Notes under the pieces: generated by a model | The model's database searches: none | Told to the model about the DNA's origin: nothing | What the model saw: the letters and a program-made list of their open reading frames with translations, nothing else | Translations under genes and position numbers: made by a program | In this document: positions 1-64,000 of the stretch, in pieces | Numbering within the stretch: position 1 is the first letter of the stretch | Layout: every line of letters begins with the position of its first letter | Source of the DNA: Oscillospiraceae bacterium | Lineage (GTDB): Bacteria > Bacillota > Clostridia > Oscillospirales > JAKOTC01 | Assembly: GCA_035380125.1 (NCBI GenBank) | Contig: DAOSWV010000002.1 | Coordinates: forward strand, 73,270-137,269 | Length of the DNA: 64,000 nt | Direction of reading: 5' to 3'

Positions 1-1478
<1,478 letters not shown>

Positions 1479-1489
<11 letters not shown>

Positions 1490-2102
1490 TCGTACGCTCT
1501 TTTACACTTTCTTTGATGGAGACATAGTCGTCGTCGGCGATGATGATGTGGTCGTAGACGGTGATGCCGAGGTCGCGGCAGGCGGCGAGGATCATTGAGA
1601 GCGCCGCGTTATCGTTTGCCGACGGGATTGCAAAGCCCCCGGGGTGATTATGCGCCCAAATCAACTGATTTGCGCCGATTGCAACCGCTGTTTCGGCAAT
1701 TGATGAGATGCGTGTGCTGACGGTATCGCTGTGCAAATCCCCGTATTCGCGCAGGTCGAGGATTTTACCGCTCTTGTCGGCGAAGATCACCGTCAGCATT
1801 TCTTCGGAAAGGGCAAAATAACGGGCGGTGAGGTGGTCGGCCAAAGCGGGGTCGTCAATGCGTTTTGGCAGGGGATGGCGTTCGGTGAGCGCTCTGCGTA
1901 CAATAGCCGGTAAAAGGGCGATGAGTGCCGCTCTCTCTTCGGTCATGCCTGCAACACGCATCAGTTTTTCGGGCGGCGCCTCAAAAATCGAGGAAAAAGA
2001 ACCGAACGATGTACAAAGGTTGTCCGATACCGCTTTGTCTGCCGATGTGAAAGCGAGCAGGCGGCGCAAAAAATCAGTTCGCTCTTTCGTCAGAAGGTTC
2101 AT
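1479..2102 (-). CDS. radC: RadC-like JAB/MPN-domain protein with intact metal-site motifs
   Basis: 207-aa [26 protein letters not shown] matches the RadC HNHPSG...PSxxD signature. A helix-hairpin-helix-like segment [26 protein letters not shown] is present. Its stop overlaps the uvrB start by 11 nt. Confidence 0.8.
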
Positions 2103-2848
2103 AGGGTATCCTCCTCTGAGAGCAGCGGATACCGGGAGGCGGCGATGGCGCTGCCGTCACAGCATAAAACTACATCTGCCAATCGGACCGAGGTGTGAGA
2201 AAACCGGGTGCGCAAATCGCCGATGGCCAAAATTTCGGAACGGGTATAAGAGGGATTTCCGTCACCGTGAGAGAGAATGATTATGACATGCGCCGCCGCG
2301 CAGGTGCCGGCTGCCAAAAAAACATCGTGAAAACACGCGGCGCTATCTTCGAAGTTGTTTTGAACTGTGACGAGGTTTTTTAACGACATCTTGGCGTCAA
2401 GGCACAGGATTCGGAGCAGGTTCGGATCGCCGCAGACGGTGGGCGCATACTGGAGCACCAGTGACGGGCTGTTGAAGTTGCGCATGCCCCGGATGCAGTC
2501 ACACTTATCTTCGAAGTATGTGGGGGCGAATGCCGCACATAAACGCAGCAGCTCACCCGTTTTTCCGGTTCTTTCGGAATCCTCCAAAATCAATTTGTCA
2601 AATCCGTTTGACGCTTCAATCAGTTTATGCGCCGTCGGGTTGACGTCGACGCGTTTATGGGCGTAAAAAAGGAGGAGTTCTAGCAGCTCGTGGTCGTAAA
2701 ATTCTCGCGATCCGTGCCGCAGAAACCGGTCGCGCAGACGTTTGCGGTGTCCGCCGTGAGGTGATTTTTGTGTATCCGTCAAGGACTCGTCCTCCTCTCC
2801 CGTAAAATCAACATGGAATAAATAATTATACCATATAACGCAAGACAT
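2099..2848 (-). CDS. RadC-family paralog with degenerate JAB motif (probably catalytically inactive)
   Basis: 249-aa ORF. GGHRKRLRDRFLRHGSREFYDHELLELLLFYA is the typical RadC N-terminal segment. The HNHPSG position reads ILSHGDGNPSYTRSE. A 4-nt ATGA overlap joins it to the downstream radC-like gene. The start codon is uncertain. Confidence 0.6.
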   Translation of the reverse strand: MSCVIWYNYLFHVDFTGEEDESLTDTQKSPHGGHRKRLRDRFLRHGSREFYDHELLELLLFYAHKRVDVNPTAHKLIEASNGFDKLILEDSERTGKTGELLRLCAAFAPTYFEDKCDCIRGMRNFNSPSLVLQYAPTVCGDPNLLRILCLDAKMSLKNLVTVQNNFEDSAACFHDVFLAAGTCAAAHVIIILSHGDGNPSYTRSEILAIGDLRTRFSHTSVRLADVVLCCDGSAIAASRYPLLSEEDTL

Positions 2849-2915
2849 GAAAAGGGTTTAGACCATAATTCAAATAACATTTTTAAACAATAGCTGAAAT
2901 ATATGGGAACATGTG

Positions 2916-2944
2916 TTGATTCAAATTTTTTCGTTTGATATAAT
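2916..2944 (+). promoter_or_regulatory. Sigma-70-type promoter upstream of the glycosidase/methyltransferase pair
   Basis: TTGATT (2916-2921), 17-nt spacer, TATAAT (2939-2944). It lies ~30 nt upstream of the GGAGG RBS and the ATG at 2975. Confidence 0.55.
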
Positions 2945-2974
2945 GAATTTATTAACATTCGGCGGAGGATAAAC

Positions 2975-4168
2975 ATGTTTGATATTAAATCGCTTCAATC
3001 GGATTTTTCGCGCATTGACCGCGTGATGCGGGCGCGTGGGATTTTTACCGAACAGACCACCGGGAAACAATATTTCACGGGATATTCCTATGAGACGCTT
3101 TATGACTGGGATCAGTATTTTGAGAGCATTATTCAGCTTTATCTGGGCTGGGACACGCGTTATCCGAAAAACGGCGTCGAGATTTTTCTCGATCTGCAGA
3201 AACCGAACGGGCACATTCAACGCAGTTCGACAGGGTGCGACGCACAGCTCAGCGAGCATATCAAGCCCTTTTTGGCGCAGATTTGCCTGTTGATTTACCG
3301 CAAAGACGGAAATCTCGATTTTTTGACGGCGGAATATTACAGCCGTATGAAAAAGTATTTGAATTACTGGCTGTGTGACCGTGATCCGAACCGCAACGGC
3401 CTTTCGGTCTGGGACAGCGGACCGCATACCGGCATGGACAATCAGCATGAACGGGTCGGCTGGTGGCATGACTGCTTCTGTGAAGGCGTTGATCTGAATG
3501 CTTATCTGGTGCGTGAATGCCGCGCTTTTGCCCGTGTGGCCGAAATAAAAGGGCATCCCGATGACGCCGCCGAATTCGCGGCAACAGCCGACCGGGTTGC
3601 TTTGGCGGTGCAGCAATACTGCTGGAATGAAGAGGACGGGTATTTTTACGATTTGGATCAGCGTACAGGGCAACAGATCAAAATCAAATCAATCGCTTCT
3701 TACGCGGTTTTGTGGGCCGGAATCGCCACACCGGGGCAGGCCAAGCGAATGGTGGAAGAGCATCTGACCAACCCCGCCGAGTTTTACCGTCCGCTGCCGT
3801 TTCCCGCGCTGGCGGCGAACGACTCCGGCTACACCGAGGAAAAACTGCCGAAAGATCTAGGCTGCGGATGGCGGGCGCAGACCTGGGTGCCGACGAACTA
3901 TTACGTTTTCCACGGGCTGCACAAATACGGCTATCATACGTTGGCTTCGGAAGTGGCCGAAAAGACTTTTCAAATGGTGAAGGAAATCGGCGACAGGGAA
4001 TATTTTAATACCGAGAGCAGAACCGGAAACGGACTCAACCCGTTCTGGGGATGGACGTTGCTCGCCTATTTTATGCCGCTTGAGGATCGGTTTTCGCTCG
4101 ACCCGACCGAGATCGGCCCCGATCTTTCGGATGCGTTCGACGTCACTGCAAAGGGGATTGGAGAATGA
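2975..4168 (+). CDS. (alpha/alpha)6-barrel glycoside hydrolase, trehalase/GH63 (MGH1-like) type, cytoplasmic
   Basis: 397-aa ORF with no signal peptide. Motifs WDSGPHTGMDN and EYFNTESRTGNGLNPFWGWT resemble GH63/GH37-clan enzymes. The family assignment is from remembered motifs, not a search. Confidence 0.55.
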   Translation: MFDIKSLQSDFSRIDRVMRARGIFTEQTTGKQYFTGYSYETLYDWDQYFESIIQLYLGWDTRYPKNGVEIFLDLQKPNGHIQRSSTGCDAQLSEHIKPFLAQICLLIYRKDGNLDFLTAEYYSRMKKYLNYWLCDRDPNRNGLSVWDSGPHTGMDNQHERVGWWHDCFCEGVDLNAYLVRECRAFARVAEIKGHPDDAAEFAATADRVALAVQQYCWNEEDGYFYDLDQRTGQQIKIKSIASYAVLWAGIATPGQAKRMVEEHLTNPAEFYRPLPFPALAANDSGYTEEKLPKDLGCGWRAQTWVPTNYYVFHGLHKYGYHTLASEVAEKTFQMVKEIGDREYFNTESRTGNGLNPFWGWTLLAYFMPLEDRFSLDPTEIGPDLSDAFDVTAKGIGE

Positions 4169-4746
4169 GCCATTATTTTACCGAGGACAAGAACCTGAAA
4201 CACGAAATCGTGGATTTCGATTATTATTTCCGGGAAAATAAATTCACCTTTACGACCGACGCCGGGTTGTTTTCGAAAGGGCATATTGATCCTGCCACCG
4301 AAATTTTGCTGAACGCGATTGCGCCGCTGTCGGGTTCGCTGTTCGATTTGGGCTGCGGCTACGGGGTGATCGGAATTGTGCTGGCAAAAACCTATGGACT
4401 GAAACTGACGCAGGCCGATGTCAACGGGGCGGCGGTCGAATTGACAATCAAGAATGCAAAAGCAAACGGCGTGGGAGCAAAGGCGGTCAAATCCGACTGC
4501 TTTGATAATGTTTCCGGTACTTTCGATACGATTACGCTCAATCCGCCGATCCATGCGGGGAAAGCGGTCACTTACCGAATGTACGAGGAGTCGATTGACC
4601 ACCTGAATCCCGGCGGGAAGTTTTATGTCGTCACGTTGAAAAAGCATGGGGCCGAGAGCACCGAGGCAAAATTGAAAAGCGTGTACGGCAACTGCGAGAC
4701 GGTTTATAAGAAAAAAGGCGTTTTTGTATTCTGTTGTGTGAAGTGA
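4165..4746 (+). CDS. Class I SAM-dependent methyltransferase, RsmC/YbxB-like (MTS domain)
   Basis: 193-aa ORF with the SAM motif LFDLGCGYGVIG and the NPPIHAG (NPPxH) motif of m2G/N6A methyltransferases. An ATGA overlap joins it to the upstream gene. Confidence 0.7.
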   Translation: MSHYFTEDKNLKHEIVDFDYYFRENKFTFTTDAGLFSKGHIDPATEILLNAIAPLSGSLFDLGCGYGVIGIVLAKTYGLKLTQADVNGAAVELTIKNAKANGVGAKAVKSDCFDNVSGTFDTITLNPPIHAGKAVTYRMYEESIDHLNPGGKFYVVTLKKHGAESTEAKLKSVYGNCETVYKKKGVFVFCCVK

Positions 4747-4820
4747 GGTTTGTATCCAACGGTATTCAGGTCATGAGATTCTTCTGACTATGGGGCTGCA
4801 AAGCGATTTATAAAAGAAAG

Positions 4821-4850
4821 GGGCGGCGCTGATTAGCGCCGCCCTTTTTG
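4821..4850 (+). terminator. Rho-independent terminator
   Basis: GGGCGGCGCT-gatt-AGCGCCGCCC perfect 10-bp stem followed by TTTTT. Confidence 0.8.
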
Positions 4851-5012
4851 CGGTAAAATGAGGATAGCACGAGATTGTACGCGAATGCAGTGCGGATTCC
4901 AATTGTAATACCATGCTCGGAAAAGCGCGTTCGGAAGCGAGACCTGTAGAAATTGCGGTGCATATGACCACAGGTTCTCACCTGCAGCGTCGCTTTTTGC
5001 GGTAAAATGAGG
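4844..5012 (+). repeat. Exact 20-bp direct repeat CTTTTTGCGGTAAAATGAGG, two copies 149 bp apart
   Basis: Copies at 4844-4863 and 4993-5012. The first overlaps the T-tract of the terminator above. Confidence 0.85.
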
Positions 5013-5165
5013 GGCAGGCGTTTGTCAATTGGCGATGAATAAATATAAATCCATAGTGAATTAGTATGAATTTTTACAAAAAGTCTTTTCAAACGGCAAA
5101 AAACCTGATATAATAATACGGTTATTTACATGACCGTATGAGTCAATAATTTTGGAGGTAAAAGA

Positions 5166-7799
5166 ATGAGTCAAAAATTTGTCTATCTGTTCTCTGAGGG
5201 GAGCGGAAAAATGCGCGAGCTTTTGGGCGGAAAAGGCGCCAACCTCGCGGAGATGACAAACCTCGGTATGCCCGTACCCCAGGGCTTTACCATCACCACC
5301 GAGGCCTGCACGAAGTATTATGAAGACGGCAAGAAAATTGCGCCGGAAATTGAAAAAGAAATTTATGAATACCTCGCCACCATGGAAAATATCTGCGGCA
5401 AAAAACTCGGCGATTCTAAAAACCCCCTGCTTGTGTCCGTGCGCTCCGGCGCCCGCGCCTCCATGCCCGGCATGATGGATACAATTTTGAATCTCGGCCT
5501 GAACGACACGGTTGTCGAAGGATTGGCCGCACTCACAAAAAACCCCCGTTTCGCCTATGACAGCTACCGCCGCTTTATTCAAATGTTCTCCGACGTTGTA
5601 ATGGAACTCTCCAAAAAGGACTTTGAAAAGATTATTGATGCGCTGAAAGAACAGCGCGGCATTACACTCGACCTCGATTTGACCGAGGATGATATGAAGA
5701 CCCTCGTAGTCAAATTTAAAGCATACTATAAAGAAAAACTCGGTTCCGATTTCCCGACTGAACCGAAGGTTCAACTGATGGAAGCCGTTAAAGCCGTTTT
5801 CCGCTCCTGGGACAACCCCCGTGCGATCTATTACCGCAAGGAAAACGACATCCCTTATTCCTGGGGTACCGCTGTCAACGTCCAGTCGATGGTGTTCGGC
5901 AACATGGGTACAACCTCCGGCACCGGCGTTGCATTCACACGCAATCCGTCCACCGGCGAGAGGAAATTTTACGGTGAATTTTTGATGAACGCGCAGGGCG
6001 AAGACGTCGTCGCGGGTATCCGCACACCGCAGACCATCGACCAGTTGAAAGAGATTATGCCCGAGGTCTATGACCAGTTTATGGCCATCGCGGACAAGCT
6101 TGAAAACCATTACCGCGATATGCAGGATATGGAGTTTACCATCGAAAACGGGAAGCTTTATATGCTCCAAACCAGAAACGGCAAACGTACCGCCGTCGCC
6201 GCGTTGAAAATCGCGGTCGACCTCGTGGCGGAAGGCATGCTGACCAAGGAAGAGGCCGTGATGAAGGTCGAGCCCAAACAGCTTGACGCTTTACTGCACC
6301 CGCAGTTTGACACGGCTGCGTTGAAAAAAGCGGCGCCGATTGCCGTTGGTCTGAATGCCTCTCCGGGCGCCGCCAGCGGACAGATCTGCTTTAGTGCCGA
6401 AGACGCGATTAAGGCACATGCGGCCGGTAAAAAAGTCGTTTTGGTGCGCCTTGAGACCTCTCCGGAGGATATTGAGGGCATGGCTTCTTCGCAGGGTATT
6501 TTAACGGTACGCGGCGGCAGAACCTCACATGCGGCAGTCGTTGCAAGAGGTATGGGTACCTGCTGCGTCGCGGGCTGCGGTGACATCAAGATTGACGAAC
6601 ATGCCAAGACCTTTACGGTTGACGGCAAAAAAGTATATCACGAGGGCGATTATATCTCGCTCGACGGCACGACCGGCAACGTTTACGGCGAGGCGATTCC
6701 GACTGTCGAAGCCTCGATCTCCGGTGACTTCCAGACGTTTATGAGCTGGGCCGATGCGATTCGCAAGCTTAAGGTCCGGACCAATGCCGACACACCGCGT
6801 GATGCCATGCAAGCCGTCAAATTCGGCGCAGAGGGCATCGGCCTTTGCCGTACCGAGCATATGTTCTTTGAGAGCGACCGCATCATGGCGATGCGTGAAA
6901 TGATTGTCGCAAAGACCATGGAACAGCGTAAAAAGGCACTTGAGAAGCTGCTGCCGATGCAGCGCGGCGACTTCGAGGGCATTTATGAAGCCATGCAGGG
7001 TTATCCGGTGACCATCCGTTACCTCGATCCGCCGCTGCATGAATTCCTGCCCACAGAGGAAAAAGATATCGAGATACTGGCAAAAGAGCTTGACATGACG
7101 GTCGATGCACTCAAACAGATCATCTCCGATCTGCACGAGTTCAACCCGATGATGGGTCACCGCGGCTGCCGTCTGGCCGTCTCGTTCCCCGAGATTGCCG
7201 AGATGCAGACCAAAGCCGTCATCGAGGCCGCCATCAATGTCCAGAAGCGCCATCCCGAATGGAAAATGGTGCCCGAAATTATGATTCCGCTGGTCGGCGA
7301 CGTCAACGAGCTGGCATTCGTGAAAAAAATCGTCGTCGAGAACGCAGACAGGATCATCAAAGAGGCCGGTATCGACATGAAATATTCGGTCGGTACGATG
7401 ATCGAGATCCCGAGGGCTGCCGTCACCGCTGACGAGATCGCCAAAGAAGCTGAGTTTTTCTCCTTCGGAACCAACGATCTGACCCAGATGACTTTCGGAT
7501 TCTCCCGCGACGACGCGGGGAAATTCCTCGAAGCCTATTACGCCAAGAAGGTCTATGAATCCGATCCGTTCGCGCGTCTTGACCAGAATGGCGTGGGTAA
7601 ATTGATTGAAATGGCCGTTAAACTCGGCAAACAGACTCGCCCGACCATCAAACTGGGCATCTGCGGCGAACACGGCGGGGACCCGAGTTCGATTGAATTC
7701 TGTCATAAGACCGGATTGAATTATGTCTCCTGCTCGCCCTACCGCGTGCCGATCGCACGCCTTGCGGCGGCCCAGGCGGCGATTAAATACCCCAGATAA
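5166..7799 (+). CDS. ppdK: Pyruvate, phosphate dikinase
   Basis: 877-aa ORF. N-terminus reads FSEGSGKMRELLGGKGANLAEM. Phospho-His region reads GILTVRGGRTSHAAVVARGMG. C-terminal PEP-utilising motif reads FFSFGTNDLTQMTFG. GGAGG RBS is present. Confidence 0.95.
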   Translation: MSQKFVYLFSEGSGKMRELLGGKGANLAEMTNLGMPVPQGFTITTEACTKYYEDGKKIAPEIEKEIYEYLATMENICGKKLGDSKNPLLVSVRSGARASMPGMMDTILNLGLNDTVVEGLAALTKNPRFAYDSYRRFIQMFSDVVMELSKKDFEKIIDALKEQRGITLDLDLTEDDMKTLVVKFKAYYKEKLGSDFPTEPKVQLMEAVKAVFRSWDNPRAIYYRKENDIPYSWGTAVNVQSMVFGNMGTTSGTGVAFTRNPSTGERKFYGEFLMNAQGEDVVAGIRTPQTIDQLKEIMPEVYDQFMAIADKLENHYRDMQDMEFTIENGKLYMLQTRNGKRTAVAALKIAVDLVAEGMLTKEEAVMKVEPKQLDALLHPQFDTAALKKAAPIAVGLNASPGAASGQICFSAEDAIKAHAAGKKVVLVRLETSPEDIEGMASSQGILTVRGGRTSHAAVVARGMGTCCVAGCGDIKIDEHAKTFTVDGKKVYHEGDYISLDGTTGNVYGEAIPTVEASISGDFQTFMSWADAIRKLKVRTNADTPRDAMQAVKFGAEGIGLCRTEHMFFESDRIMAMREMIVAKTMEQRKKALEKLLPMQRGDFEGIYEAMQGYPVTIRYLDPPLHEFLPTEEKDIEILAKELDMTVDALKQIISDLHEFNPMMGHRGCRLAVSFPEIAEMQTKAVIEAAINVQKRHPEWKMVPEIMIPLVGDVNELAFVKKIVVENADRIIKEAGIDMKYSVGTMIEIPRAAVTADEIAKEAEFFSFGTNDLTQMTFGFSRDDAGKFLEAYYAKKVYESDPFARLDQNGVGKLIEMAVKLGKQTRPTIKLGICGEHGGDPSSIEFCHKTGLNYVSCSPYRVPIARLAAAQAAIKYPR

Positions 7800-7851
7800 T
7801 GTAGGAGCAAACTGCGTTCTCCCGTATACAGTGGCATTTTTGTTTGAAGAT

Positions 7852-7894
7852 ATAAAGATCCCGCCCGCGGCGAAGACGCGGGCGGGATCTTTAT
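7852..7894 (+). terminator. Long perfect hairpin downstream of ppdK (terminator, possibly bidirectional)
   Basis: ATAAAGATCCCGCCCGCG-gcgaaga-CGCGGGCGGGATCTTTAT, an 18-bp perfect stem. The T-tract is weak. Confidence 0.65.
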
Positions 7895-8110
7895 CATAGC
7901 ATTCGGTTGTCATCCTGAGCACAGCGAAGGATCTCTGACTGATAAAAGCTGAAAACATCATATCTGTAAGACATAACCTGTCCGAAATTCTGCTATGCGT
8001 CGCTTGCAACGCTTTCAGAATTGACATAATGTATTATATTCACAAGTTTATAACACCCATGGCGAAAGCCGTGGGCGGGTTTGTTTTTGCCGGAAAATAT
8101 CTGAGTCATA

Positions 8111-8139
8111 TTGACAGGATGTGGAAATTGTGATATAAC
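8111..8139 (+). promoter_or_regulatory. Extended -10 promoter of the S41-like lipoprotein gene
   Basis: TTGACA (8111-8116), 17-nt spacer ending in TGa, TATAAC (8134-8139). Confidence 0.55.
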
Positions 8140-8196
8140 CATGTTAAACACGATAATGCAGAGAAACGCATTATCGAAATGGAACCGGAGGATATT

Positions 8197-10188
8197 ATGA
8201 AAAAGAGAATGTTGGGTTTTATTGCGGCAGCGATGGCACTGGTATTGCTGTTTTCCGCGGGATGTGAAACAACGACAATCCAAGCACTGCCGGCAACACA
8301 GTTTGACACGGATAATGAACTGACCGTTGAACAGATGAGACAGGATCTCGACTATCTTGAGCAATGGCTTGATTATAATCATATCGATGCCTGGCACCGT
8401 ATTTCAAGAGACGATTTTCATGCTGAGATTGAAGCACTTGAAGAAAAACTCGATGGTATGACGCGTACACAGTTTGAATATGAAATCGTAAGACTGGCGG
8501 CTTTGATCGGCGATGCCCACACTTCAGCAGCCCTTGAGAGTATATACAAAGGTTACCGCCGGGAGATCTCCTATGAAGTCAAGAGCTTCGACGACGGATG
8601 GTATATTGTAAGAACCGATATCGATCATAAAGAGTGCCTCGGCTGGAGAATCGATAAAATCAATGGGTTTAACAGAGAACAGATCACCGAGAAGCTAAAA
8701 CCTTATATCTCAACCGAGACCGAGTCTTGGATGCAATATAAGCTATCTTCTAGTATTAACAACTGGGATATTCTATATTTGTGCGGCGTCGTCAATACCG
8801 AAACGGTCACATTGACGCTGTCAAAGGACGGAAAAACAAAAAAGGTGCAATATACCGCAAAGCCCCATCTCGATATTTACAATCTGACTTATGTCACTTT
8901 GTCAACGATGGACGGATATACGGAGATCGAGACCGGGATCAACAATGAATATTATCGGTATATCGAATACGACGACCTGCTGTTTGTGCAGTATAACGTC
9001 TGTAAAAACAGTACGACATACAATATGACAAATTTCGTTTCTAAATTGGAAGTAAAACAAGCAGAAAAAAATTATCGGAATCTTGTTATCGACCTGCGTT
9101 ATAACACCGGCGGAAGTTCCAACGTCATTGATCCGCTGTGCGAATTTGCCGATGATTTTGTGAAGTCTGGCGGAAACTTGTATGTGCTCATCGGTGAGAT
9201 GACCTTCTCATCGGGCGTATGGGCTGTAATCTCCCTGTCTGCATATAATCCCGTGTTTATCGGAAAACCAACCGGCGGCGGAATCAATCATTACGGCAGT
9301 GTGGACGCAACCGTGAGACTTGATAACAGCGGTGTATACATCGGGTGCTCGACCAAGTGGTTTCAGATTCTGGCAGATTCCGAAATTGCATCCGGGATGC
9401 CCGATATCGTTGCCGAACATACCTTCGGGGATTATTTCAACGGTGTCGATCCTGAACTTGCGGTTGTCAGAAAATTGATTTCCGGTGAGACCGAAACCCC
9501 TTCGCCGCAGACGTTTGAGTTGTTCAGCGGAAAGAGAGCCGAGAGTTGGGCTGAAAGCTTTGATTTTGAGAAATACCCTTGGGCTAACAGCATGGACGGC
9601 GGATTTTTCGGTTATCTTGGCACAAAGTGCGTATCGAAATGGATTGATTCTCGATATAAAAGTGACGATTATCCCGGTATGATGCCTGCGGTCTTTGCAC
9701 AGGATTTTGATCTGACGCCCGAAGAACTCGTGGCAGTTATGCGGTTTGACACCCATCGTCGGGCGAGTTACGGCGGTACAACGGATTACTATACCGAAGA
9801 GGATATCAAAGCTGCGCTGATTTTTGCTTTCGGTAGTGATGAATTTGACGAAGCAAAAGTACCCGACCTCGAATTCAATCTCTCCTATGTTGAATTTTGG
9901 TCGGTTTACGGAACCGATCCGGTTGAGAATATGGAGGCGCTTGGGGCGACTGTTGAAAATGCGATTCCGTGGAGTTTTATCACCGAGACCGGAATCAGGA
10001 GTTATCTGGCATGGGTAAGCGGACTCTCAGATAAAAACGAATATACATTACAGAATTTCCTGGAATACACCGAGCTTTCCATCGTGGCTTACGACGATAT
10101 TTTTAATACGTTGAAAAAAGGGACGTCATTGACTTTGTACGGTGATGAAAAAATCGCAGAAATTCGTACCGAGGTTTACGGGTATTGA
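8197..10188 (+). CDS. S41-family peptidase-like lipoprotein with ~220-aa C-terminal extension of unknown function
   Basis: Signal peptide and lipobox MKKRMLGFIAAAMALVLLFSAGC. LVIDLRYNTGGSSN, GEMTFSSG and GKPTGGG motifs are of S41 type. The start was moved to ATG 8197 (GGAGG 5 nt upstream) from the track start 8179. Confidence 0.65.
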   Translation: MKKRMLGFIAAAMALVLLFSAGCETTTIQALPATQFDTDNELTVEQMRQDLDYLEQWLDYNHIDAWHRISRDDFHAEIEALEEKLDGMTRTQFEYEIVRLAALIGDAHTSAALESIYKGYRREISYEVKSFDDGWYIVRTDIDHKECLGWRIDKINGFNREQITEKLKPYISTETESWMQYKLSSSINNWDILYLCGVVNTETVTLTLSKDGKTKKVQYTAKPHLDIYNLTYVTLSTMDGYTEIETGINNEYYRYIEYDDLLFVQYNVCKNSTTYNMTNFVSKLEVKQAEKNYRNLVIDLRYNTGGSSNVIDPLCEFADDFVKSGGNLYVLIGEMTFSSGVWAVISLSAYNPVFIGKPTGGGINHYGSVDATVRLDNSGVYIGCSTKWFQILADSEIASGMPDIVAEHTFGDYFNGVDPELAVVRKLISGETETPSPQTFELFSGKRAESWAESFDFEKYPWANSMDGGFFGYLGTKCVSKWIDSRYKSDDYPGMMPAVFAQDFDLTPEELVAVMRFDTHRRASYGGTTDYYTEEDIKAALIFAFGSDEFDEAKVPDLEFNLSYVEFWSVYGTDPVENMEALGATVENAIPWSFITETGIRSYLAWVSGLSDKNEYTLQNFLEYTELSIVAYDDIFNTLKKGTSLTLYGDEKIAEIRTEVYGY

Positions 10189-10220
10189 ATTGATAACGGG
10201 AAAGGAAAAGGAGCGATTTT

Positions 10221-10994
10221 TCAGATCGTTCCTTTTTCTTTTTGCGCGAGGTATGAGAGCAGTTTCGTATATTCGTCTTGATACCCGAAGGTCTCAAAAT
10301 CTTTTCGGTATTTGCGGTAGACCATTTTCGCGGTCTTTGGTGTGTAATAATCCATCCAGTTGCCTTTACCGCTTTGGTTATAATGCTTCAACGGGGCAAA
10401 ACCGTATTTTTGGCGGATCGGCTCATAATCGGCTTCGAGGTTTTCAAATTTACCTACAAAGTCCGCGATGCATTTGCCATGGCGATATAAAGACGCAAAT
10501 TGCGGACGAAAGTGTTCTTCCGCCAGGCGCTTCGGAATCAAACAGACCATTTTGACAAATCGTTCGAATCCTCTGTCTTTCGATAAAAAGTGGAGCATAT
10601 AAAAATCGAAGGCAAGATGTTTATTGCCCATTTCTGCATCATGATGGTATTTGCTTGCATAGCAGGAAACCAACCGATCAAACGGATTTCGAACAAATGA
10701 AAAACGAAAATAGTCCGAGCGCGGATTAAAATTCCTGTGAAGTCCAAGTGCGGCTCGGTGTACCGAATTGTCGTCTTTGAAATCACGGTTTACAATGCTT
10801 GCCTTTATAGAAGAACAAGCGGTTTTGGGTATGGAAATAAAGGTCAGTTTCTTCTCCGGTATATCAAGATATCGCGTCGGATATGAAGAGCCGAATCGGA
10901 TCAGATATTTTATCTCGTTGAAAAAGGTGTAGCCCAGTGAAACAAGTCCCCAGCGCTCCAGAAAAGCGCCGATTTTTTTACGAAGTTTCCCCAT
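10221..10994 (-). CDS. Sulfotransferase, CHST-like (Sulfotransfer_2-type), tandem paralog 4 of 4 in transcription order
   Basis: 257 aa. IPKTACSSIKAS (5'-PSB-like) and FSFVRNPFDRLVSCYASKYH (3'-PB-like) motifs are present. The C-terminal ~90 aa are near-identical to the other copies. Confidence 0.7.
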   Translation of the reverse strand: MGKLRKKIGAFLERWGLVSLGYTFFNEIKYLIRFGSSYPTRYLDIPEKKLTFISIPKTACSSIKASIVNRDFKDDNSVHRAALGLHRNFNPRSDYFRFSFVRNPFDRLVSCYASKYHHDAEMGNKHLAFDFYMLHFLSKDRGFERFVKMVCLIPKRLAEEHFRPQFASLYRHGKCIADFVGKFENLEADYEPIRQKYGFAPLKHYNQSGKGNWMDYYTPKTAKMVYRKYRKDFETFGYQDEYTKLLSYLAQKEKGTI

Positions 10995-11029
10995 TTTTCC
11001 TCCTTGTTCTCAGTTTTAGTCTGAATCGG

Positions 11030-11815
11030 TTATACTGATTTTTCTTCTTTTGCCGCAAGATATTTTAAAAGTTTTTCATATTCATCTTGATAGCCGAAAG
11101 TCTCTATATCCCTTCGGTATTTGCGATAGATCATTTCTGCGGTTTTGAGTGTGTAATAATCCATCCAGTTGCCTTTATCGGTTTTGTTGTAATGCGCTAA
11201 AGGCGAGAAGCCGTATTTTTGGCGGATCGGTTCGTAATCGGTTTCGAGGTTTTCGAATTTGCCTACGAAATCCGCTATACATTTTCCGTTCCGATATAGG
11301 GTCAGATATTGAGAACGGAAATGCTCTTCCGCAAAGCGTTTTGGAATCATACACACCCTTTTTACAAAATGATCGAACCCTTTGTCTTTTGAGAGGAATC
11401 CGAGTAAGTAGTAGTCGTAGACGAGATGTTGCGGTTTGCCGGATTTGGTGGTTTTAGGATCATGATGATATTTGCTCTCATAACAGGAGACCAATCGATC
11501 AAAAGGATTGCGGACGAATGAAAAAATGAAATATTTCCGGTGGGTATTCGCCGTTTCGTATTTGTCCCGCAATACAGAATGAACCGAATAATCGTCATTG
11601 AATTTTCGGTTGGCCATGCTGGCTTTAATCGAGGAACAGGCAGCTTTCGGCACGGAGATATAGGTGATTTCTTTTTCGGGCATATCAATATGGCCGATCG
11701 GATAAAAGAGACCGTGTTTTATCAGGTTGAACAGCCCCTTGGCAAAGAGGTATATAGTTATCATAAAATCCCACTGCGAGAAGAAAGGCACAACTTTTTC
11801 ACGATAGATCCCCAT
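11030..11815 (-). CDS. Sulfotransferase, CHST-like, tandem paralog 3 of 4
   Basis: 261 aa with VPKAACSSIKAS and FSFVRNPFDRLVSCYESKYH. AGGAGG RBS is present. Confidence 0.7.
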   Translation of the reverse strand: MGIYREKVVPFFSQWDFMITIYLFAKGLFNLIKHGLFYPIGHIDMPEKEITYISVPKAACSSIKASMANRKFNDDYSVHSVLRDKYETANTHRKYFIFSFVRNPFDRLVSCYESKYHHDPKTTKSGKPQHLVYDYYLLGFLSKDKGFDHFVKRVCMIPKRFAEEHFRSQYLTLYRNGKCIADFVGKFENLETDYEPIRQKYGFSPLAHYNKTDKGNWMDYYTLKTAEMIYRKYRRDIETFGYQDEYEKLLKYLAAKEEKSV

Positions 11816-11842
11816 TTTTCCTCCTTGATTTAATAACGATGG

Positions 11843-12616
11843 TCAAGATATATTCTGCTCTTTTTCCGCGAGATATTTTAAAAGTTTTTCATATTCATCT
11901 TGGTACCCGAAGATTTCAAAGTCTTTTTTGAATTTACGGTAGACCATTTTCGCGGTTTTGGGCGTGTAATAATCCATCCAATTGCTTCTGTTGCTCTTAT
12001 TATAATGCCTTAAGGGATCAAAGCCATATTTCGCACGGATCGGTTCGTAATCGATTTCGAGGTTTTCGAATTTGCCGACAAAATCCATCATGCATTTGCC
12101 ATGACGGTAAATAGTGAGGTATTGAGAACGGAAATGCATGTTGGCGAACCTTTTCGGAATGATGCAGACGGATTTAATAAACCGATTGAACCCGCGGTCT
12201 TTTGCGAGTGAACCAAGGAGATAGAAGCGAAAATCCAAGACGTCCATCTTGATTTCGACATCACGGTGATATTTACTTTCATAGCAGGAAACCAGCCGGT
12301 CAAAGGGATTGCGGACAAAAGAGAATTTGAAATATTCGGGATCGTCTTTTAACAGTTTTGGTTCCCCGGGTATCTCCCGATGAACGGAATAATCGTCTTT
12401 GAAATTTTGAAGATATAAGCTTGCCTTAATAGAGGAGCAGGCAACTTTCGGCATAATACAGTAAGTAACTTTTTTATCCGGGATTTCCAGATAGGTCGGG
12501 GGATGAAAAAATCCAAACTTCACTAGGTTTTTGATTTCGTTGATTGCGGTATAACTCTGCGAGACAAGCCCCCAGCGTTCGAGAAAAGCGCCGACCTTTT
12601 TACGAAGTTTCCCCAT
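11843..12616 (-). CDS. Sulfotransferase, CHST-like, tandem paralog 2 of 4
   Basis: 257 aa with MPKVACSSIKAS and FSFVRNPFDRLVSCYESKYH. Its N-terminus MGKLRKK.GAFLERWGLVS is shared with the 10221 copy. Confidence 0.7.
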   Translation of the reverse strand: MGKLRKKVGAFLERWGLVSQSYTAINEIKNLVKFGFFHPPTYLEIPDKKVTYCIMPKVACSSIKASLYLQNFKDDYSVHREIPGEPKLLKDDPEYFKFSFVRNPFDRLVSCYESKYHRDVEIKMDVLDFRFYLLGSLAKDRGFNRFIKSVCIIPKRFANMHFRSQYLTIYRHGKCMMDFVGKFENLEIDYEPIRAKYGFDPLRHYNKSNRSNWMDYYTPKTAKMVYRKFKKDFEIFGYQDEYEKLLKYLAEKEQNIS

Positions 12617-12630
12617 TTTTTCTCCTTGTT

Positions 12631-13413
12631 TTAAGTGTTATTTAGAATTGGGTGTACCGATTTTTCTTCTTTTGCTGCAAGATATTTTAAAAGTTTTTCA
12701 TATTCATCTTGATAACCGAAAGTTTCGAAATCTTTTCGGTATTTGCGATAGACCATTTTGGCGGTTTTGGGCGTGTAATAATCCATCCAGTTGCCTTTAT
12801 CGGTTTTGTTGTAATGTTTCAACGGGGCAAAGCCGTACTTTTGGCGAATCGGTTCATAATCGGTTTCGAGGTTTTCGAATTTGCCTATGAAGTCTGCAAC
12901 GCATTTGCCATGGCGGTATAGGGAAGAATGCTGAGATCGAAAGTGTTTTTCAGCGAGACACCCCGGAATTCGGCAAATCGCTTTGATGAAGTGTTCAAAT
13001 CCCAGATCTTTAGAAATAATGCCCAATAAGTAGTGCTTATAAGTTAGATATGGTTTTTTGATGGCTGCGTCACGGTGAAATTTACTTTCATAACAAGAGG
13101 CCAACCGATCAAAAGGGTTGCGCACAAATGAAAATACAAAGTAATCGGAATTCAGACGGGGAAATCGAAATTTTCCGCCTATCGCCGTGTGTACCGAATA
13201 GTCATCCGGAAAGTTCCGGTTGGTAATACTGGCTTTAAAAGAGGAACAAGCCGCTTTCGGAATATTGATATAAGCGCTTTGTTTTTCGGGAACTTCAATA
13301 TATTCGGGCGGATCGACAAAGCCGAATCGAATCAAATGAATTGCCGACATCATAAAGACGTATGCAGTGATTGCAAAATCCCAACGCTTAATCCTTTCCC
13401 GAAATGTCCCCAT
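12631..13413 (-). CDS. Sulfotransferase, CHST-like, tandem paralog 1 of 4
   Basis: 260 aa with IPKAACSSFKAS and FSFVRNPFDRLASCYESKFH. The C-terminus is a mosaic of the 10221 and 11030 copies. Confidence 0.7.
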   Translation of the reverse strand: MGTFRERIKRWDFAITAYVFMMSAIHLIRFGFVDPPEYIEVPEKQSAYINIPKAACSSFKASITNRNFPDDYSVHTAIGGKFRFPRLNSDYFVFSFVRNPFDRLASCYESKFHRDAAIKKPYLTYKHYLLGIISKDLGFEHFIKAICRIPGCLAEKHFRSQHSSLYRHGKCVADFIGKFENLETDYEPIRQKYGFAPLKHYNKTDKGNWMDYYTPKTAKMVYRKYRKDFETFGYQDEYEKLLKYLAAKEEKSVHPILNNT

Positions 13414-13446
13414 ATTTCCTCCTATTTCGACAAATATTTGAAAATG

Positions 13447-13480
13447 AAAGAGGGGACATGGCAGTCCCCTCTTTTTGTTT
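13447..13480 (-). terminator. Hairpin terminator after rpsI (T-tracts on both strands)
   Basis: AAAGAGGGGA-catggcag-TCCCCTCTTT, flanked by TTTTGTTTT on + and TTTCATTTT on -. Confidence 0.7.
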
Positions 13481-13485
13481 TGTTG

Positions 13486-13884
13486 TTATCTCTTTGAGAA
13501 CTGCGGCGCGCGACGGGCCTTTTTGAGACCGTACTTCTTGCGCTCGACCATTCTCGGGTCACGTGTGAGGAACCCGGCTTTTTTCAGCGGCAGGCGGAGG
13601 TTTTCGTCAAACTTCAGCAGTGCGCGCGAAATGCCGTGGCGGATGGCACCCGCCTGACCGGAGACGCCGCCGCCGTCGACATTGCAGACGATGTCGAACT
13701 TCGCGGAGGTTTCGGTCAGCACCAGCGGCTGACGCACCAACAGCTTGAGGGTGTCGAGGCCGAAATAGTCGTCGATGGTGCGGTCGTTGATCGTGATGTT
13801 GCCGCTGCCCGGATAGAGGCGGACTCTGGCGACTGAGCTTTTTCTTCTGCCCGTGCCGTAGAAATAGGGAACTGTATCGTACAT
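13486..13884 (-). CDS. rpsI: 30S ribosomal protein S9
   Basis: 132 aa, with [15 protein letters not shown] near the N-terminus and [17 protein letters not shown] at the C-terminus. Confidence 0.95.
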
Positions 13885-13898
13885 TTAAAGTGTCCTCC

Positions 13899-14333
13899 TT
13901 AGTCCTGATACGCGAGGGTCTTGGGCTTCTGAGCCTCGTGTTTGTGCTCGGCGCCGGCATAGACCTTCAGGCGGGACAAGCTGTTTCTGCCGATGGAATT
14001 GGCAGGCAACATGCGCTTGATCGCCAGATACATGGCTTTTTCGGGATCGTTGTTCATCATGGTCTTGTATTGGATGGACTTGAGATGACCGATATAGCCG
14101 GTGTGATACTGATAATACTTCTTCTCGGCTTTATTGCCGGTCAGAACCGCTTTGGCAGCGTTGACGATGATGACATTGTCGCCGCAGTCGACATGGGGTG
14201 TGAAGATGACTTTGTGTTTTCCGCGCAGGACAGCGGCAGCCTGTGCCGCAATTCTGCCCAGCGGTTTCCCGGCTGCATCTATCACATACCACTCGCGGGC
14301 AAGTTCGTTGCCCTTTGGCATAAATGTGGACAT
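13899..14333 (-). CDS. rplM: 50S ribosomal protein L13
   Basis: 144 aa. WYVIDAAGKPLGRIAAQAA..LRGKHK is typical of L13. The gene lies immediately upstream of rpsI. Confidence 0.95.
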   Translation of the reverse strand: MSTFMPKGNELAREWYVIDAAGKPLGRIAAQAAAVLRGKHKVIFTPHVDCGDNVIIVNAAKAVLTGNKAEKKYYQYHTGYIGHLKSIQYKTMMNNDPEKAMYLAIKRMLPANSIGRNSLSRLKVYAGAEHKHEAQKPKTLAYQD

Positions 14334-14432
14334 AAATCAGATTCCTCCGTTAAAATATCGCCTTTTGCAAAACCCCGTGAGCGGGTTTACGCTTAGCCTG
14401 ATTATTATAATGCAGCCAAAAATCGATGTCAA
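14334..14432 (-). promoter_or_regulatory. rplM promoter plus structured leader (candidate r-protein autoregulatory leader)
   Basis: Minus strand: TTGACA (14427-14432), 17 nt, TATAAT (14404-14409). The leader has hairpin AAACCCG-cuca-CGGGGUUU. A 5' AAUCAG is complementary to CUGAUU lying just 3' of the RBS (1 nt before the AUG), so the pairing would enclose the RBS. No homology to the Rfam L13 leader was tested. Confidence 0.45.
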
Positions 14433-14554
14433 GGGATTTTGGGGATTATTTTAAAACACGGTTTTAATAATCGATTTAACTTGATTTATGTCAATTTATC
14501 TTTGAATATCTCATTCCGAATTTTTATAAATTTGCAAAAAACGATCTGCGGCTC

Positions 14555-14583
14555 TTGACAATTATGTGACGGAGGTGTAAAAT
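14555..14583 (+). promoter_or_regulatory. rny promoter
   Basis: TTGACA (14555-14560), 17-nt spacer, TAAAAT (14578-14583). Confidence 0.6.
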
Positions 14584-14699
14584 TTGTAAGAATATTCGTG
14601 TACTTCGCCGGTTGTGAAGCTTGTATGCGTGTTTAGCTGAATTACGCATTTCATTTCCAGCGCCAAATGCACGGGTTTGACATACAGGAGGTGCAGTTT

Positions 14700-16355
14700 T
14701 TGAAACTGTTTAGTGCCGTAATCGGCGCATTGCTTGATCAACAGCCCGTTTGGGCGATTGTGATATGCGTAGTGGTAATTGTCCTGGCAATACTCGTCGG
14801 ATATCTGATTTCCGAGAGTAAGCACAAGAGAGAAGAGGCCAAAAATGCCGCGGCCCTGGAAGCGGCTAATATGCGTATCGCCGAAAGTGAAAGCAAGGCG
14901 GGCGAGATCATCCGCAACGCCAACAAAGAGGCCGCGAAGTTGCAGAATGAAGCGCTTCGCAATGCCGAAAGCCGGAAAAAAGAAATGATGATCGAGGCTA
15001 AGGATGAGATTTTTCATCTTCGTTCCGAGGCTGACAAGGAACTCAAAGAACGCCGCAAGGAAGTTCAATTTGCCGAACAGCGGCTGCTTCAAAAGGAAGA
15101 GGCCCTCGATCGTAAGCTCGAGAACGTCGACAAAAAAGAAGAATCCCTCAACGACAGAATTAAGCAGGCCGAGGCCAAAAACGCCGAAGCCGAAAAGCTC
15201 CGCCAGGATCAGCAGAAGCTGCTTGAGGAAATGTCCGGCTACACCGCCGAACAAGCTAAGAAGTATCTGTTGGATATGGTGGACGCAGAACTTGTTCACG
15301 ACAAAGCACTGCGGCTGAAAGCTTATGAAAACAATCTGAAAGAGGAGTCCGAATCCGCCGCCAAGGAGATTCTGACCACGGCCATTCAGCGTTATGCCGC
15401 AGAACACGTCTCCGAGGTTACGGTATCGGTTGTCCCGCTGCCGAACGACGAGATGAAAGGCCGCATCATCGGCCGCGAGGGTCGGAACATTCGTACCATC
15501 GAGACCATGACCGGCGTGGATCTGATCATTGACGACACGCCCGAGGCCATCACGATTTCATCCTTCGACCCGGTGCGCCGCGAAATTGCCCGTCAAGCCC
15601 TTGAAAAACTGGTCTGCGACGGACGTATCCACCCGGCACGCATCGAGGAGATTGTCGAAAAGACCCGCAACGAGGTCGAGGCCACGATCAAAGAGGCCGG
15701 CGAACGCGCCGCGCTCTCGGTCGGCATTCACGGCATCAACCCCGATCTGGTCAGAGTTCTCGGACGCCTGCGCTACCGCACAAGTTACGGGCAGAATGCG
15801 CTTGAACATTCCACAGAGGTCGCGTTTATCGCCGGACTCATGGCCGCCGAAATCGGCGTCGATCCGGTTATGGCACGCCGCGCGGGATTACTGCACGACA
15901 TCGGCAAGGCCATCGACCACGAAACCGAGGGGTCGCATGTCTCCATCGGTGCGGAACTGGCCAGAAAATACCGTGAGAACGAGATCGTCATCAACTCGAT
16001 CGAATCCCATCACGGCGACGTCGAGCCGACGGGCATCATCTCGGTGCTGGTTGCGGCAGCCGACGCGGTTTCCGCCGCAAGGCCGGGCGCAAGACGCGAA
16101 AACATCCAGACCTACATCAAGCGGCTTGAACAACTCGAGAATATCGCCAACAGCTTTGACGGCGTCGAGAAGTCCTTCGCCATGCAAGCCGGACGCGAGA
16201 TCCGCATCATGGTCAAGCCCGAACTGGTCAACGACGACACCATCACCGTCATGGCGCACGACATCGTCAAACGCATCGAGGACGAGATGGATTATCCCGG
16301 CCAGATCAAGGTGCACGTCATCCGCGAAAACCGCGCGATCGAGTTCGCGAAGTAA
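14700..16355 (+). CDS. rny: Ribonuclease Y
   Basis: N-terminal TM helix, coiled-coil KH region [15 protein letters not shown], and HD domain LLHDIGKA. The start is set to TTG 14700 (AGGAGG 8 nt upstream) rather than the track ATG 14667. Confidence 0.9.
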
Positions 16356-16368
16356 ATCACACAAATCA

Positions 16369-16410
16369 AACGCCGAGAACCGTTAATTCGGATCTCGGCG
16401 TTTTTGTTTT
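16369..16410 (+). terminator. rny terminator
   Basis: AACGCCGAGA ... TCTCGGCGTT followed by TTTTTGTTTT. Confidence 0.8.
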
Positions 16411-16431
16411 GGATTTTTACAAAATTAACAC

Positions 16432-16461
16432 TTGACAAGAGAAAACGGTTTATGCTATTAT
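16432..16461 (+). promoter_or_regulatory. trp operon promoter
   Basis: TTGACA (16432-16437), 18-nt spacer, TATTAT (16456-16461). Confidence 0.55.
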
Positions 16462-16780
16462 AAGCCAAACTTAATAATGGTTGTGAACCAAACCGCTGAA
16501 GCGGAGATAACGGTGATCATGATCCCACAGAGAGCCCGAGATGGTGGAATTCGGGCGGAAAACAAGTCATCAAATGGACCGCTGAGGGCGCAGGCGAAAA
16601 ACGAATCTGTCGATTTAAAGTAAATCTGACGATTTACTAAGTAGTTTGCGACGTGTGGGCATACGTCAGTTGCCGGGGATATGCTGGTATCCCGCAAAGC
16701 GCACGGCAATTGCCGTGAATCAAGGTGGCACCGCGAATGAGTATTCGTCCTTGACAGAATTTCTGTCAGGGATTTTTTGT
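16462..16780 (+). promoter_or_regulatory. T-box riboswitch leader, tryptophan (UGG) specifier
   Basis: AGAGAG box and distal GAGATGGTGGAATTC are present in Stem I. The specifier context is AAATGGA (TGG at 16575-16577). The T-box sequence AATCAAGGTGGCACCGCG lies at 16718-16735. Terminator TCCTTGACAGA-attt-CTGTCAGGGA plus TTTTTT lies at 16748-16778. The leader sits directly upstream of trpE. Confidence 0.85.
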
Positions 16781-16800
16781 TGTTTAAAGGAGTCGAGAGT

Positions 16801-18264
16801 ATGATCAGACCGAGTTTGGAAGAAGTCAAAAAAATCGCAGCGAGTGGGCAATACGGGGTCGTGCCGGTCAGCACCGAGATGCTGTCGGACATCAAAACGC
16901 CGATTGAGGTATTGAAAATTTTGAAAAACGTCTCCGGGCACTGTTATCTGCTGGAATCGGTGGCGGGAAACGAAAAATGGGGTCGGTACACCTTTTTGGG
17001 ATTTGACCCGAAACTCGAGATCACCTGCGTCAACCGGCAGATGAAAGTCGGGCCGCTGTCGTTCGAGACCGGCGATCCCGGAAAGTACATCCGACAGGTT
17101 TTGGGCGAACACAAGAGTCCGAAATTTTCGTATCTGCCGTCCTTTACCGGCGGGCTGGTCGGTTATTTTTCGTACGATTATCTGAAATACGCCGAGCCGA
17201 CATTGAATCCGGGTGTATCGGACATCGAGGGGTTCAAGGACGTCGACCTGATGTTGTTCGACAAGGTGATTGCGTTTGATAACTTCCGTCAAAAGATCAT
17301 TTTAATCGTCAATATGGCGCTGTCCGACGTGACCGAGAATTATAACAAAGCCATTATGGTGCTTGAAAACCTGAAAGACCTGATTCAAAACGGCAAACCC
17401 TGCGAGGACAAGCCCGGAAAGCTGACCGGCGAAATCAAGGCGTTGTTTGACAAAGAGCGATACTGCGAGATGGTCGAAAAGGCAAAATACCATATTCACG
17501 AGGGCGATATTTTTCAGATTGTGCTGTCCAACCGGCTCGAGGCCGAATTCGAGGGCAGTTTATTGAACGCTTATAGGGTGCTGCGCACCATCAATCCGTC
17601 GCCGTATATGTTCTTTTTTTCGTCGTCGGATATGGAGGTCGCCGGAGCTTCACCCGAGACGCTGGTCAAACTCGAGGATGGCGTGCTGCACACCTTCCCG
17701 CTGGCCGGAACCCGCCCGCGCGGCAAGACCGAGGAAGAGGATAAGGCGCTTGAAAAAGAATTATTAGCTGATCCCAAGGAACTGGCCGAACACAATATGT
17801 TGGTCGATTTGGGGCGCAACGATTTGGGGCGCATCAGCAAGTTCGGGACGGTCGCGGTCGAAAAACTGCGAAGCGTGGAACGGTATTCTCATGTGATGCA
17901 CATCGGCTCGGTGGTGCGCGGCGAAATTCGGGACGATAAAGACGCGCTCGACGCCATCGACGCGGTGCTGCCGGCGGGAACGCTCTCGGGCGCGCCGAAA
18001 ATCCGCGCCTGCCAGCTGATTGATGAACTTGAAAACAACAAGCGGGGCATTTACGGCGGGGCAATCGGGTATATTGACTTCACCGGAAATTTGGACACCT
18101 GCATTGCGATTCGGATCGCCTACAAGAAAAACGGCAGGGTGTTCGTGCGCAGCGGGGCGGGTATTGTGGCCGACTCGGTGCCGGAGAGCGAATATCAGGA
18201 GTGCCTGAACAAGGCGGCGGCGGTCATTAAAGCGTTGAAGACAGCAGAGGAGGAAGATTTATGA
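16801..18264 (+). CDS. trpE: Anthranilate synthase component I
   Basis: Chorismate-binding motifs LAGTRPRG, GRYSHVMHIGS and GGAIGY are present. The start is set to ATG 16801 (AAGGAG RBS, downstream of the T-box terminator) rather than 16777. Confidence 0.92.
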   Translation: MIRPSLEEVKKIAASGQYGVVPVSTEMLSDIKTPIEVLKILKNVSGHCYLLESVAGNEKWGRYTFLGFDPKLEITCVNRQMKVGPLSFETGDPGKYIRQVLGEHKSPKFSYLPSFTGGLVGYFSYDYLKYAEPTLNPGVSDIEGFKDVDLMLFDKVIAFDNFRQKIILIVNMALSDVTENYNKAIMVLENLKDLIQNGKPCEDKPGKLTGEIKALFDKERYCEMVEKAKYHIHEGDIFQIVLSNRLEAEFEGSLLNAYRVLRTINPSPYMFFFSSSDMEVAGASPETLVKLEDGVLHTFPLAGTRPRGKTEEEDKALEKELLADPKELAEHNMLVDLGRNDLGRISKFGTVAVEKLRSVERYSHVMHIGSVVRGEIRDDKDALDAIDAVLPAGTLSGAPKIRACQLIDELENNKRGIYGGAIGYIDFTGNLDTCIAIRIAYKKNGRVFVRSGAGIVADSVPESEYQECLNKAAAVIKALKTAEEEDL

Positions 18265-18839
18265 TTGTTTTGATCGATAATTACGACAGCTTTTCGTATA
18301 ACCTCTATCAACTGGTCGGCACGCTGAATCCAGACATCAAGGTTATCCGAAACGACGCGATGACGCCCGAACAGATCGATGCGTTAAAACCCGAGGCCAT
18401 CATCATTTCACCGGGGCCGGGCAGACCCGCCGACGCGGGTGTCAGTATTGAAACGATACGAAAGCTCGGGAGCAAATATCCGATTCTGGGGGTGTGTCTG
18501 GGGCATCAGGCCATCTGCGAGGCGTTCGGCGCGACGGTGTCCTATGCCAAAGAGCTGATGCACGGCAAACAGAGCCAAACCGAAATTGACACCGCTTGCC
18601 CGCTGTTCACCGGTCTGCCGAAGGCCATTCCGGTGGCGCGCTATCACTCGCTGGCGGCGGTCGAGAGCACGATGCCCGGCTGTTTGGAAGTGACCGCGCG
18701 CACCGAGGACGGAGAGATCATGGGCGTGAAACACAAACAATACGATATTTACGGCTTGCAGTTTCACCCGGAGTCGATTTTGACACCGGACGGTATGGAG
18801 ATATTGAAGAACTTTATGAGGAGGAGCAAAAATGATTAA
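18261..18839 (+). CDS. trpG: Anthranilate synthase component II (glutamine amidotransferase)
   Basis: 192 aa with the GATase-1 motif GVCLGHQ and FHPES. It overlaps the trpE stop. Confidence 0.9.
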
Positions 18840-19848
18840 GGAAGCCATCGTCAAGATCGTCAATAAGGAAGATCTGACTTACGAAGAGGCCTATACCGTC
18901 ATGAACGAGATTATGAGCGGCGAGACCTCCCAGACCCAGAACGCCGCGTTTTTGGCCGCGCTTTCGACCAAGAGCACCAAGGCCGAGACCATCGACGAGA
19001 TTTCGGGCTGCGCCGCGGCGATGCGCGACCACGCGACCAAAGTGGTGCACGGTCTTGAAGTGCTCGACATCGTCGGCACGGGCGGCGACGGTGCGCACAG
19101 CTTTAATATTTCAACCGTCGCGGCGATTGTACTGGCGGCAGGCGGGGTCAGGGTGGCGAAACACGGAAACCGCGCGGCTTCGTCCAAATGCGGCACGGCG
19201 GACTGCCTTGAGGCGCTGGGGGTGAAAATCGAACTGTCGCCGGAAAAATGTGCCGAACTGCTGAAAATGACAGGCATCTGCTTTCTGTTCGCCCAGAAAT
19301 ACCATATGTCGATGAAATACGTAGGACCGATTCGCCGCGAACTCGGAATTCGAACCGTCTTTAACATCCTCGGGCCGCTGACCAATCCGGCGTCTCCGAC
19401 GATGCAGTTATTGGGCGTTTACGACGAAGCGTTGGTCGAGCCGCTGGCAAAAGTTATGGCGCAGCTCGGTATCAAGCGCGGGTTCGTCGTCCATTGTCGC
19501 GACCGGCTGGACGAGATGGCCACCTGCGCGCCGACGGTCGTCTGCGAGATCAAGGACGGGTATTACAAGAGCTTTATCATCAAACCGGAGGATTTTGGGT
19601 TTGTCCGTTGTAAAAAAGAAGACCTCTTGGGCGGTACGCCGCAGGAAAACGCACAGATCGCACTGGCGATTTTAAACGGCGAAAAAGGCCCCAAGCGTGA
19701 CACAGTGCTGATGAACGCGGGCGCGGGGCTTTATATCGCCGGGAAAGCCGCTTCAATTGCGGAGGGTATCAAGTTGGCAGAAGAATTGATCGACTCGGGC
19801 AAAGCCTTCAAAAAGCTCGGGGAATTTAAGGAAGAATCGAACAAATGA
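18832..19848 (+). CDS. trpD: Anthranilate phosphoribosyltransferase
   Basis: 338 aa with the DIVGTGGDG motif and [12 protein letters not shown]. Confidence 0.92.
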
Positions 19849-20636
19849 ATGGGGATATTTTAAAAACCATCGCCGCGTACACCCAAAAGCGGGTCGCGAA
19901 GGCGAAAAAGAGCGTTTCGGCGCGGCAAATGCGGGATATCGCCATTTCGATGCACGGGACGGCGGATTTTCCGTTCGAAAAAGCGCTGTCGGGCGCGGAG
20001 ATCGGTTTTATCTGTGAGGTCAAAAAGGCCTCGCCGTCAAAGGGGCTGATCGCACCGACATTTCCGTATTTGAAAATCGCCAAGGACTATGAAAAAGCGG
20101 GTGCGGCGGCGATCTCGGTGCTGACGGAGCCCAAGTGGTTTTTGGGACAGGACGACTATCTGCGGGAAATCGCGGGGGTGGTTTCGGTCCCGTGCCTGCG
20201 CAAGGACTTCACGGTCGACGAATATATGATTTACGAAGCCAGAACACTCGGCGCTTCGGCGGTGCTGCTGATTTGCTCGCTGCTCGACGCGGAGACGATT
20301 AAAAAATACATCGGCATCTGCGATATACTGGGGCTATCGGCGTTGGTAGAGGCGCATGACGAGAATGAGGTGAAAACCGCATTGTCGGCGGGCGCAAGAA
20401 TTATCGGCGTCAACAACCGCAATCTGCGTGATTTTACGGTTGATCTCGAAAACAGTGTGCGGCTTCGACAGTTGGTGCCGAAAGAGGTTTTGTTTGTGGC
20501 CGAAAGCGGCATCTCGACGGCGGAAGACGTGGAAAAGCTGCGCAATGCGGGCGTGAACGGTATTTTGGTCGGTGAGACCCTGATGCGCGCAGCTGACAAA
20601 AAGGCCGCGTTGGATGCGCTGAGAGGCATTTTATGA
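19845..20636 (+). CDS. trpC: Indole-3-glycerol phosphate synthase
   Basis: 263 aa with [19 protein letters not shown] and [11 protein letters not shown]. Confidence 0.9.
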
Positions 20637-21235
20637 ACGAAGTAAAAATCAAAATCTGCGGGTTGTTCCGCGAACAGGATATCGAATATGCCAATGCGCT
20701 GAAACCGGATTATATCGGATTTGTGTTTGCGAAAAGTCATCGGCAGGTCACGCCCGGACAAGCAAAAAAACTGCGGCAAAAACTCGCGCCCGGGATGATA
20801 CCGGTCGGGGTATTTGTCGATGAACCGGTCGAACATGTGGCGAAACTGCTGTCCGACGGCGTGATTGAGATGGCGCAGCTGCACGGGCACGAGGATGAGA
20901 AATACATCACCGAGCTGCGTAAACTTTCCGGCAAGCGAATTATTCAGGCGTTTCGGATTACGGAAAATCGCGATGAGGAAAGAGCGGTTTTGTCGACGGC
21001 GGATGATATTTTACTCGACGGCGGGAGCGGTTCGGGCGTACAGTTTGACTGGACGTTGATTCAGGAGGTAAAAAGACCGTTTTTTCTGGCGGGCGGATTG
21101 AATCCGGAGAATGTGTCCGAAGCGATTCGGGTCGTAAAACCGTTCGCGGTTGACGCCAGTTCCGGGGTAGAGACCGGAAAAGTGAAAGATTTTGAAAAGA
21201 TGCGGCGTTTTATCGAAGCCGTAAGAGGTGTTTAA
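20633..21235 (+). CDS. trpF: Phosphoribosylanthranilate isomerase
   Basis: 200 aa. VKIKICGL and DYIGFVF motifs are present, and operon position fits. Confidence 0.88.
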
Positions 21236-21236
21236 G

Positions 21237-22271
21237 ATGGTATTTATTTTAAAAAAAGGCGTTCCGAAAGAGAAAATTGACGCGTTTATCAGGGACTGGG
21301 AGGACAAGGGGTTTTCGACGATCTGGGCGCCCGGCACCGATCACAACGCGGTCTGCCTGATCGGTAACACCGCCGCAGTTGATATGGACGCGGTCGTGCA
21401 GACCAATGCCATCGTCGAATATGCCCGGCGGGTGACCGAACAGTATAAGGCCGCAAGCCGCACGGTACATCCCGAAGACACGATCATCGAGGTCGGCGGT
21501 GCGAAAATCGGCGGTAACAATTTTACGGTGATCTCCGGGCCGTGCTCGATTGAAACACGGGAGCAGATGATTGCGATTGCGCAGTCGGTGAAAAAAAGCG
21601 GCGCGGTGATTTTGCGCGGCGGCGCATTCAAGCCGCGCACTTCGCCGTATTCGTTTCAGGGTCTCGGCGAAAACGGGTTAAAATTGCTGCTTGAAGCTAA
21701 GGCGGCTTCCGGGCTGCCCGTGATCACGGAAATCATGAACCAGACGCAGGTGCCGTTATTTGACGAAGTGGACATTGTTCAGGTCGGCGCACGGAACATG
21801 CAAAATTTCGATTTACTCAAGGCTGTCGGCAGGATGAATAAGCCGGTGCTGTTAAAGCGCGGGCTGGCCAACACGATTGACGAGCTGCTGATGAGCGCTG
21901 AGTATATTTTATCCGAGGGCAATTCGCGGGTGATTTTGTGCGAACGCGGCATCCGTACTTTCGAGACCGCCGCGCGCGGCACACTCGACTTGACTGCGGT
22001 GGTGATTTTGAAACAAAAAACCCATCTGCCGGTGTTCGTCGATCCCAGTCACGCGTCCGGCATCAGTTCACTGGTCGCGCCGCTCTCCAAAGCCGCGCTT
22101 GCGGTCGGTGCGGATGGGCTGATGATCGAGACCCACAACGACCCGGCAAAGGCACTGTGCGACGGCGCGCAATCGCTGGATTTGGAGCAGTTCGGGACAT
22201 TGATGAAAGACTTGAAATCCCGCGTGGGGTTCGAGGGAAAAACGATGTCGGGGATGGGAAATGGAAATTGA
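21237..22271 (+). CDS. aroF: 3-deoxy-7-phosphoheptulonate (DAHP) synthase, type I-beta with N-terminal ferredoxin-like regulatory domain
   Basis: ISGPCSIE and [20 protein letters not shown] motifs, preceded by a ~75-aa extra N-terminal domain. The start is taken at ATG 21237, just after the trpF stop. Confidence 0.85.
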
Positions 22272-22292
22272 TATAATGGGGAGATTTCATTC

Positions 22293-22374
22293 GTAGGGGC
22301 GGCATTCCTGACGCCCCGCATGGAAGTTATATTTAATATGAGGTAAAGCGGAACGGTCAAGACCGTTCCCTACA
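22293..22374. repeat. Convergent pair of GTAG-headed palindromic (REP-like) units inside the trp operon
   Basis: GTAG+GGGGCG-N10-CGCCCC lies at 22293-22317. GGAACGGTCAAGACCGTTCCCTACA lies at 22350-22374. Confidence 0.75.
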
Positions 22375-22399
22375 TGATACAAAAAGGACGGTAAAAAAC

Positions 22400-23590
22400 A
22401 TGAGTAATCCGAAAGGGCGGTTCGGGATTCACGGCGGGCAGTATGTCCCCGAGACGCTGATGAATGCCTTGATCGAGCTGGAACAGGCGTATGAACATTA
22501 TAAAAGCGATCCGGCGTTTAACGCGGAACTGACGGCGTTATTCAATGAATATGCGGGCAGGCCGAGTCGGTTATATTTTGCCAAGCGCATGACCGAGGAT
22601 TTAAAGGGGGCGAAAATCTATCTCAAGCGAGAAGATTTAAACCACACCGGGGCGCACAAGATCAACAACGTGCTCGGGCAGGCGTTATTGGCCAAAAAGA
22701 TGGGCAAAAAACGGTTGATTGCCGAGACCGGCGCAGGTCAGCACGGGGTTGCGACTGCGACCGCTGCGGCGCTGATGGACATGGAATGCGTTGTTTTTAT
22801 GGGCGAAGAAGACACCAAACGGCAGGCATTGAACGTCTACCGGATGCGTTTGTTGGGTGCAGAGGTAATCCCTGTGATGACCGGAACCCGGACATTGAAA
22901 GACGCTGTTTCGGCGGCTATGCGTGAGTGGACCACGCAGGTCGAAGACACGCACTACTGCCTCGGGTCGGTGATGGGACCTCACCCGTTCCCGACGATTG
23001 TGCGGGATTTTCAGGCGGTGATTTCAAAAGAGACCAAAGAACAGATGCTGCAAAAAGAAGGTCGGCTGCCCGACGTGGTAATGGCATGTGTGGGCGGCGG
23101 CAGCAACGCGGCAGGATCATTTTATCATTTTATTGATGATCAAGACGTTCGGCTGATCGGGTGTGAGGCCGCGGGGCGGGGTGTGGATACCTTCGAGACT
23201 GCCGCAACCATCAGCACCGGTAAACTCGGGATTTTTCACGGAATGAAATCGTATTTTTGTCAGGACGAATACGGGCAGATCGCACCGGTGTATTCGATTT
23301 CAGCGGGGTTGGATTATCCCGGAATCGGGCCTGAGCACGCATATCTACACGACATCGGCAGGGCGGAATATGTGCCTGTGACCGATGAAGAAGCCGTGCA
23401 GGCGTTTGAATATCTGTCGCGGATGGAGGGCATCATTCCCGCTATCGAGTCGTCGCACGCCGTGGCACATGCGATGAAGATGGCGCCGGAGATGGATAAA
23501 GACAAGATCATTGTGATTACGCTGTCGGGGCGCGGAGACAAGGACTGTGCCGCGATCGCCAGATACAGAGGGGAGGATCTTTCGGAATGA
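22400..23590 (+). CDS. trpB: Tryptophan synthase beta chain
   Basis: 396 aa with [16 protein letters not shown] (PLP lysine motif) and GGGSNA. Confidence 0.95.
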
Positions 23591-24357
23591 GCAAGATGAA
23601 AAAGGCCTTTGAAAACGGCAAGGCGTTTATCGCATTTATCACATGCGGCGACCCCGATCTGGAGACCACCGAAAAAATCGTGCTCGAGATGGCGAAAAAT
23701 GGGGCCAATCTGATTGAGCTCGGGATTCCGTTTTCCGACCCGACCGCCGAGGGTCCGGTAATTCAAGAGGCCAATAACCGCGCGCTTTCGGGCGGCGTGA
23801 CGACCGATAAAATTTTTGAGATGGTACGTCGGATTCGGCAAAAAACCGACATCCCGCTGGCGTTTATGACCTATGCCAACGTGGTGTTTTCGTACGGAAC
23901 CGATCGGTTTTTGAAAACCTGCGCCGAGATCGGGATCGACGGGTTGATTCTGCCCGATCTGCCTTTTGAGGAGAAAGCCGAATTCGACGTCCCATGTAAA
24001 AAACACGGGGTTGATTTGATTTCGCTGATTGCGCCGACTTCGCATGAACGGGTCGCGATGATTGCCAAAGAAGCATCCGGTTTTGTGTACATCGTCTCGT
24101 CGTTGGGCGTGACCGGTGTGCGTAGTGAGATCAAAAGCGATATCGGCGAAATGGTCAAACTCGTGCGGGAAAACACCGCTGTTTCCTGCGCGGTGGGATT
24201 TGGTATCTCCACGCCGGAACAAGCAAAAAAGATGGCACAGATCGCCGACGGCGTGATCGTGGGCAGTGCGATTGTAAAGCTGATTGCGCAATACGGGCGG
24301 GAGTCCGCGCCGGCTGTAGGTGAATATGTCAAGCGCATGAAAGACGCGATTCGATAA
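23587..24357 (+). CDS. trpA: Tryptophan synthase alpha chain
   Basis: 256 aa with [17 protein letters not shown] and [10 protein letters not shown]. It overlaps the trpB stop. Confidence 0.92.
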
Positions 24358-24379
24358 AGGAATTCCGTATGTTGGAAAA

Positions 24380-24428
24380 GACCGTTTCCGGGATGGATTT
24401 ATCTGCCCGGAGACGGTCGAATTTTGTC
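24380..24428 (+). terminator. trp operon terminator
   Basis: GACCGTTTCCGGG ... CCCGGAGACGGTC, a 13-bp stem with one G:U pair, followed by gaATTTTG. Confidence 0.55.
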
Positions 24429-24496
24429 TGAAAACGTTGATTTTCGAATTTGAGTGTGTTACGATTGGTATAATTCTAACAGCGGGGTGAACATTT

Positions 24497-26686
24497 TTGA
24501 TTTACAACGATTTTGCGCTGAGCGGTAAAACATTGCGGCTGAGCGTTTTTGCTGAAAATATCGTCCGGGTGCGGGTATCGAAGAAATTCGAGCAGACTCT
24601 TTTCGAGCGATACGGAATTTTTAAAGAATCGGATGAAATCGGCGAAAAAACCCAAAGCGGCGTAAAGGCCGGACAACTCGGCGTTTCGTTTGACGGGCAA
24701 AAAATCATCATCTCCAAAGGCGGCGGCATTCGTTATGAAATCAATTTTTCAAAGGATATTGCTGCCGACAGCAAGTGGTATAATGAACAACTGAACCGTT
24801 TCCGGCCGGACAGCCAGCGTATTTTGGGAGACGACGCCAAACGCACGATCAACACGGTTGATTTTGAAAAGGATCCGAAGAGCCTGACGATGAAGACATT
24901 GCACGGCGAGCGGTTTTACGGACTCGGTACCGGCAACCACGAAGATTTGATTTTAAACGGCAGAACCTATTTGCAGCGGGTGGTCTATGCCACCAGCGAG
25001 ATTCCCATCCCGTTTGTGATGAGTGAAAATATCGGTGTTTTATGCGCGGCGACGATCTGGCACGGCATTGACATCTGCAATCGGAACGAGAATGAAATCG
25101 GCTGGTTTTTGCCTGACGGGGAGATCGATTTTTATATTTTCGGCGGCGATTCGCTCAAAGAAAACCTGCGGCTGTTCACGCGGCTGACGGGGCGTTCGGC
25201 GCTGCTGCCGAAATGGGCCTACGGATTGACGTTTATCGATCAGTACAAGGCCGACCAATTTGAAGTGATGCGCAATGCGGCGGACTTCAGAAAGAAAAAG
25301 CTGCCTTGCGACATGATCAGTTTGGAACCGGGTTGGATGGAGACCGAATACGATTTTTCAACCAAGAAAAAGTGGGATGTGGATAAGTTTTATATCTGCG
25401 ATTGGATGCGGCACGACGAACCCGGCAAGCAGATGTTCACGGCGGCGCTCAAACGGTACGGGTTCAAATTGGCGCTGTGGTTATGCTGTCAGCACGACTT
25501 CACCGCCGATGAGGAAACCCGAGCGGGCAATCCGACCGATTTCGGCATCGAGCCGTGGTATCTGCATCTGCGTCAATTCGTCAACGACGGAGCAGCGGCC
25601 TTTAAGATGGACCCCTGTAGGATCGTGGACGGGGCGAATGAACAGCGCGTTTATGCCAACGGACGCGGCGAGCCCGAGATGCACAATTTGATGCAGACGC
25701 TGTATCAAAAACAGATGTATTACGGTATCAGCGAGCACACCAAGCAGCGGCCCATGCATCACTTCTGCGGCGGGTTCACCGGCACGGCACAATATGGTGC
25801 GGCGACGACCGGAGACAGCGGCGGCGGGCATAAAACCATGGTCTGGGTATTGAACTGCGGGCTCTCGGGCCTTTCGAACATCACCTGTGACATGGACATC
25901 TTTTCGCCGCAGACGCTGCACTACTGCTTTTTCACCGCCTGGTGCCAATTGAACAGCTGGTCGGGCTTCCGTCAGCCCTGGTGGGCGGGTGACGACAACG
26001 AGGAATGCTTTGCGTTCTATGATCGGAACCGGTATGCGCTGCTGCCCTATATCTACTCGGCGGCAATCGAATCCAATATGACTGGGCTGCCGGTCGTACG
26101 GGCGATGCCGCTGGAATTTTCCGACACCGAAGTTGAAAATACCGTCGCTCAGTTCATGTTCGGAAAAGAACTGTTGGTCGGGGCTTTTACGGATAAAGTT
26201 TGGCTGCCGAGAAATGAGGTCTGGATCGATTTTTGGAGCGGCAAGGAATATCAAGGCGGGCAATGGGTCGAGGGCACGACGCCCGAAAACCGTGGCGGTC
26301 CGCTGTTTATCAGGGGCGGTGCGATTATTCCGACACAGCCGGAACGGCAGTTCACCTCCTGCAAAGATGAACCGGTGTTGAATTTGAAAATCTATCCGTG
26401 CAAAACCAGCGAATATACCCTTTGGGAGGACGACGGGCTGTCGCTGTCCGAAACCAGAGCCAAGACGGTGTTTTCGGTCGAGGCCGGGGCAAAGACGATT
26501 AAATTGAAACTCGGGCCGCGTACCGGGTCTTTTGAGGGGATGTGCATTCGGATGTACAACCTCACGGTGCGCTGCGACTGCGCCAAAGAAGTCTTGATCG
26601 GCGGCAGGCCGCAAAGTTTCAGCTGTGAAAGCGGGTTTATTAAATTTGCTGCACGTGACGGCGATGAGATCACGATAAAACTGTAA
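24497..26686 (+). CDS. Glycoside hydrolase family 31 (alpha-glucosidase/alpha-xylosidase-like), cytoplasmic
   Basis: 729 aa with a TTG start. The catalytic-region context is ISLEPGWMETEYDF, and GAATTGDSGG (WxGD-type) is present. A typical GH31 C-terminal beta-sandwich follows. Confidence 0.75.
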   Translation: MIYNDFALSGKTLRLSVFAENIVRVRVSKKFEQTLFERYGIFKESDEIGEKTQSGVKAGQLGVSFDGQKIIISKGGGIRYEINFSKDIAADSKWYNEQLNRFRPDSQRILGDDAKRTINTVDFEKDPKSLTMKTLHGERFYGLGTGNHEDLILNGRTYLQRVVYATSEIPIPFVMSENIGVLCAATIWHGIDICNRNENEIGWFLPDGEIDFYIFGGDSLKENLRLFTRLTGRSALLPKWAYGLTFIDQYKADQFEVMRNAADFRKKKLPCDMISLEPGWMETEYDFSTKKKWDVDKFYICDWMRHDEPGKQMFTAALKRYGFKLALWLCCQHDFTADEETRAGNPTDFGIEPWYLHLRQFVNDGAAAFKMDPCRIVDGANEQRVYANGRGEPEMHNLMQTLYQKQMYYGISEHTKQRPMHHFCGGFTGTAQYGAATTGDSGGGHKTMVWVLNCGLSGLSNITCDMDIFSPQTLHYCFFTAWCQLNSWSGFRQPWWAGDDNEECFAFYDRNRYALLPYIYSAAIESNMTGLPVVRAMPLEFSDTEVENTVAQFMFGKELLVGAFTDKVWLPRNEVWIDFWSGKEYQGGQWVEGTTPENRGGPLFIRGGAIIPTQPERQFTSCKDEPVLNLKIYPCKTSEYTLWEDDGLSLSETRAKTVFSVEAGAKTIKLKLGPRTGSFEGMCIRMYNLTVRCDCAKEVLIGGRPQSFSCESGFIKFAARDGDEITIKL

Positions 26687-26800
26687 ATCAGCATTGCACG
26701 GCTTTTCTCGGCAGAGAGACCGCCGTACCCGCTGTTTTACAGTTGGCTTACAAAATCAATCATATCGATCTTGAAGAAATTTGTATAAGGGAAGAGCGTA

Positions 26801-28063
26801 TTGGGAAAAGACAGGAGCAAGACCCTGAAGACGCATCTGCCGAACAGGCCGCTGTATGCGGTGCTCTCGGCGGGCGCAACGGCGTTTTATGCCCGCAAGG
26901 CAAAGATCGTCTGTGACAATACGGCGATCAAAGGGATGAAACCGCCCTTTATTGCAGTTTGCAATCATCCGAGTTTCTTTGACTGGATTTTGATGGCACG
27001 GGCTTTGCGCCCGCATCGGGTTAATATCATCATGACCCGGTATTATTACTGCTATCGGGGACTTGCGATGCTCCTGGATGGGTTGGGCGCGATTCCCAAA
27101 GATCTGTTTTCGCCCGATCCGCAGACTGTACGCGCAGCCATGACCGTGATCAAGAAAGGCGGCTGTATCGGTATTTTCCCGGAGGGCAGACTGTCTCCCG
27201 ACGGGAGAATCGAATCCTTTCACTCGTCGATCTATAAACTGATGAAAAACCTCGGGGTGCCCGTTATCAATGTCCACGTCGAAGGCAGTTATTTTATCCG
27301 ACCCAAGTGGTCGCATCAGATGCGCAAGGGGACGGTGTATGTCAAGGCCGAACCCTTGTTTACGGCGGGCGAGTTGGAGAATATCGACGAACAGACCGCG
27401 TTGGAACGGCTCGAAAAAGCATTGTTTTATGATGAAAGTGCGACACAACGTATTCGCCGCACGCAATTTCGACATCCCGCCATCGCCGAAGGGCTGCACA
27501 GAATTTTATATCTGTGTCCGAAGTGCGGCGCGGAATTTGCGATGAAGACGGCGGGCGGGCGGATTTTTTGCGAGAAATGCGGAAATGCCGCAACCTTGAA
27601 CGCTTTTTATGATCTTGCCGCCGAATCCGCAGAAAGCGTGATCCCGGCTTCGATCGGAGACTGGTACGAGCTGCAGCGCGAATTTGAGTTTTCACGCATC
27701 TGCCGCGACCCGGAGGTAAAAATGAGCGGTCATGTCGTTTTGCGGCAGCCGCGATTTGGGCGAGAACCGTTTTCGGTGGTCGGGGAGGGCGTTGTGACGC
27801 TCGATAAAAACGGTCTGGTTTATCAGGGAAGCCGGGACGGTGAGGCGTTTCTGCTTGAGGTTCCCTTGAATATGCTGAAAGCATTGCTTTACGGGGCTGA
27901 ATGCGATTTTGAAATTTATCACCGGGGACAGTTTTATTATTTTGAACCGGACAACCTTCTGGAATGTGTTAAATGGTCGGTTTTCGGGGAACAGCTCTAC
28001 GTGTATCATATTTTGAAAAAGAGGGATGCGGATGCAACAATCGGAGCGGCAAAACGGGATTAG
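26801..28063 (+). CDS. PlsC-type (lyso)phospholipid acyltransferase with C-terminal zinc-ribbon-containing extension
   Basis: 420 aa with a TTG start. The HX4D motif is CNHPSFFDW and the FPEG motif is GIFPEGRLSPDG. CPKCG...CEKCG lies at ~aa 240-262. Confidence 0.65.
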   Translation: MGKDRSKTLKTHLPNRPLYAVLSAGATAFYARKAKIVCDNTAIKGMKPPFIAVCNHPSFFDWILMARALRPHRVNIIMTRYYYCYRGLAMLLDGLGAIPKDLFSPDPQTVRAAMTVIKKGGCIGIFPEGRLSPDGRIESFHSSIYKLMKNLGVPVINVHVEGSYFIRPKWSHQMRKGTVYVKAEPLFTAGELENIDEQTALERLEKALFYDESATQRIRRTQFRHPAIAEGLHRILYLCPKCGAEFAMKTAGGRIFCEKCGNAATLNAFYDLAAESAESVIPASIGDWYELQREFEFSRICRDPEVKMSGHVVLRQPRFGREPFSVVGEGVVTLDKNGLVYQGSRDGEAFLLEVPLNMLKALLYGAECDFEIYHRGQFYYFEPDNLLECVKWSVFGEQLYVYHILKKRDADATIGAAKRD

Positions 28064-29504
28064 AATCGGAAAACGCACCTTTATCAGTACGGTGTGCGTG
28101 TTGCTGGCGGTGATGGTCTGTGCCGGTGTTTTGACCCTTGTGCTGCCGCAGGGCAGTTATGACCGGGTGATTGTGAACGGATACGAGGAGATTGTGCCGG
28201 AGTCATACGCGATCAACGAGAGCGGTAAACTGCCGGTCTGGCGGTGGTTCACCGCGCCGTTCGAGGTGCTGATCGGCAGCGACGGCGCGATGGCGATCAT
28301 GATCATTTTGTTTCTGGTTTTTATCGGAGGCACGTTTTTGGTGCTCGATAAAAGCGGTGTGATGCGGTATATGCTGACTTCGGTTACCGTGAAAATGAGC
28401 AGGCACAAATATGCGTTACTGGCGGTGATGACGCTGCTATGCATGATTGTCGGCTCTACGATGGGAATTTTTGAGGAGTTCGCCCCGCTGGTGCCCATTG
28501 TGGTAGCATTGGCGTTGGCCTTGGGGTGGGATTCGTTGGTCGGGCTTGGGATGAGCATTCTGGCGGTCGGGTTCGGCTTTTCGGTCGGCACCTTTAACCC
28601 GTTCAGTATTTTAGTGGCGCAAAAGCTGGCCGGGCTTCCGATATTTTCGGGGCTGCTGTTTCGGGTCGGTGCATTTTTAGTCTTTTACGGCATTCTCATC
28701 ACCTTTTTGTTGCTGTATGCAAAGAAGATTGAAAAGAATCCGCAAAAGTCTATTTGTTGGGAATCCGACAAAGCCATGCGGGAAAAATATCATTATGATC
28801 CGCAGGACGGAACACTTGATAGTGTCGCGCTGAAAAAAGCGACATTCGTGTTTGTCGGGGCGTTCGGGCTGATCTTTTTATACATCACGGTCTCGCTGAT
28901 TTTGCTTTATAACGGAAACGGCACACTGACCGATTACACCATGCCGGTGATGGCGGTCGTGCTGACTGCGGGGGGATTATTGGCCGGGAAGGTCTCGAAG
29001 TATGCCGAAAAGGGGCTTTTGCGTGATTTCGGGAAAGGGATGCTGGCCATGGCGCCGGGTGCGCTTTTAATCGTAATGGCTATGAGTGCCAAGCAGATCG
29101 TGTTGGCGGGCGGAGTCATGGATACCATTTTGCACGGTGCGTATGAATTGATGAGCGGTGTGGGGAAATATCAGGCGATTCTGATTGTGTTCGGGTTTGT
29201 GCTGGTGCTCGAATTTTTCATCAGCAGTGCCTCTGCAAAAGCTTTTATCGTCATTCCGTTGGTGGTTCCGTTTGCGTCGCTGTTGGGGTTGACCCGGCAA
29301 TCGCTGGTGCAGAGCTACTGCTTTGCCGACGGTTTTACGAATCTGTTTTTCCCGACCAACGCTGCGCTGCTGATTGTGCTGGGGCTTGTGAATCTGCCGT
29401 ATTGGAAATGGATCAAATGGGGCTGGAAACTGACATTGGTCACGGTTGCGGCCTGTGTGGGATTATTGCTGCTTGCGGTGCGGATCGGGTACGGGCCGGC
29501 GTGA
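28026..29504 (+). CDS. YfcC/DcuC-type anaerobic carrier family membrane transporter
   Basis: 492 aa, polytopic. Pairing with a downstream M20 dipeptidase is typical for YfcC-family genes. It overlaps the upstream gene by 38 nt, so the start is uncertain. Confidence 0.6.
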   Translation: MRMQQSERQNGIRIGKRTFISTVCVLLAVMVCAGVLTLVLPQGSYDRVIVNGYEEIVPESYAINESGKLPVWRWFTAPFEVLIGSDGAMAIMIILFLVFIGGTFLVLDKSGVMRYMLTSVTVKMSRHKYALLAVMTLLCMIVGSTMGIFEEFAPLVPIVVALALALGWDSLVGLGMSILAVGFGFSVGTFNPFSILVAQKLAGLPIFSGLLFRVGAFLVFYGILITFLLLYAKKIEKNPQKSICWESDKAMREKYHYDPQDGTLDSVALKKATFVFVGAFGLIFLYITVSLILLYNGNGTLTDYTMPVMAVVLTAGGLLAGKVSKYAEKGLLRDFGKGMLAMAPGALLIVMAMSAKQIVLAGGVMDTILHGAYELMSGVGKYQAILIVFGFVLVLEFFISSASAKAFIVIPLVVPFASLLGLTRQSLVQSYCFADGFTNLFFPTNAALLIVLGLVNLPYWKWIKWGWKLTLVTVAACVGLLLLAVRIGYGPA

Positions 29505-29565
29505 TTTGATATTCGACTCAAAGTGAGGTAGAATAGAAACCGATAAAATATGAAAGGGTTCGTAT

Positions 29566-30972
29566 ATGGATCAAATATTTCAAAAAATCAATGCATTTTT
29601 AGATGAAAACCGGGAAAACATGGTCGCCGATATCTGCAATTTAATTGCGATTAACAGTGTCCGGGGAGAAGCGGCACCGGATAAACCGTTTGGGGAAGCG
29701 CCGGCGGCGGCGCTGAAAAAAACCGAAGAAATTTGCCGCAGATTCGGCCTTGAGCCGGTGAATGACCAAAACTTTGCGCTGTCTGCAGTCGTCAATGACA
29801 AGCCGGTACGGCTGGATATTTTGGCGCATCTCGATATCGTCGAGGCCGGGGACGGATGGGATACCGACCCGTTTCATGCGGTCGTGAAAGACGGGAAAAT
29901 TTACGGGCGTGGTTCGTCCGATGATAAAGGGCCTGCGGTTGCGGCAATCTATGCAGCTGCGGCGGTCAAAAAATTCTGCCCCGATCTTACGGGTAACTGC
30001 CGTCTGGTACTCGGGAGTTCCGAGGAGACGGGCAGCGAGGATATCCGCCACTTTTATGCGGCGCATGAAAAAGCGCCGATGTCGTTTTCACCCGACGCCG
30101 AGTATCCGGTTATCAACATCGAAAAAGGCTCCTACGGGCCGAAATTTTATGCCGAGTGGGAAGTGTGCAATGCCGTACCGCGTGTTTTGAAACTGGTCGG
30201 CGGCAAGACCAACAACATCGTGCCCAAGACGGCATGGGCGCAAATCGCAATTTCGCTCGACGATTTGGTTGATGCGTGTGAAAAAGCCGGAAAAGAGACG
30301 GGTGCAATGTTCGACATTGTACCGGAATCGCCTGAAGTTTTTAAGGTTACCGTGACCGGAGAGGGCGCGCATGCATCGATGCCTGAGCGGGGCAACAACG
30401 CACAAACCGCACTGATTAAAATGCTGGCTTCTTTATCGCTTGCCGACTGCGGCAGTACCCGGGCAATCAAAGCATTCAATGAGTTGTTTCCGCACGGGGA
30501 TACTTCGGGGAAAGCACTCGGGATTGAACAAAAAGACGATATCTCCGGTGCATTGACTTTGAATTTCGGGGTGCTCGATCTTGGCGAAACCGGATTTACC
30601 GCTCGTTTTGACAGTCGCGTGCCGATTTGCGCAAACCAAGAAACTGTTTCTAAACCGGTGGCCGAAAAGCTGACCGCACATGGATTTACGGTCGACTCTT
30701 TGCAGATGAAAGCCGCACACTATACGCCGGCGGAAAGTCCTTTGGTGAAAGTACTGTTGAAAATTTATGAGCAGCACACCGGATCAAAAGGCAAATGCCT
30801 TGCGATCGGCGGCGGAACCTATGTACACGATATCGAAGGCGGTGTGGCGTTTGGGTGTGAAATGCCCGGCGCCGATTATCATATTCACGGGCCCAACGAA
30901 TATGCGATCATTGATGAACTGGTGTTGGGTGCCAAGATGTTTGCGCAGGCCATTGCAGAATTGTGCGAATAG
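29566..30972 (+). CDS. pepV: M20-family dipeptidase (PepV/Sapep-like)
   Basis: 468 aa. AHLDIVEAGDGW and YGRGSSDDKGP motifs are present, and the C-terminus has GADYHIHGPNEY. Confidence 0.8.
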   Translation: MDQIFQKINAFLDENRENMVADICNLIAINSVRGEAAPDKPFGEAPAAALKKTEEICRRFGLEPVNDQNFALSAVVNDKPVRLDILAHLDIVEAGDGWDTDPFHAVVKDGKIYGRGSSDDKGPAVAAIYAAAAVKKFCPDLTGNCRLVLGSSEETGSEDIRHFYAAHEKAPMSFSPDAEYPVINIEKGSYGPKFYAEWEVCNAVPRVLKLVGGKTNNIVPKTAWAQIAISLDDLVDACEKAGKETGAMFDIVPESPEVFKVTVTGEGAHASMPERGNNAQTALIKMLASLSLADCGSTRAIKAFNELFPHGDTSGKALGIEQKDDISGALTLNFGVLDLGETGFTARFDSRVPICANQETVSKPVAEKLTAHGFTVDSLQMKAAHYTPAESPLVKVLLKIYEQHTGSKGKCLAIGGGTYVHDIEGGVAFGCEMPGADYHIHGPNEYAIIDELVLGAKMFAQAIAELCE

Positions 30973-30978
30973 AGACTT

Positions 30979-31005
30979 AAAAAGCTCCCGAAAGGGAGCT
31001 TTTTA
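30979..31005. terminator. Bidirectional terminator between convergent genes
   Basis: AAAAGCTCCC-gaaa-GGGAGCTTTT. Confidence 0.8.
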
Positions 31006-31039
31006 TAGATGAAAATTCGCAAGTTCAGAATGAAAAACT

Positions 31040-32221
31040 TTATAAAACATAACTACCGTATTTGACGGCGAGATTCCAGCGGTCGTCGCACAGGGCTGCG
31101 CGGCCCTGATAATACAGCAAAGCGCGGTCGGCAATGGCCGGGTCGTGAAATTTGAAGCACAGCGGCGTCGAAATCTGCGGCGCGGCATCGATGAAATTTT
31201 CGAGCGCGTCGGTGTTTGGAATCTCTACAACCGGTATAATATCGTCTTCAATATCCAAAATGTTATCCGCTAAATCCTCGTCGGCTTTGATCGGGTCGGA
31301 AAAGACCGAATCGGGGCCGATTTTGGTATAGCGGCTCTCGCTGCAAATGTATTCGCCGTTCTTTTTCGGCGTATGGAACGCAAGCCCTTCGGTCGCTGCA
31401 ATCATGGCGCGGATATGGTCGGCATTGGTGCCGCAGCAGCCGCCGAGTACCGTCGCACCGGCTTCGACCAGCGGTTTGACAAACGCTGCGAATTCTTCCG
31501 GACCCATGCGGTGAAGTCCGTTCGGGTCGGGCAGGCCTGCGTTGGGTTTGGCGATCATCGGCAGGGTTGAGATATCGCGTGCGGACGCAATGACGGGCGG
31601 CATATTTTCCGGGCCGCCGCTGCAGTTGAGGCCTGCGGCAAACGCGCCGAGCGATTCGGCGATAATCATGGCGCAGGGCAGGGTGCAGCCGGATAAAGTC
31701 CGGCCGCTTTTTTCGACTGTGATCGAGATTAAAAACGGCAGACCGGCGGTTTTTGCTGCAAGTGCCGCCGCGCGAAAATCCGAGGCGCAGAGTTGGGTCT
31801 CGATGGCGACGCCGTCCGCTTTTTCCGCTGCAAAAGCTGAGGTCTGAAGAAGAAAAATCTCATAGAGTTCTTCCATCGACACCTCGCCGACGGGCAGCAC
31901 AAATTCGCCGCTGGCCGAGATGTCGCCGAGGACGAGCTTATCTTTCGCGACCGATTTTGCCATCTTGACAAACATCCGGTTATATTCGCGTGCGCGTCCT
32001 TCCAGTCCGAATTTGGCCAGTTTGGGTGCGGTCGTCTCAAACGTCGGGGCGTAAATGGCGTCGGAACCGGCGTCGATATAGCTTTTCATGATGTCGAGCA
32101 CGACCTGCGGGTGCTGTTCCATCCACTGCTCGGGGCAGGCGCCGCGCGGCATGCCCGCTTTGAACAGGTTTGCGCCCATGCTGCCGTCGAGAAAAAACGG
32201 TGTTTTATTGATAATGGCCAT
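31040..32221 (-). CDS. Homocysteine S-methyltransferase domain protein (MetH N-terminal-domain-like) with ~100-aa C-terminal extension
   Basis: 393 aa. FLDGSMGANLFKAG lies at the N-terminus, and the zinc-site motif GGCCGTNADHIRAM is present. Confidence 0.75.
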   Translation of the reverse strand: MAIINKTPFFLDGSMGANLFKAGMPRGACPEQWMEQHPQVVLDIMKSYIDAGSDAIYAPTFETTAPKLAKFGLEGRAREYNRMFVKMAKSVAKDKLVLGDISASGEFVLPVGEVSMEELYEIFLLQTSAFAAEKADGVAIETQLCASDFRAAALAAKTAGLPFLISITVEKSGRTLSGCTLPCAMIIAESLGAFAAGLNCSGGPENMPPVIASARDISTLPMIAKPNAGLPDPNGLHRMGPEEFAAFVKPLVEAGATVLGGCCGTNADHIRAMIAATEGLAFHTPKKNGEYICSESRYTKIGPDSVFSDPIKADEDLADNILDIEDDIIPVVEIPNTDALENFIDAAPQISTPLCFKFHDPAIADRALLYYQGRAALCDDRWNLAVKYGSYVL

Positions 32222-32246
32222 CGTATCACCCTTTCCGAATCGGAAT

Positions 32247-32669
32247 TTATAGATTCAATGTGCAGAGATACCGGATGCAGCCGGGGTATTTTTCGCCGAG
32301 AGAAGTAATTTCAAAACCGTAACTGCGGTAAAAACCCACCGCGTCGTCGTCTGTTTCGGCGGTGATTTGAATGCAATGAAGATGATCAGCCGCATAGGCG
32401 ATTAGTTTTGAACCGATTTGTTGATTACGGCGATCCGGATCGACGGCGATGCTGAGGATTTCGAAAGATTGCGTACCGCGGTTTTTCAAAACGATGACGC
32501 CGAGGGAGTTTTCGTTTTCGATACAGGCGAAAGCAGCGACATCGGGGTCGGTCTGATAGGCGGTGGCGCGCGCAGCAACTTTTTCAGGCGTCGGTTGGTA
32601 TTGGCTTAAGGCAAGAACGGAACGGACCGAGGGGTCATTTAAACGGTTTTTGATATCGGTGATCGTCAT
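32247..32669 (-). CDS. GNAT family N-acetyltransferase
   Basis: IAVDPDRRNQQIGSKLI is the acetyl-CoA motif. The start is set to MTITD (32669, GGAGG RBS) instead of the track start 32750. Confidence 0.75.
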   Translation of the reverse strand: MTITDIKNRLNDPSVRSVLALSQYQPTPEKVAARATAYQTDPDVAAFACIENENSLGVIVLKNRGTQSFEILSIAVDPDRRNQQIGSKLIAYAADHLHCIQITAETDDDAVGFYRSYGFEITSLGEKYPGCIRYLCTLNL

Positions 32670-32797
32670 AAAATGCCTCCGCAAGTCCCTGCCGTTTGGT
32701 GTGCGTACCATTTTAGCACAGCGCGGATATAAAAGCAAATAAAAACGCACCGGTTTTTAGTCGGTGCGTACGAAATATCAATAAGAATGATAAGCCT

Positions 32798-32844
32798 GAG
32801 ATTCTTCGCTTCGCCCCTGTTTCACAGCGGGCGGCTCAGAATGA
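32798..32844 (+). repeat. Intergenic repeat unit GAGATTCTTCGCT...CTCAGAATGA (family also at 47731-47781)
   Basis: An exact 13-mer and an exact 10-mer are shared with the copy between rimI and tsaD. Confidence 0.7.
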
Positions 32845-32855
32845 TAAATTTGATG

Positions 32856-33170
32856 CTACCGCTCGATTTTGATCTCGACATCTTTGGGCAGGGCAAGACC
32901 GGCTTCGACTTCCATGGTCTTGAGCATGGCGGTGCAGACCGGGCAGGCGGTGTGTTTGAGATGCGGGGACACGACCTTATAAATCTCGGTCTCGCAGGGC
33001 TTTTTGAACAATTCCGTGAGCGGGTCCATCGGCCCGAGTTCCTTTGCACCCGCCATCACCATCGGGCAGTTGCTTTTTACCTCAAGCTCGATCAGATCGT
33101 CGTCGTTGGTGGTTGCGGTGATGTCGGTTTCGAAGCCGCAGATACCGGCCTTTACATGCGATTTTGCCAT
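32856..33170 (-). CDS. Small Cys-rich protein of unknown function (5 Cys incl. CPVC)
   Basis: 104-aa ORF with RBS GGAGT. Cys residues are at 11, 35, 59, 76 and 79 (KHTACPVCTAM). It lies 12 nt downstream of the 701-aa ORF. Confidence 0.55.
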   Translation of the reverse strand: MAKSHVKAGICGFETDITATTNDDDLIELEVKSNCPMVMAGAKELGPMDPLTELFKKPCETEIYKVVSPHLKHTACPVCTAMLKTMEVEAGLALPKDVEIKIER

Positions 33171-33182
33171 TTTTAAAACTCC

Positions 33183-35288
33183 TTATTTCAATGAGATTTC
33201 AGTGTGCAATGTGTTGCCTGTGAGCGGGATTAACAAGCCGTCGCCCTCGGGTCTTGCGCCGGAGAGTTTCGGAGTCACTTTATCCGGGGTGCGAACATGC
33301 AAGAAAATTGTTTTGAGCGGTGTATGGCCGGGTTTGAGGGTGAAGTCAAAGGTCATAACCGATCCCATACGCTCGAGGGTATAACTGACATCGCCGAAGT
33401 CGGTGCGGATATTTTCGATTTTAATATGTTCGTTGTCGGCCATCCATTCACGCGGCAGCATACGGGCGATGTGCAAGATACCGTCTTTTTCGGTGACAAG
33501 GCCATCGCGGATATACTGCATAAAGGCGTTCGGAGTAAAAGTGTGCTGGATGTCGCCGGTGATCTTGGTTGCGCCGGGTTCGGGCATGCGCTCCTCGCAC
33601 CAGGTGAACAGCGGCGTGCCGTGGTTGAGGGTGATCGGTAAGTAAGCGGCGGCTTCGTCGATCTCGCCGCGCGCGATATGTCCTCTGGCGATTTGGTCAA
33701 GTGCCATTGCGACCCAGAGACCGCCTTTCATCCAGCCGAGATCGACCGGGACGCCGCCCTCGCTGCGGGTGCGGGTCAGATGGCGCATGGTGCCTTCAGC
33801 CAGCGGGTCGAACGGGCTCATCAGGTCGACGCCTTCCATGAACGGCAACACCGCGCCGAACCGGCTGCCCGAGGTCTTGCCCGGAACGGCCGGAATCCAG
33901 CGGTAACCGTCTTCCTCGATGGAGCCGCGCTGCATGGCTTCATAAGTGCAGGCCCACAGGTCGTCGAGTTCGGGTTGGAACTCGGAGATGATTTCGGGTT
34001 GATTCAGCACTTTTGCGGCATAGATGACGTCTTTGAGGGTTTGGCAGTGCGCGACGCTCGCCATGAAGAAATGGCCGAAATAATCGTCGCCGTCCATCAG
34101 GCCGCCGTCGCCCATGCTGCGCGGCAGCATGCCGTAATAGAGCACTTTTTCGCCGTTTTCATCGGTGATTTTGGTTTTGTTCCGGGCGTTTTTGATATAC
34201 CGGCAGTGGGCTGCCATGCGCTCCATCGGGATTTTGAGGGAACTCTTATCGCCCGTGAGTTCGTAATAACGGATATAAAAACGCATGCGGTACATCTGTG
34301 TCCACAGAATGTGGTGACCCCAAACGCGCACATCGTCCCAGCGTCCGTTCGGCTCCTGAAACAGCATCAAGATATCGACCATATCACTGGAGATATCCGA
34401 AAAGCCGAACGAAGCCAACAGCTGCGAGGCGATAGTCGGCTCGACGGTATTGGTGGCACGGTACATCTCCGAACCGGCGACACCGGCGGTATAGCCCTCG
34501 ATGGCGCGCTCGCGCATGACAAATATGTCGGCGAAGCAGGCGTAAAAAGCGTCCTCGACCATTTTGTCAGGCAGTTCGATTTTGCTGATTTTTTCAAAGA
34601 TCGCGGCCCACTTGGAAAGGCCCCATTCGATCTCGGCGTCCCAATCGCGGTTTGTCCATTCTTCGAGCGCGTCGAAAGTGATTCTGCGCGGGATGACGAG
34701 ATATAAATCCCGTTTCTCGCCGGGTTTCAGGGTCAGTCCCATGCGCGCCTGCCGGACCTTTTTGGGCTTGATGTCGTCGCCGCCGAGGCAGAAAGCCATC
34801 ACGCGGTCGGCGCGTTCGTTCATATGGGGCAGAAGCGCATTATAACGCGCGTCATCTTCCATCCAAAGCAGGTTAAAGCAAAAATGTTTGGAAAGGGCGT
34901 TGATATCGAGTTCGACCGGGTCTTTGCCGGTGTTTTCTGCGGTAATGCGCATAGCCATGGCATCGCGGCAGGGGGCGGTGAAGGTATGTATCTGAGCGGA
35001 TTTGCCCGCCAAGGTGCATTCCAATGCGGGATAGCGGTTTTGATAACGGCGGTAGGACGAGGTTTTCATCGGCTCGCCGTTTTCGGTGGCCGAGACATTG
35101 ATGATCCAATCGATGCGCGGCCAGGCGAATGCGCCGAACGGCACCTGTGACAGGTCGCCGTCCGACCAAGAGAGCGCAATTTGATCGGCGCTGACATCGG
35201 CCAGTAGTTTGAACCCGTCAGACGGCAGGCAGACGGTCAGGCGGTGAGGGAACCCGAAGGCATGAGAAAAGTCGATTTGGGTTTTCAT
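33183..35288 (-). CDS. Large cytoplasmic protein of unknown function, possibly (alpha/alpha)6 glycoside-hydrolase-like
   Basis: 701-aa ORF with no signal peptide and coding-like composition. I recognise no diagnostic motif. The glycosidase-like guess rests only on size, context and a C-terminal beta-sandwich-like tail. Confidence 0.4.
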   Translation of the reverse strand: MKTQIDFSHAFGFPHRLTVCLPSDGFKLLADVSADQIALSWSDGDLSQVPFGAFAWPRIDWIINVSATENGEPMKTSSYRRYQNRYPALECTLAGKSAQIHTFTAPCRDAMAMRITAENTGKDPVELDINALSKHFCFNLLWMEDDARYNALLPHMNERADRVMAFCLGGDDIKPKKVRQARMGLTLKPGEKRDLYLVIPRRITFDALEEWTNRDWDAEIEWGLSKWAAIFEKISKIELPDKMVEDAFYACFADIFVMRERAIEGYTAGVAGSEMYRATNTVEPTIASQLLASFGFSDISSDMVDILMLFQEPNGRWDDVRVWGHHILWTQMYRMRFYIRYYELTGDKSSLKIPMERMAAHCRYIKNARNKTKITDENGEKVLYYGMLPRSMGDGGLMDGDDYFGHFFMASVAHCQTLKDVIYAAKVLNQPEIISEFQPELDDLWACTYEAMQRGSIEEDGYRWIPAVPGKTSGSRFGAVLPFMEGVDLMSPFDPLAEGTMRHLTRTRSEGGVPVDLGWMKGGLWVAMALDQIARGHIARGEIDEAAAYLPITLNHGTPLFTWCEERMPEPGATKITGDIQHTFTPNAFMQYIRDGLVTEKDGILHIARMLPREWMADNEHIKIENIRTDFGDVSYTLERMGSVMTFDFTLKPGHTPLKTIFLHVRTPDKVTPKLSGARPEGDGLLIPLTGNTLHTEISLK

Positions 35289-35304
35289 AAGTACCTCGTA
35301 ATGT

Positions 35305-35397
35305 TGTAGGGAACGGTCTTGACCGTTCCGTTATTTAAGCTGGCTTAACCGAATAAGCGATATAATTTTTTCGGAATGGTCAAGACCATTCCCTACA
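35305..35397. repeat. REPIN-like inverted doublet of the GTAG-headed palindrome
   Basis: TGTAGGGAACGGTCTTGACCGTTCC lies at 35305-35329. GGAATGGTCAAGACCATTCCCTACA lies at 35373-35397. The second copy carries a compensated C>T / G>A pair in its two arms. Confidence 0.85.
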
Positions 35398-35433
35398 CGG
35401 GTTCAGGGACTGACGCAGCGGAAATATAGATTC

Positions 35434-35511
35434 GACCACCCCGCCCTGCGGGCACCCCAAGGCGTCAAAGCCGCCCTATGGGCGGCATAACGACCCATGC
35501 AGAGGGGAATT
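35434..35511 (-). repeat. Repeat unit with ends AATTCCCCTCT ... GGGGTGGTC (second copy at 44313-44371 on +)
   Basis: The reverse complement starts AATTCCCCTCT and ends GGGGTGGTC, as the 44313 copy does. The internal hairpins differ. Confidence 0.55.
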
Positions 35512-35566
35512 AAGTGAAGAGTTAAAAAGGAATGTGCCATGCGGCGGGGAAACAGGGTGTTCAGTC

Positions 35567-35681
35567 GTCATTGCGAGGGGCGTTGCCCCGCGGCAATCCA
35601 GACAAAGAGATAATCAGAACACTTTATTTCTGGATTGCTTCGTCGGCGCAGCGATTACGCTGTGCTTCTCCTCGCAAAGAC
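35567..35681. repeat. Inverted pair of CATTGCGAGG...GCAATCCAGA units
   Basis: Left arm 35567-35602 and right arm 35629-35681. GCAATCCAGA and TCTGGATTGC are perfectly complementary. TCATTGCGAGG and CCTCGCAAAGA are nearly so. Confidence 0.7.
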
Positions 35682-35720
35682 GGTATCCTTCTACAGAGAG
35701 AAACTTTTCGACTTTATTGA

Positions 35721-36419
35721 TTATCGGTTGATTATGTAATTGATCGCAGCCCCTGCGAGGGCAAGGCCGGCGGCGCCGACGACCCATCCGGCGGAGGCGG
35801 GCGGGTGCTTGCCTTTTGCACCGGGTAAAACGATTTCCTGTGGGATTTCGAGCGAATAGACCACCTTGAAATCGAGACCGCGTTTTCTGGCCTCGTGCCG
35901 CATGACGCGCGCCAACCCGTCGCCGCAGCCCGCCGTTTCGGCGATCATTCCGATGCGGAAAGCCGTCGGATCGAGCCGGTTGCCCGCGCCCATGGACGAG
36001 ATGAAACCGGTTTTGCGTTCGGCGGTCTCTTTGACCAGTGCTAGTTTGGTGGTCACGGTATCAATGGCGTCTATAACAAAATCGGGCCCTTCGTCAAAGA
36101 GGAGCCCGAGATTTTCCGGCATAAAAAATTCCTGAATCAGAATCAGCTTTGCGTCCGGGTTGATCGAGAGCAAACGGCGTTTTGCTGCTTCGGTTTTCGG
36201 CATCCCGACCGTCTGTTCCGTAGCTAAAATCTGGCGGTTTAGATTTGAGGGATCAACCGTGTCGCCGTCTGCTAAAATCAAAGTGCCGACCCCGCTGCGC
36301 AGCAGGGCTTCGGCTGCATACCCTCCGACGCCGCCCAAGCCCACAACCGCAATTTTGCTTTTTGCGAGCTTGTCCGCGTTTTCGGCGCCGATCAGCGCCT
36401 GTGTGCGTGAAAGATCCAT
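35721..36419 (-). CDS. tcdA: tRNA threonylcarbamoyladenosine dehydratase (ThiF/E1-like, TcdA family)
   Basis: The VVGLGGVGGYAAEALLRSGVG Rossmann motif and DPSNLNRQ are present. The start is set to MDLSRTQALIG (36419) rather than 36536. Confidence 0.75.
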   Translation of the reverse strand: MDLSRTQALIGAENADKLAKSKIAVVGLGGVGGYAAEALLRSGVGTLILADGDTVDPSNLNRQILATEQTVGMPKTEAAKRRLLSINPDAKLILIQEFFMPENLGLLFDEGPDFVIDAIDTVTTKLALVKETAERKTGFISSMGAGNRLDPTAFRIGMIAETAGCGDGLARVMRHEARKRGLDFKVVYSLEIPQEIVLPGAKGKHPPASAGWVVGAAGLALAGAAINYIINR

Positions 36420-36630
36420 TTTACCTCGAAAAATACGGCTCCCCGCCATGTCGTAGATGCGGATTTTTGATAACCTGCCTAATTTCTTAAACAGGAGGGA
36501 CGTCACCGGCCGGTTTTGTGCTTCCAACGTCCGCAAATGCGGGAGGCCTGCATTCCCGCCGGTCGAGGAGGCGTCCGATTACATGAAGTTGTAGGGTTAT
36601 AAAAACCGCAATTCGCATACATGGCAGGGA

Positions 36631-36974
36631 GATAACGAACTCGTGAACGAGTTCGTTTGGCAAGAATGTCTCTTACGCGACATTCTTGATGGTTTGATGA
36701 ATCCCGAAGGAATTCGTTTGGAAAGAATGCCTCTGACGATGCATTCTTTATGCTGCATGGATGGTTCGTTTGGCAAAAATATTTCTGATGAAATATTTTT
36801 GAGTGTTGCTTAGGGTTGGATGAGAACTCGGAGAATTCGTTTGGAACATGGATAATTCACTTGGCAAAAATGTCTCTTGCGCGATATTCTTGATGTCGAT
36901 TAGAGTTTGTGCGCTATTTAGGACTTGGTTAGAACTCGCGCGACAAGAATATCTCTTATACGATATTCCTGATG
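36631..36974. repeat. Array of five diverged hairpin repeats (consensus TTGGCAAGAATGTC-TCTTACGC-GACATTCTTGATG)
   Basis: Hairpins lie at 36661-36688, 36722-36749, 36774-36801, 36865-36892 and 36944-36971, with 9-12-bp stems. Arm sequences differ between copies but remain complementary. The conserved upstream segment is GAATTCGTTTGG. No ORF explains the array. Confidence 0.85.
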
Positions 36975-36980
36975 TAAAAT

Positions 36981-37277
36981 TTATTCTTCGTCTTCGGATT
37001 CGTCGTCTTCCGCAAAGGCGGCTTCGAAAGCGGTAGAGACCCGTTCGAATTCCGCATCATCTTCGATGATCTCGAAAATCTCTTCGCCGTCTTCTTCGAT
37101 GACTCGGACAATGTAGACGTCCTCGTCTTCGTGGTCACAGTTTTCGTCGGTGCAGACGGGCAGCAGCGCCGCATAGTGTTCGCCGTCGACGTCAAGTTCT
37201 CTGACGATTTCGAATTCGTATTCGTCGCCCTCCTCATCGGTGAGGGTGACGAAATCGTTGCCGTAATCTTCGCTCAT
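36981..37277 (-). CDS. DUF1292 family acidic protein
   Basis: 98 aa. LTDEEGDEYEFEIVRELDVDGEHYAALLP is the typical DUF1292 core. Confidence 0.75.
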   Translation of the reverse strand: MSEDYGNDFVTLTDEEGDEYEFEIVRELDVDGEHYAALLPVCTDENCDHEDEDVYIVRVIEEDGEEIFEIIEDDAEFERVSTAFEAAFAEDDESEDEE

Positions 37278-37291
37278 GGTGATGCCTCCAT

Positions 37292-38659
37292 TTATTCGGT
37301 GATTTTGATAACGGTGATAGAGCCCGGACGCAGATAGAGAACTTCGGGAAGCGGACCGAGTACACCGGTTTGCGCATGATCGTTATTGTTGTCGGTGACG
37401 AAAAAACGTGCTTCGTATTTTTCCGGCAGTCCCGCAGTTTCGAATTTGTATTCGCGCGCGACGCCTTCGTAGTTGGCGATTAAGATGACTTTTTCGGCGT
37501 TGGATTTTGCCGCCAGCACCAGAACTCCGTCGGCACCGCCGGTGCATTCGATTTGATTCATACCGGAGACTTCATGAAAAGCCATCAGGGCATAATACGG
37601 TTTTTGGGGAACGCCGTGCGGATCAAAACAGGTATCCCAGCCACCGCCGCCGTCGGTTCGATAGAAGTTGGCGATCTGCACTGGCAGGTTTTGAAAAGTG
37701 ATCATTGCGCCGAGGATATAACTTGCCGCCCGGGCGCTGCGCATCTCTTCAAAAAGGGCTGCGCGGAAATATTCACCATTCGGATCACCGAGTTTCGGCC
37801 AGATGTCCTCGAATTCCCAGAAATAATTATATTCGGTACACAGCAGTTCGATGTCGGAAAAACCGTTGTTTTCGAGGCTTTGCGTGATATAGTGTACGCG
37901 GTCGCGCAGCTTTTTGAAACTGTCGCCGTAGGCATGGAACGAGAAAAAATCAAATGCATGGGGCGCCTTTTGAAGCGCCGTTAAAAACCCTTCGAAAAAG
38001 ATTCTTCGGGACGGTTCGTCGACCGCACAGGAGGCGTATCCGCCGAACTTTAGTTCGGGATAACGATTTTTAAGGACGGATGATGCGACGCAGTAGAATT
38101 CGTAAAACTGTTCGGGTGTGCCGCTCCACTGGCCGGCCATCGCCATGGCGGATCTTCCGAGATCGGCGTCGGGTTCGTTCCAGATCTCCCAATACCGGAT
38201 GTCATAGGTGAAACCGTCGGCCCAGCCGTGGTTATAGTGTTCGATAATCCGGCAGCAAATACGCGCCCATTTTTCAAAATCTTTCGGCGGTTGATTGTGA
38301 AAACGGAACGGGCCGCCCTCCATGCTGTTCCCGAGCCGGTAGACGATGTCCATGCCCGTGTCCTTGATTGATTTGATATAGTAATCGGTCGGGGCAAAGA
38401 AATAGTTTTTCGGATCGTTTTCGTCGGCGTCAAAATTCGGGAAGATGGCGGGGACGTCAACGCAGGCCAGATGGTGGATGAAACTGTCATGCAGGCGGGT
38501 ATATGAGGGCCGAACTTTTTTAAAATATTTGGCCGTGCGTTCCGTCGGTGCGTTGCAGGTGCCGTTGACCGGCTTGATCGGCCCGATGATCTTGTTGAAG
38601 TCAATGACAAAATCGGGTTCTTTGGGACGATATTGATATTGGTTTAATAAGATTTCCAT
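37292..38659 (-). CDS. Clan GH-A glycoside hydrolase (GH39-like), cytoplasmic
   Basis: 455 aa. YWEIWNEPD is the acid/base Glu context and LLCTEYN is the nucleophile Glu context. Confidence 0.6.
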   Translation of the reverse strand: MEILLNQYQYRPKEPDFVIDFNKIIGPIKPVNGTCNAPTERTAKYFKKVRPSYTRLHDSFIHHLACVDVPAIFPNFDADENDPKNYFFAPTDYYIKSIKDTGMDIVYRLGNSMEGGPFRFHNQPPKDFEKWARICCRIIEHYNHGWADGFTYDIRYWEIWNEPDADLGRSAMAMAGQWSGTPEQFYEFYCVASSVLKNRYPELKFGGYASCAVDEPSRRIFFEGFLTALQKAPHAFDFFSFHAYGDSFKKLRDRVHYITQSLENNGFSDIELLCTEYNYFWEFEDIWPKLGDPNGEYFRAALFEEMRSARAASYILGAMITFQNLPVQIANFYRTDGGGGWDTCFDPHGVPQKPYYALMAFHEVSGMNQIECTGGADGVLVLAAKSNAEKVILIANYEGVAREYKFETAGLPEKYEARFFVTDNNNDHAQTGVLGPLPEVLYLRPGSITVIKITE

Positions 38660-38693
38660 GCTTTACACCAACCTTTCGTGCAGACAGGCGTTT

Positions 38694-39479
38694 TTATTGC
38701 TGTTCGATACCGCCGTAGTAGACGATGTCGATGCTGTTGATTACGACATCTTCGAGCGGCTTGTCGTTGCTGTCGGTTTTGACGACTGCAATTTTGTCGA
38801 CGGTCTCCATGCCGTAGAAGACAAAACCGAAGACGGTATGTTTATAATCGAGCGCCGGTGTTCCGCCGTACTGACGATAGACGTCAATGACCTGACTGGA
38901 AAAACGGGACGGAATCTGTTCCATCTGGGAAATCGTGTCATCAGAGACCGTATCAAGCTGGACGATAAAGAACTGGCTGCTGTTGGTGTTTGCATAACCG
39001 ATGTTGGCCATCGAGAGTGCGCCGCAGAAATTGCGGGCATCGGCGTTGAATTCATCATTAAAGTCCTGACCCCAAAAGCTGTCGCCGTAATAACCCGTTC
39101 CGGAGGGATCGCCGCCCTGAATCATGAAGTCTTCGATGACGCGGTGGAAGATGATGCCGTCATAATAGCCGCTGGTCGCAAGCTCTTTAAAGTTGGTCAC
39201 TGCGAGCGGCGCGGCGTCCGGGAAAAAGCGGATGCAGAGATCGCCCATAGAGGTGTGCATAACGGCGATTTCTTCGCCGAGTTCGGGCTCGCCGTAGAGA
39301 GCGAAGCCGTAGTCGAGGATTTTGCCGTTCGCTTCGGCCGGAAGCGTCACGGTCTCGGTGGCGTAGTCCTTATCCGAGCCGGAAGGCGTGCTGGTGTTTC
39401 CGCTGATTGTCACGGTTTTGTCACATCCCATTAAAAAAATAAAGAGAATCAGAGAGAGTGCAAAGAGTTTTTTTGCCAT
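38694..39479 (-). CDS. ppiB: Cyclophilin-type peptidyl-prolyl cis-trans isomerase lipoprotein
   Basis: Lipobox LILFIFLMGC, plus FHRVIEDFMIQGGDP and SMANIGYANTNSSQFFI. Confidence 0.88.
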   Translation of the reverse strand: MAKKLFALSLILFIFLMGCDKTVTISGNTSTPSGSDKDYATETVTLPAEANGKILDYGFALYGEPELGEEIAVMHTSMGDLCIRFFPDAAPLAVTNFKELATSGYYDGIIFHRVIEDFMIQGGDPSGTGYYGDSFWGQDFNDEFNADARNFCGALSMANIGYANTNSSQFFIVQLDTVSDDTISQMEQIPSRFSSQVIDVYRQYGGTPALDYKHTVFGFVFYGMETVDKIAVVKTDSNDKPLEDVVINSIDIVYYGGIEQQ

Positions 39480-39520
39480 GCTGATTGGTCATCCTTTCTG
39501 GGTTTTGCGTTTTTTATAAT

Positions 39521-41161
39521 CTAAGCGCCGAGAATGCGGTTGAGCTGCTCGCGCATGGTCAAAATAAATTCGTCGGTGCGAGGGTACTGCTCGAAAGTCA
39601 GTGTGCCGTCGGGATCAATTAGTTTCATTACCGTTTCTTTTCCGACTTTGGCTGCAGTGGCTTCGAGTGCACGCAGGTCGCACAGGGCTTCGTAAAAATG
39701 CAGGTAGTGCAGGGACAGAACCGGGCCGTCTTTTCCGGGATAGACCGAGAACGCGTCGCCCGCCGGGAAGATGCTGTCGCCGTCGGTATCGCGCCACGGG
39801 TCGAGCGGATGAATTGACAGGTGGGTGTTCCAGAAGTTATACCCCCACTGCAAAAATCCCGCGATGTCGTATTTGAACAACTGGCTTGCGATCACTCGGG
39901 TGCGCCGTCCGGGCATCGCAAGGAATCGGTTGCTGACTTTTTCGCCCTGACCGCAGCAGTAGTATACCCACAGATCGGGGACTTGCGCCGAGATGAATGC
40001 CTGGGCGTGATTGGTCGCGGCCACCGGTCTTTTCAGCAATCCCTCTTTATAATAATCCAAATTGCTGAGCGCGTCAATGATTTTTTCGGCCGGAACATAT
40101 TCCCTGATCAGTGCCGCACCGTCTTTAAAATTTTTAATCGAGGTCTCGTTGGGTTCGTCGGAGACGTGGAAAACGCAGTTTTCCCAGTTGCCGGAGTCCT
40201 TTAAATAGGCGGTCAAAGCTGCTAAAAACTGATGCAAAAACGATTTGTATTCGGGACCGTGCGCATCGGTTTCCCAACCGAAGATGCGGCGCGGTTTCCC
40301 GTCGGTTTGTGCGATAATTTTCGGCGCGCTTTTGGCGCCCCACTGGGTGAACAGATGGGAGATTTCGATATACTCCATGCCGGCACGCTTGGCGGTCTCA
40401 ATCCAGCGGGTGAGCAGCGTGAAATCAAATTCGTATTTACCGTCAGACAGTTTGACTCCGACCAGTTGAACGGTCGGGCGCTCGGTGCCGATACGGGTAT
40501 CGAGGGGAGGCGTGAAAACCGGCGTCAGAATCATATTCTGCCCGTGATCGGCGGCGGTTTTCATGTATTTTTCAATCAGCTTCCAATGCTTTTCGGAAAA
40601 GACGGGAACATCATAATACTGTGCGATGCAGTCGGAATGGAACCACTGGGTGTTGATCAGTTTTTGCTTGGGCAATTCAAAAGAAATTACATCAAGATCG
40701 AACTGAATGACGGTCAGTTCGCCGTGTTCGCTGTCGCCGAATGCAAACATCAGCTTGTGCGTACCGGGTTCGGGGCGAAATTTTGTTAGGTCAACGCTGA
40801 CCAGCAGCGAGCGCCACTCCTGATTGACCGCTGCGAGTTCACCGCCTTTTTCAAACGGGATCAATGCGTCGGGTAAAAGTCCCGGTGAACGGGTGATATA
40901 GTCGCCGTCGTCGACATTGGGATAGCAGGGAAGTTTGACGGGAACGAGCGCCACCTGATACAGCGTCACCGCTTCCGCGAGATCTCCTGCGACACCGACG
41001 TTATAATAGCCGCGCATCTCGGTATAGTTTTGTAGCGTATAGGCGATTTGGAAGGAGAATTTTTCTCCGTAACAAGCCGAAAATCGCTCAAAGCCGCCTT
41101 TGGGTTCGGCGTTGGGCAGGATTTTTTCAAGCGATGAGCAGGTTTTCAATAAGATCGGCAT
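39521..41161 (-). CDS. DUF4091/GH123-like putative glycoside hydrolase
   Basis: ~546 aa, cytoplasmic. Its resemblance to DUF4091 proteins is from memory and unverified. The start is set to the second ATG (41161, GAAAGG RBS) because the first ATG (41179) abuts a REP unit. Confidence 0.4.
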   Translation of the reverse strand: MPILLKTCSSLEKILPNAEPKGGFERFSACYGEKFSFQIAYTLQNYTEMRGYYNVGVAGDLAEAVTLYQVALVPVKLPCYPNVDDGDYITRSPGLLPDALIPFEKGGELAAVNQEWRSLLVSVDLTKFRPEPGTHKLMFAFGDSEHGELTVIQFDLDVISFELPKQKLINTQWFHSDCIAQYYDVPVFSEKHWKLIEKYMKTAADHGQNMILTPVFTPPLDTRIGTERPTVQLVGVKLSDGKYEFDFTLLTRWIETAKRAGMEYIEISHLFTQWGAKSAPKIIAQTDGKPRRIFGWETDAHGPEYKSFLHQFLAALTAYLKDSGNWENCVFHVSDEPNETSIKNFKDGAALIREYVPAEKIIDALSNLDYYKEGLLKRPVAATNHAQAFISAQVPDLWVYYCCGQGEKVSNRFLAMPGRRTRVIASQLFKYDIAGFLQWGYNFWNTHLSIHPLDPWRDTDGDSIFPAGDAFSVYPGKDGPVLSLHYLHFYEALCDLRALEATAAKVGKETVMKLIDPDGTLTFEQYPRTDEFILTMREQLNRILGA

Positions 41162-41180
41162 GGTGATGACCTTTCTCATT

Positions 41181-41299
41181 TGTAGGGAACGGTCTTGACC
41201 GTTCCGGGTGTCAGTTACAAATTTATAATCAAATCGTCAATGGTTTTTCAGATTGTAAAAACACGCCGAAAATACGGAACGGTCAAGACCGTTCCCTAC
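41181..41299. repeat. REPIN-like inverted doublet between secA and the downstream gene
   Basis: TGTAGGGAACGGTCTTGACCGTTCC lies at 41181-41205. GGAACGGTCAAGACCGTTCCCTAC lies at 41276-41299. A 70-bp spacer separates them. The right unit directly abuts the secA stop codon (41300-41302). Confidence 0.85.
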
Positions 41300-44068
<2,769 letters not shown>

Positions 44069-44312
44069 TTTATAATCTCCATTCCCATGCCGCAGGCGCG
44101 GCAAAAACGATGAAAAATTTGTTTTCGCAACGGTAAAAACAGCTGTGTTCCACAGCCTTTTGCATTATAGCACAACCGAATCAAAAAATAAAGTCGCCGG
44201 CGAGTCGCCGGTGACAAACGCGTCGAAGAATCTGCTCCACATAAGCGTGATAGCGCGCGCTGCCAACCTTGGTACAAATCCCACGGGAAACGATCTCGCG
44301 CGGACACCCGAA

Positions 44313-44371
44313 AATTCCCCTCTTTGGAGGGGTGGCATGAACGTCCGCAGGATGTTCATGACGGGGTGGTC
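44313..44371 (+). repeat. Repeat unit AATTCCCCTCT ... GGGGTGGTC (see 35434-35511)
   Basis: Contains hairpins CCCCTC-tttg-GAGGGG and CATGAAC...GTTCATG. Confidence 0.55.
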
Positions 44372-44400
44372 ACAAACTTGAACCTGTTATCCTGCCGAGG

Positions 44401-44429
44401 TTGCAATTGTGCGGGCGGAATGGTAAAAT
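44401..44429 (+). promoter_or_regulatory. polA promoter
   Basis: TTGCAA (44401-44406), 17-nt spacer, TAAAAT (44424-44429). Confidence 0.55.
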
Positions 44430-44460
44430 AAGTTCGAACTTTTTAAGGGGGGGATCGGCC

Positions 44461-46815
44461 TTGATTCTTGTCGTCGACGGAAACAGCATTATCAACAGGG
44501 CTTTTTACGGCATCAAGCTGCTCACGACCAAGGACGGCCGGTTTACCAACGCCGTCTACGGCTTTTTGAATATGCTCGACGCCATCCGCGAACAGGTCAA
44601 GCCCGACGGCATCGCGGTCGCGTTCGACATGCGCGGCAAGACCTTCCGCCACGAGATGTACGAGCCCTATAAAGCCGGACGAAAAGGCATGCCCGAAGAA
44701 CTTGCCGCGCAGCTGCCTGTGACCAAAGAGGTATTGGCGGCACTCGGCTGCGAAATCGTGACTTGCCCGGGTTTCGAAGCCGACGATATTTTAGGCGCGT
44801 ATGCTGCCGCCTGCGAACAGGCCGGTGAACCGTGCGTGATCGCGACCGGCGACCGCGACAGTTTACAGCTGGTGCGTCCCAATGTGTCTGTCAGGATCGC
44901 CAAGACCACAATGGGTGCGGCGGACTCGGTATTATATGATGAGCAAAAAATCCAAGAGGAATACGGCGTGCCGCCCAAAGCGCTGATCGATGTCAAGGCG
45001 CTGGCGGGTGACAGCTCCGACAATATCCCGGGCGTCGCCGGCGTCGGTCCCAAAACCGCCTGCGACCTGATCGCGAAATTCGGTTCGCTGGACGGGGTCT
45101 ATGAACACCTCGAAAGCCCCGACATCAAGGACGGCGTACGCAAAAAGCTGACCGAGAGCCGCGAAAACGCCTATATTTCAAAAAAACTGGGCACCATCGT
45201 GACCGATCTGCCGCTGAAGATCAATCTGGATGAGCTGAAAGCCCGAAAACGTGATGATACGAAACTGCATGCGCTGTTTGTCGAGTTGGAATTTTTCAAA
45301 CTGCTGAAAAAATACGGGCTGGAGAACGTGGCCGCCGAAACGCCGGCTGCGGTGAAAACAACCGTTGAAGTGAAACGCGACAGCCGGGATATTTATGATC
45401 TTAAAGATTATCACAAACAACATTTGGACGAGGTTTTGCCCGAAAATATCTTCGATCCGATGCTGGCGGCCTATCTGATCAACCCGCTGGCCTCAAATTA
45501 TGCCCTCGACCGCCTGCTGACCGAATACGGCTGCGGAGAGGATGGGTTTGATCTGCTGTGTCAAGTGCTGTCCGACAAGGTGGATGACATGGGTATGACG
45601 CCGCTGCTGCGCAATATCGAACAGCCGCTGGCGGTGGTTCTCGGCGATATGGAAATCGCGGGGATCCGGGTCGAAAAAGAGGGGCTTGAGCGGTACGGCG
45701 CGGAGATGACACAAAAAGCCGAAACCGTGAAGCAGGAGATTTACGAGCTGGCGGGTGAGGAATTCAACATCGGCTCGCCCAAGCAGTTATCCTATATCTT
45801 ATTTGAAAAACTGGGGCTGCCGACCGCCCGCAAGACCAAGAGCGGCTACAGCACCGACGCCGACGTATTGGCCAATTTAGCGCCGGAAAATCCCATCGTC
45901 GAAAAGGTATTATTGTACCGCCAATACACCAAACTGATCTCGACTTACTGCGAGGGGCTGGCCAAGGAGATCGCGGAGGACGGACGGATTCACACGACTT
46001 TTATTCAGACCGAGACCCGCACCGGACGCATCAGCAGCGCGGAACCGAACTTGCAGAATATCCCCGTGCGGACCGAACTCGGGCGGCAGCTGCGCGAATT
46101 TTTTGTCGCAGAGCCGGGGTATGTGCTGCTTGACGCCGACTACTCTCAGATCGAACTGCGCGTGTTGGCGGCGGTGGCGGGCGACGAGAACATGAAAGCC
46201 GCGTTTGCAAGCGGGTTGGACATTCACACCAAGACGGCTTCGGAAGTTTTCGGGTTACCGGAAGTGATGATCAATTCCACGCTGCGCAGCCGCGCCAAGG
46301 CCGTCAATTTCGGCATTGTGTACGGAATCGGCGCCTACTCGCTGTCGCGTGACATCGGGGTCACGGTGGCCGAAGCCGACCGATACATCAAGAATTATCT
46401 GGCCGCATACCCGGCCATTGCCGAGTTTTTAACCGACACGGTCGAACAGGCCAAAAAGGACGGATTCGTCTCGACCTATTTCGGACGGCGCAGACCGCTG
46501 CCGGAACTCGGTTCGTCCAATATGAATATCCGCAATTTCGGCGAGCGGGCAGCCAAGAACACAGCCATTCAGGGAACCGCCGCCGACATCATCAAAATTG
46601 CGATGATTCGGGTGGCAAAACGCTTAAAGGACGAGGGATTAAAAGCACGGTTGATTTTACAGATTCACGACGAACTGATTGTCGAAGCGCCGACGGATGA
46701 GGCGGATTTTGCCGCCGTGATTTTAAAAGAGGAGATGGAGCGCGCCGCAGAACTCGGCGTTTCGTTGGCCGCCGACGTCTCAAGCGGACAAAACTGGCTG
46801 CAAGCGAAAAATTGA
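44461..46815 (+). CDS. polA: DNA polymerase I (5' nuclease + polymerase domains; vestigial 3'-5' exonuclease region)
   Basis: LILVVDGNSIINRAFYG is the 5'-nuclease N-terminus. Pol A motifs DYSQIELRVLA and QIHDELIVE are present. The start is TTG 44461 after a G-rich RBS. Confidence 0.92.
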   Translation: MILVVDGNSIINRAFYGIKLLTTKDGRFTNAVYGFLNMLDAIREQVKPDGIAVAFDMRGKTFRHEMYEPYKAGRKGMPEELAAQLPVTKEVLAALGCEIVTCPGFEADDILGAYAAACEQAGEPCVIATGDRDSLQLVRPNVSVRIAKTTMGAADSVLYDEQKIQEEYGVPPKALIDVKALAGDSSDNIPGVAGVGPKTACDLIAKFGSLDGVYEHLESPDIKDGVRKKLTESRENAYISKKLGTIVTDLPLKINLDELKARKRDDTKLHALFVELEFFKLLKKYGLENVAAETPAAVKTTVEVKRDSRDIYDLKDYHKQHLDEVLPENIFDPMLAAYLINPLASNYALDRLLTEYGCGEDGFDLLCQVLSDKVDDMGMTPLLRNIEQPLAVVLGDMEIAGIRVEKEGLERYGAEMTQKAETVKQEIYELAGEEFNIGSPKQLSYILFEKLGLPTARKTKSGYSTDADVLANLAPENPIVEKVLLYRQYTKLISTYCEGLAKEIAEDGRIHTTFIQTETRTGRISSAEPNLQNIPVRTELGRQLREFFVAEPGYVLLDADYSQIELRVLAAVAGDENMKAAFASGLDIHTKTASEVFGLPEVMINSTLRSRAKAVNFGIVYGIGAYSLSRDIGVTVAEADRYIKNYLAAYPAIAEFLTDTVEQAKKDGFVSTYFGRRRPLPELGSSNMNIRNFGERAAKNTAIQGTAADIIKIAMIRVAKRLKDEGLKARLILQIHDELIVEAPTDEADFAAVILKEEMERAAELGVSLAADVSSGQNWLQAKN

Positions 46816-46834
46816 TTTTAACAGAGGTATTAGT

Positions 46835-47260
46835 ATGAATGTTTTATTTGTCTGCACGGGCAACACCTGCCGCAGTCCGATGGCGGAGGCTTTTGCGCAG
46901 GAATATGCGAAAAAACACGGTCTTGACGTGATGTGCAAAAGCGCGGGACTGGCTGCGTTTGAAAGCGATACGGTCAGCGATAATGCCGTCGCGGTGCTGG
47001 CTGCCGAGAGGTTAAACGCCGTCACCACCCAGCCGATTCGCTTCACAAGAGAACTGGGCGCGTGGGCCGACGCGATCTATGTGATGAGTGAACAGCACCT
47101 CGATTTTATCAAGATGCGGTTTTCGGAATTTGCAGGTAAGACCAAACTGCTGGGCGACGGGATTCCCGACCCCTACGGCAAGGATTTGGACGCCTATTCC
47201 GAGTGTTACCGGCAGCTGAAGACCCATATCAAGAGGATTTTTGATGAACTCGGACATTGA
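46835..47260 (+). CDS. ywlE: Low-molecular-weight protein phosphatase (YwlE-like arginine/tyrosine phosphatase)
   Basis: 141 aa with the VLFVCTGNTCRSPMAE P-loop and DPYG. Confidence 0.8.
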   Translation: MNVLFVCTGNTCRSPMAEAFAQEYAKKHGLDVMCKSAGLAAFESDTVSDNAVAVLAAERLNAVTTQPIRFTRELGAWADAIYVMSEQHLDFIKMRFSEFAGKTKLLGDGIPDPYGKDLDAYSECYRQLKTHIKRIFDELGH

Positions 47261-47699
47261 GGTCAAAACGCTTGCGCCGGAATTTTATCAGGCGGTTTAC
47301 GAGTTGGAAAACGCGGTTTTTTCGTCACCTCGTTCTTTATCAATGATTAAAGAGGACGCAGAGAATCCGCGCGCGGTGTTTTTAGCGGGGTTTTGTGACG
47401 GCGCATTTGCCGGATACGGCGCATTTGGGTATGTTTTGGACGAGGGGTATATCGGCAATATCGCGGTGTGTCCGGCGTTTCGGCGGCGCGGCGTCGCCTC
47501 GGCGATTTTGGACGAATTCGACCGAAAGGCTAAAGTACTTGGGCTGCGGTTTTTATCGCTTGAAGTGCGTGCCAGAAACAGCGCGGCTATTTCATTATAC
47601 GAAAAGCACGGATATGTAAAAATGGGTCTGCGCAAGGGGTTTTATGTCAAACCCGACGACGACGGGCTGATTTATACGAAGGAGTATCCGGGGCAGTAA
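47241..47699 (+). CDS. rimI: Ribosomal-protein-alanine N-acetyltransferase
   Basis: GNAT motif IAVCPAFRRRGVASAIL. Its position immediately upstream of tsaD is the conserved rimI-tsaD arrangement. Confidence 0.75.
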   Translation: MMNSDIEVKTLAPEFYQAVYELENAVFSSPRSLSMIKEDAENPRAVFLAGFCDGAFAGYGAFGYVLDEGYIGNIAVCPAFRRRGVASAILDEFDRKAKVLGLRFLSLEVRARNSAAISLYEKHGYVKMGLRKGFYVKPDDDGLIYTKEYPGQ

Positions 47700-47730
47700 T
47701 GGCAGAAAAGCCGTAAACCATAATCAGTCC

Positions 47731-47781
47731 GAGATTCTTCGCTGCACTCAGAATGACAGAGCCGCTTGCGCTCGGAATGAC
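47731..47781 (+). repeat. Intergenic repeat unit GAGATTCTTCGCT...CTCAGAATGA...CTCGGAATGA
   Basis: Same family as 32798-32844. It lies between rimI and tsaD. Confidence 0.7.
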
Positions 47782-47811
47782 AAACTACAGTGACGGAAAG
47801 ATGGTACATCA

Positions 47812-48852
47812 ATGAGGATATTGGCGATTGAGAGCTCCTGTGATGAGACCGCCGCCGCGGTCGTGGAAAACGGCCGGACGGTGCTTTCTTCGCTTGTCAA
47901 CTCGCAGGTCGCGGAACACGCGCAATACGGCGGCGTCGTGCCCGAGATCGCCTCGCGCAGACACGTCGAAAATATCGGCGGGTTGGTGAGAGGCGCCCTG
48001 GAAAAAGCAAATATGACACTCGCGGAGGTCGACGCGGTGGCGGTGACCTGCTGCCCGGGGTTGATCGGTGCGCTGCTCGTCGGCGTCAATTTCGCCAAGG
48101 GACTGGCATTTTCCGCGGGAAAACCGTTGATCGGCGTGCATCACATCCGCGGACATGTGGCAGCAAACTATATCGCATATCCCGAACTCAAACCGCCGTT
48201 TTTTGCCCTGATCGTCTCCGGCGGGCACACGGTCATCGCAAGAGTAAAAGATTATACGAAATTCGAGATTGTCGGAACGACCCGCGACGATGCGGCGGGA
48301 GAGGCGTTTGACAAAGCTGCGCGGGTGTTGGGGTTTCCGTATCCGGGCGGGATTTATATCGACAGGGCGGCAAAGACAGGCAACCCGCATGCTTATAAAC
48401 TGCCGATGCCGATGATTGATGGGCATCCGTATGATTTTTCATTTTCGGGTTTGAAAACCGCTGTGATCAATCTGGCGCACAACGCGGAGCAAAAGGGCGA
48501 ATCCCTGAACCCGGACGACCTTGCTGCGAGTTTTCAGCACACCGCCGTGACGATGTTATGCGACCGGTTTTTCGCGGCAGCCGAACAATACGGAGAGAAA
48601 AAGTTGGTGCTTGCGGGCGGTGTCGCGGCTAATTCGGGGCTGAGAAGCGAACTGCAAAAACACGCTTCGGCTGGCGGATATGAGCTGTTTATTCCGCCGC
48701 TTTCGCTGTGCGGCGACAATGCGGCGATGATCGGCGCACAGGCCTACTATGAGTTTTTGGCGGGCAATATCGCCGACAACACCCTGAACGGAACGGCGTA
48801 TATGTCGATTGATTATGAAAGTGGGTCGAAACAATGGAAAACATCGTTGTGA
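47812..48852 (+). CDS. tsaD: tRNA N6-adenosine threonylcarbamoyltransferase
   Basis: MRILAIESSCDETAAAV, GVHHIRGH and GGVAANS motifs. Confidence 0.93.
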   Translation: MRILAIESSCDETAAAVVENGRTVLSSLVNSQVAEHAQYGGVVPEIASRRHVENIGGLVRGALEKANMTLAEVDAVAVTCCPGLIGALLVGVNFAKGLAFSAGKPLIGVHHIRGHVAANYIAYPELKPPFFALIVSGGHTVIARVKDYTKFEIVGTTRDDAAGEAFDKAARVLGFPYPGGIYIDRAAKTGNPHAYKLPMPMIDGHPYDFSFSGLKTAVINLAHNAEQKGESLNPDDLAASFQHTAVTMLCDRFFAAAEQYGEKKLVLAGGVAANSGLRSELQKHASAGGYELFIPPLSLCGDNAAMIGAQAYYEFLAGNIADNTLNGTAYMSIDYESGSKQWKTSL

Positions 48853-49502
48853 TCGGAGCAATGGCGGGTGAGATCAAGCCGCTGATCGAACTGCTCGGCG
48901 CGAGAAAAACGCGCAACGGCGACTGGAGCAAGGGGAACATTAAAATCTGCCACTCCGGGGTCGCCAAGGTGAACGCGGCGATTACGGCACAGCGGGCGAT
49001 TGATACTTATAAACCGAAGTTTATTTTGAATATCGGCATCAGCGGCGCACTGGACCCGTCGCTTAAAATCGGAGAAATCGTGGTCTGCGGGGCTTTTTCG
49101 TATCACGATGTTGCACCCGACGAGATTTTCGCCAACCACCCAACCCTTGGCGGCGAGCGCAAAGCCGATGAAAAACTGGCCGAAAAGGCCCTTGCCGCCT
49201 GTAAAACGCTGGGATTTTTATACCGAACAGGCAAGGCGGTCAGCGGCGACCAGATTATCTTTGACGCAAATCACGCGAAAAAATTGTTTGAAAAGGGCGG
49301 CACGGTCGTCGATATGGAGAGCGGTGCGCTGTCGCATACCTGCCTCGTCAATCAGGTGCCGTTCTGCGCGGTGCGGGCGGTGTCGGATTTCGCCGACGAA
49401 AACGCCCTGTCAGAAATGGAGCGGCAGGAACATATTTTAGCGGTGAAACTGGCGCGGGTTGCGATGGAGATGCTGTATGAAAGCCGTATTACGATAAAAT
49501 AA
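48834..49502 (+). CDS. mtnN: 5'-methylthioadenosine/S-adenosylhomocysteine nucleosidase
   Basis: 222 aa with VVIGAMAGEI, GISGAL, VDMESGAL and RAVSDFADE. Confidence 0.85.
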   Translation: MENIVVIGAMAGEIKPLIELLGARKTRNGDWSKGNIKICHSGVAKVNAAITAQRAIDTYKPKFILNIGISGALDPSLKIGEIVVCGAFSYHDVAPDEIFANHPTLGGERKADEKLAEKALAACKTLGFLYRTGKAVSGDQIIFDANHAKKLFEKGGTVVDMESGALSHTCLVNQVPFCAVRAVSDFADENALSEMERQEHILAVKLARVAMEMLYESRITIK

Positions 49503-49543
49503 TTCGTATCAATTCATATAAAGAGGAAGATGAAAGGGTAAAA

Positions 49544-49999
49544 ATGATAAAACTGATCGGTGTGAATGAAGATAATTGGATTGAAATCGTAAAATTGAGC
49601 GTTACGGATAAACAAAAGAACTTCCTTGACAGTCCGATCGGAATTATTGCGCGGGGATATGTATATAGAAATCAGAATGCAAGAGTTCTGGGAATCGCAG
49701 AGAACGGTCAAATCATAGGGGTCGCTTTGGTAAAGGATTTGGATGAAGAACCTGCTTGCTATGATCTTCAGCAATTTATGATTGATCAATGTTTTCAGAA
49801 TAAAGGATACGGAACCGAGGCGCTTCAACAGCTCTTGATCATGCTTGGCAAAGAAAGGAAATATCAATGCGTTGAGGTTTGCGTCAATAAAACGGATATT
49901 TCTGCGCTTCGTATGTATGAGAAGGTGGGATTTCAAGACACAGGATATATTGATGATAATTGTCCGGATTGCCTGAACCTGATGTATTATTTCGATTGA
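49544..49999 (+). CDS. GNAT family N-acetyltransferase (AT-richer than its neighbours by eye)
   Basis: 151 aa with the QNKGYGTEALQQLL motif. Confidence 0.7.
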   Translation: MIKLIGVNEDNWIEIVKLSVTDKQKNFLDSPIGIIARGYVYRNQNARVLGIAENGQIIGVALVKDLDEEPACYDLQQFMIDQCFQNKGYGTEALQQLLIMLGKERKYQCVEVCVNKTDISALRMYEKVGFQDTGYIDDNCPDCLNLMYYFD

Positions 50000-50066
50000 T
50001 TAAGCGGTAAAACCGGCGGAAATCGCATGGATTTACTACGGGCATAGCGTACAGAACAAAGAAAAA

Positions 50067-50987
50067 TTAGATTTTATCCGGTCTTTCGATCTGATCACTG
50101 CCGGGTGCCGATTTCCTTCGCTGCAAGTGTTCGATCAGCATATTGACGCCGACACCCGCAGAAACCACCAGTCCCCCGAAAAAAGTCATCCAAGAGTAGC
50201 CTTGTTTTGTGATTAAATCCAGAACGATTCCCGCAAAGACCTGTCCGATGAACGCCAGCAGCGTCAGTCGGAACGAAGGGATTTTCGGCACAATGATGTT
50301 GAAAACAAGCACGATGATCACGCCGAATATGCCGCCGAGATAAATCCACCAGTGGGAGGATAAGGTAAAACCGTTAAAAACGGCATCACTTCTACCCAGC
50401 AAAAAGAGTGCGGCCACGGTGACGGGAAGCCCGACGATATGGTTGATATAAGAACCTCTCAGGGCGCCGGTGTGTTGTGCCAACCCGCCGTTGACCGTGC
50501 GTGACAGCACAACGGTGACGCCTCCGAAAAATGAAAAAGCGACCGCGTACAGCGCATTTACGGCGCTCTGATTCAACATCATGAAAATCCCCACGGCGGC
50601 AAAGGCGAGTCCGATCAGCGTCGATTTTTTAAAAGGGTATTTTCGCATGCCGAACAGACCGAAATTGTCGATGAGCAGCGAAGTGACGGTTTGTCCCAAA
50701 AGTCCCAATGCGACGATGCCCGTCAAACTGATTTTGCCGTAGGCAAAGTTATAAAAAGCGGTCGTCAATACGCCGATTGCACCGCCGGTATAAAGCCACC
50801 AGGTGATTTTTTGGGGGAATGCGATAGGTTGGCGCTTGACAATCAAAAGCAGAAAAGCAAAGGCACTGCCGATAATATGGATGATGACAGCCGCGCCGAA
50901 TACCCCGTATTGAGTTGTTAAACCGCCGTTGACCGCAACCATCACGGCGACGATCATGCCGGTCAGCAGTGACAACAGATCAAACAT
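50067..50987 (-). CDS. DMT-superfamily membrane protein, duplicated YdcZ/DUF606 type
   Basis: Ten predicted TM segments. GQTVTSLLIDNFGLFG and GQVFAGIVLD are repeats typical of YdcZ. The start is set to MFDLLSL (50987, AGGAGG RBS). Confidence 0.6.
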   Translation of the reverse strand: MFDLLSLLTGMIVAVMVAVNGGLTTQYGVFGAAVIIHIIGSAFAFLLLIVKRQPIAFPQKITWWLYTGGAIGVLTTAFYNFAYGKISLTGIVALGLLGQTVTSLLIDNFGLFGMRKYPFKKSTLIGLAFAAVGIFMMLNQSAVNALYAVAFSFFGGVTVVLSRTVNGGLAQHTGALRGSYINHIVGLPVTVAALFLLGRSDAVFNGFTLSSHWWIYLGGIFGVIIVLVFNIIVPKIPSFRLTLLAFIGQVFAGIVLDLITKQGYSWMTFFGGLVVSAGVGVNMLIEHLQRRKSAPGSDQIERPDKI

Positions 50988-51066
50988 AACGTCACCTCCT
51001 GCAATTTGTTGACAGCGGGGAATTGACCCGCCGCGCACAGAATTTTTATTTCAAACAGGAACGGTA

Positions 51067-51903
51067 TTATTGATAAGCGTCCGCGAGGCGGCAGAAGTCG
51101 GCGACCGAGAGCTGCTCGGCGCGCATGCGGGGATCAATATCGGCTGCTGCCAACACGGCGGCGGCTTTTTCTTTGCCCGAAAGCACCGACAGGGAATTAT
51201 GCAGCGTCTTGCGGCGCTGATTGAATGCCGCGCGCACTACTTTGAAAAAGGTGCTTTCGTCAGCGGCTTTCACGGGCGGCTCGTCGTAGATATTCAATCG
51301 GATGACCTGACAATCGACGTTCGGGGCGGGCAGAAAACTGCCGCGCGAGACGTCGAATAAAATCTCGGGCTTGGAGCGGTAATGCACCGTCACGCTGACG
51401 GCGCCGCATTCGCGGCTCGGCGGCACCGCGCACAGGCGAACGGCCAGTTCTTTTTGCAGCAGCACCGTGATGCCTTTGAATTTTGCGCCGCTCTCCAAAA
51501 ACCGCATGATGAGTTCGGTGGAGATATAAAACGGCAGATTGGCGCAAACCACAACGGGCATGTCGCCGAAATGTTCTTTGATAAATGCGGGCAGGTCGAG
51601 TTTGAGTGCGTCCGAAAAGACAATTTCGACGTTTTCAAGATCGCCGATCGTCTCGGCCAGCACCGGTGAAAGCCGCTTATCGAGCTCGACCGCGACGACC
51701 TTTTTTGCGCGTTTAGCCAGTTCGTTCGTCAGCATGCCCGCTCCCGGCCCGACTTCAAGTACGCCGATGCCGTCACAGCCGCTGCCTGCCGCCATTTTTG
51801 GCGGGACCGACGGATTGATTAAAAAGTTTTGTCCGATCGACTTGGTGAACGAAAAGCCGTGCTTTTTCAGGATTTCGTTGGCTCGGGAAGCGGTGAGTTC
51901 CAT
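51067..51903 (-). CDS. rsmA: 16S rRNA (adenine1518/1519-N6)-dimethyltransferase
   Basis: 278 aa with KSIGQNFL, VLEVGPGAGMLT and NLPFYIST. Confidence 0.92.
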   Translation of the reverse strand: MELTASRANEILKKHGFSFTKSIGQNFLINPSVPPKMAAGSGCDGIGVLEVGPGAGMLTNELAKRAKKVVAVELDKRLSPVLAETIGDLENVEIVFSDALKLDLPAFIKEHFGDMPVVVCANLPFYISTELIMRFLESGAKFKGITVLLQKELAVRLCAVPPSRECGAVSVTVHYRSKPEILFDVSRGSFLPAPNVDCQVIRLNIYDEPPVKAADESTFFKVVRAAFNQRRKTLHNSLSVLSGKEKAAAVLAAADIDPRMRAEQLSVADFCRLADAYQ

Positions 51904-52082
51904 GAGATACCGTCCTTTTTTAAAAAATTAAGCGGTTTGACAAGAAGGGAATGTTTCAAAACGTTTATCTCTATAAGCAACGCTTGACAGATTTTAGGGC
52001 GGAATGTTATAATAGCGGAGATTTGGGCGGCATATAAATAGAACCGACGCCGTCTTTTCACAACGTTTGAAAGGGTGATTTT

Positions 52083-52571
52083 GTGAGACGCGATAAGCAC
52101 AATTATTATCTGGATATCGCGCAGACTGTCCTCGAGCGGTCAACTTGTCTGCGCCGCCGCTTCGGAGCCGTCATCGTTAAAAACGATGAGATTGTCTCGA
52201 CCGGTTATAACGGCGCGCCGCGCGGCCGTGCCAACTGTACGGATCTGGGTTACTGCGTCCGCAAAAAAATGAATATTCCGCGCGGGGAGAATTATGAGAT
52301 CTGCCGCTCGGTTCACGCCGAGGCCAATGCCATCATCTCAGCGCCGCGCTACGAGACCATCAATGCTACGCTTTATCTGGTTTGTCAGGATGCCGAAACC
52401 GGTGACCTTGTGGCCGGGACGATGTCGTGTACAATGTGCAAGCGGCTGATCATCAACGCCGGGATCAAGACGGTCATTATCCGCAATACGCCCGAGGAAT
52501 ATACGATCGTCGATGTTCAGCGGGACTGGGTGGCCGATGACGAGACCCTGAAAGGGATTTTTAATTATTAA
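52083..52571 (+). CDS. comEB: Deoxycytidylate (dCMP) deaminase, ComEB-like
   Basis: 162 aa with a GTG start. VHAEANAI and the SCTMCKRLI zinc motifs are present. Confidence 0.8.
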   Translation: MRRDKHNYYLDIAQTVLERSTCLRRRFGAVIVKNDEIVSTGYNGAPRGRANCTDLGYCVRKKMNIPRGENYEICRSVHAEANAIISAPRYETINATLYLVCQDAETGDLVAGTMSCTMCKRLIINAGIKTVIIRNTPEEYTIVDVQRDWVADDETLKGIFNY

Positions 52572-52572
52572 T

Positions 52573-53058
52573 ATGACAGATGTGACCTATTCTGAAGCGG
52601 CGATGTCCGATCTCCACGCGCTTGCGGCAATGCGCATTCGGATGATTGAGGAGGAGCATCCGCTTCCCGACGGGCAGAAGCGTTTGATCTCCGAAAATAC
52701 GAAACAGTTTCTTTTTGATGAGATTTCCAAAGATACGGCCGTCGTCTGGACGGCTGTTTTTTCTGAGCAGCTGATCGGCATGGGAACTGTTAATTTCTTT
52801 TCGCTGCCGCCCAACGACTGGTGCCTGAACGGAAAAACCGCTTACATCGGGAATCTGTATGTGCTGCCGGAATTTCGCAGAAAAGGGATTGCTTCCGAAC
52901 TGCTTTCCCGTTTAAACGAGGAAGCAAAAAAGCGGGAATGCCAGCGAATTTTACTGCATACCACCGAGGCAGGCAGGCCGCTTTATGAAAAATTCGGGTT
53001 CGAGGCCTCACCTTCGGCGATGGCGCTCTATCCGTTCGGTATCAAGCCGGAGAGTTGA
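52573..53058 (+). CDS. GNAT family N-acetyltransferase
   Basis: 161 aa with LYVLPEFRRKGIASELL. Confidence 0.75.
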   Translation: MTDVTYSEAAMSDLHALAAMRIRMIEEEHPLPDGQKRLISENTKQFLFDEISKDTAVVWTAVFSEQLIGMGTVNFFSLPPNDWCLNGKTAYIGNLYVLPEFRRKGIASELLSRLNEEAKKRECQRILLHTTEAGRPLYEKFGFEASPSAMALYPFGIKPES

Positions 53059-53067
53059 TCTCCGGCA

Positions 53068-53826
53068 TTATTTTTCCGATTTGCTCTTTTGGGCGCGGTA
53101 GCAGATATCAGCGAGCAGGCGGTCGGGGGAGATGCGCGCGCCGATACGGGCGAACTTGATAAGAAATCCGGGATTGATGGGGGATTTTCCCCGCTCGATC
53201 CCCTTGATTGCGGTGCGTGCGATTGCCTGGGCGCTCTTGCCTCTGATGCCGAAGGATACGCCGGCGACTTCATTGAATTCCGTATCGAAGGGACCGGGGC
53301 ATAACGCCAGTACCCGCACTTTGCTGCCCGACTTGCGCAGTTCGGCATCAACCGATTGGGAGAGCTTGAGCACATAGCCCTTGGTCGCGTAATAAGTCGC
53401 CATCAACGGGCCGATCATGTAGGCCGCGACACTGGCGACATTTAATATCGTGCCGGAATTTTTAGCGGTCATCTTGGTCAAAAACAGTTTCATCAACGTG
53501 TGCAGCGCCTTGCAGTTCAGGTCGACCATTGCAAGTTCGCGGTCGAGTTCGGTCTCGGTGAATTCACCGAACAGTCCGAAGCCCGCGTTGTTGATAAGCA
53601 AATCGATATTTTCATCGGCGACTGCATCAAACAGCGCCTTGCAGCCCTCGAATGTACCCAGGTCGGCGGGAATGACACGTGATTCGCCCGGCAGGATTTT
53701 AGCCAATTCTTCGAGTCGATCCACTCTGCGGGCAACTAAAATCGTGCGCCAGCCCTTGTCTGAGAGTTGTTTTGCAAGTTCGGAGCCGAGACCCGAGCTT
53801 GCGCCTGTAATAAGTGCGGTTTTCAT
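53068..53826 (-). CDS. Short-chain dehydrogenase/reductase (SDR)
   Basis: 252 aa with MKTALITGASSGLG, NNAG and YxxxK (YYATKGY). Confidence 0.85.
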   Translation of the reverse strand: MKTALITGASSGLGSELAKQLSDKGWRTILVARRVDRLEELAKILPGESRVIPADLGTFEGCKALFDAVADENIDLLINNAGFGLFGEFTETELDRELAMVDLNCKALHTLMKLFLTKMTAKNSGTILNVASVAAYMIGPLMATYYATKGYVLKLSQSVDAELRKSGSKVRVLALCPGPFDTEFNEVAGVSFGIRGKSAQAIARTAIKGIERGKSPINPGFLIKFARIGARISPDRLLADICYRAQKSKSEK

Positions 53827-53962
53827 GGAATTTGTACGTCCTTTCCAAAAGGGTGGTTATGTGAATAGATTGTTTCACTCATCTCAATAGGAGGGGGATT
53901 TGCGGGCGGCCATATGGGGCTGAACCTACGGTTGCGATAGAGGCGATTACGGTATCCTTTCC

Positions 53963-54140
53963 GGTTAGTTAACAGTTGGCAGTTAAGAGTGAGCAGTGAC
54001 AGCACAGTTAACTTCTCTTTTTAAACATAAAAAATCCGGAAATTTCACTTTGCATTGTTAACTGTCAACTGGTTGCTTAGTTGTTAACCCTTTAATAAGG
54101 AATATCACCGTACACTTTTAACTGTGAACTGCTAACTTGG
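53963..54140. repeat. Three copies of a GTTAACTGT(C/G)AACTG-type repeat (one inverted), the last overlapping the ROK gene 3' end
   Basis: GTTAACAGTTGGCAGTTAAGAGTGAGCAGTGACAGCACAGTTAAC lies at ~53968-54012 (inverted). GTTAACTGTCAACTGGTTGCTTAGTTGTTAAC lies at ~54057-54088. TTTTAACTGTGAACTGCTAACTTGG lies at 54116-54140. Confidence 0.7.
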
Positions 54141-55077
54141 TTTGTTTTTGTCCATACCTCGCGGCGGCGACGGCGGCGTAATCGCCGACCGATTCGCCCA
54201 GACCCGCATAGACGATGCGGCAGACTGCGGCGGCGAACGGAAGCGCTTCACGTGCGATAACTCGTTCGGCAATCTGGGCAAAACGGGGCTCGCGGCCGTA
54301 GATGGAGCCGATGACAATGAGCTCGGGATTGATGATGTCGATGATATTCGAAAGGCCGATGCCCAGTTTCTCGCCGCATTCTTCGATGACAGAGAGGGCG
54401 AATTCATCACCCGCATCGGCGGCGTCGCTGACGGATTTGGCCGTGATTTCGGTATTTTTTAACAGTGTTGTTTTACCGGTTTTCAGATAAGCGGGCATGC
54501 GTTCCTGTGCAAGCCGCGCAATGCCGCCGCCCGAGCAATACCCCTCGAACGAGCCGCGCTTACCGTAACCCACCGGACCGTCGTCGGCGATGCGCATATG
54601 TCCGACTTCGCCGCCCATATCGTTGGTGCCGCTGTAGAGCTTTCCGTCAAGGATCAATCCGCTGCCCATGCCGGTACCGAACGTCAGAAACACGACGTTT
54701 TGATAGCCCTTTCCCGCACCCCAGAGCCATTCGGCAAGGGCACAGGCGTTGGCGTCGTTTTGCAGGAAAGCAGGCGCGTCGACCGCGTTTTGAAGCGGGG
54801 TAACGATGTCGATATTAGTCCAATTGGGCAAGTTCGGCGGACAGAGGATAAGTCCTTTTTTGCTGTCCAGGGGACCGCCGCAGCTGATGCCGACCGCGTC
54901 GATGGTTTGCCCTTCGGACAGCTCCTTGGCGTATTTGACCAGCAGGGCGATGGTCTCTTCGGGCGTCGGCAGGGTGGCGAATTTGATTTTTTTGACGATC
55001 TCGGGAGGGTTTCCGTCCCGCCAGAGGGAGACCGCGCATTTGGTGCCGCCGATATCGACGGAGATATATTGTTTCAT
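54118..55077 (-). CDS. ROK-family sugar kinase (glucokinase-like)
   Basis: 319 aa with ISVDIGGTKCAV and the ROK region GEVGHM...CSGGG. The last 6 codons (KLAVHS) and the stop lie in a repeat unit. Confidence 0.85.
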   Translation of the reverse strand: MKQYISVDIGGTKCAVSLWRDGNPPEIVKKIKFATLPTPEETIALLVKYAKELSEGQTIDAVGISCGGPLDSKKGLILCPPNLPNWTNIDIVTPLQNAVDAPAFLQNDANACALAEWLWGAGKGYQNVVFLTFGTGMGSGLILDGKLYSGTNDMGGEVGHMRIADDGPVGYGKRGSFEGYCSGGGIARLAQERMPAYLKTGKTTLLKNTEITAKSVSDAADAGDEFALSVIEECGEKLGIGLSNIIDIINPELIVIGSIYGREPRFAQIAERVIAREALPFAAAVCRIVYAGLGESVGDYAAVAAARYGQKQTKLAVHS

Positions 55078-55191
55078 AATAAATGAACTTCTTTCTGCGA
55101 CGTTTTTTACTTTATCAGGCCGGGATTATTTGATTTTGTGCCGAATTTAATTCGGAAAATCTTTAACCACGCGGGTTTATGTCAACTCGGC

Positions 55192-55288
55192 GGGATCATG
55201 AGGGCGTTCCCTCAGGTCATCCCGCCCTACAGGACTGTGTCAATCAGGGTCGGTTTTGAAAACGGAACGGTCAAGACCGTTCCCTACA
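55192..55288 (+). repeat. Two CCCTACA-tailed palindromic (REP-like) units in tandem orientation
   Basis: GGGATCATGAGGGCGTTCCCTCAGGTCATCCCGCCCTACA lies at 55192-55231. GGAACGGTCAAGACCGTTCCCTACA lies at 55264-55288. They sit between manA and the ROK gene. Confidence 0.8.
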
Positions 55289-55292
55289 GGTT

Positions 55293-56222
55293 TTAGGGTG
55301 TGGTGTAGATGAGTTCGAGGTTGCCGGTCAGGGTCAGTTTGACAGTATTGACCGGGATGAATGCGCCGTCGCCTTTTTTAACGGCTTGTCCGTTGATTTC
55401 ACCGGTTCCGCCCAAAATTGTGATCAGTCCCCAGGTTTTTTTGCAGGGGATCTCGCCGCTGCCGTGATAATGAGTAGAAGTGAAATAGTCGCACCGGGCC
55501 AATACCGTGCGTTCGAGCGTTCCGATTTTACGCGTTTTACCGCGTGGTTTTCCGCTGGGTCTTGACGGGGAGAGATCGGACGCCTCAGCGGCTTTTTGAA
55601 TGTGCAGTTCGCGGGGCTTGCCGTCGGGGCCGGGACGGTTATAATCAAAAATGCGGTAGGTGAGGTTGCTGGACTGCTGGATTTCGCAGATCAGCAGTCC
55701 GGCGCCGATGGCGTGGATGGTGCCTGCGGGGATGAAAAAGACGTCGCCCCTTTTGCATTCAACTTTATTGAGCAGATTGCAGACGGTACCGTCTGCAATG
55801 CTGTCGGAAAATTCTTTTGGGGTTACATGGTTCTTAAAGCCGTAATAGATGAAAGCGCCGGGTGCGGCGTCCATGACGTACCACATCTCGGTCTTACCGC
55901 GTCCGTTTTCGTGCGCGGCGGCATATTTATCGTCGGGGTGCACCTGGATTGAGAGGTCACGCGCGGCGTCAATGAATTTGACCAGCAGCGGAAAATCTCC
56001 GTTGTACTCGCCGCACAGTTCCGGATGCGCGCTTAAAATATCACCGAGCGGTTTGCCGTCGAATTCTCCGCCCGCAGCGGTCGATTGTCCCGCCGGATGT
56101 GCCGAGACCACCCATGCTTCGGCAATGCGGGGAAAATTTTTGTCGTATCCGAATTCCGTGACGAGCCGGGTTCCGCCCCAGATGATGTCTTTTAACGCGG
56201 GTTTTAGCAATATCAAGTCCAA
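55293..56222 (-). CDS. manA: Mannose-6-phosphate isomerase, class I
   Basis: 309 aa with LSIQVHPDD, KTEMWYV and the cupin His GTIHAIG. Confidence 0.88.
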   Translation of the reverse strand: MDLILLKPALKDIIWGGTRLVTEFGYDKNFPRIAEAWVVSAHPAGQSTAAGGEFDGKPLGDILSAHPELCGEYNGDFPLLVKFIDAARDLSIQVHPDDKYAAAHENGRGKTEMWYVMDAAPGAFIYYGFKNHVTPKEFSDSIADGTVCNLLNKVECKRGDVFFIPAGTIHAIGAGLLICEIQQSSNLTYRIFDYNRPGPDGKPRELHIQKAAEASDLSPSRPSGKPRGKTRKIGTLERTVLARCDYFTSTHYHGSGEIPCKKTWGLITILGGTGEINGQAVKKGDGAFIPVNTVKLTLTGNLELIYTTP

Positions 56223-56373
56223 AATGACACACCTCCGATTTTGATCGAATCTATTTTACCACACAGATGCGGGAAATACAAAGGTTGAATTTCCTGTTTC
56301 TGAGAGGTATAATGTCTTTGTGTCAGTTAAGATGCAAATGTGTCGAATAACGGCATGGGAGGGAATAGATAAA

Positions 56374-57771
56374 ATGGCAGCGATAAAGAGAACCGTCAGG
56401 AGAAATCCGAGACGGTCAAAAGCAAAAAAGGCGCAGATTTCGAATGTGATGTTGGCAATATTTGCCTTGGTGCTGGTTGTTGCGGCGGGTGGGACGCTGT
56501 GGTATGTCCTGGATAACCGGCAGACGTTGGATGGCGCTTTTACCAATCAGGCCAGCTGTACCGTCGGAGACGTATCTGCGATAAAGACCGTCGAAAAACA
56601 GCGGTATTATACAATTGAAACGCAAGAACCCGAGGAAGCTGAACAAGCAATCTCTGAAGTGTATGATACGAATATTCGAGAATTTCAAACACGGCTTCAA
56701 AATCTGTTGAACACAAAAACGCTCAATCGGGATGATCCCGCAAAACTGACCATCGGCTTCAGCTTTGAGACGTTTGAACAATACACAACTTATACGATAC
56801 ATACCGAAGAATATATTTCTGCGGGAAATCCGGAAAACAAAACCGCTGATTACCGGATAATCTTTGACGGGGATACCCGGCTGAGCGCAGCAGACTTGTT
56901 TAAAAGCGGCGTGGATTATACCGCAAAACTATCCGATCTGGTCGGTGAGAGCCTTTCAGATCTTGACGGAAAACTTGCATTGACCGATGAGGGGTTGGAG
57001 GTATGTTCCGAAAATACCGCCGTAATTGACTATACCGCTCTGTATCATTTGATGGCCATTACTTTGCCTGAAAAATACAAACCCGTTGAGCCGACGCCCA
57101 TTGATCCGAAAGTCGAAAAAGTGGTTGCCCTGACGTTTGATGACGGGCCCTATTCTGCAGTAACCGATAAATTACTCGATCTGCTGGATCAGTACAACGC
57201 CAAGGCGACTTTCTTTGTGGTCGGCTATAATGTGGACTATTATCCCGACACCGTTCGCGATATCGTTAACCGCGGGCATTGCATCGGGGTGCACTCGACA
57301 GAACATAAAACACTGACCAAAATGACGGATGAGGAAATTAAAAAAGACATTTTCGGCATGCAGGATAAAATCGAGAAGATCTGCGGCGTGCGGCCCAATC
57401 TTCTTCGCCCGGTCGGAGGCCATATCACCCAACACATTGCGGATATGCTGAATATGCCGGTTATTCTCTGGGACTGCGATCCGTGCGACTGGAAATACCG
57501 GGATGCCGACAAGGTGGCAGAGGAAGTGATGGAACATATCAAAAGCGGAGATATCATACTTTCACATGATATTTATGAGTCTACATACGAGGCCTATGAG
57601 AAGATCATTCCGATACTGGCCGAACAGGGTTATCGCTTCGTTACGGTCGAGGAGTTGATTGGTTACACCGATGGTGCGTATGCCGGAAAGATCATCCGCT
57701 ACCGTGATTTATGTCGTGAAATGCGAAGAGACGGCGTGTTTGAACAAAGGTGCCAAGATAAAAATTTTTGA
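56374..57771 (+). CDS. Membrane-anchored polysaccharide deacetylase (NodB/CE4 domain)
   Basis: The N-terminal basic segment and TM read MAAIKRTVRRNPRRSKAKKAQISNVMLAIFALVLVV. VALTFDDGP, ATFFVVG and HSTEH are present. The start is set to ATG 56374 (GGGAGGG RBS). Confidence 0.8.
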   Translation: MAAIKRTVRRNPRRSKAKKAQISNVMLAIFALVLVVAAGGTLWYVLDNRQTLDGAFTNQASCTVGDVSAIKTVEKQRYYTIETQEPEEAEQAISEVYDTNIREFQTRLQNLLNTKTLNRDDPAKLTIGFSFETFEQYTTYTIHTEEYISAGNPENKTADYRIIFDGDTRLSAADLFKSGVDYTAKLSDLVGESLSDLDGKLALTDEGLEVCSENTAVIDYTALYHLMAITLPEKYKPVEPTPIDPKVEKVVALTFDDGPYSAVTDKLLDLLDQYNAKATFFVVGYNVDYYPDTVRDIVNRGHCIGVHSTEHKTLTKMTDEEIKKDIFGMQDKIEKICGVRPNLLRPVGGHITQHIADMLNMPVILWDCDPCDWKYRDADKVAEEVMEHIKSGDIILSHDIYESTYEAYEKIIPILAEQGYRFVTVEELIGYTDGAYAGKIIRYRDLCREMRRDGVFEQRCQDKNF

Positions 57772-57857
57772 TAAAAAGAACCCGGGGCATTTGCAAAATG
57801 CCGCGGGTTCTTTTATAATGGGAAACGGATCTAAAAAATGCTTTAGGAGGCACAAAC

Positions 57858-58598
57858 ATGTATTGTCCCAAATGCGGATCACAGATTGACGACGGTGCGA
57901 AATTCTGCGGGAAATGCGGCGAGCAACTCACCGAGCCCGTACAGCCCGTTCAACAACAGGCCTATCAACCGGCTCCGCAAGTTCAACCGGTTCAGCAGTA
58001 TCAACCGCAAAACACGGGACTGATCGGCTGGTCGGAGAATTACAGGCATCCTCTGATTGTGGAAAAGGCGGAAAAGCAGAAAAAAGGCGGTGTGATTTTC
58101 TCCGTTGTTTTAATGGCTGTCTTTCTGATCGGTTTTACCATTGCGGGATTTGCGGTGGATGATATGTCGCCGGTCGAGGGAATCATTGTCGGCGTTTTGC
58201 TGGCACTGATGACGCTGATCATTTTGCTGGTGCGCATGGCTAAGATGAAAAAGCCGATTTGGGAAGGCACCGTAACCGATAAAAAATCCAAACGCAAGAC
58301 CGATACCGACAACGATGGCAATATCTCAAGGGATTATATCCAATACACCGTTTACATAACCGGTGTCGACGGCAGTAAGAAAAAAATTACGACCAATGAT
58401 AACCGGGTGTGGTATGACTATCTGCAAGTGGGGGAGCGGGTGCGGTTTCATCCCAACCTCGGCACTTATGAAAAATATGATAAATCCAGAGACAGCTATC
58501 TGATGTGTAATGTCTGCGGCAAACGGTGCGATATCAGTGAGGATGTTTGCCGGTTCTGCAAAAGCCCGCTGTTTAAGGGTTCAGGCACCGGTTTTTAA
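57858..58598 (+). CDS. Zinc-ribbon membrane protein of unknown function
   Basis: 246 aa. It has an N-terminal CPKCG...CGKCG, a Q/P-rich linker, two TM helices, and a C-terminal CNVCG...CRFC. Confidence 0.6.
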   Translation: MYCPKCGSQIDDGAKFCGKCGEQLTEPVQPVQQQAYQPAPQVQPVQQYQPQNTGLIGWSENYRHPLIVEKAEKQKKGGVIFSVVLMAVFLIGFTIAGFAVDDMSPVEGIIVGVLLALMTLIILLVRMAKMKKPIWEGTVTDKKSKRKTDTDNDGNISRDYIQYTVYITGVDGSKKKITTNDNRVWYDYLQVGERVRFHPNLGTYEKYDKSRDSYLMCNVCGKRCDISEDVCRFCKSPLFKGSGTGF

Positions 58599-58811
58599 CG
58601 TCTGAATCAGCAGTTTGATGGCTTGAGCGAAATATCAACAGGGTGTATTTGTCTAATATGCTCTATACCGATGCTTTGGTCCGACCGCATTTCGGCGTTT
58701 TTTTCATTGAAAAATTCCCGTTTGCACTTGAAAAATTCGCATTTTTGGTATAATATAGTACAGGAATGCCGAATGGTCGGCATTGGTTAAAAATTATTGG
58801 AGGTTTTACTG

Positions 58812-59825
58812 ATGGTAAGAGTAGCTATTAACGGTTTCGGAAGAATCGGCCGCCTTGCGTTCAGACAGATGTTTGGCGCCAAGGGATATGAAGTCGTCGC
58901 GATAAACGACCTCACCAGCCCGAAAGTGCTGGCGCACCTTTTGAAGTATGACAGCTGTCAGGGCAGATATGCGCTGGGCAATACCGTGACATCCGGTGAG
59001 GATTCCATTACGGTCGACGGCAAGCAGATTAAGATTTATGCCGAGAAAAATGCAGCGGATTTGCCGTGGGGCAAGCTGGACATCGACGTCGTGCTCGAGT
59101 GCACCGGCTTCTATACGTCCAAGGACAAGGCGCAGGCACACATCGACGCAGGCGCAAAAAAGGTCGTCATCTCGGCTCCGGCCGGCAGCGATCTGCCCAC
59201 CATCGTCTTCGGCGTCAATGAGGGCACGCTGACCAAGGATGACACCATCATCTCGGCAGCTTCCTGCACCACCAACTGCCTGGCCCCGATGGCCTACACC
59301 CTGAACAAGTACGCACCCATTCAGAGCGGCATCATGACCACCGTCCATGCCTACACCGGTGATCAGATGACACTTGACGGCCCGCAGCGCAAAGGCGATC
59401 TGCGCCGTTCCCGTGCCGCAGCGGTCAATATCGTGCCGAACTCCACCGGCGCCGCAAAAGCGATCGGTCTGGTTATCCCCGAGCTCAACGGCAAACTGAT
59501 CGGCTCGGCTCAGCGCGTTCCGGTTCCGACCGGCTCCACCACCATTCTCGTCGCTGTCGTCAAGGGCAAAGACGTGACCAAAGAGGGCATCAACGCCGCG
59601 ATGAAAGCCGCCGCGAATCCGTCTTTCGGTTACAATGAGGATGAGATCGTCTCTTCCGACGTCATCGGCATCACAGTCGGCTCGCTGTTCGACTCCACCC
59701 AGACCATGCTCACCAAGATCGACGATGACACCTATCAGGTGCAGGTCGTGTCCTGGTATGACAACGAGAATTCCTACACCAGCCAGATGGTCCGTACCAT
59801 CAAGTATTTCGCGGAACTCAAGTAA
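58812..59825 (+). CDS. gap: Glyceraldehyde-3-phosphate dehydrogenase, type I
   Basis: [14 protein letters not shown] and SCTTNCLAP are present. The start is set to ATG 58812 (GGAGG RBS). Confidence 0.95.
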
Positions 59826-59842
59826 GCGATTTAATCCGAACC

Positions 59843-59875
59843 AAAGAGCCGTCTTTTCGGGCGGCTCTTTTTTGT
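59843..59875 (+). terminator. gap terminator
   Basis: AAAGAGCCG ... CGGCTCTTT followed by TTTGTG. Confidence 0.75.
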
Positions 59876-59948
59876 GTTGACGGATGCGTGTGCGTTTTGT
59901 TATACTTTCAAAGTAGGAATTACCCCAATCGAACAGAAGGAAAGAAGA

Positions 59949-60830
59949 ATGAGAGGAAAATTACTGTTCTCACTTTTGATTGTTTTTATGTTGGCGCTCA
60001 CGGCCTGTGTAAAGCCATTCGAGCCTGTGCCGGCGTCTGCTGAGAGCGTTGAAAGCACGGAGAGCACGGCGTATGTCTCGGAACCTGTATCCGATGAGGT
60101 CGTCGTGATTGCAGACCCCGTGCTTGAACAACTGGTACGGGATAAGATCGGGAAATCCGAAGGCGATATTCTCGCGTCGGATATGGCGAATCTTTACTCG
60201 TTAAACATCAACAATCAGGAGACCCCGGTGGCAAAACTCGACGGGATGGAATATGCCGTCAATCTTTCCGACTTTTCGTATCGGTACGGCGAACTCGAAT
60301 CGCTGTCCCCCATCGCAAATTGCCGGGAGCTGAGTTATCTCAATGTCAGTTATTCCACCGTTGCGCAAAGTCCCGTTGATTTTAACACACCGGTGTTGGA
60401 ACGCGTCGGATTCACCGACACCGCTATTCCGGATTTTTCGTTCTTGCAAAATGTGACATCGATGACGAATGTAACTTTTTCGCAGTGCGAAATCACTTCA
60501 ATTGCGTTCTTGCAAAACAGCGTGGGATTAGAAGAAGTTAATTTATCGGATAACAGCATTGCCGATTTAAACCCCCTCAGCGGCAAAATCGAGTTAACAA
60601 GTCTCAGAATTGATAAAAATGAAGTTACTGATCTCGATCCGCTGTCGAGCTGTATAAAGCTGAACTATATTAATATTTCATATAACCATGTGACCAACCT
60701 TGCGCCCATCATGCAGCTGGTCGATTTACAGGAAGTACGGGCCTATGAGGAGTTGGATCAGAGGATCATCGACAGGGCTCAAATTCAAGCCCTGATTGAC
60801 CGGGGAATAACGGTCGATTATCACGCGTAA
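59949..60830 (+). CDS. Leucine-rich-repeat (internalin-like) lipoprotein
   Basis: Lipobox MRGKLLFSLLIVFMLALTAC. At least six ~22-aa LRRs are present (LxxLxLxxNxIxDLxPL). Confidence 0.75.
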   Translation: MRGKLLFSLLIVFMLALTACVKPFEPVPASAESVESTESTAYVSEPVSDEVVVIADPVLEQLVRDKIGKSEGDILASDMANLYSLNINNQETPVAKLDGMEYAVNLSDFSYRYGELESLSPIANCRELSYLNVSYSTVAQSPVDFNTPVLERVGFTDTAIPDFSFLQNVTSMTNVTFSQCEITSIAFLQNSVGLEEVNLSDNSIADLNPLSGKIELTSLRIDKNEVTDLDPLSSCIKLNYINISYNHVTNLAPIMQLVDLQEVRAYEELDQRIIDRAQIQALIDRGITVDYHA

Positions 60831-60846
60831 TTAATTCATATATGGT

Positions 60847-60890
60847 AAAAAGCCCACGGGGGAGATGAGTTCATCTCCCCCGTGGGCTTT
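60847..60890. terminator. Bidirectional terminator between convergent genes
   Basis: AAAAGCCCACGGGGGAGATGA...TCATCTCCCCCGTGGGCTTT, a ~20-bp stem. Confidence 0.8.
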
Positions 60891-60925
60891 AGATTTTTAT
60901 TTAATTAATCTTAAAGGTTGTGATC

Positions 60926-63568
60926 TTATGATGATTTTTTAAGTGATTTTATTTGTCTTTGTACAAACTTAACAAGCTCCACCAGCGGGATGATCGCAAA
61001 AGCGAGGGCTAAAGCGATGGCGTATTCGGCGAGGGATATGGGAGCAAAACCGAAGGTGACGGATAAGAAAGGAATATAGATGACGGCCGTGGTCAGCAGC
61101 AACGCGCCGATGGCAGCGCTCCAGAGCCAGATGTTTTGACGCTTGATGGTGAAAATCGAACCTCGGCGTGAACGCATATTAAACGAGTGAAAGATCTCGG
61201 CCATCGACATGGTTAAAAACGCCATGGTCATGCCGTCCGGGCTGTTGGCGATTTCCCAGACACCCGATTCGATACGGTGGCCGATGAAGTAGGCGGCAAG
61301 CAGCAGGATCGCCACGAGCGCGCCCTGATAGATCGTATCCCGGCCGACGCCGCCTGAGAAGATCCCGGCCTTGGCGTCGCGCGGTTTTTGCCGCATGGTA
61401 TCGGCTTCGCCGTGTTCCATACCGAGCGCCAACGCGGGCAGGCTGTCGGTGATCAGGTTGATCCAGAGAATGTGGATGGGCTTGAGTAAAGTAAAGCCCA
61501 GCATGGTTGCGATGAAAATACCCAGAACCTCGCTGAGATTGGACGAGAGCAGGAACTGGATAGCCCTGCGGATATTGGCATAGATTCTTCGGCCTTCTTC
61601 GACGGCGGCAACGATGGTGGCGAAATTATCGTCGGCTAAAATCATATCGGCGACGTTTTTGGTGACGTCGGTGCCCGTGATGCCCATGCCGATGCCGATA
61701 TCGGCGGATTTGATGCTGGGTGCGTCGTTGACGCCATCACCGGTCATGGCCGTGATCCTGCCCCTGCGCTTCCACGCATTGACGATGCGCACCTTGTGTT
61801 CCGGCTGGACGCGGGCATAGACATGATAATTTTCAATCTGCCGGTCGAGTTCCTCGTCCGACATACCGTCGAGTGCCTGACCCAAGATAGCTTGTGAAGA
61901 ATCGGTCAGAATGCCGAGGTCTTTGGCGATGGCTATTGCGGTGTCGATGTGGTCGCCCGTGATCATGACCACGCTGACGCCGGCGTCGCGGCATTTGTCG
62001 ACAGCGGCTTTCACCTCCGAGCGGATGGGGTCAATCATACCGCACAGACCGAGAAAGATCAGGTCGTTTTCCAGTGTCTCGGGTGCGAAATTGCCCGGCT
62101 TTTGAGAGAGGTCTTTATAAGCGCCCGCAAGTACGCGCAGGGCGTTGTCGGCCATGGCTTTGTTGGCACGGCGGATATTTTCTTTCAGCGCGTCGGTCAG
62201 CGATACAACACCATCTTCAGTCAGGATATGGGTGCAGCGCTTTAAAATCTCGTCGGGGGCACCTTTGGTATATTGGATAAAGCCGTTTTGCGCGGAATGG
62301 ACGGTAGTCATCATTTTGCGCATCGAATCGAAAGGCGCTTCGCCGATGCGCGGTGCGGTCTTTTTGAGTTCGTTTTTATTCAATGAGCGTGTATAAGCGT
62401 AATTGACCAGTGCACACTCGGTCGGTTCGCCGACGGCGGTCTGAGCTTGTTCGTCGAATTCGGCGTCGGTACACAGGCACATGGCCGCGGCGAGTTTTAA
62501 GTCATCGGCGCTTTCGGCTTTGACGACTGTCATCTTGTTCTGGGTCAGCGTGCCTGTCTTGTCGGAGCAGATGACCTGCGTGCAGCCCAAGGTCTCCACG
62601 GCGGTCAGGCGGCGGATGACGGCATTGCGCTTTGCCATTTTAGTCACACCGATTGACAGCACGATGGTGACCACGGCAGCGAGGCCTTCCGGGATGGCGG
62701 CGACCGCCAGACTGACGGCCAGCATAAAGGTGCTGATAACAACCTCGGTTGAGAACGCACCCGCTTTGAGAACGCCCGCGCCGAAGATCACGATACAGAT
62801 ACCTAAGACGATCCATGTCAGAATCTTGGAGAGCCCCGCCAGTTTGACCTGCAGCGGAGTGGCCTCCTCTTTGGCTTGGGTCAGCGCGTCGGCGATTTTG
62901 CCCATCTCAGTCTTCATGCCGGTATCGCAGACGACGGCGACGCCGCGCCCGTAGACCACGGTGCTGCCCATATAGACCATATTCCGGCGGTCACCAAGCG
63001 AAATTTCACGGTCACCTTCGAGCACATCAGCCGTCTTTTCGGCCGGTACCGATTCGCCGGTCAGCGCGGCTTCTTCGACTTTCATCGAGGCACATTCGAG
63101 AATTCGGGCATCGGCGGGGACCGAATCTCCGGCTTCAAGATGGATGATATCACCGGGAACGAGGTCCTCGCTTTTAATAATTGCGAGTTTTCCGTCGCGC
63201 AGCACTTTTGAGGTGGACGCTGTCATGGTTTTGAGTGCTTCAATGGCCTCTTCCGCCTTGCTCTCCTGCACGATGCCGAGAATCGAATTGAGGATGACGA
63301 CAAATAAGATAATGAACACATCGGCCATGGACTCGCCTTCGTAGGCCGCCGTAAAACCCGAGAGAGCAGCCGCGATCAGCAAAACGATGATCATCGGGTT
63401 AGCCAGCTGTTTGAAAAACCGGGTGAATAAACTCGTCTTTTTGGGTTCTGCGAGTTTGTTTTTTCCGTAAGAAAGCTGCCGCTGTTCGGCTTCCGGTGCG
63501 GATAGGCCCGAAACGGACGATTTGAGCGATTGCAGGACGTTTTCTTTGGTTTGTCGATAATAAGACAT
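60926..63568 (-). CDS. Cation-translocating P-type ATPase, P2 (Ca2+-ATPase-like)
   Basis: 880 aa with TGES, AAIPEGL (TM4), CSDKTGTLT and MTGDGVNDAPS. Confidence 0.9.
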   Translation of the reverse strand: MSYYRQTKENVLQSLKSSVSGLSAPEAEQRQLSYGKNKLAEPKKTSLFTRFFKQLANPMIIVLLIAAALSGFTAAYEGESMADVFIILFVVILNSILGIVQESKAEEAIEALKTMTASTSKVLRDGKLAIIKSEDLVPGDIIHLEAGDSVPADARILECASMKVEEAALTGESVPAEKTADVLEGDREISLGDRRNMVYMGSTVVYGRGVAVVCDTGMKTEMGKIADALTQAKEEATPLQVKLAGLSKILTWIVLGICIVIFGAGVLKAGAFSTEVVISTFMLAVSLAVAAIPEGLAAVVTIVLSIGVTKMAKRNAVIRRLTAVETLGCTQVICSDKTGTLTQNKMTVVKAESADDLKLAAAMCLCTDAEFDEQAQTAVGEPTECALVNYAYTRSLNKNELKKTAPRIGEAPFDSMRKMMTTVHSAQNGFIQYTKGAPDEILKRCTHILTEDGVVSLTDALKENIRRANKAMADNALRVLAGAYKDLSQKPGNFAPETLENDLIFLGLCGMIDPIRSEVKAAVDKCRDAGVSVVMITGDHIDTAIAIAKDLGILTDSSQAILGQALDGMSDEELDRQIENYHVYARVQPEHKVRIVNAWKRRGRITAMTGDGVNDAPSIKSADIGIGMGITGTDVTKNVADMILADDNFATIVAAVEEGRRIYANIRRAIQFLLSSNLSEVLGIFIATMLGFTLLKPIHILWINLITDSLPALALGMEHGEADTMRQKPRDAKAGIFSGGVGRDTIYQGALVAILLLAAYFIGHRIESGVWEIANSPDGMTMAFLTMSMAEIFHSFNMRSRRGSIFTIKRQNIWLWSAAIGALLLTTAVIYIPFLSVTFGFAPISLAEYAIALALAFAIIPLVELVKFVQRQIKSLKKSS

Positions 63569-63652
63569 TCAAGGTTCTCCTCATGTTCAAAATAAACAAA
63601 AGACCCAAGTGCAATTTGTCTGCCGCGCTTTCGGCACGGCGACAATTGTAAA

Positions 63653-63758
63653 TGAGTCTCGTTTATCAGTAATCATTATTGACTACTTTTTGATATGCCA
63701 GACCGAAAGGCCATGCATGTTGACATATCACACTTGCGTGAAACTACTCCCTCAAGAG
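63653..63758 (-). ncRNA. Candidate yybP-ykoY (Mn2+/Ca2+)-like riboswitch aptamer in the ATPase leader
   Basis: Minus strand: UGAG-GGAGUAG-GUUU ... AAAC-GAGA-CUCA closes three hairpins. These are CAC-GCAA-GUG, UGAUAUG...CAUAUCA and GUAGUCA-AUAA-UGAUUAC. That is a four-helix layout with the GGAGUAG / A(C)GAGA strands typical of the family. No covariance model was run. Confidence 0.4.
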
Positions 63759-63773
63759 CACTCTGTCAGGGCT

Positions 63774-63802
63774 ATATTACTATAATTGCAGATGGTTGTC
63801 AA
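63774..63802 (-). promoter_or_regulatory. Promoter of the P-type ATPase gene
   Basis: Minus strand: TTGACA (63797-63802), 17-nt spacer, TAATAT (63774-63779). This gives a ~200-nt leader. Confidence 0.6.
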
Positions 63803-63817
63803 GATTTTCAGGCTTTA

Positions 63818-64000
63818 TTAGCCTTGCACTTGCGGAAGTGTGTAGCTCCAGGATTCGCCGTCCCATACGCAGGGAATTTCTACGCTCTGGGTCTCATCGG
63901 GACTTTGAACCTCCACATTGAGTATGAGTGTGTTGTCGGTAATTGCAGCGTCTACAATTGTCAGCAAATAAGCATTGAGCGTGCCGTCTTCGCCGACATA
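63818..64000 (-). CDS. 3' end of an unidentified CDS (N-terminus beyond the right window edge)
   Basis: Manual minus-strand translation gives ...YVGEDGTLNAYLLTIVDAAITDNTLILNVEVQSPDETQSVEIPCVWDGESWSYTLPQVQG followed by tandem stops TAA TAA. It is absent from the track because it is truncated. Confidence 0.45.
   Translation of the reverse strand, partial: YVGEDGTLNAYLLTIVDAAITDNTLILNVEVQSPDETQSVEIPCVWDGESWSYTLPQVQG

What the first reader, a model, noticed from the sequence alone, without database searches (positions are those of the whole stretch)
10221..13413. Four tandem, mosaic paralogs of a CHST-like sulfotransferase with no partner genes
Seen in sequence:
- Four co-oriented minus-strand ORFs (257, 261, 257 and 260 aa) are separated by only 14-35 bp, and each has its own GGAGG-type RBS.
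- Each carries (I/V/M)PK(T/A/V)ACSS(I/F)KAS at about residue 55 and F(S)FVRNPFDRL(V/A)SCY(A/E)SK(Y/F)H about 45 residues later.

Established knowledge: these match the 5'-PSB and 3'-PB PAPS-binding motifs of the carbohydrate sulfotransferase (Sulfotransfer_2, CHST/HNK-1ST) family.

Mosaic structure:
- The C-terminal ~90 aa are nearly identical and mosaic between copies.
- The 12631 copy shares FAPLKHYN and PKTAKMVYRKYRKDFETFGYQDEY with the 10221 copy.
- The same copy shares KTDKGNWMDYYT and EKLLKYLAAKEEKSV with the 11030 copy.
- Long stretches are about 90 percent identical at nucleotide level, which implies recent gene conversion.
- The N-terminal ~50 aa and the segment between the 3'-PB motif and the HFR(P/S)Q motif diverge.

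Inference: this is a shared PAPS-binding scaffold with diversified acceptor-binding parts, i.e. a battery of sulfotransferases with different substrates.

Context: no sulfate-activation genes (sulfate adenylyltransferase, APS kinase), glycosyltransferase, exporter or capsule genes occur in the window. The neighbours are rpsI-rplM and an S41-like lipoprotein. The acceptor is unknown.
Basis: partly seen in the sequence, partly recalled or inferred. Interest (0 to 1): 0.72.

Follow-up and report, generated by a model that had tools for sequence, protein, structure and literature searches.

The report
Four-gene sulfotransferase array, accessory island
Four old, individually conserved copies of a predicted sulfate-adding enzyme sit in a row after a ribosomal-protein operon in an uncultured anaerobic-digester bacterium; the enzyme family is well known and already annotated, and only the target molecule is unknown.

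Summary
The four minus-strand ORFs are real. All four match Pfam Sulfotransfer_2 (PF03567, E 1e-16 to 1e-18) and keep the PAPS-binding Lys, Arg and Ser. The window is 100% identical to a 352-kb JGI digester contig, and GenBank already names the proteins 'sulfotransferase family 2 domain-containing protein' (Oscillospiraceae MAGs, HOP10046.1-HOP10049.1).

The copies are old paralogs, 62-70% identical at nucleotide level, with synonymous sites saturated in the 5' two-thirds. Each has its own ortholog in related lineages (73-88% aa), with dN/dS of 0.11-0.14. Gene conversion is real but confined to the 3' third and is clearest for ST2-ST4.

The array is accessory: 0, 3 or 4 copies in related lineages at the rpsI junction. 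It also has atypically low GC3.

The window holds no PAPS or glycan genes. Nine of the closest Firmicutes relatives have cysD and cysN/C within about 5 kb. Five homologs sit in glycan-biosynthesis loci.

Best reading: four specialised PAPS-dependent O-sulfotransferases, most likely decorating a glycan whose assembly genes lie elsewhere. This is a new member of a known kind, of modest interest.

The parts
10221..10994 (-). ST1, 257-aa Sulfotransfer_2 paralog (GenBank HOP10046.1). It is absent from the three-copy related lineage.
   Evidence: ORF. PF03567 E=4.1e-18. Ortholog at 88% in L099, dN/dS 0.11. AF2 model with pLDDT 93. No ST1 lies between ST2' and the S41-like gene in L096.
11030..11815 (-). 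ST2, 261-aa Sulfotransfer_2 paralog (HOP10047.1).
   Evidence: PF03567 E=5e-16. Ortholog P0007 at 77%, dN/dS 0.11. The 3' third is converted with ST4: dS 0.48, aa identity 88% against 71% to its own ortholog.
11843..12616 (-). ST3, 257-aa Sulfotransfer_2 paralog (HOP10048.1).
   Evidence: PF03567 E=3.2e-18. Ortholog P0003 at 73%, dN/dS 0.13. The first 60 nt are 87% identical to ST1.
12631..13413 (-). ST4, 260-aa Sulfotransfer_2 paralog (HOP10049.1), first gene of the array. It has the most hydrophobic N-terminal helix.
   Evidence: PF03567 E=3.6e-16. Orthologs P0008 at 85% and P0004 at 97%, dN/dS 0.14. Kyte-Doolittle 19-residue maximum of 1.61 at residues 15-33.
13446..13475 (-). GC-rich hairpin after rpsI (a likely intrinsic terminator or attenuator), about 25 nt upstream of the ST4 RBS.
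   Evidence: Terminator-like scan hit. The stem is invariant and the loop variable in three lineages. The 86-nt region folds at -24.3 kcal/mol, z=-3.4. No sigma-70-like site lies between it and ST4.
14404..14432 (-). Consensus sigma-70-type promoter upstream of rplM-rpsI. It is the only strong promoter-like site upstream of the array on this strand.
   Evidence: TTGACA-17-TATAAT, 12 of 12 matches. Its role in ST expression is inferred (read-through).
13486..14333 (-). rplM-rpsI, the core genes directly upstream of the array.
   Evidence: Pfam Ribosomal_L13 and Ribosomal_S9 on the identical contig. GC3 0.69-0.77 against 0.41-0.48 for the STs.
9485..13446 (.). Indel relative to related genome L091. 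It contains the last ~230 codons of the S41-like gene plus all four ST genes.
   Evidence: blastn: window 8288-9484 aligns to L091 6218-7414, and window 13447-16355 aligns to L091 7440-10347. L091 gene order is ppdK, S41-like (431 aa), rpsI, rplM.
8179..10188 (+). Convergent S41-like lipoprotein (669 aa, lipobox LFSAGC). It neighbours the array in both ST-bearing lineages, and a functional link is unproven.
   Evidence: PF03572 E=2e-6. N-terminus. GC3 0.49. The orthologs in L093 and L096 are again convergent with an ST gene.

Best explanation
The locus encodes four cytoplasmic, PAPS-dependent O-sulfotransferases of the Sulfotransfer_2 family. They form an old, lineage-specific tandem expansion. 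Each copy is individually maintained by purifying selection, so they are most likely specialised for different acceptor positions or residues.

Each enzyme would bind PAPS through the strand-loop-helix Lys57 (5'-PSB) and the strand-turn-helix Arg102/Ser110 (3'-PB), then transfer sulfate to a hydroxyl group. The near-invariant His161 in HFRxQ is the candidate catalytic base. The variable N-terminal helices and the 115-175 segment would set acceptor specificity. The shared 3' third is partly homogenised by gene conversion.

The most likely acceptor class is a glycan: a lipid-linked repeat unit of a cell-surface or extracellular polysaccharide, sulfated on the cytoplasmic face before export. Its assembly genes, and the PAPS-synthesis genes, would lie elsewhere in the genome.

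The array is an accessory, compositionally atypical insertion or deletion at the rpsI junction. It is probably expressed by read-through of the rpsI hairpin from the rplM promoter.

Shown: family membership, motif retention, age of the paralogs, selection, copy-number variation, and linkage to PAPS and glycan genes in relatives. Inferred: PAPS use by these four proteins, glycan acceptor, division of labour, and mode of transcription.
For: Family and motifs:
- PF03567 matches all four at E 1e-16 to 1e-18, against a cutoff of 22 bits.
- K57, R102, S110, Q165, E184, D232 and Y238 are invariant across 86 homologs. H161 is conserved in at least 90%. All are retained in all four copies.
- The AF2 model (pLDDT 93) places K57 after strand 50-54 and before helix 60-68, and R102/S110 after strand 96-101 and in helix 104-121.
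- The Foldseek PDB hits are almost exclusively PAPS sulfotransferases.
- A profile alignment puts both motifs in register with HS2ST 3f5f.

PAPS linkage in relatives: nine of the closest Firmicutes relatives have cysD and cysN/C within about 5 kb. L087, L088 and L089 show the same linkage.

Glycan context:
- L084 Geobacillus: CpsB, LytR, Bac_transf, Wzy, GT4.
- L088: GT2 x3, flippases, pyruvyl transferase, cysQ, sulfate ABC transporter.
- L004: rmlB-like gene, GT2, sulfate permease.
- L006: GT2, flippase, cysQ.
- Gloeothece plasmid: GalE, GTs, LicD.

Specialisation: the copies have one-to-one orthologs at 73-88%, against 58-66% between paralogs. dN/dS is 0.11-0.14 overall and 0.09-0.15 in the variable part.

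Conversion: ST2-ST4 C-terminal dS is 0.48, against 0.95-1.67 for the orthologs' C-terminal parts. Lineage-specific motifs differ: NWMDYYT here, DWRDYYT in three related-lineage copies.

Accessory status: 0, 3 or 4 copies in related lineages. GC3 is 0.41-0.48 against 0.62-0.77 for the flanks.
Against: - No PAPS-synthesis, GT, flippase or capsule gene lies in the 64-kb window, and the rest of the genome could not be searched.
- Several relatives form minimal cysD-cysNC-transporter-ST cassettes without glycan genes. That arrangement resembles small-molecule sulfation clusters.
- Structural similarity to solved sulfotransferases is weak (best Foldseek E=9e-3, TM 0.3-0.4), and pocket geometry could not be measured.
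- No member of this bacterial clade has been characterised biochemically, as far as the searched literature shows.
- No promoter was identified for the array.
Confidence: 0.55

Rival explanations
1. The four enzymes sulfate small molecules or lipids rather than a glycan, for example hydroxy fatty acids, sterols, phenolics or other metabolites abundant in a digester. They would be functional analogues of the gut-bacterial BtSULT and ErSULT, and each paralog would take a different substrate class.
For: There are no glycan genes at the locus. Many close relatives sit in minimal cysD-cysNC-(TauE or ABC importer)-ST cassettes without GTs, an arrangement reminiscent (from my own knowledge) of the BtSULT cluster. 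Gut bacteria do sulfate hydroxy fatty acids and steroids with PAPS-dependent enzymes (PMC13449962). A partner-less 'battery' of paralogs suits broad substrate coverage.
Against: The characterised small-molecule enzymes belong to Sulfotransfer_3, not Sulfotransfer_2, and PF13469 does not match these proteins. According to the review read, characterised PF03567 members are overwhelmingly carbohydrate sulfotransferases. Five homolog contexts are bona fide glycan loci.
Confidence: 0.25
2. The copies are functionally redundant duplicates kept similar by frequent recent gene conversion. This would be gene dosage, not diversification.
For: The array is tandem and co-oriented, the 3' third is shared, and ST2-ST4 show a conversion tract.
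Against: Synonymous sites are saturated in the 5' two-thirds. One-to-one orthologs persist across lineages. dN/dS is about 0.1 in the divergent regions. N-terminal identity between paralogs is only 32-68%.
Confidence: 0.05
3. The genome cannot make PAPS, so the enzymes are inactive relics or use another donor or externally derived PAPS.
For: No cys or sat genes lie in 64 kb, whereas almost all close relatives keep cysD and cysNC adjacent.
Against: All four are under purifying selection and retain every family-invariant residue. The array is maintained in at least three lineages. PAPS genes need not be linked.
Confidence: 0.1
4. The acceptors are proteins or peptides, for example Tyr, Ser or Thr sulfation of a secreted or ribosomally made peptide.
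For: Only that sulfotransferases can act on peptides in other families, and that the acceptor here is unknown. That first point rests on my own knowledge.
Against: No precursor-peptide ORFs fit in the 14-35 nt gaps. No RiPP-type neighbours occur in any examined locus. The family is carbohydrate-directed where characterised.
Confidence: 0.05

Closest known systems
Animal Golgi carbohydrate sulfotransferases of Pfam Sulfotransfer_2 (HS2ST, HS6ST, CHST8-14/HNK-1ST)
   Same: Same Pfam family. The 5'-PSB Lys and the 3'-PB PxxRxxS-type motif align in register with HS2ST 3f5f. JGI's automated annotation calls homologs 'chondroitin 4-sulfotransferase 11'.
   Different: These are bacterial, about 260 aa, and lack a convincing transmembrane anchor (Kyte-Doolittle maxima 0.45-1.61). 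Sequence similarity to solved members is not significant on its own (E=0.92; Foldseek E>=9e-3). The acceptor is unknown.
Sulfotransferases in bacterial sulfated-exopolysaccharide loci, such as XssA/XssE of Synechocystis synechan (PMC8205485)
   Same: They are PAPS-type sulfotransferases that decorate a Wzx/Wzy-built repeat unit. Homologs of the window proteins sit in comparable loci in Geobacillus, L088, L004, L006 and Gloeothece.
   Different: The window array has no GT, Wzx or Wzy neighbours. I did not test which Pfam family XssA and XssE belong to, or their homology to ST1-4. The paper states that sulfated polysaccharides are not reported outside cyanobacteria.
Gut-bacterial small-molecule sulfotransferases BtSULT and ErSULT (PMC13449962)
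   Same: They are PAPS-dependent enzymes of anaerobic commensals. ErSULT comes from a clostridial commensal, and its homologues are mainly found in Clostridia.
   Different: They belong to Sulfotransfer_3, and PF13469 does not match ST1-4. They are single genes, not four-copy arrays.
Partner-less tandem Sulfotransfer_2 arrays in other bacteria (L085 with five copies, L090 with three)
   Same: They are co-oriented tandem paralogs with the N-terminal part more divergent than the C-terminal part (60 vs 85% and 76 vs 87%, against 54 vs 80% here). No linked PAPS or GT genes are present.
   Different: They are independent expansions: each array is monophyletic, with 28-38% identity between arrays. 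They come from unrelated, apparently Gram-negative genomes and are uncharacterised.

Membership tests
Pfam Sulfotransfer_2 (PF03567) | Profile HMM score above the curated gathering threshold over most of the domain | tested here: met
   Scores of 60-67 bits against a cutoff of 22, covering profile positions 4-7 to 252 of 252, for all four proteins.
Pfam Sulfotransfer_2 (PF03567) | 5'-phosphosulfate-binding loop with a conserved Lys in a strand-loop-helix | tested here: met
   K57 in PK(T/A/V)ACSS is invariant in 86 homologs. The model has strand 50-54, a loop, then helix 60-68. The motif aligns with PKTASTS of HS2ST. The motif definition comes from PMC11625862.
Pfam Sulfotransfer_2 (PF03567) | 3'-phosphate-binding strand-turn-helix with the PxxRxxS-type Arg and Ser | tested here: met
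   In FVRNPFDRLVSCY, R102, P104 and S110 are invariant. The model has strand 96-101 and helix 104-121. The motif aligns with VIRDPIERLVSYY of HS2ST.
Pfam Sulfotransfer_2 (PF03567) | Sulfotransferase fold with a formed PAPS pocket, shown by structural superposition | tested here: inconclusive
Pfam Sulfotransfer_2 (PF03567) | Catalytic base (His in HS2ST-type enzymes) | tested here: inconclusive
   H161 (HFRxQ) is conserved in at least 90% of 86 homologs, and H79 is invariant among the four copies. The review notes that the catalytic base is not positionally conserved in this family. Its position relative to K57 could not be measured.
Pfam Sulfotransfer_2 (PF03567) | PAPS-dependent sulfate transfer activity | not testable with these tools
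   Only genomic association is available: cysD and cysN/C are adjacent in nine close relatives and in L087-L089.
Polysaccharide (EPS/CPS) sulfotransferase encoded within a glycan-assembly locus | Adjacency to glycosyltransferases, a Wzx/Wzy or ABC exporter, or sugar-nucleotide genes | tested here: not met
   No such genes lie in the 64-kb window. The feature is met in homolog loci L084, L088, L004, L006 and L100. The claim 'works like one' therefore stands as inference only.
Sulfotransfer_3-type bacterial small-molecule SULTs (BtSULT/ErSULT) | Match to PF13469 | tested here: not met
   PF13469 is not reported even at E<=1. BtSULT and ErSULT are stated to be Sulfotransfer_3.
Cytosolic SULT / Sulfotransfer_1 | Match to PF00685 | tested here: not met
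   PF00685 is not reported at E<=1. Structural hits to SULT2A1 and SULT2B1 are only weak.

The most novel reading that the evidence does not exclude
Partner-less tandem 'batteries' of Sulfotransfer_2 paralogs may be a recurrent architecture that evolved independently at least three times: four copies here, five in L085, three in L090. A donor-binding 3' module would be kept uniform by gene conversion while the acceptor-facing parts diversify under selection. The result would be a combinatorial sulfation pattern on a surface glycan. For a Firmicute this would mean a multiply sulfated cell-surface polysaccharide, a class the synechan paper says is unreported outside cyanobacteria. The array's position behind the rpsI hairpin would tie its expression to ribosomal-protein transcription.
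Probability: 0.2. Interest if true: 0.55.

Novelty: new member of a known kind. Interest (0 to 1): 0.3.

Why it matters
Bacterial Sulfotransfer_2 enzymes are numerous and largely unstudied: one survey counted 517 Firmicutes entries, and most of the putative SULTs it tabulated have not been functionally studied (PMC13449962). Sulfated glycans are thought to be rare in bacteria outside cyanobacteria (PMC8205485). A four-enzyme array with stable, selected paralogs is a compact natural experiment in how acceptor specificity evolves on a fixed PAPS scaffold. It could also supply regioselective sulfotransferases for making sulfated oligosaccharides. As it stands, this is a correctly annotated family member with an unknown substrate. 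It is useful as a candidate for enzymology, but it is not a surprise.

Tried and rejected
- NCBIfam: no model matches the four proteins.
- PDB sequence search: nothing with the 4-sequence profile. The 86-sequence profile gave only a non-significant HS2ST hit.
- Defence and mobile origin: PADLOC defence models gave no hits. tblastn against phages and plasmids found only distant homologs (identity 35% or lower), so there is no evidence of a phage or plasmid origin.
- RNA: Rfam on 9900-14700 gave only a chance-level sraA hit on the opposite strand (E=0.92).
- Island boundaries: no flanking direct or inverted repeats, IS elements or tRNA mark them.
- N-terminal transmembrane anchor, as in Golgi CHSTs: rejected for ST1 and ST3 (Kyte-Doolittle 0.45-0.73) and borderline only for ST4 (1.61). 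The model shows two helices instead.
- S41-like lipoprotein as an obligate partner acquired with the array: not supported. A 431-aa version with the same low GC3 exists in L091 without any ST. Its association with the array may simply reflect contiguity.
- Permutation test on runs of matching polymorphic sites: significant only for pairs involving the extreme 3' end (p = 0.001-0.012) and not for ST1 pairs. It was superseded by the ortholog-versus-paralog and dS analyses.
- ErSULT as a characterised ortholog: rejected, since it belongs to a different Pfam family.


Full report
**Observation**

The four minus-strand ORFs exist exactly as described: ST1 10221-10994 (257 aa), ST2 11030-11815 (261 aa), ST3 11843-12616 (257 aa) and ST4 12631-13413 (260 aa). 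They are separated by 35, 27 and 14 nt. ST1, ST2 and ST4 are preceded by GGAGG; ST3 has only AAGGAGA. A four-copy direct repeat with a period of 801-821 nt is detected independently.

All four carry PK(T/A/V)ACSS (K57), FSFVRNPFDRL(V/A)SCY (R102, S110) and HFR(P/S)Q (H161, Q165).
- The C-terminal ~90 aa are 72-89% identical, not nearly identical.
- Nucleotide identity is 62-70% overall. It approaches 90% only for ST4 against ST1 or ST2, over roughly 200-240 nt of the 3' third.

**Source**

Window positions 1843-22616 are 100% identical to JGI anaerobic-digester contig Ga0116244_10000011 (352 kb). The same locus occurs at 99.99% identity in two other digester assemblies. The four proteins are in GenBank under consecutive accessions HOP10046.1-HOP10049.1, and in two further MAGs. 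They are named 'sulfotransferase family 2 domain-containing protein [Oscillospiraceae bacterium]'. The family call is therefore already public.

**Family membership**

- Pfam PF03567 (Sulfotransfer_2) is the only significant family: E 3e-18 to 5e-16, 60-67 bits against a cutoff of 22, nearly full-length. PF00685 and PF13469 do not appear even at E<=1. NCBIfam has no model for these proteins.
- In an 86-sequence alignment, K57, R102, P104, S110, Q165, E184, D232 and Y238 are invariant, and H161 is at least 90% conserved. All four copies keep them.
- An AlphaFold2 model of ST1 is confident (pLDDT 93, pTM 0.89). It shows the expected strand-loop-helix at K57 and strand-turn-helix at R102/S110, matching the published definition of the PAPS-binding folds (PMC11625862).
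- Foldseek against PDB returns almost only PAPS-dependent sulfotransferases (SULT2A1/2B1, HS6ST, an Alicyclobacillus sulfotransferase, HS2ST), but weakly: best E=9e-3, TM 0.3-0.4.
- A profile search aligns both motifs in register with HS2ST 3f5f at a non-significant E of 0.92.

**Age, selection and gene conversion**

Between paralogs, synonymous divergence in the first 175 codons is saturated (dS above 1.8 or not computable). Codon identity among identical residues there is only 0.29-0.71.

Each copy has its own ortholog in related digester lineages:

| Window copy | Ortholog | aa identity |
|---|---|---|
| ST1 | P0001 (L099) | 88% |
| ST2 | P0007 | 77% |
| ST3 | P0003 | 73% |
| ST4 | P0008 / P0004 | 85% / 97% |

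Paralog-to-paralog identity is 58-66%. A fifth paralog type, P0006, also exists. Ortholog dN/dS is 0.11-0.14 overall and 0.09-0.15 in the variable N-terminal 175 codons. The duplications therefore predate these lineage splits, and every copy, including its divergent part, is under purifying selection. That is what specialisation predicts and what redundancy does not.

The last third behaves differently:
- ST2 is 88% identical to ST4 there but only 71% to its own ortholog.
- ST3 is closer to ST4 and ST1 (77-78%) than to its ortholog (69%).
- All four window copies read NWMDYYT, where three related-lineage copies read DWRDYYT.
- ST2-ST4 C-terminal dS is 0.48, against 0.95-1.67 for the orthologs' C-terminal parts.

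This is concerted evolution confined to the 3' third. It is clearest for ST2-ST4 and is not 'recent' in absolute terms. A caveat: a more conserved C-terminal part is also seen in unrelated arrays (L085 60 vs 85%, L090 76 vs 87%, window 54 vs 80%). Part of the pattern is therefore ordinary differential constraint.

**Accessory status**

- *Composition.* The STs have GC3 of 0.41-0.48 and the convergent S41-like gene 0.49, against 0.62-0.77 for ppdK, rpsI, rplM, rny and trpE.
- *Zero copies.* A related genome (L091, GCA_964612155.1; ppdK dS 0.83) has ppdK, an S41-like gene of 431 aa, rpsI, rplM and rny, and no sulfotransferase. The indel spans window 9485-13446, which is the last ~230 codons of the S41-like gene plus all four STs.
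- *Three copies.* A closer lineage (rplM dS 0.52) has rplM, rpsI, ST4', ST3', ST2' and a convergent S41-like gene of 659 aa. It lacks ST1 and has an ABC transporter instead of ppdK on the far side.
- *ST1 elsewhere.* A third lineage has ST2'' followed by ST1''.
- *Gain or loss.* Copy number at this junction is thus 0, 3 or 4. Gain versus loss cannot be polarised with these data. No repeats, IS elements or tRNA mark the boundaries.

**Expression signals**

A GC-rich hairpin (13446-13475) follows rpsI. Its stem is invariant and its loop varies across three lineages. The ST4 RBS lies about 25 nt further on, and no sigma-70-like site intervenes. The only strong promoter-like site upstream on this strand is the 12/12 consensus before rplM (14432-14404). 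Expression by attenuated read-through is an inference.

**Context here and in relatives**

The window itself has no cysD or cysN/C (tblastn with probes from L086). Pfam finds no GT, flippase or capsule family among its other ORFs of at least 150 aa; the 880-aa ORF at 60926-63568 was not scanned. The window encodes housekeeping genes, a trp operon, and GH31, GH39-like, GH123 and GH63-like hydrolases.

Relatives look different:
- *PAPS linkage.* Among the closest homologs in species-representative genomes, nine Firmicutes loci have cysD and cysN/C within about 5 kb (L004-L008, L012, L013, L083 and L086). L087, L088 and L089 show the same linkage. This is strong guilt-by-association for PAPS dependence.
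- *Glycan loci.* Five homolog contexts are bona fide glycan-assembly loci:
  - Geobacillus kaustophilus: CpsB, LytR, Bac_transf, Wzy, GT4.
  - L088: three GT2s, two flippases, a pyruvyl transferase, MBOAT, cysD, cysNC, cysQ and a sulfate ABC transporter.
  - Pseudalkalibacillus L004: dTDP-sugar dehydratase, GT2, ST, cysD, cysNC and a sulfate permease.
  - Lachnospiraceae L006: GT2, flippase, cysQ, ST, cysD and cysNC.
  - A Gloeothece plasmid: GalE, GTs, LicD.
- *Minimal cassettes.* Others are cysD-cysNC-(TauE or ABC importer)-ST cassettes with no glycan genes.
- *Partner-less arrays.* These recur elsewhere: five copies in L085 and three in L090. Each array is monophyletic, so these are independent expansions.

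**Literature**

The characterised gut-bacterial enzymes BtSULT and ErSULT belong to Sulfotransfer_3. The same paper counts 517 Firmicutes Sulfotransfer_2 entries and says most of the putative SULTs it tabulated have not been functionally studied (PMC13449962). The synechan study places sulfotransferases in cyanobacterial EPS clusters and states that sulfated polysaccharides are not reported from other bacteria (PMC8205485). I found no paper describing this array or a characterised ortholog.

**Interpretation**

The best-supported reading is four specialised PAPS-dependent O-sulfotransferases. The acceptor is most likely a glycan assembled elsewhere in the genome (confidence about 0.55 for the whole statement, about 0.9 for 'PAPS-dependent sulfotransferases'). 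The main rival is small-molecule or lipid sulfation (about 0.25). It is favoured by the minimal cassettes and the lack of glycan genes here, but disfavoured by the family's known chemistry. Simple redundancy is disfavoured by the ortholog and selection data. A missing PAPS pathway cannot be excluded, because the rest of the genome was not searchable.

**Verdict**

The evolutionary claims needed correction: these are old paralogs with conversion limited to the 3' part. The substrate remains unknown. This is a new member of a known kind, with modest interest (0.3). The most novel reading not excluded is a recurrent 'sulfation battery' producing a multiply sulfated Firmicute surface glycan.

Noticed in passing
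window 16777-24357; L091 10406-10978: The trp operon plus a DAHP synthase gene lies between rny and the GH31 gene here. It is absent at the same site in related genome L091, where a single HTH_3 regulator gene sits instead. This is a second indel between these lineages.
   Followed up: partly
window 8179-10188 (C-terminal part about 9485-10188): The S41-like lipoprotein (lipobox LFSAGC) has an acidic C-terminal domain of ~230 aa after a TETPSPQ linker, with no Pfam match. The domain is missing from the 431-aa ortholog in L091 and present in the ST-bearing lineage (L093). The gene evolves fast (67% aa identity, dS above 2) and has low GC3 in all lineages.
   Followed up: partly
L085 10001-14511: Five overlapping tandem Sulfotransfer_2 genes of ~300 aa lie between an IpgD-family gene and serS on a 1.6-Mb contig. 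The array has no PAPS or GT genes and expanded independently of the window array.
   Followed up: partly
L090 9103-11662: Three tandem Sulfotransfer_2 genes follow glmS in a Gram-negative genome (LpxB and BamH nearby). They have no linked partner genes and are 74-84% identical to each other.
   Followed up: partly
L086 4252-10801; L089 5147-11618: A conserved cassette runs nitroreductase, thioredoxin_3-like gene, a 413-aa protein with no Pfam match, cysD, cysN/C fusion, then two divergent Sulfotransfer_2 genes. The 413-aa protein is an uncharacterised candidate partner.
   Followed up: no
window 13446-13475: The hairpin after rpsI has an invariant 11-12 bp stem and a freely varying loop in three lineages. 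In ST-bearing lineages the following ~25 nt up to the RBS are also conserved. The only Rfam hit is a chance-level sraA match on the opposite strand (E=0.92).
   Followed up: partly
window 746-1516, 2099-2848, 33183-35288: Three sizeable ORFs (256, 249 and 701 aa) have no Pfam match at E<=1e-5.
   Followed up: no
window 2975-4168, 24497-26686, 37292-38659, 39521-41179: Several glycoside hydrolase genes (GH63-like, GH31, GH39-like, GH123) are scattered among housekeeping genes. This fits a glycan-degrading lifestyle, and none is adjacent to the ST array.
   Followed up: no
window 10221-14333 compared with L095, L096 and L093: Ortholog synonymous divergence rises steadily with distance from rpsI: rpsI 0.21, ST4 0.56, ST3 1.23, ST2 1.26, S41-like 2.1. 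This may reflect codon-bias constraint, or recombination near the conserved ribosomal genes.
   Followed up: partly
L087 6219-10813: A cysD, cysN/C, TauE, ST cassette sits directly beside the rplQ end of the large ribosomal-protein operon. This is another case of a sulfotransferase module next to ribosomal-protein genes.
   Followed up: no

Follow-up and report, generated by a model that had tools for sequence, protein, structure and literature searches.

Locus organization and the hairpin units

The neighborhood of the hairpin array in the window (the whole 64-kb stretch of DNA that was analyzed) comprised genes for GH123, a prolyl isomerase, GH39, DUF1292, a ThiF-family protein and a 701-aa protein. 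Five hairpin repeats made up the 347-nt spacer between the stop codon of the DUF1292 gene, which is its upstream boundary, and the 5′ end of a 6S RNA gene (36634-36980, minus strand). The features of the locus were as follows:

36981..37277, minus strand: DUF1292 gene, 98 aa (ORF list; PF06949 assigned to an identical protein)
36936..36974 (core 36944-36971), minus strand: hairpin unit 5, farthest from 6S (covariance model, 51.1 bits)
36857..36895 (core 36865-36892), minus strand: hairpin unit 4 (covariance model, 56.2 bits)
36824..36844, minus strand: orphan GAAYUC mini-hairpin with CCAAAC flank (read from the sequence; direct-repeat family D2)
36766..36804 (core 36774-36801), minus strand: hairpin unit 3 (covariance model, 55.6 bits; inverted repeat I9)
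36714..36752 (core 36722-36749), minus strand: hairpin unit 2 (covariance model, 56.0 bits)
36699..36715, minus strand: GAAYUC mini-hairpin after unit 2, GAAUUCC-UUC-GGGAUUC (read from the sequence; forms in MFE folds)
36653..36691 (core 36661-36688), minus strand: hairpin unit 1, nearest 6S (covariance model, 63.6 bits)
36634..36657, minus strand: terminal hairpin, AACGAACUCG-UUCA-CGAGUUCGUU (inverted repeat I12; folds in all lineages)
36436..36633, minus strand: 6S RNA gene, ssrS (RF00013, 47.9 bits against a gathering score of 46.4)
35721..36419, minus strand: tcdA-like ThiF-family gene (PF00899), immediately downstream of 6S

The initial annotation had described a gene-free gap and had treated the hairpins as an intergenic element between DUF1292 and tcdA. 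This annotation was corrected by the presence of ssrS in the gap. The array ends at the 6S gene and is therefore the DUF1292-to-6S spacer rather than the DUF1292-tcdA spacer, and the question becomes that of the 5′ leader of a 6S precursor. The rod-like fold of the 6S RNA (closing stem, central bubble and apical stem) comprised 61 consensus pairs, 17 of them compensatory, in an alignment of 12 lineages. Ten loci in the relatives matched RF00013 at or above the gathering score (47–52 bits); L057/L058 scored 39.2 bits, which is below it, and L059 gave no RF00013 match. The Rfam match in the window ended at 36633, short of the array. On the other side of 6S, the tcdA-like gene started with an ATG at 36419, and its RBS (GAGG) lay just past the U-run at the 6S 3′ end. 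The GC content of the array was 40%, compared with ~53% in the surroundings. The array was identical in an independent assembly (L001), which ruled out an assembly artefact. The literature yielded no paper linking 6S RNA with DUF1292 and no description of DUF1292 function.

The five hairpins of the initial annotation were borne out in position and sequence, far beyond chance. Their irregular spacing (61, 52, 91, and 79 nt) was that of five direct copies of a 47-nt unit (family D1). The copies were 64–81% identical to the reference copy, and the stretches between them also contained repeated motifs; Tandem Repeats Finder returned no repeats on the window array because the copies were too diverged. 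The module consisted of a 12-bp A/U-rich stem and a tetraloop, often of the GNRA type on the 6S-sense strand, flanked by CAU on the 5′ side and by CCAA and then a GAAYUC mini-hairpin on the 3′ side. The palindromic core was 28 nt long with a stem of 10–12 bp. The segment GAATTCGTTTGG, already recognized as a conserved flank, corresponded to direct-repeat family D2, and the second perfect hairpin reported in unit 1 was recovered as the terminal hairpin listed above.

The units differed in the quality of their stems. Unit 1 had a perfect 10-bp stem followed by G.A, a C-G pair and a GUAA tetraloop, and its 28-nt core was identical in L016 and L002/L020. The ortholog of unit 2 in L049 carried a single C-to-U change, so that a G-C pair becomes G.U when read on the 6S-sense strand. 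Unit 3 was of the B type, with a perfect 12-bp A/U stem and an AUCA loop. Unit 4 contained one G.U, one A.C mismatch and a GCAA tetraloop, and unit 5 had an imperfect stem with a G.U on the 6S-sense strand and an AUAA loop. The orphan mini-hairpin (GAAUUC-UCC-GAGUUC), which occurred without a main hairpin, also had a U.G wobble on the 6S-sense strand.

Locus specificity and structural constraint

A covariance model of the hairpin module is now provided. Run over the 64-kb window with filters off, it returned the five units (51–64 bits), and the next best match had 13 bits (E = 0.35). An exact-pattern search allowing 3 mismatches (0.00 chance matches expected) and a fuzzy search allowing up to 8 mismatches in 28 also found no other copy in the window, in agreement with what had first been noticed there. 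The model found no module elsewhere in the flanks of the relatives. No family member was present in 185,579 species genomes, in which only two chance palindromes were hit (Gemella and Yanofskybacteria). The metagenome scan gave 38 loci, 34 of which were unrelated AT-rich palindromes or terminators and four the DUF1292-6S spacer; the viral scan gave one chance match, on the same contig as L030. An abundant genome-wide REP family, raised earlier as an alternative, was thus not seen in any scan that was run. The short imperfect palindrome would fit a REP/BIME family, but the dispersed copies of such a family were not found in the window, in the flanks of the relatives, in metagenomes or in the species genomes.

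Several other classes were considered and rejected. A CRISPR array was not consistent with the irregular spacing (52–91 nt), the diverged repeats and the lack of cas genes among the neighbors. Intrinsic terminators had been dismissed at the outset for want of a U-tract, and this held: the A/U-rich stems were followed by CCAA on the minus strand or GATG on the plus strand, and no terminator-like site was found on either strand of 36634-36980. A search of 35500-38000 against Rfam with E up to 10 recovered 6S as the only known RNA family; besides it, two microRNAs were matched by chance (E = 0.6 and 6.1), and neither match lay in the array. The segment CCATGTAAAGCGAATT resembles the 6S 5′ end, but local alignments of the spacer with 6S in four lineages scored within the range of shuffled sequences, and an origin of the array from a duplicated 6S 5′ end was rejected. 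A coding repeat was also rejected: the unit spacings were all 1 mod 3 and the spacer length varied from 74 to 400 nt between lineages, with short plus-strand ORFs present.

The pairing of the main hairpin is maintained via compensatory changes. Among 17 distinct units from eight lineages, 93.6% of cells were paired and five of the 12 pairs changed on both sides, compared with 35–55% paired in slid controls, and the compensatory arm changes first described from the five units of the window were thereby confirmed. Conservation across lineages reached 19–20/20 in the hairpins and 12–16/20 in the linkers; for comparison, identity at the 4-fold degenerate sites of DUF1292 was ~0.55–0.8. The proposal of selection on, or templated maintenance of, hairpin structure made in the initial annotation was strengthened by these changes and by the peaks of conservation on the hairpins, though that annotation had missed the adjoining 6S gene.

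All 22 module copies shared the orientation of 6S, and their sense matches scored 38–64 bits against 11–27 bits for the antisense. The minus-strand loops were GUCA, GCAA, GUAA, AUCA, AUAA, ACAA, and GUCG, and seven of the 17 distinct units had GNRA tetraloops, which were confined to the 6S-sense strand. For the array alone, the fold z-scores were -6.1 (minus strand) and -3.6 (plus strand), and leader plus 6S folded into independent hairpins beside the 6S rod (z = -6.6). Wobble pairs in the main hairpins pointed to neither strand: six G.U were valid only on the 6S-sense strand, and four A.C would become G.U on the opposite one.

The terminal hairpin was the constant element of the spacer. It was perfectly paired over 9–11 bp in all eight lineages of the clade and ended 1–2 nt ahead of the 6S closing stem (2 nt in the window). 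Five stem haplotypes were found in these lineages, with four compensatory changes and no mismatch. A stem that changes its sequence and keeps its pairing is characteristic of a strand that folds rather than of a site recognized by a protein or sigma factor.

Variation among lineages and possible roles

Conservation in close relatives had been proposed as a test of the array, and the array was kept in related lineages. Eight related uncultured Oscillospiraceae lineages shared the order DUF1292, spacer and 6S, with 0–6 module copies. One of them, L053, had no main hairpin, which indicated that the repeated module is dispensable; a copy number that varies freely would also be expected if the array as such were under little or no selection. 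Tandem duplications were detected in L002 (period 133, 2.6 copies) and L055 (period 72, 2.0 copies), and L020 had one unit fewer than its near-identical contig L002. The array grows by local tandem duplication, independently in two lineages. Truncated copies were found in L002, L016, and L055.

In five outgroup lineages, 6S started 2–5 nt past the DUF1292 stop codon (35 nt in one), and a TTGACA-17-TAnnAT promoter matching at 11 of 12 positions was located ~58 nt upstream of the DUF1292 start. This arrangement suggested that 6S is made from the DUF1292 transcript, so that the outgroup 6S would be the 3′ part of that transcript and would have to be cut out of it. In the Oscillospiraceae considered here, 6S can thus apparently form the 3′ part of the mRNA of a small protein. 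The clade that carries the spacer had no such strong DUF1292 promoter; its loss was attributed to the GH39 gene, which is now directly upstream. In this one clade, a putative repeat-built hairpin leader was inserted exactly at the DUF1292-6S junction, where it is structurally constrained and has expanded independently.

Here, we tentatively propose that the array acts as a structured RNA leader, specific to this clade and placed between DUF1292 and 6S, with a role in processing, stability or insulation, an explanation to which we give a little less than an even chance. The spacer would be co-transcribed from the minus strand with DUF1292 and 6S and would fold into independent hairpins beside the 6S rod. 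It might hold the terminating ribosome off the 6S closing stem. After endonucleolytic separation, the hairpins may stop 5′-to-3′ trimming of the RNase J type into 6S, and may also stop 3′-to-5′ decay into the DUF1292 mRNA; such a nuclease barrier is suggested by analogy with RNA decay in Firmicutes. The joint effect would be that the 5′ end of 6S is set and protected. New modules arise by tandem duplication in place, and the distal ones decay. Among the roles listed in the initial annotation, a processing or stability module of the transcript comes closest to this explanation, and its suggestion of a decaying local repeat family agrees with the imperfect distal units of the window and with the truncation of copies in relatives. 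If the leader controls 6S excision or stability, the locus would offer a natural system for the separation of a non-coding RNA from a translated mRNA in Firmicutes, and a model for cis-elements that arise by local duplication.

The strongest competitor, which we regard as unlikely yet serious, is that the array is a local palindromic repeat without function, which arose when one hairpin module beside 6S was multiplied through replication slippage or unequal recombination; at most the terminal hairpin would be functional. The complementarity would then be kept by intrastrand templated correction of quasi-palindromes rather than by selection. A copy number of 0–6 that differs even between near-identical contigs, the recent tandem duplications, the imperfect distal and truncated copies and the lineage without any main hairpin would all be expected of such a repeat. 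However, the 28-nt core and loop of unit 1 were identical in three lineages whose 4-fold sites were only ~70–80% identical, and units 2 and 3 had near-identical orthologs in other lineages. Conservation was also confined to the hairpins and dropped in the linkers, and the elements persisted at a single position in eight lineages.

The loss of the DUF1292 promoter leads to a further explanation, namely that the spacer is regulatory DNA holding a new 6S promoter, with palindromes that bind a protein or bear -10 and -35 elements. All outgroups have the 11/12 promoter upstream of DUF1292 that the clade lacks, and the array is AT-rich. Candidate sites had to combine -35 and -10 hexamers 16–18 nt apart and to precede 6S on its own strand. 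Weak sense-strand matches (8–9/12) were found in L002, L020, L051, and L055, in which the 5′ arm of the hairpin (AAGAAT or AAAAAT) would serve as the -10, with TTACCA or TTCACA in the role of the -35. These were not conserved in position, and no sense-strand site reached 8/12 in the spacers of the window, L026, L049, and L053; in the window, no sigma-70-type promoter site for 6S was present on the minus strand of 35600-37400. The sole universally conserved element, the terminal hairpin, varies in sequence and keeps its pairing, and promoter function needs no complementarity between arms. We consider a new promoter improbable.

The probability is similarly low that the modules represent an undescribed class of functional RNA element that travels with 6S, is recognized by a specific factor and tunes output through copy number. 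The element would be the 12-bp GNRA-capped hairpin with its conserved CAU and CCAA flanks. The factor might be RNase P or another nuclease, with the hairpins as "punctuation," or an RNA-binding protein that the array titrates; copy number might tune the release of 6S or another regulatory output of this transcript.

A reading in which the modules act in trans or as recognition RNA was judged still more doubtful. They would serve as a protein sponge co-expressed with 6S, or as RNase P "punctuation" resembling a tRNA minihelix that releases 6S. The AGA at the 3′ side of the loop was invariant, the 5′ CAU was present in 11 of 17 units and the 3′ CCAA in 12 of 17, and the GNRA tetraloops, a 12-bp stem equal in length to an acceptor-plus-T-arm minihelix and the independent expansion in two lineages point the same way. 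Against these stand the lack of CCA in five of the 17 units and its non-canonical register after the last pair. ARAGORN found no tRNA or tmRNA and nothing tRNA-like, and tRNA-like genes were rejected. The loops contained neither the GGA of CsrB/RsmZ-type sponges nor any other known protein-binding motif, and no Rfam family matched. No candidate partner gene co-occurred with the array in the loci examined.

A role of the units on the plus strand, whether as weak promoters or as a structured antisense RNA that runs into DUF1292, is very improbable: each TTGGCA plus hairpin unit scored as sigma-70-like (9/12, one with an extended -10 TG), this pattern recurred in L049 and the plus strand folded below shuffles (z = -3.6), but promoter function leaves the arm complementarity unexplained, the -10-like hexamers are a by-product of an AT-rich palindrome, the plus-strand loops UUAC, UUGC, and UGAC are not stable tetraloop classes while the minus-strand loops include GNRA, and the covariance model separates the orientations clearly, with all copies in that of 6S.

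Comparison with known systems

6S RNA globally regulates RNA polymerase, and most descriptions give it a promoter of its own and a leader that is short and unstructured. Like the leaders of 6S precursors, the spacer lies directly 5′ of the closing stem of mature 6S and would either be cut off a longer precursor or stay on it. In Bacillus subtilis, an 11-nt leader is removed from pre-6S-1 by RNase J1, and the 5′-monophosphate left by its removal promotes 6S-1 decay (PMC10578484). In Escherichia coli, 6S precursors arise from two promoters and are matured by RNase E/G (PMC10578484). The spacer differs from these known leaders in its length (74–400 nt compared with ~10 nt), in its conserved hairpin modules with a copy number that differs between close relatives, and in its position after a protein-coding gene instead of a promoter. 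In the literature searched, no 6S leader built of repeats was described.

Two other systems share the repeated hairpins. REP/BIME elements of enterobacteria consist of short imperfect palindromes that lie, at times in clusters, in transcribed spacers between genes; as RNA, their hairpins can block exonucleases and stabilize the upstream mRNA. REPs are scattered in hundreds of copies, their orientation alternates within BIMEs, and RAYT transposases are associated with them. The modules resemble them as short imperfect palindromes in an intergenic spacer; unlike them, they were found at one locus only and always in one orientation. CsrB/RsmZ RNAs carry repeated similar hairpins with conserved loop nucleotides and a copy number that varies between species. 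These traits recur here, but the GGA loop motif does not, and the hairpins belong to a putative leader, not to an independent sRNA gene that has a promoter and terminator of its own. As to a tRNA-like minihelix, the 12-bp stem was seen, and CCAA followed it in 12 of 17 distinct units, in a non-canonical register.

Enterobacterial 3′UTR-derived small RNAs are cut from mRNAs by RNase E. The outgroup 6S is comparable in that it starts within a few nucleotides of the stop codon and shares the promoter of the upstream gene; the non-coding RNA would therefore be the 3′ part of an mRNA. It differs in that the RNA is the housekeeping 6S; the hairpin spacer is a further layer, specific to the clade. 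In Firmicutes, the ermC and aprE leaders have 5′-terminal stem-loops that impede 5′-end-dependent decay. The proposed hairpin leader is similar to these stabilizers, with a stable hairpin that lies immediately 5′ of the RNA and ends 1–2 nt from the 6S closing stem. However, the ermC and aprE hairpins sit at the 5′ end of the primary transcript, whereas the terminal hairpin described here is preceded by further repeated hairpins.

The DUF1292–6S RNA locus and its relatives

The five hairpins reported by the initial annotation for 36631-36974 agreed exactly with the sequence, and its separate perfect hairpin at 36634-36657 was recovered by a repeat search. The gap, described there as gene-free, contains a 6S RNA gene (Rfam RF00013), whose score in the Rfam search was borderline (47.9 bits; gathering score, 46.4). 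The locus is organized as follows, in minus-strand order:

37277-36981, minus strand: DUF1292 gene, first in order
36980-36634, minus-strand order: hairpin array between DUF1292 and 6S, a 347-nt spacer from stop codon to 6S 5′ end
36436-36633, minus strand: 6S RNA gene, third in order
ATG at 36419, minus strand: tcdA-like gene, after 6S

Judged from sequence comparison, the array is real, conserved and confined to this locus; in one Oscillospiraceae clade it would form a leader of hairpin modules on the 6S RNA precursor, with a putative function. RF00013 reached the gathering score in ten related loci; L057/L058 scored 39.2 bits, under that threshold, and L059 gave no RF00013 match in the Rfam search. 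The 6S alignment of 12 lineages formed the expected rod of 61 pairs, 17 of which showed changes on both sides that kept the pairing. A T-box leader (RF00230; 97.9 bits, gathering score 93) was found elsewhere in the window at 16487-16755 (+).

The related loci (L numbers) were obtained by tcdA-like and DUF1292 protein searches, contig look-ups and one DNA-pattern metagenome scan. The spacer was carried by a clade of eight lineages of uncultured Oscillospiraceae, all with the order DUF1292, spacer and 6S. Identities within this clade were 74-90% for DUF1292, 86-94% for 6S and about 0.55-0.8 at 4-fold sites.

Spacer length (stop codon to 6S closing stem) and copies of the main hairpin in the clade; L002 and L020 are two variants of a single lineage
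Locus; spacer; main hairpin copies
L053; 74 nt; 0
L026; 163 nt; 2
L051; 173 nt; 2
L016; 182 nt; 1, plus decayed remnants
L049; 226 nt; 3
L020; 269 nt; 3, plus one truncated
L055; 282 nt; 2, plus one truncated
Window; 349 nt; 5
L002; about 400 nt; 5, plus one truncated

Downstream of 6S, the tcdA-like gene came next in the window, in L002/L003 and in the outgroups only. A homolog of the window's 701-aa protein was the next gene in six clade lineages, which also had a longer U-run after the 6S closing stem (L016, reverse strand, about 1690-1784; L026 1080-1160; L049 3630-3720; L051 3690-3770; L053 1995-2070; L055 5790-6270). The L055 region was an insert of about 480 nt rich in repeats, among them a direct repeat of about 100 nt present twice (ggaaat..ggtaggcggggaac..ccgtaggggcggccctatgtggccgcccgcgcgtatgg).

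Anatomy, specificity and growth of the hairpins

Read on the 6S-sense strand, the module consensus comprises CAU, CAAGAAUAUC(U/G)C, a tetraloop, G(A)GAUAUUCUUG and CCAA(A/G)CGAAYUC, a 3′ flank that also supplies the 5′ arm of another hairpin, the smaller GAAYUC one. The main stem has up to 12 pairs, position 11 being G.A in some types. In the 17 distinct units compared, 93.6% of cells were paired and double changes occurred at 5 of the 12 pairs, compared with 35-55% pairing in a control in which the partner was slid by 1-3 columns. The CAU and CCAA flanks were present in 11 and 12 of the 17 units, respectively.

The repeat search recovered five direct copies of a 47-nt unit (36645-36691, 36706-36752, 36758-36804, 36849-36895 and 36928-36974), which were spaced by 61, 52, 91 and 79 nt and were 64-100% identical to the reference copy. 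This was well beyond chance expectation (0.00 for the unit-1 core with 3 mismatches after shuffling), and the independent assembly L001 had the same array sequence. A fuzzy search allowing 8/28 mismatches found no further copy across the window. The covariance model R1, which was made from 11 distinct units and run with filters off, scored the five copies at 51-64 bits in the 64-kb window (next match 13 bits, E = 0.35), and it found none outside the spacer in the window or the relatives' flanks. A specific IUPAC pattern detected no family member in one genome per species of 185,579 species (the source genome not among them), its two matches being chance palindromes. From 241 million metagenome records, a looser pattern retrieved 38 loci, of which four were true family members (L016, L020, L026 and L038), all with their copies in this DUF1292–6S spacer although two contigs span 61 and 98 kb; the single match of the viral scan was by chance. 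Within the limits of these searches, the module is no REP-like family of dispersed copies.

In a sliding 20-nt comparison of the window spacer with other lineages, the peaks (19-20/20) fell on units 1-4, counted from 6S, while the linkers reached 12-16/20 and the most distal unit 5 at most 17/20. The 28-nt core of unit 1, loop included, was identical in the window, L016 and L002/L020, and the unit 2 ortholog in L049 had one C-to-U difference, which gives a G.U pair on the 6S strand. Tandem duplication enlarged the arrays: a 133-nt period recurs in L002 in 2.6 copies with 97% identity, L020 has one unit fewer, and L055 has an independent 72-nt duplication. The window array, with three perfect proximal and two imperfect distal copies, is old enough that Tandem Repeats Finder reported nothing.

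All clade members, even L053 without any main hairpin, had a terminal hairpin with a perfect stem of 9-11 bp that ended 1-2 nt short of the 6S closing stem; the latter begins CUCCCUGCC. Its stem occurred in five forms:

Form 1: AACGAACUCG / CGAGUUCGUU
Form 2: AACAAACUCG / CGAGUUUGUU
Form 3: AACAAACUCG / CGAGUUUGUU with one extra G-C pair
Form 4: A(A)GCGAAUUC / GAAUUCGC(U)U
Form 5: AGAGAAUUCA / UGAAUUCUCU

These forms included four compensatory double substitutions and no mismatch. Because the sequence varies while the pairing stays, this speaks for a folded strand and against a recognition site for a protein or sigma factor. It is somewhat unlikely that the remainder of the spacer is a local repeat without function and that the terminal hairpin alone is functional; the fall of copy number to zero in L053 favours this reading, and the unit sequence kept across lineages speaks against it.

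Transcription context

The five outgroups (L004, L007, L008, L057 and L059) had DUF1292 followed by 6S without the spacer, 6S starting 2-5 nt past the stop codon (35 nt in L008), at these junctions:

L004: 1193-1196
L007: 2744-2749
L057: 1760-1765
L059: about 1461-1475
L008: 1032-1067

All five carried TTGACA-17-TAnnAT (11/12 positions) some 58 nt ahead of the DUF1292 start codon, and their stop codon-to-6S interval was too short for a promoter. On this sequence evidence, the outgroup 6S must be transcribed with DUF1292 and then released by processing, and thus appears to be a 3′UTR-derived RNA of the DUF1292 mRNA.

In the clade, a GH39 gene lay directly upstream of DUF1292, between it and prolyl isomerase (window 37292-38659 (-); L049 1497-2864; L051 1618-2985; L055 3617-4984), and the strong outgroup-type promoter upstream of DUF1292 was absent. 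The spacer might be new promoter or regulatory DNA for 6S, which we consider distinctly unlikely. Weak 8-9/12 sites with a hairpin arm as the -10 occurred only in L002, L020, L051 and L055, and the 6S strand of the window spacer had no sigma-70-like site even at 8/12. A promoter-like TTGACG-17-TATTAT (10/12) lay at about 40049-40077 (-) within the GH123 ORF (39521-41179). This site was kept in the window and in L049, L050, L051 and L055, perhaps as an internal promoter driving the genes downstream, or simply through coding-sequence conservation.

A possible leader function and known systems

We infer that the spacer is a structured cis leader transcribed on the minus strand together with DUF1292 and 6S and serving as a nuclease barrier, a tentative reading that we place slightly short of an even chance. 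The comparisons established the anatomy, covariation, conservation, locus specificity and mode of growth of the array; its transcription, strand and barrier role are inferred. The terminal hairpin and preceding modules would keep the 6S closing stem clear of the terminating ribosome; once an endonuclease had cut, the hairpins would block 5′-to-3′ trimming into 6S and 3′-to-5′ decay into the DUF1292 mRNA. In the fold of leader plus 6S (z = -6.6), the leader hairpins stood apart from one another, next to a 6S rod that stayed intact. This mechanism draws by analogy on B. subtilis, where RNase J1 removes the 11-nt unstructured pre-6S-1 leader and leaves a 5′-monophosphate that promotes 6S-1 decay (PMC10578484).

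It is very unlikely that the module serves for specific recognition or as a sponge, a reading that includes a tRNA minihelix recognised by RNase P. The 17 units carried the loops GUCA (6), GCAA (4), GUAA (3) and AUCA, AUAA, ACAA and GUCG (1 each). A plus-strand function seems scarcely credible. All 22 covariance-model matches had the 6S orientation, opposite-strand matches (11-27 bits) being weak palindrome echoes only; GNRA tetraloops (7/17 units) appeared only on the 6S strand, and the fold of the array by itself had z = -6.1 for the minus strand and -3.6 for the plus strand. Wobble pairs leave the strand undecided: six G.U pairs were valid only on the 6S strand, and four A.C would become G.U on the opposite one. 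On the opposite strand, each TTGGCA-plus-hairpin unit scored as a weak sigma-70-like promoter (9/12, one with a TG extension; window 36770-36799 and 36861-36890 (+), L049 3404-3375 (-)), a pattern that the AT-rich palindrome probably produces incidentally.

The array matched no Rfam family, and it lacks the defining features of a CRISPR array, a terminator, a consensus promoter and a Csr-type sponge. In the literature searched, neither a 6S leader built of repeats nor a DUF1292–6S link was described. If the structured leader reading holds, the nearest likenesses in mode of working would be REP-type intercistronic stabiliser hairpins, whose defining genome-wide dispersal the module does not share in the sequences searched, together with the 5′ stabiliser stem-loops of Firmicutes.
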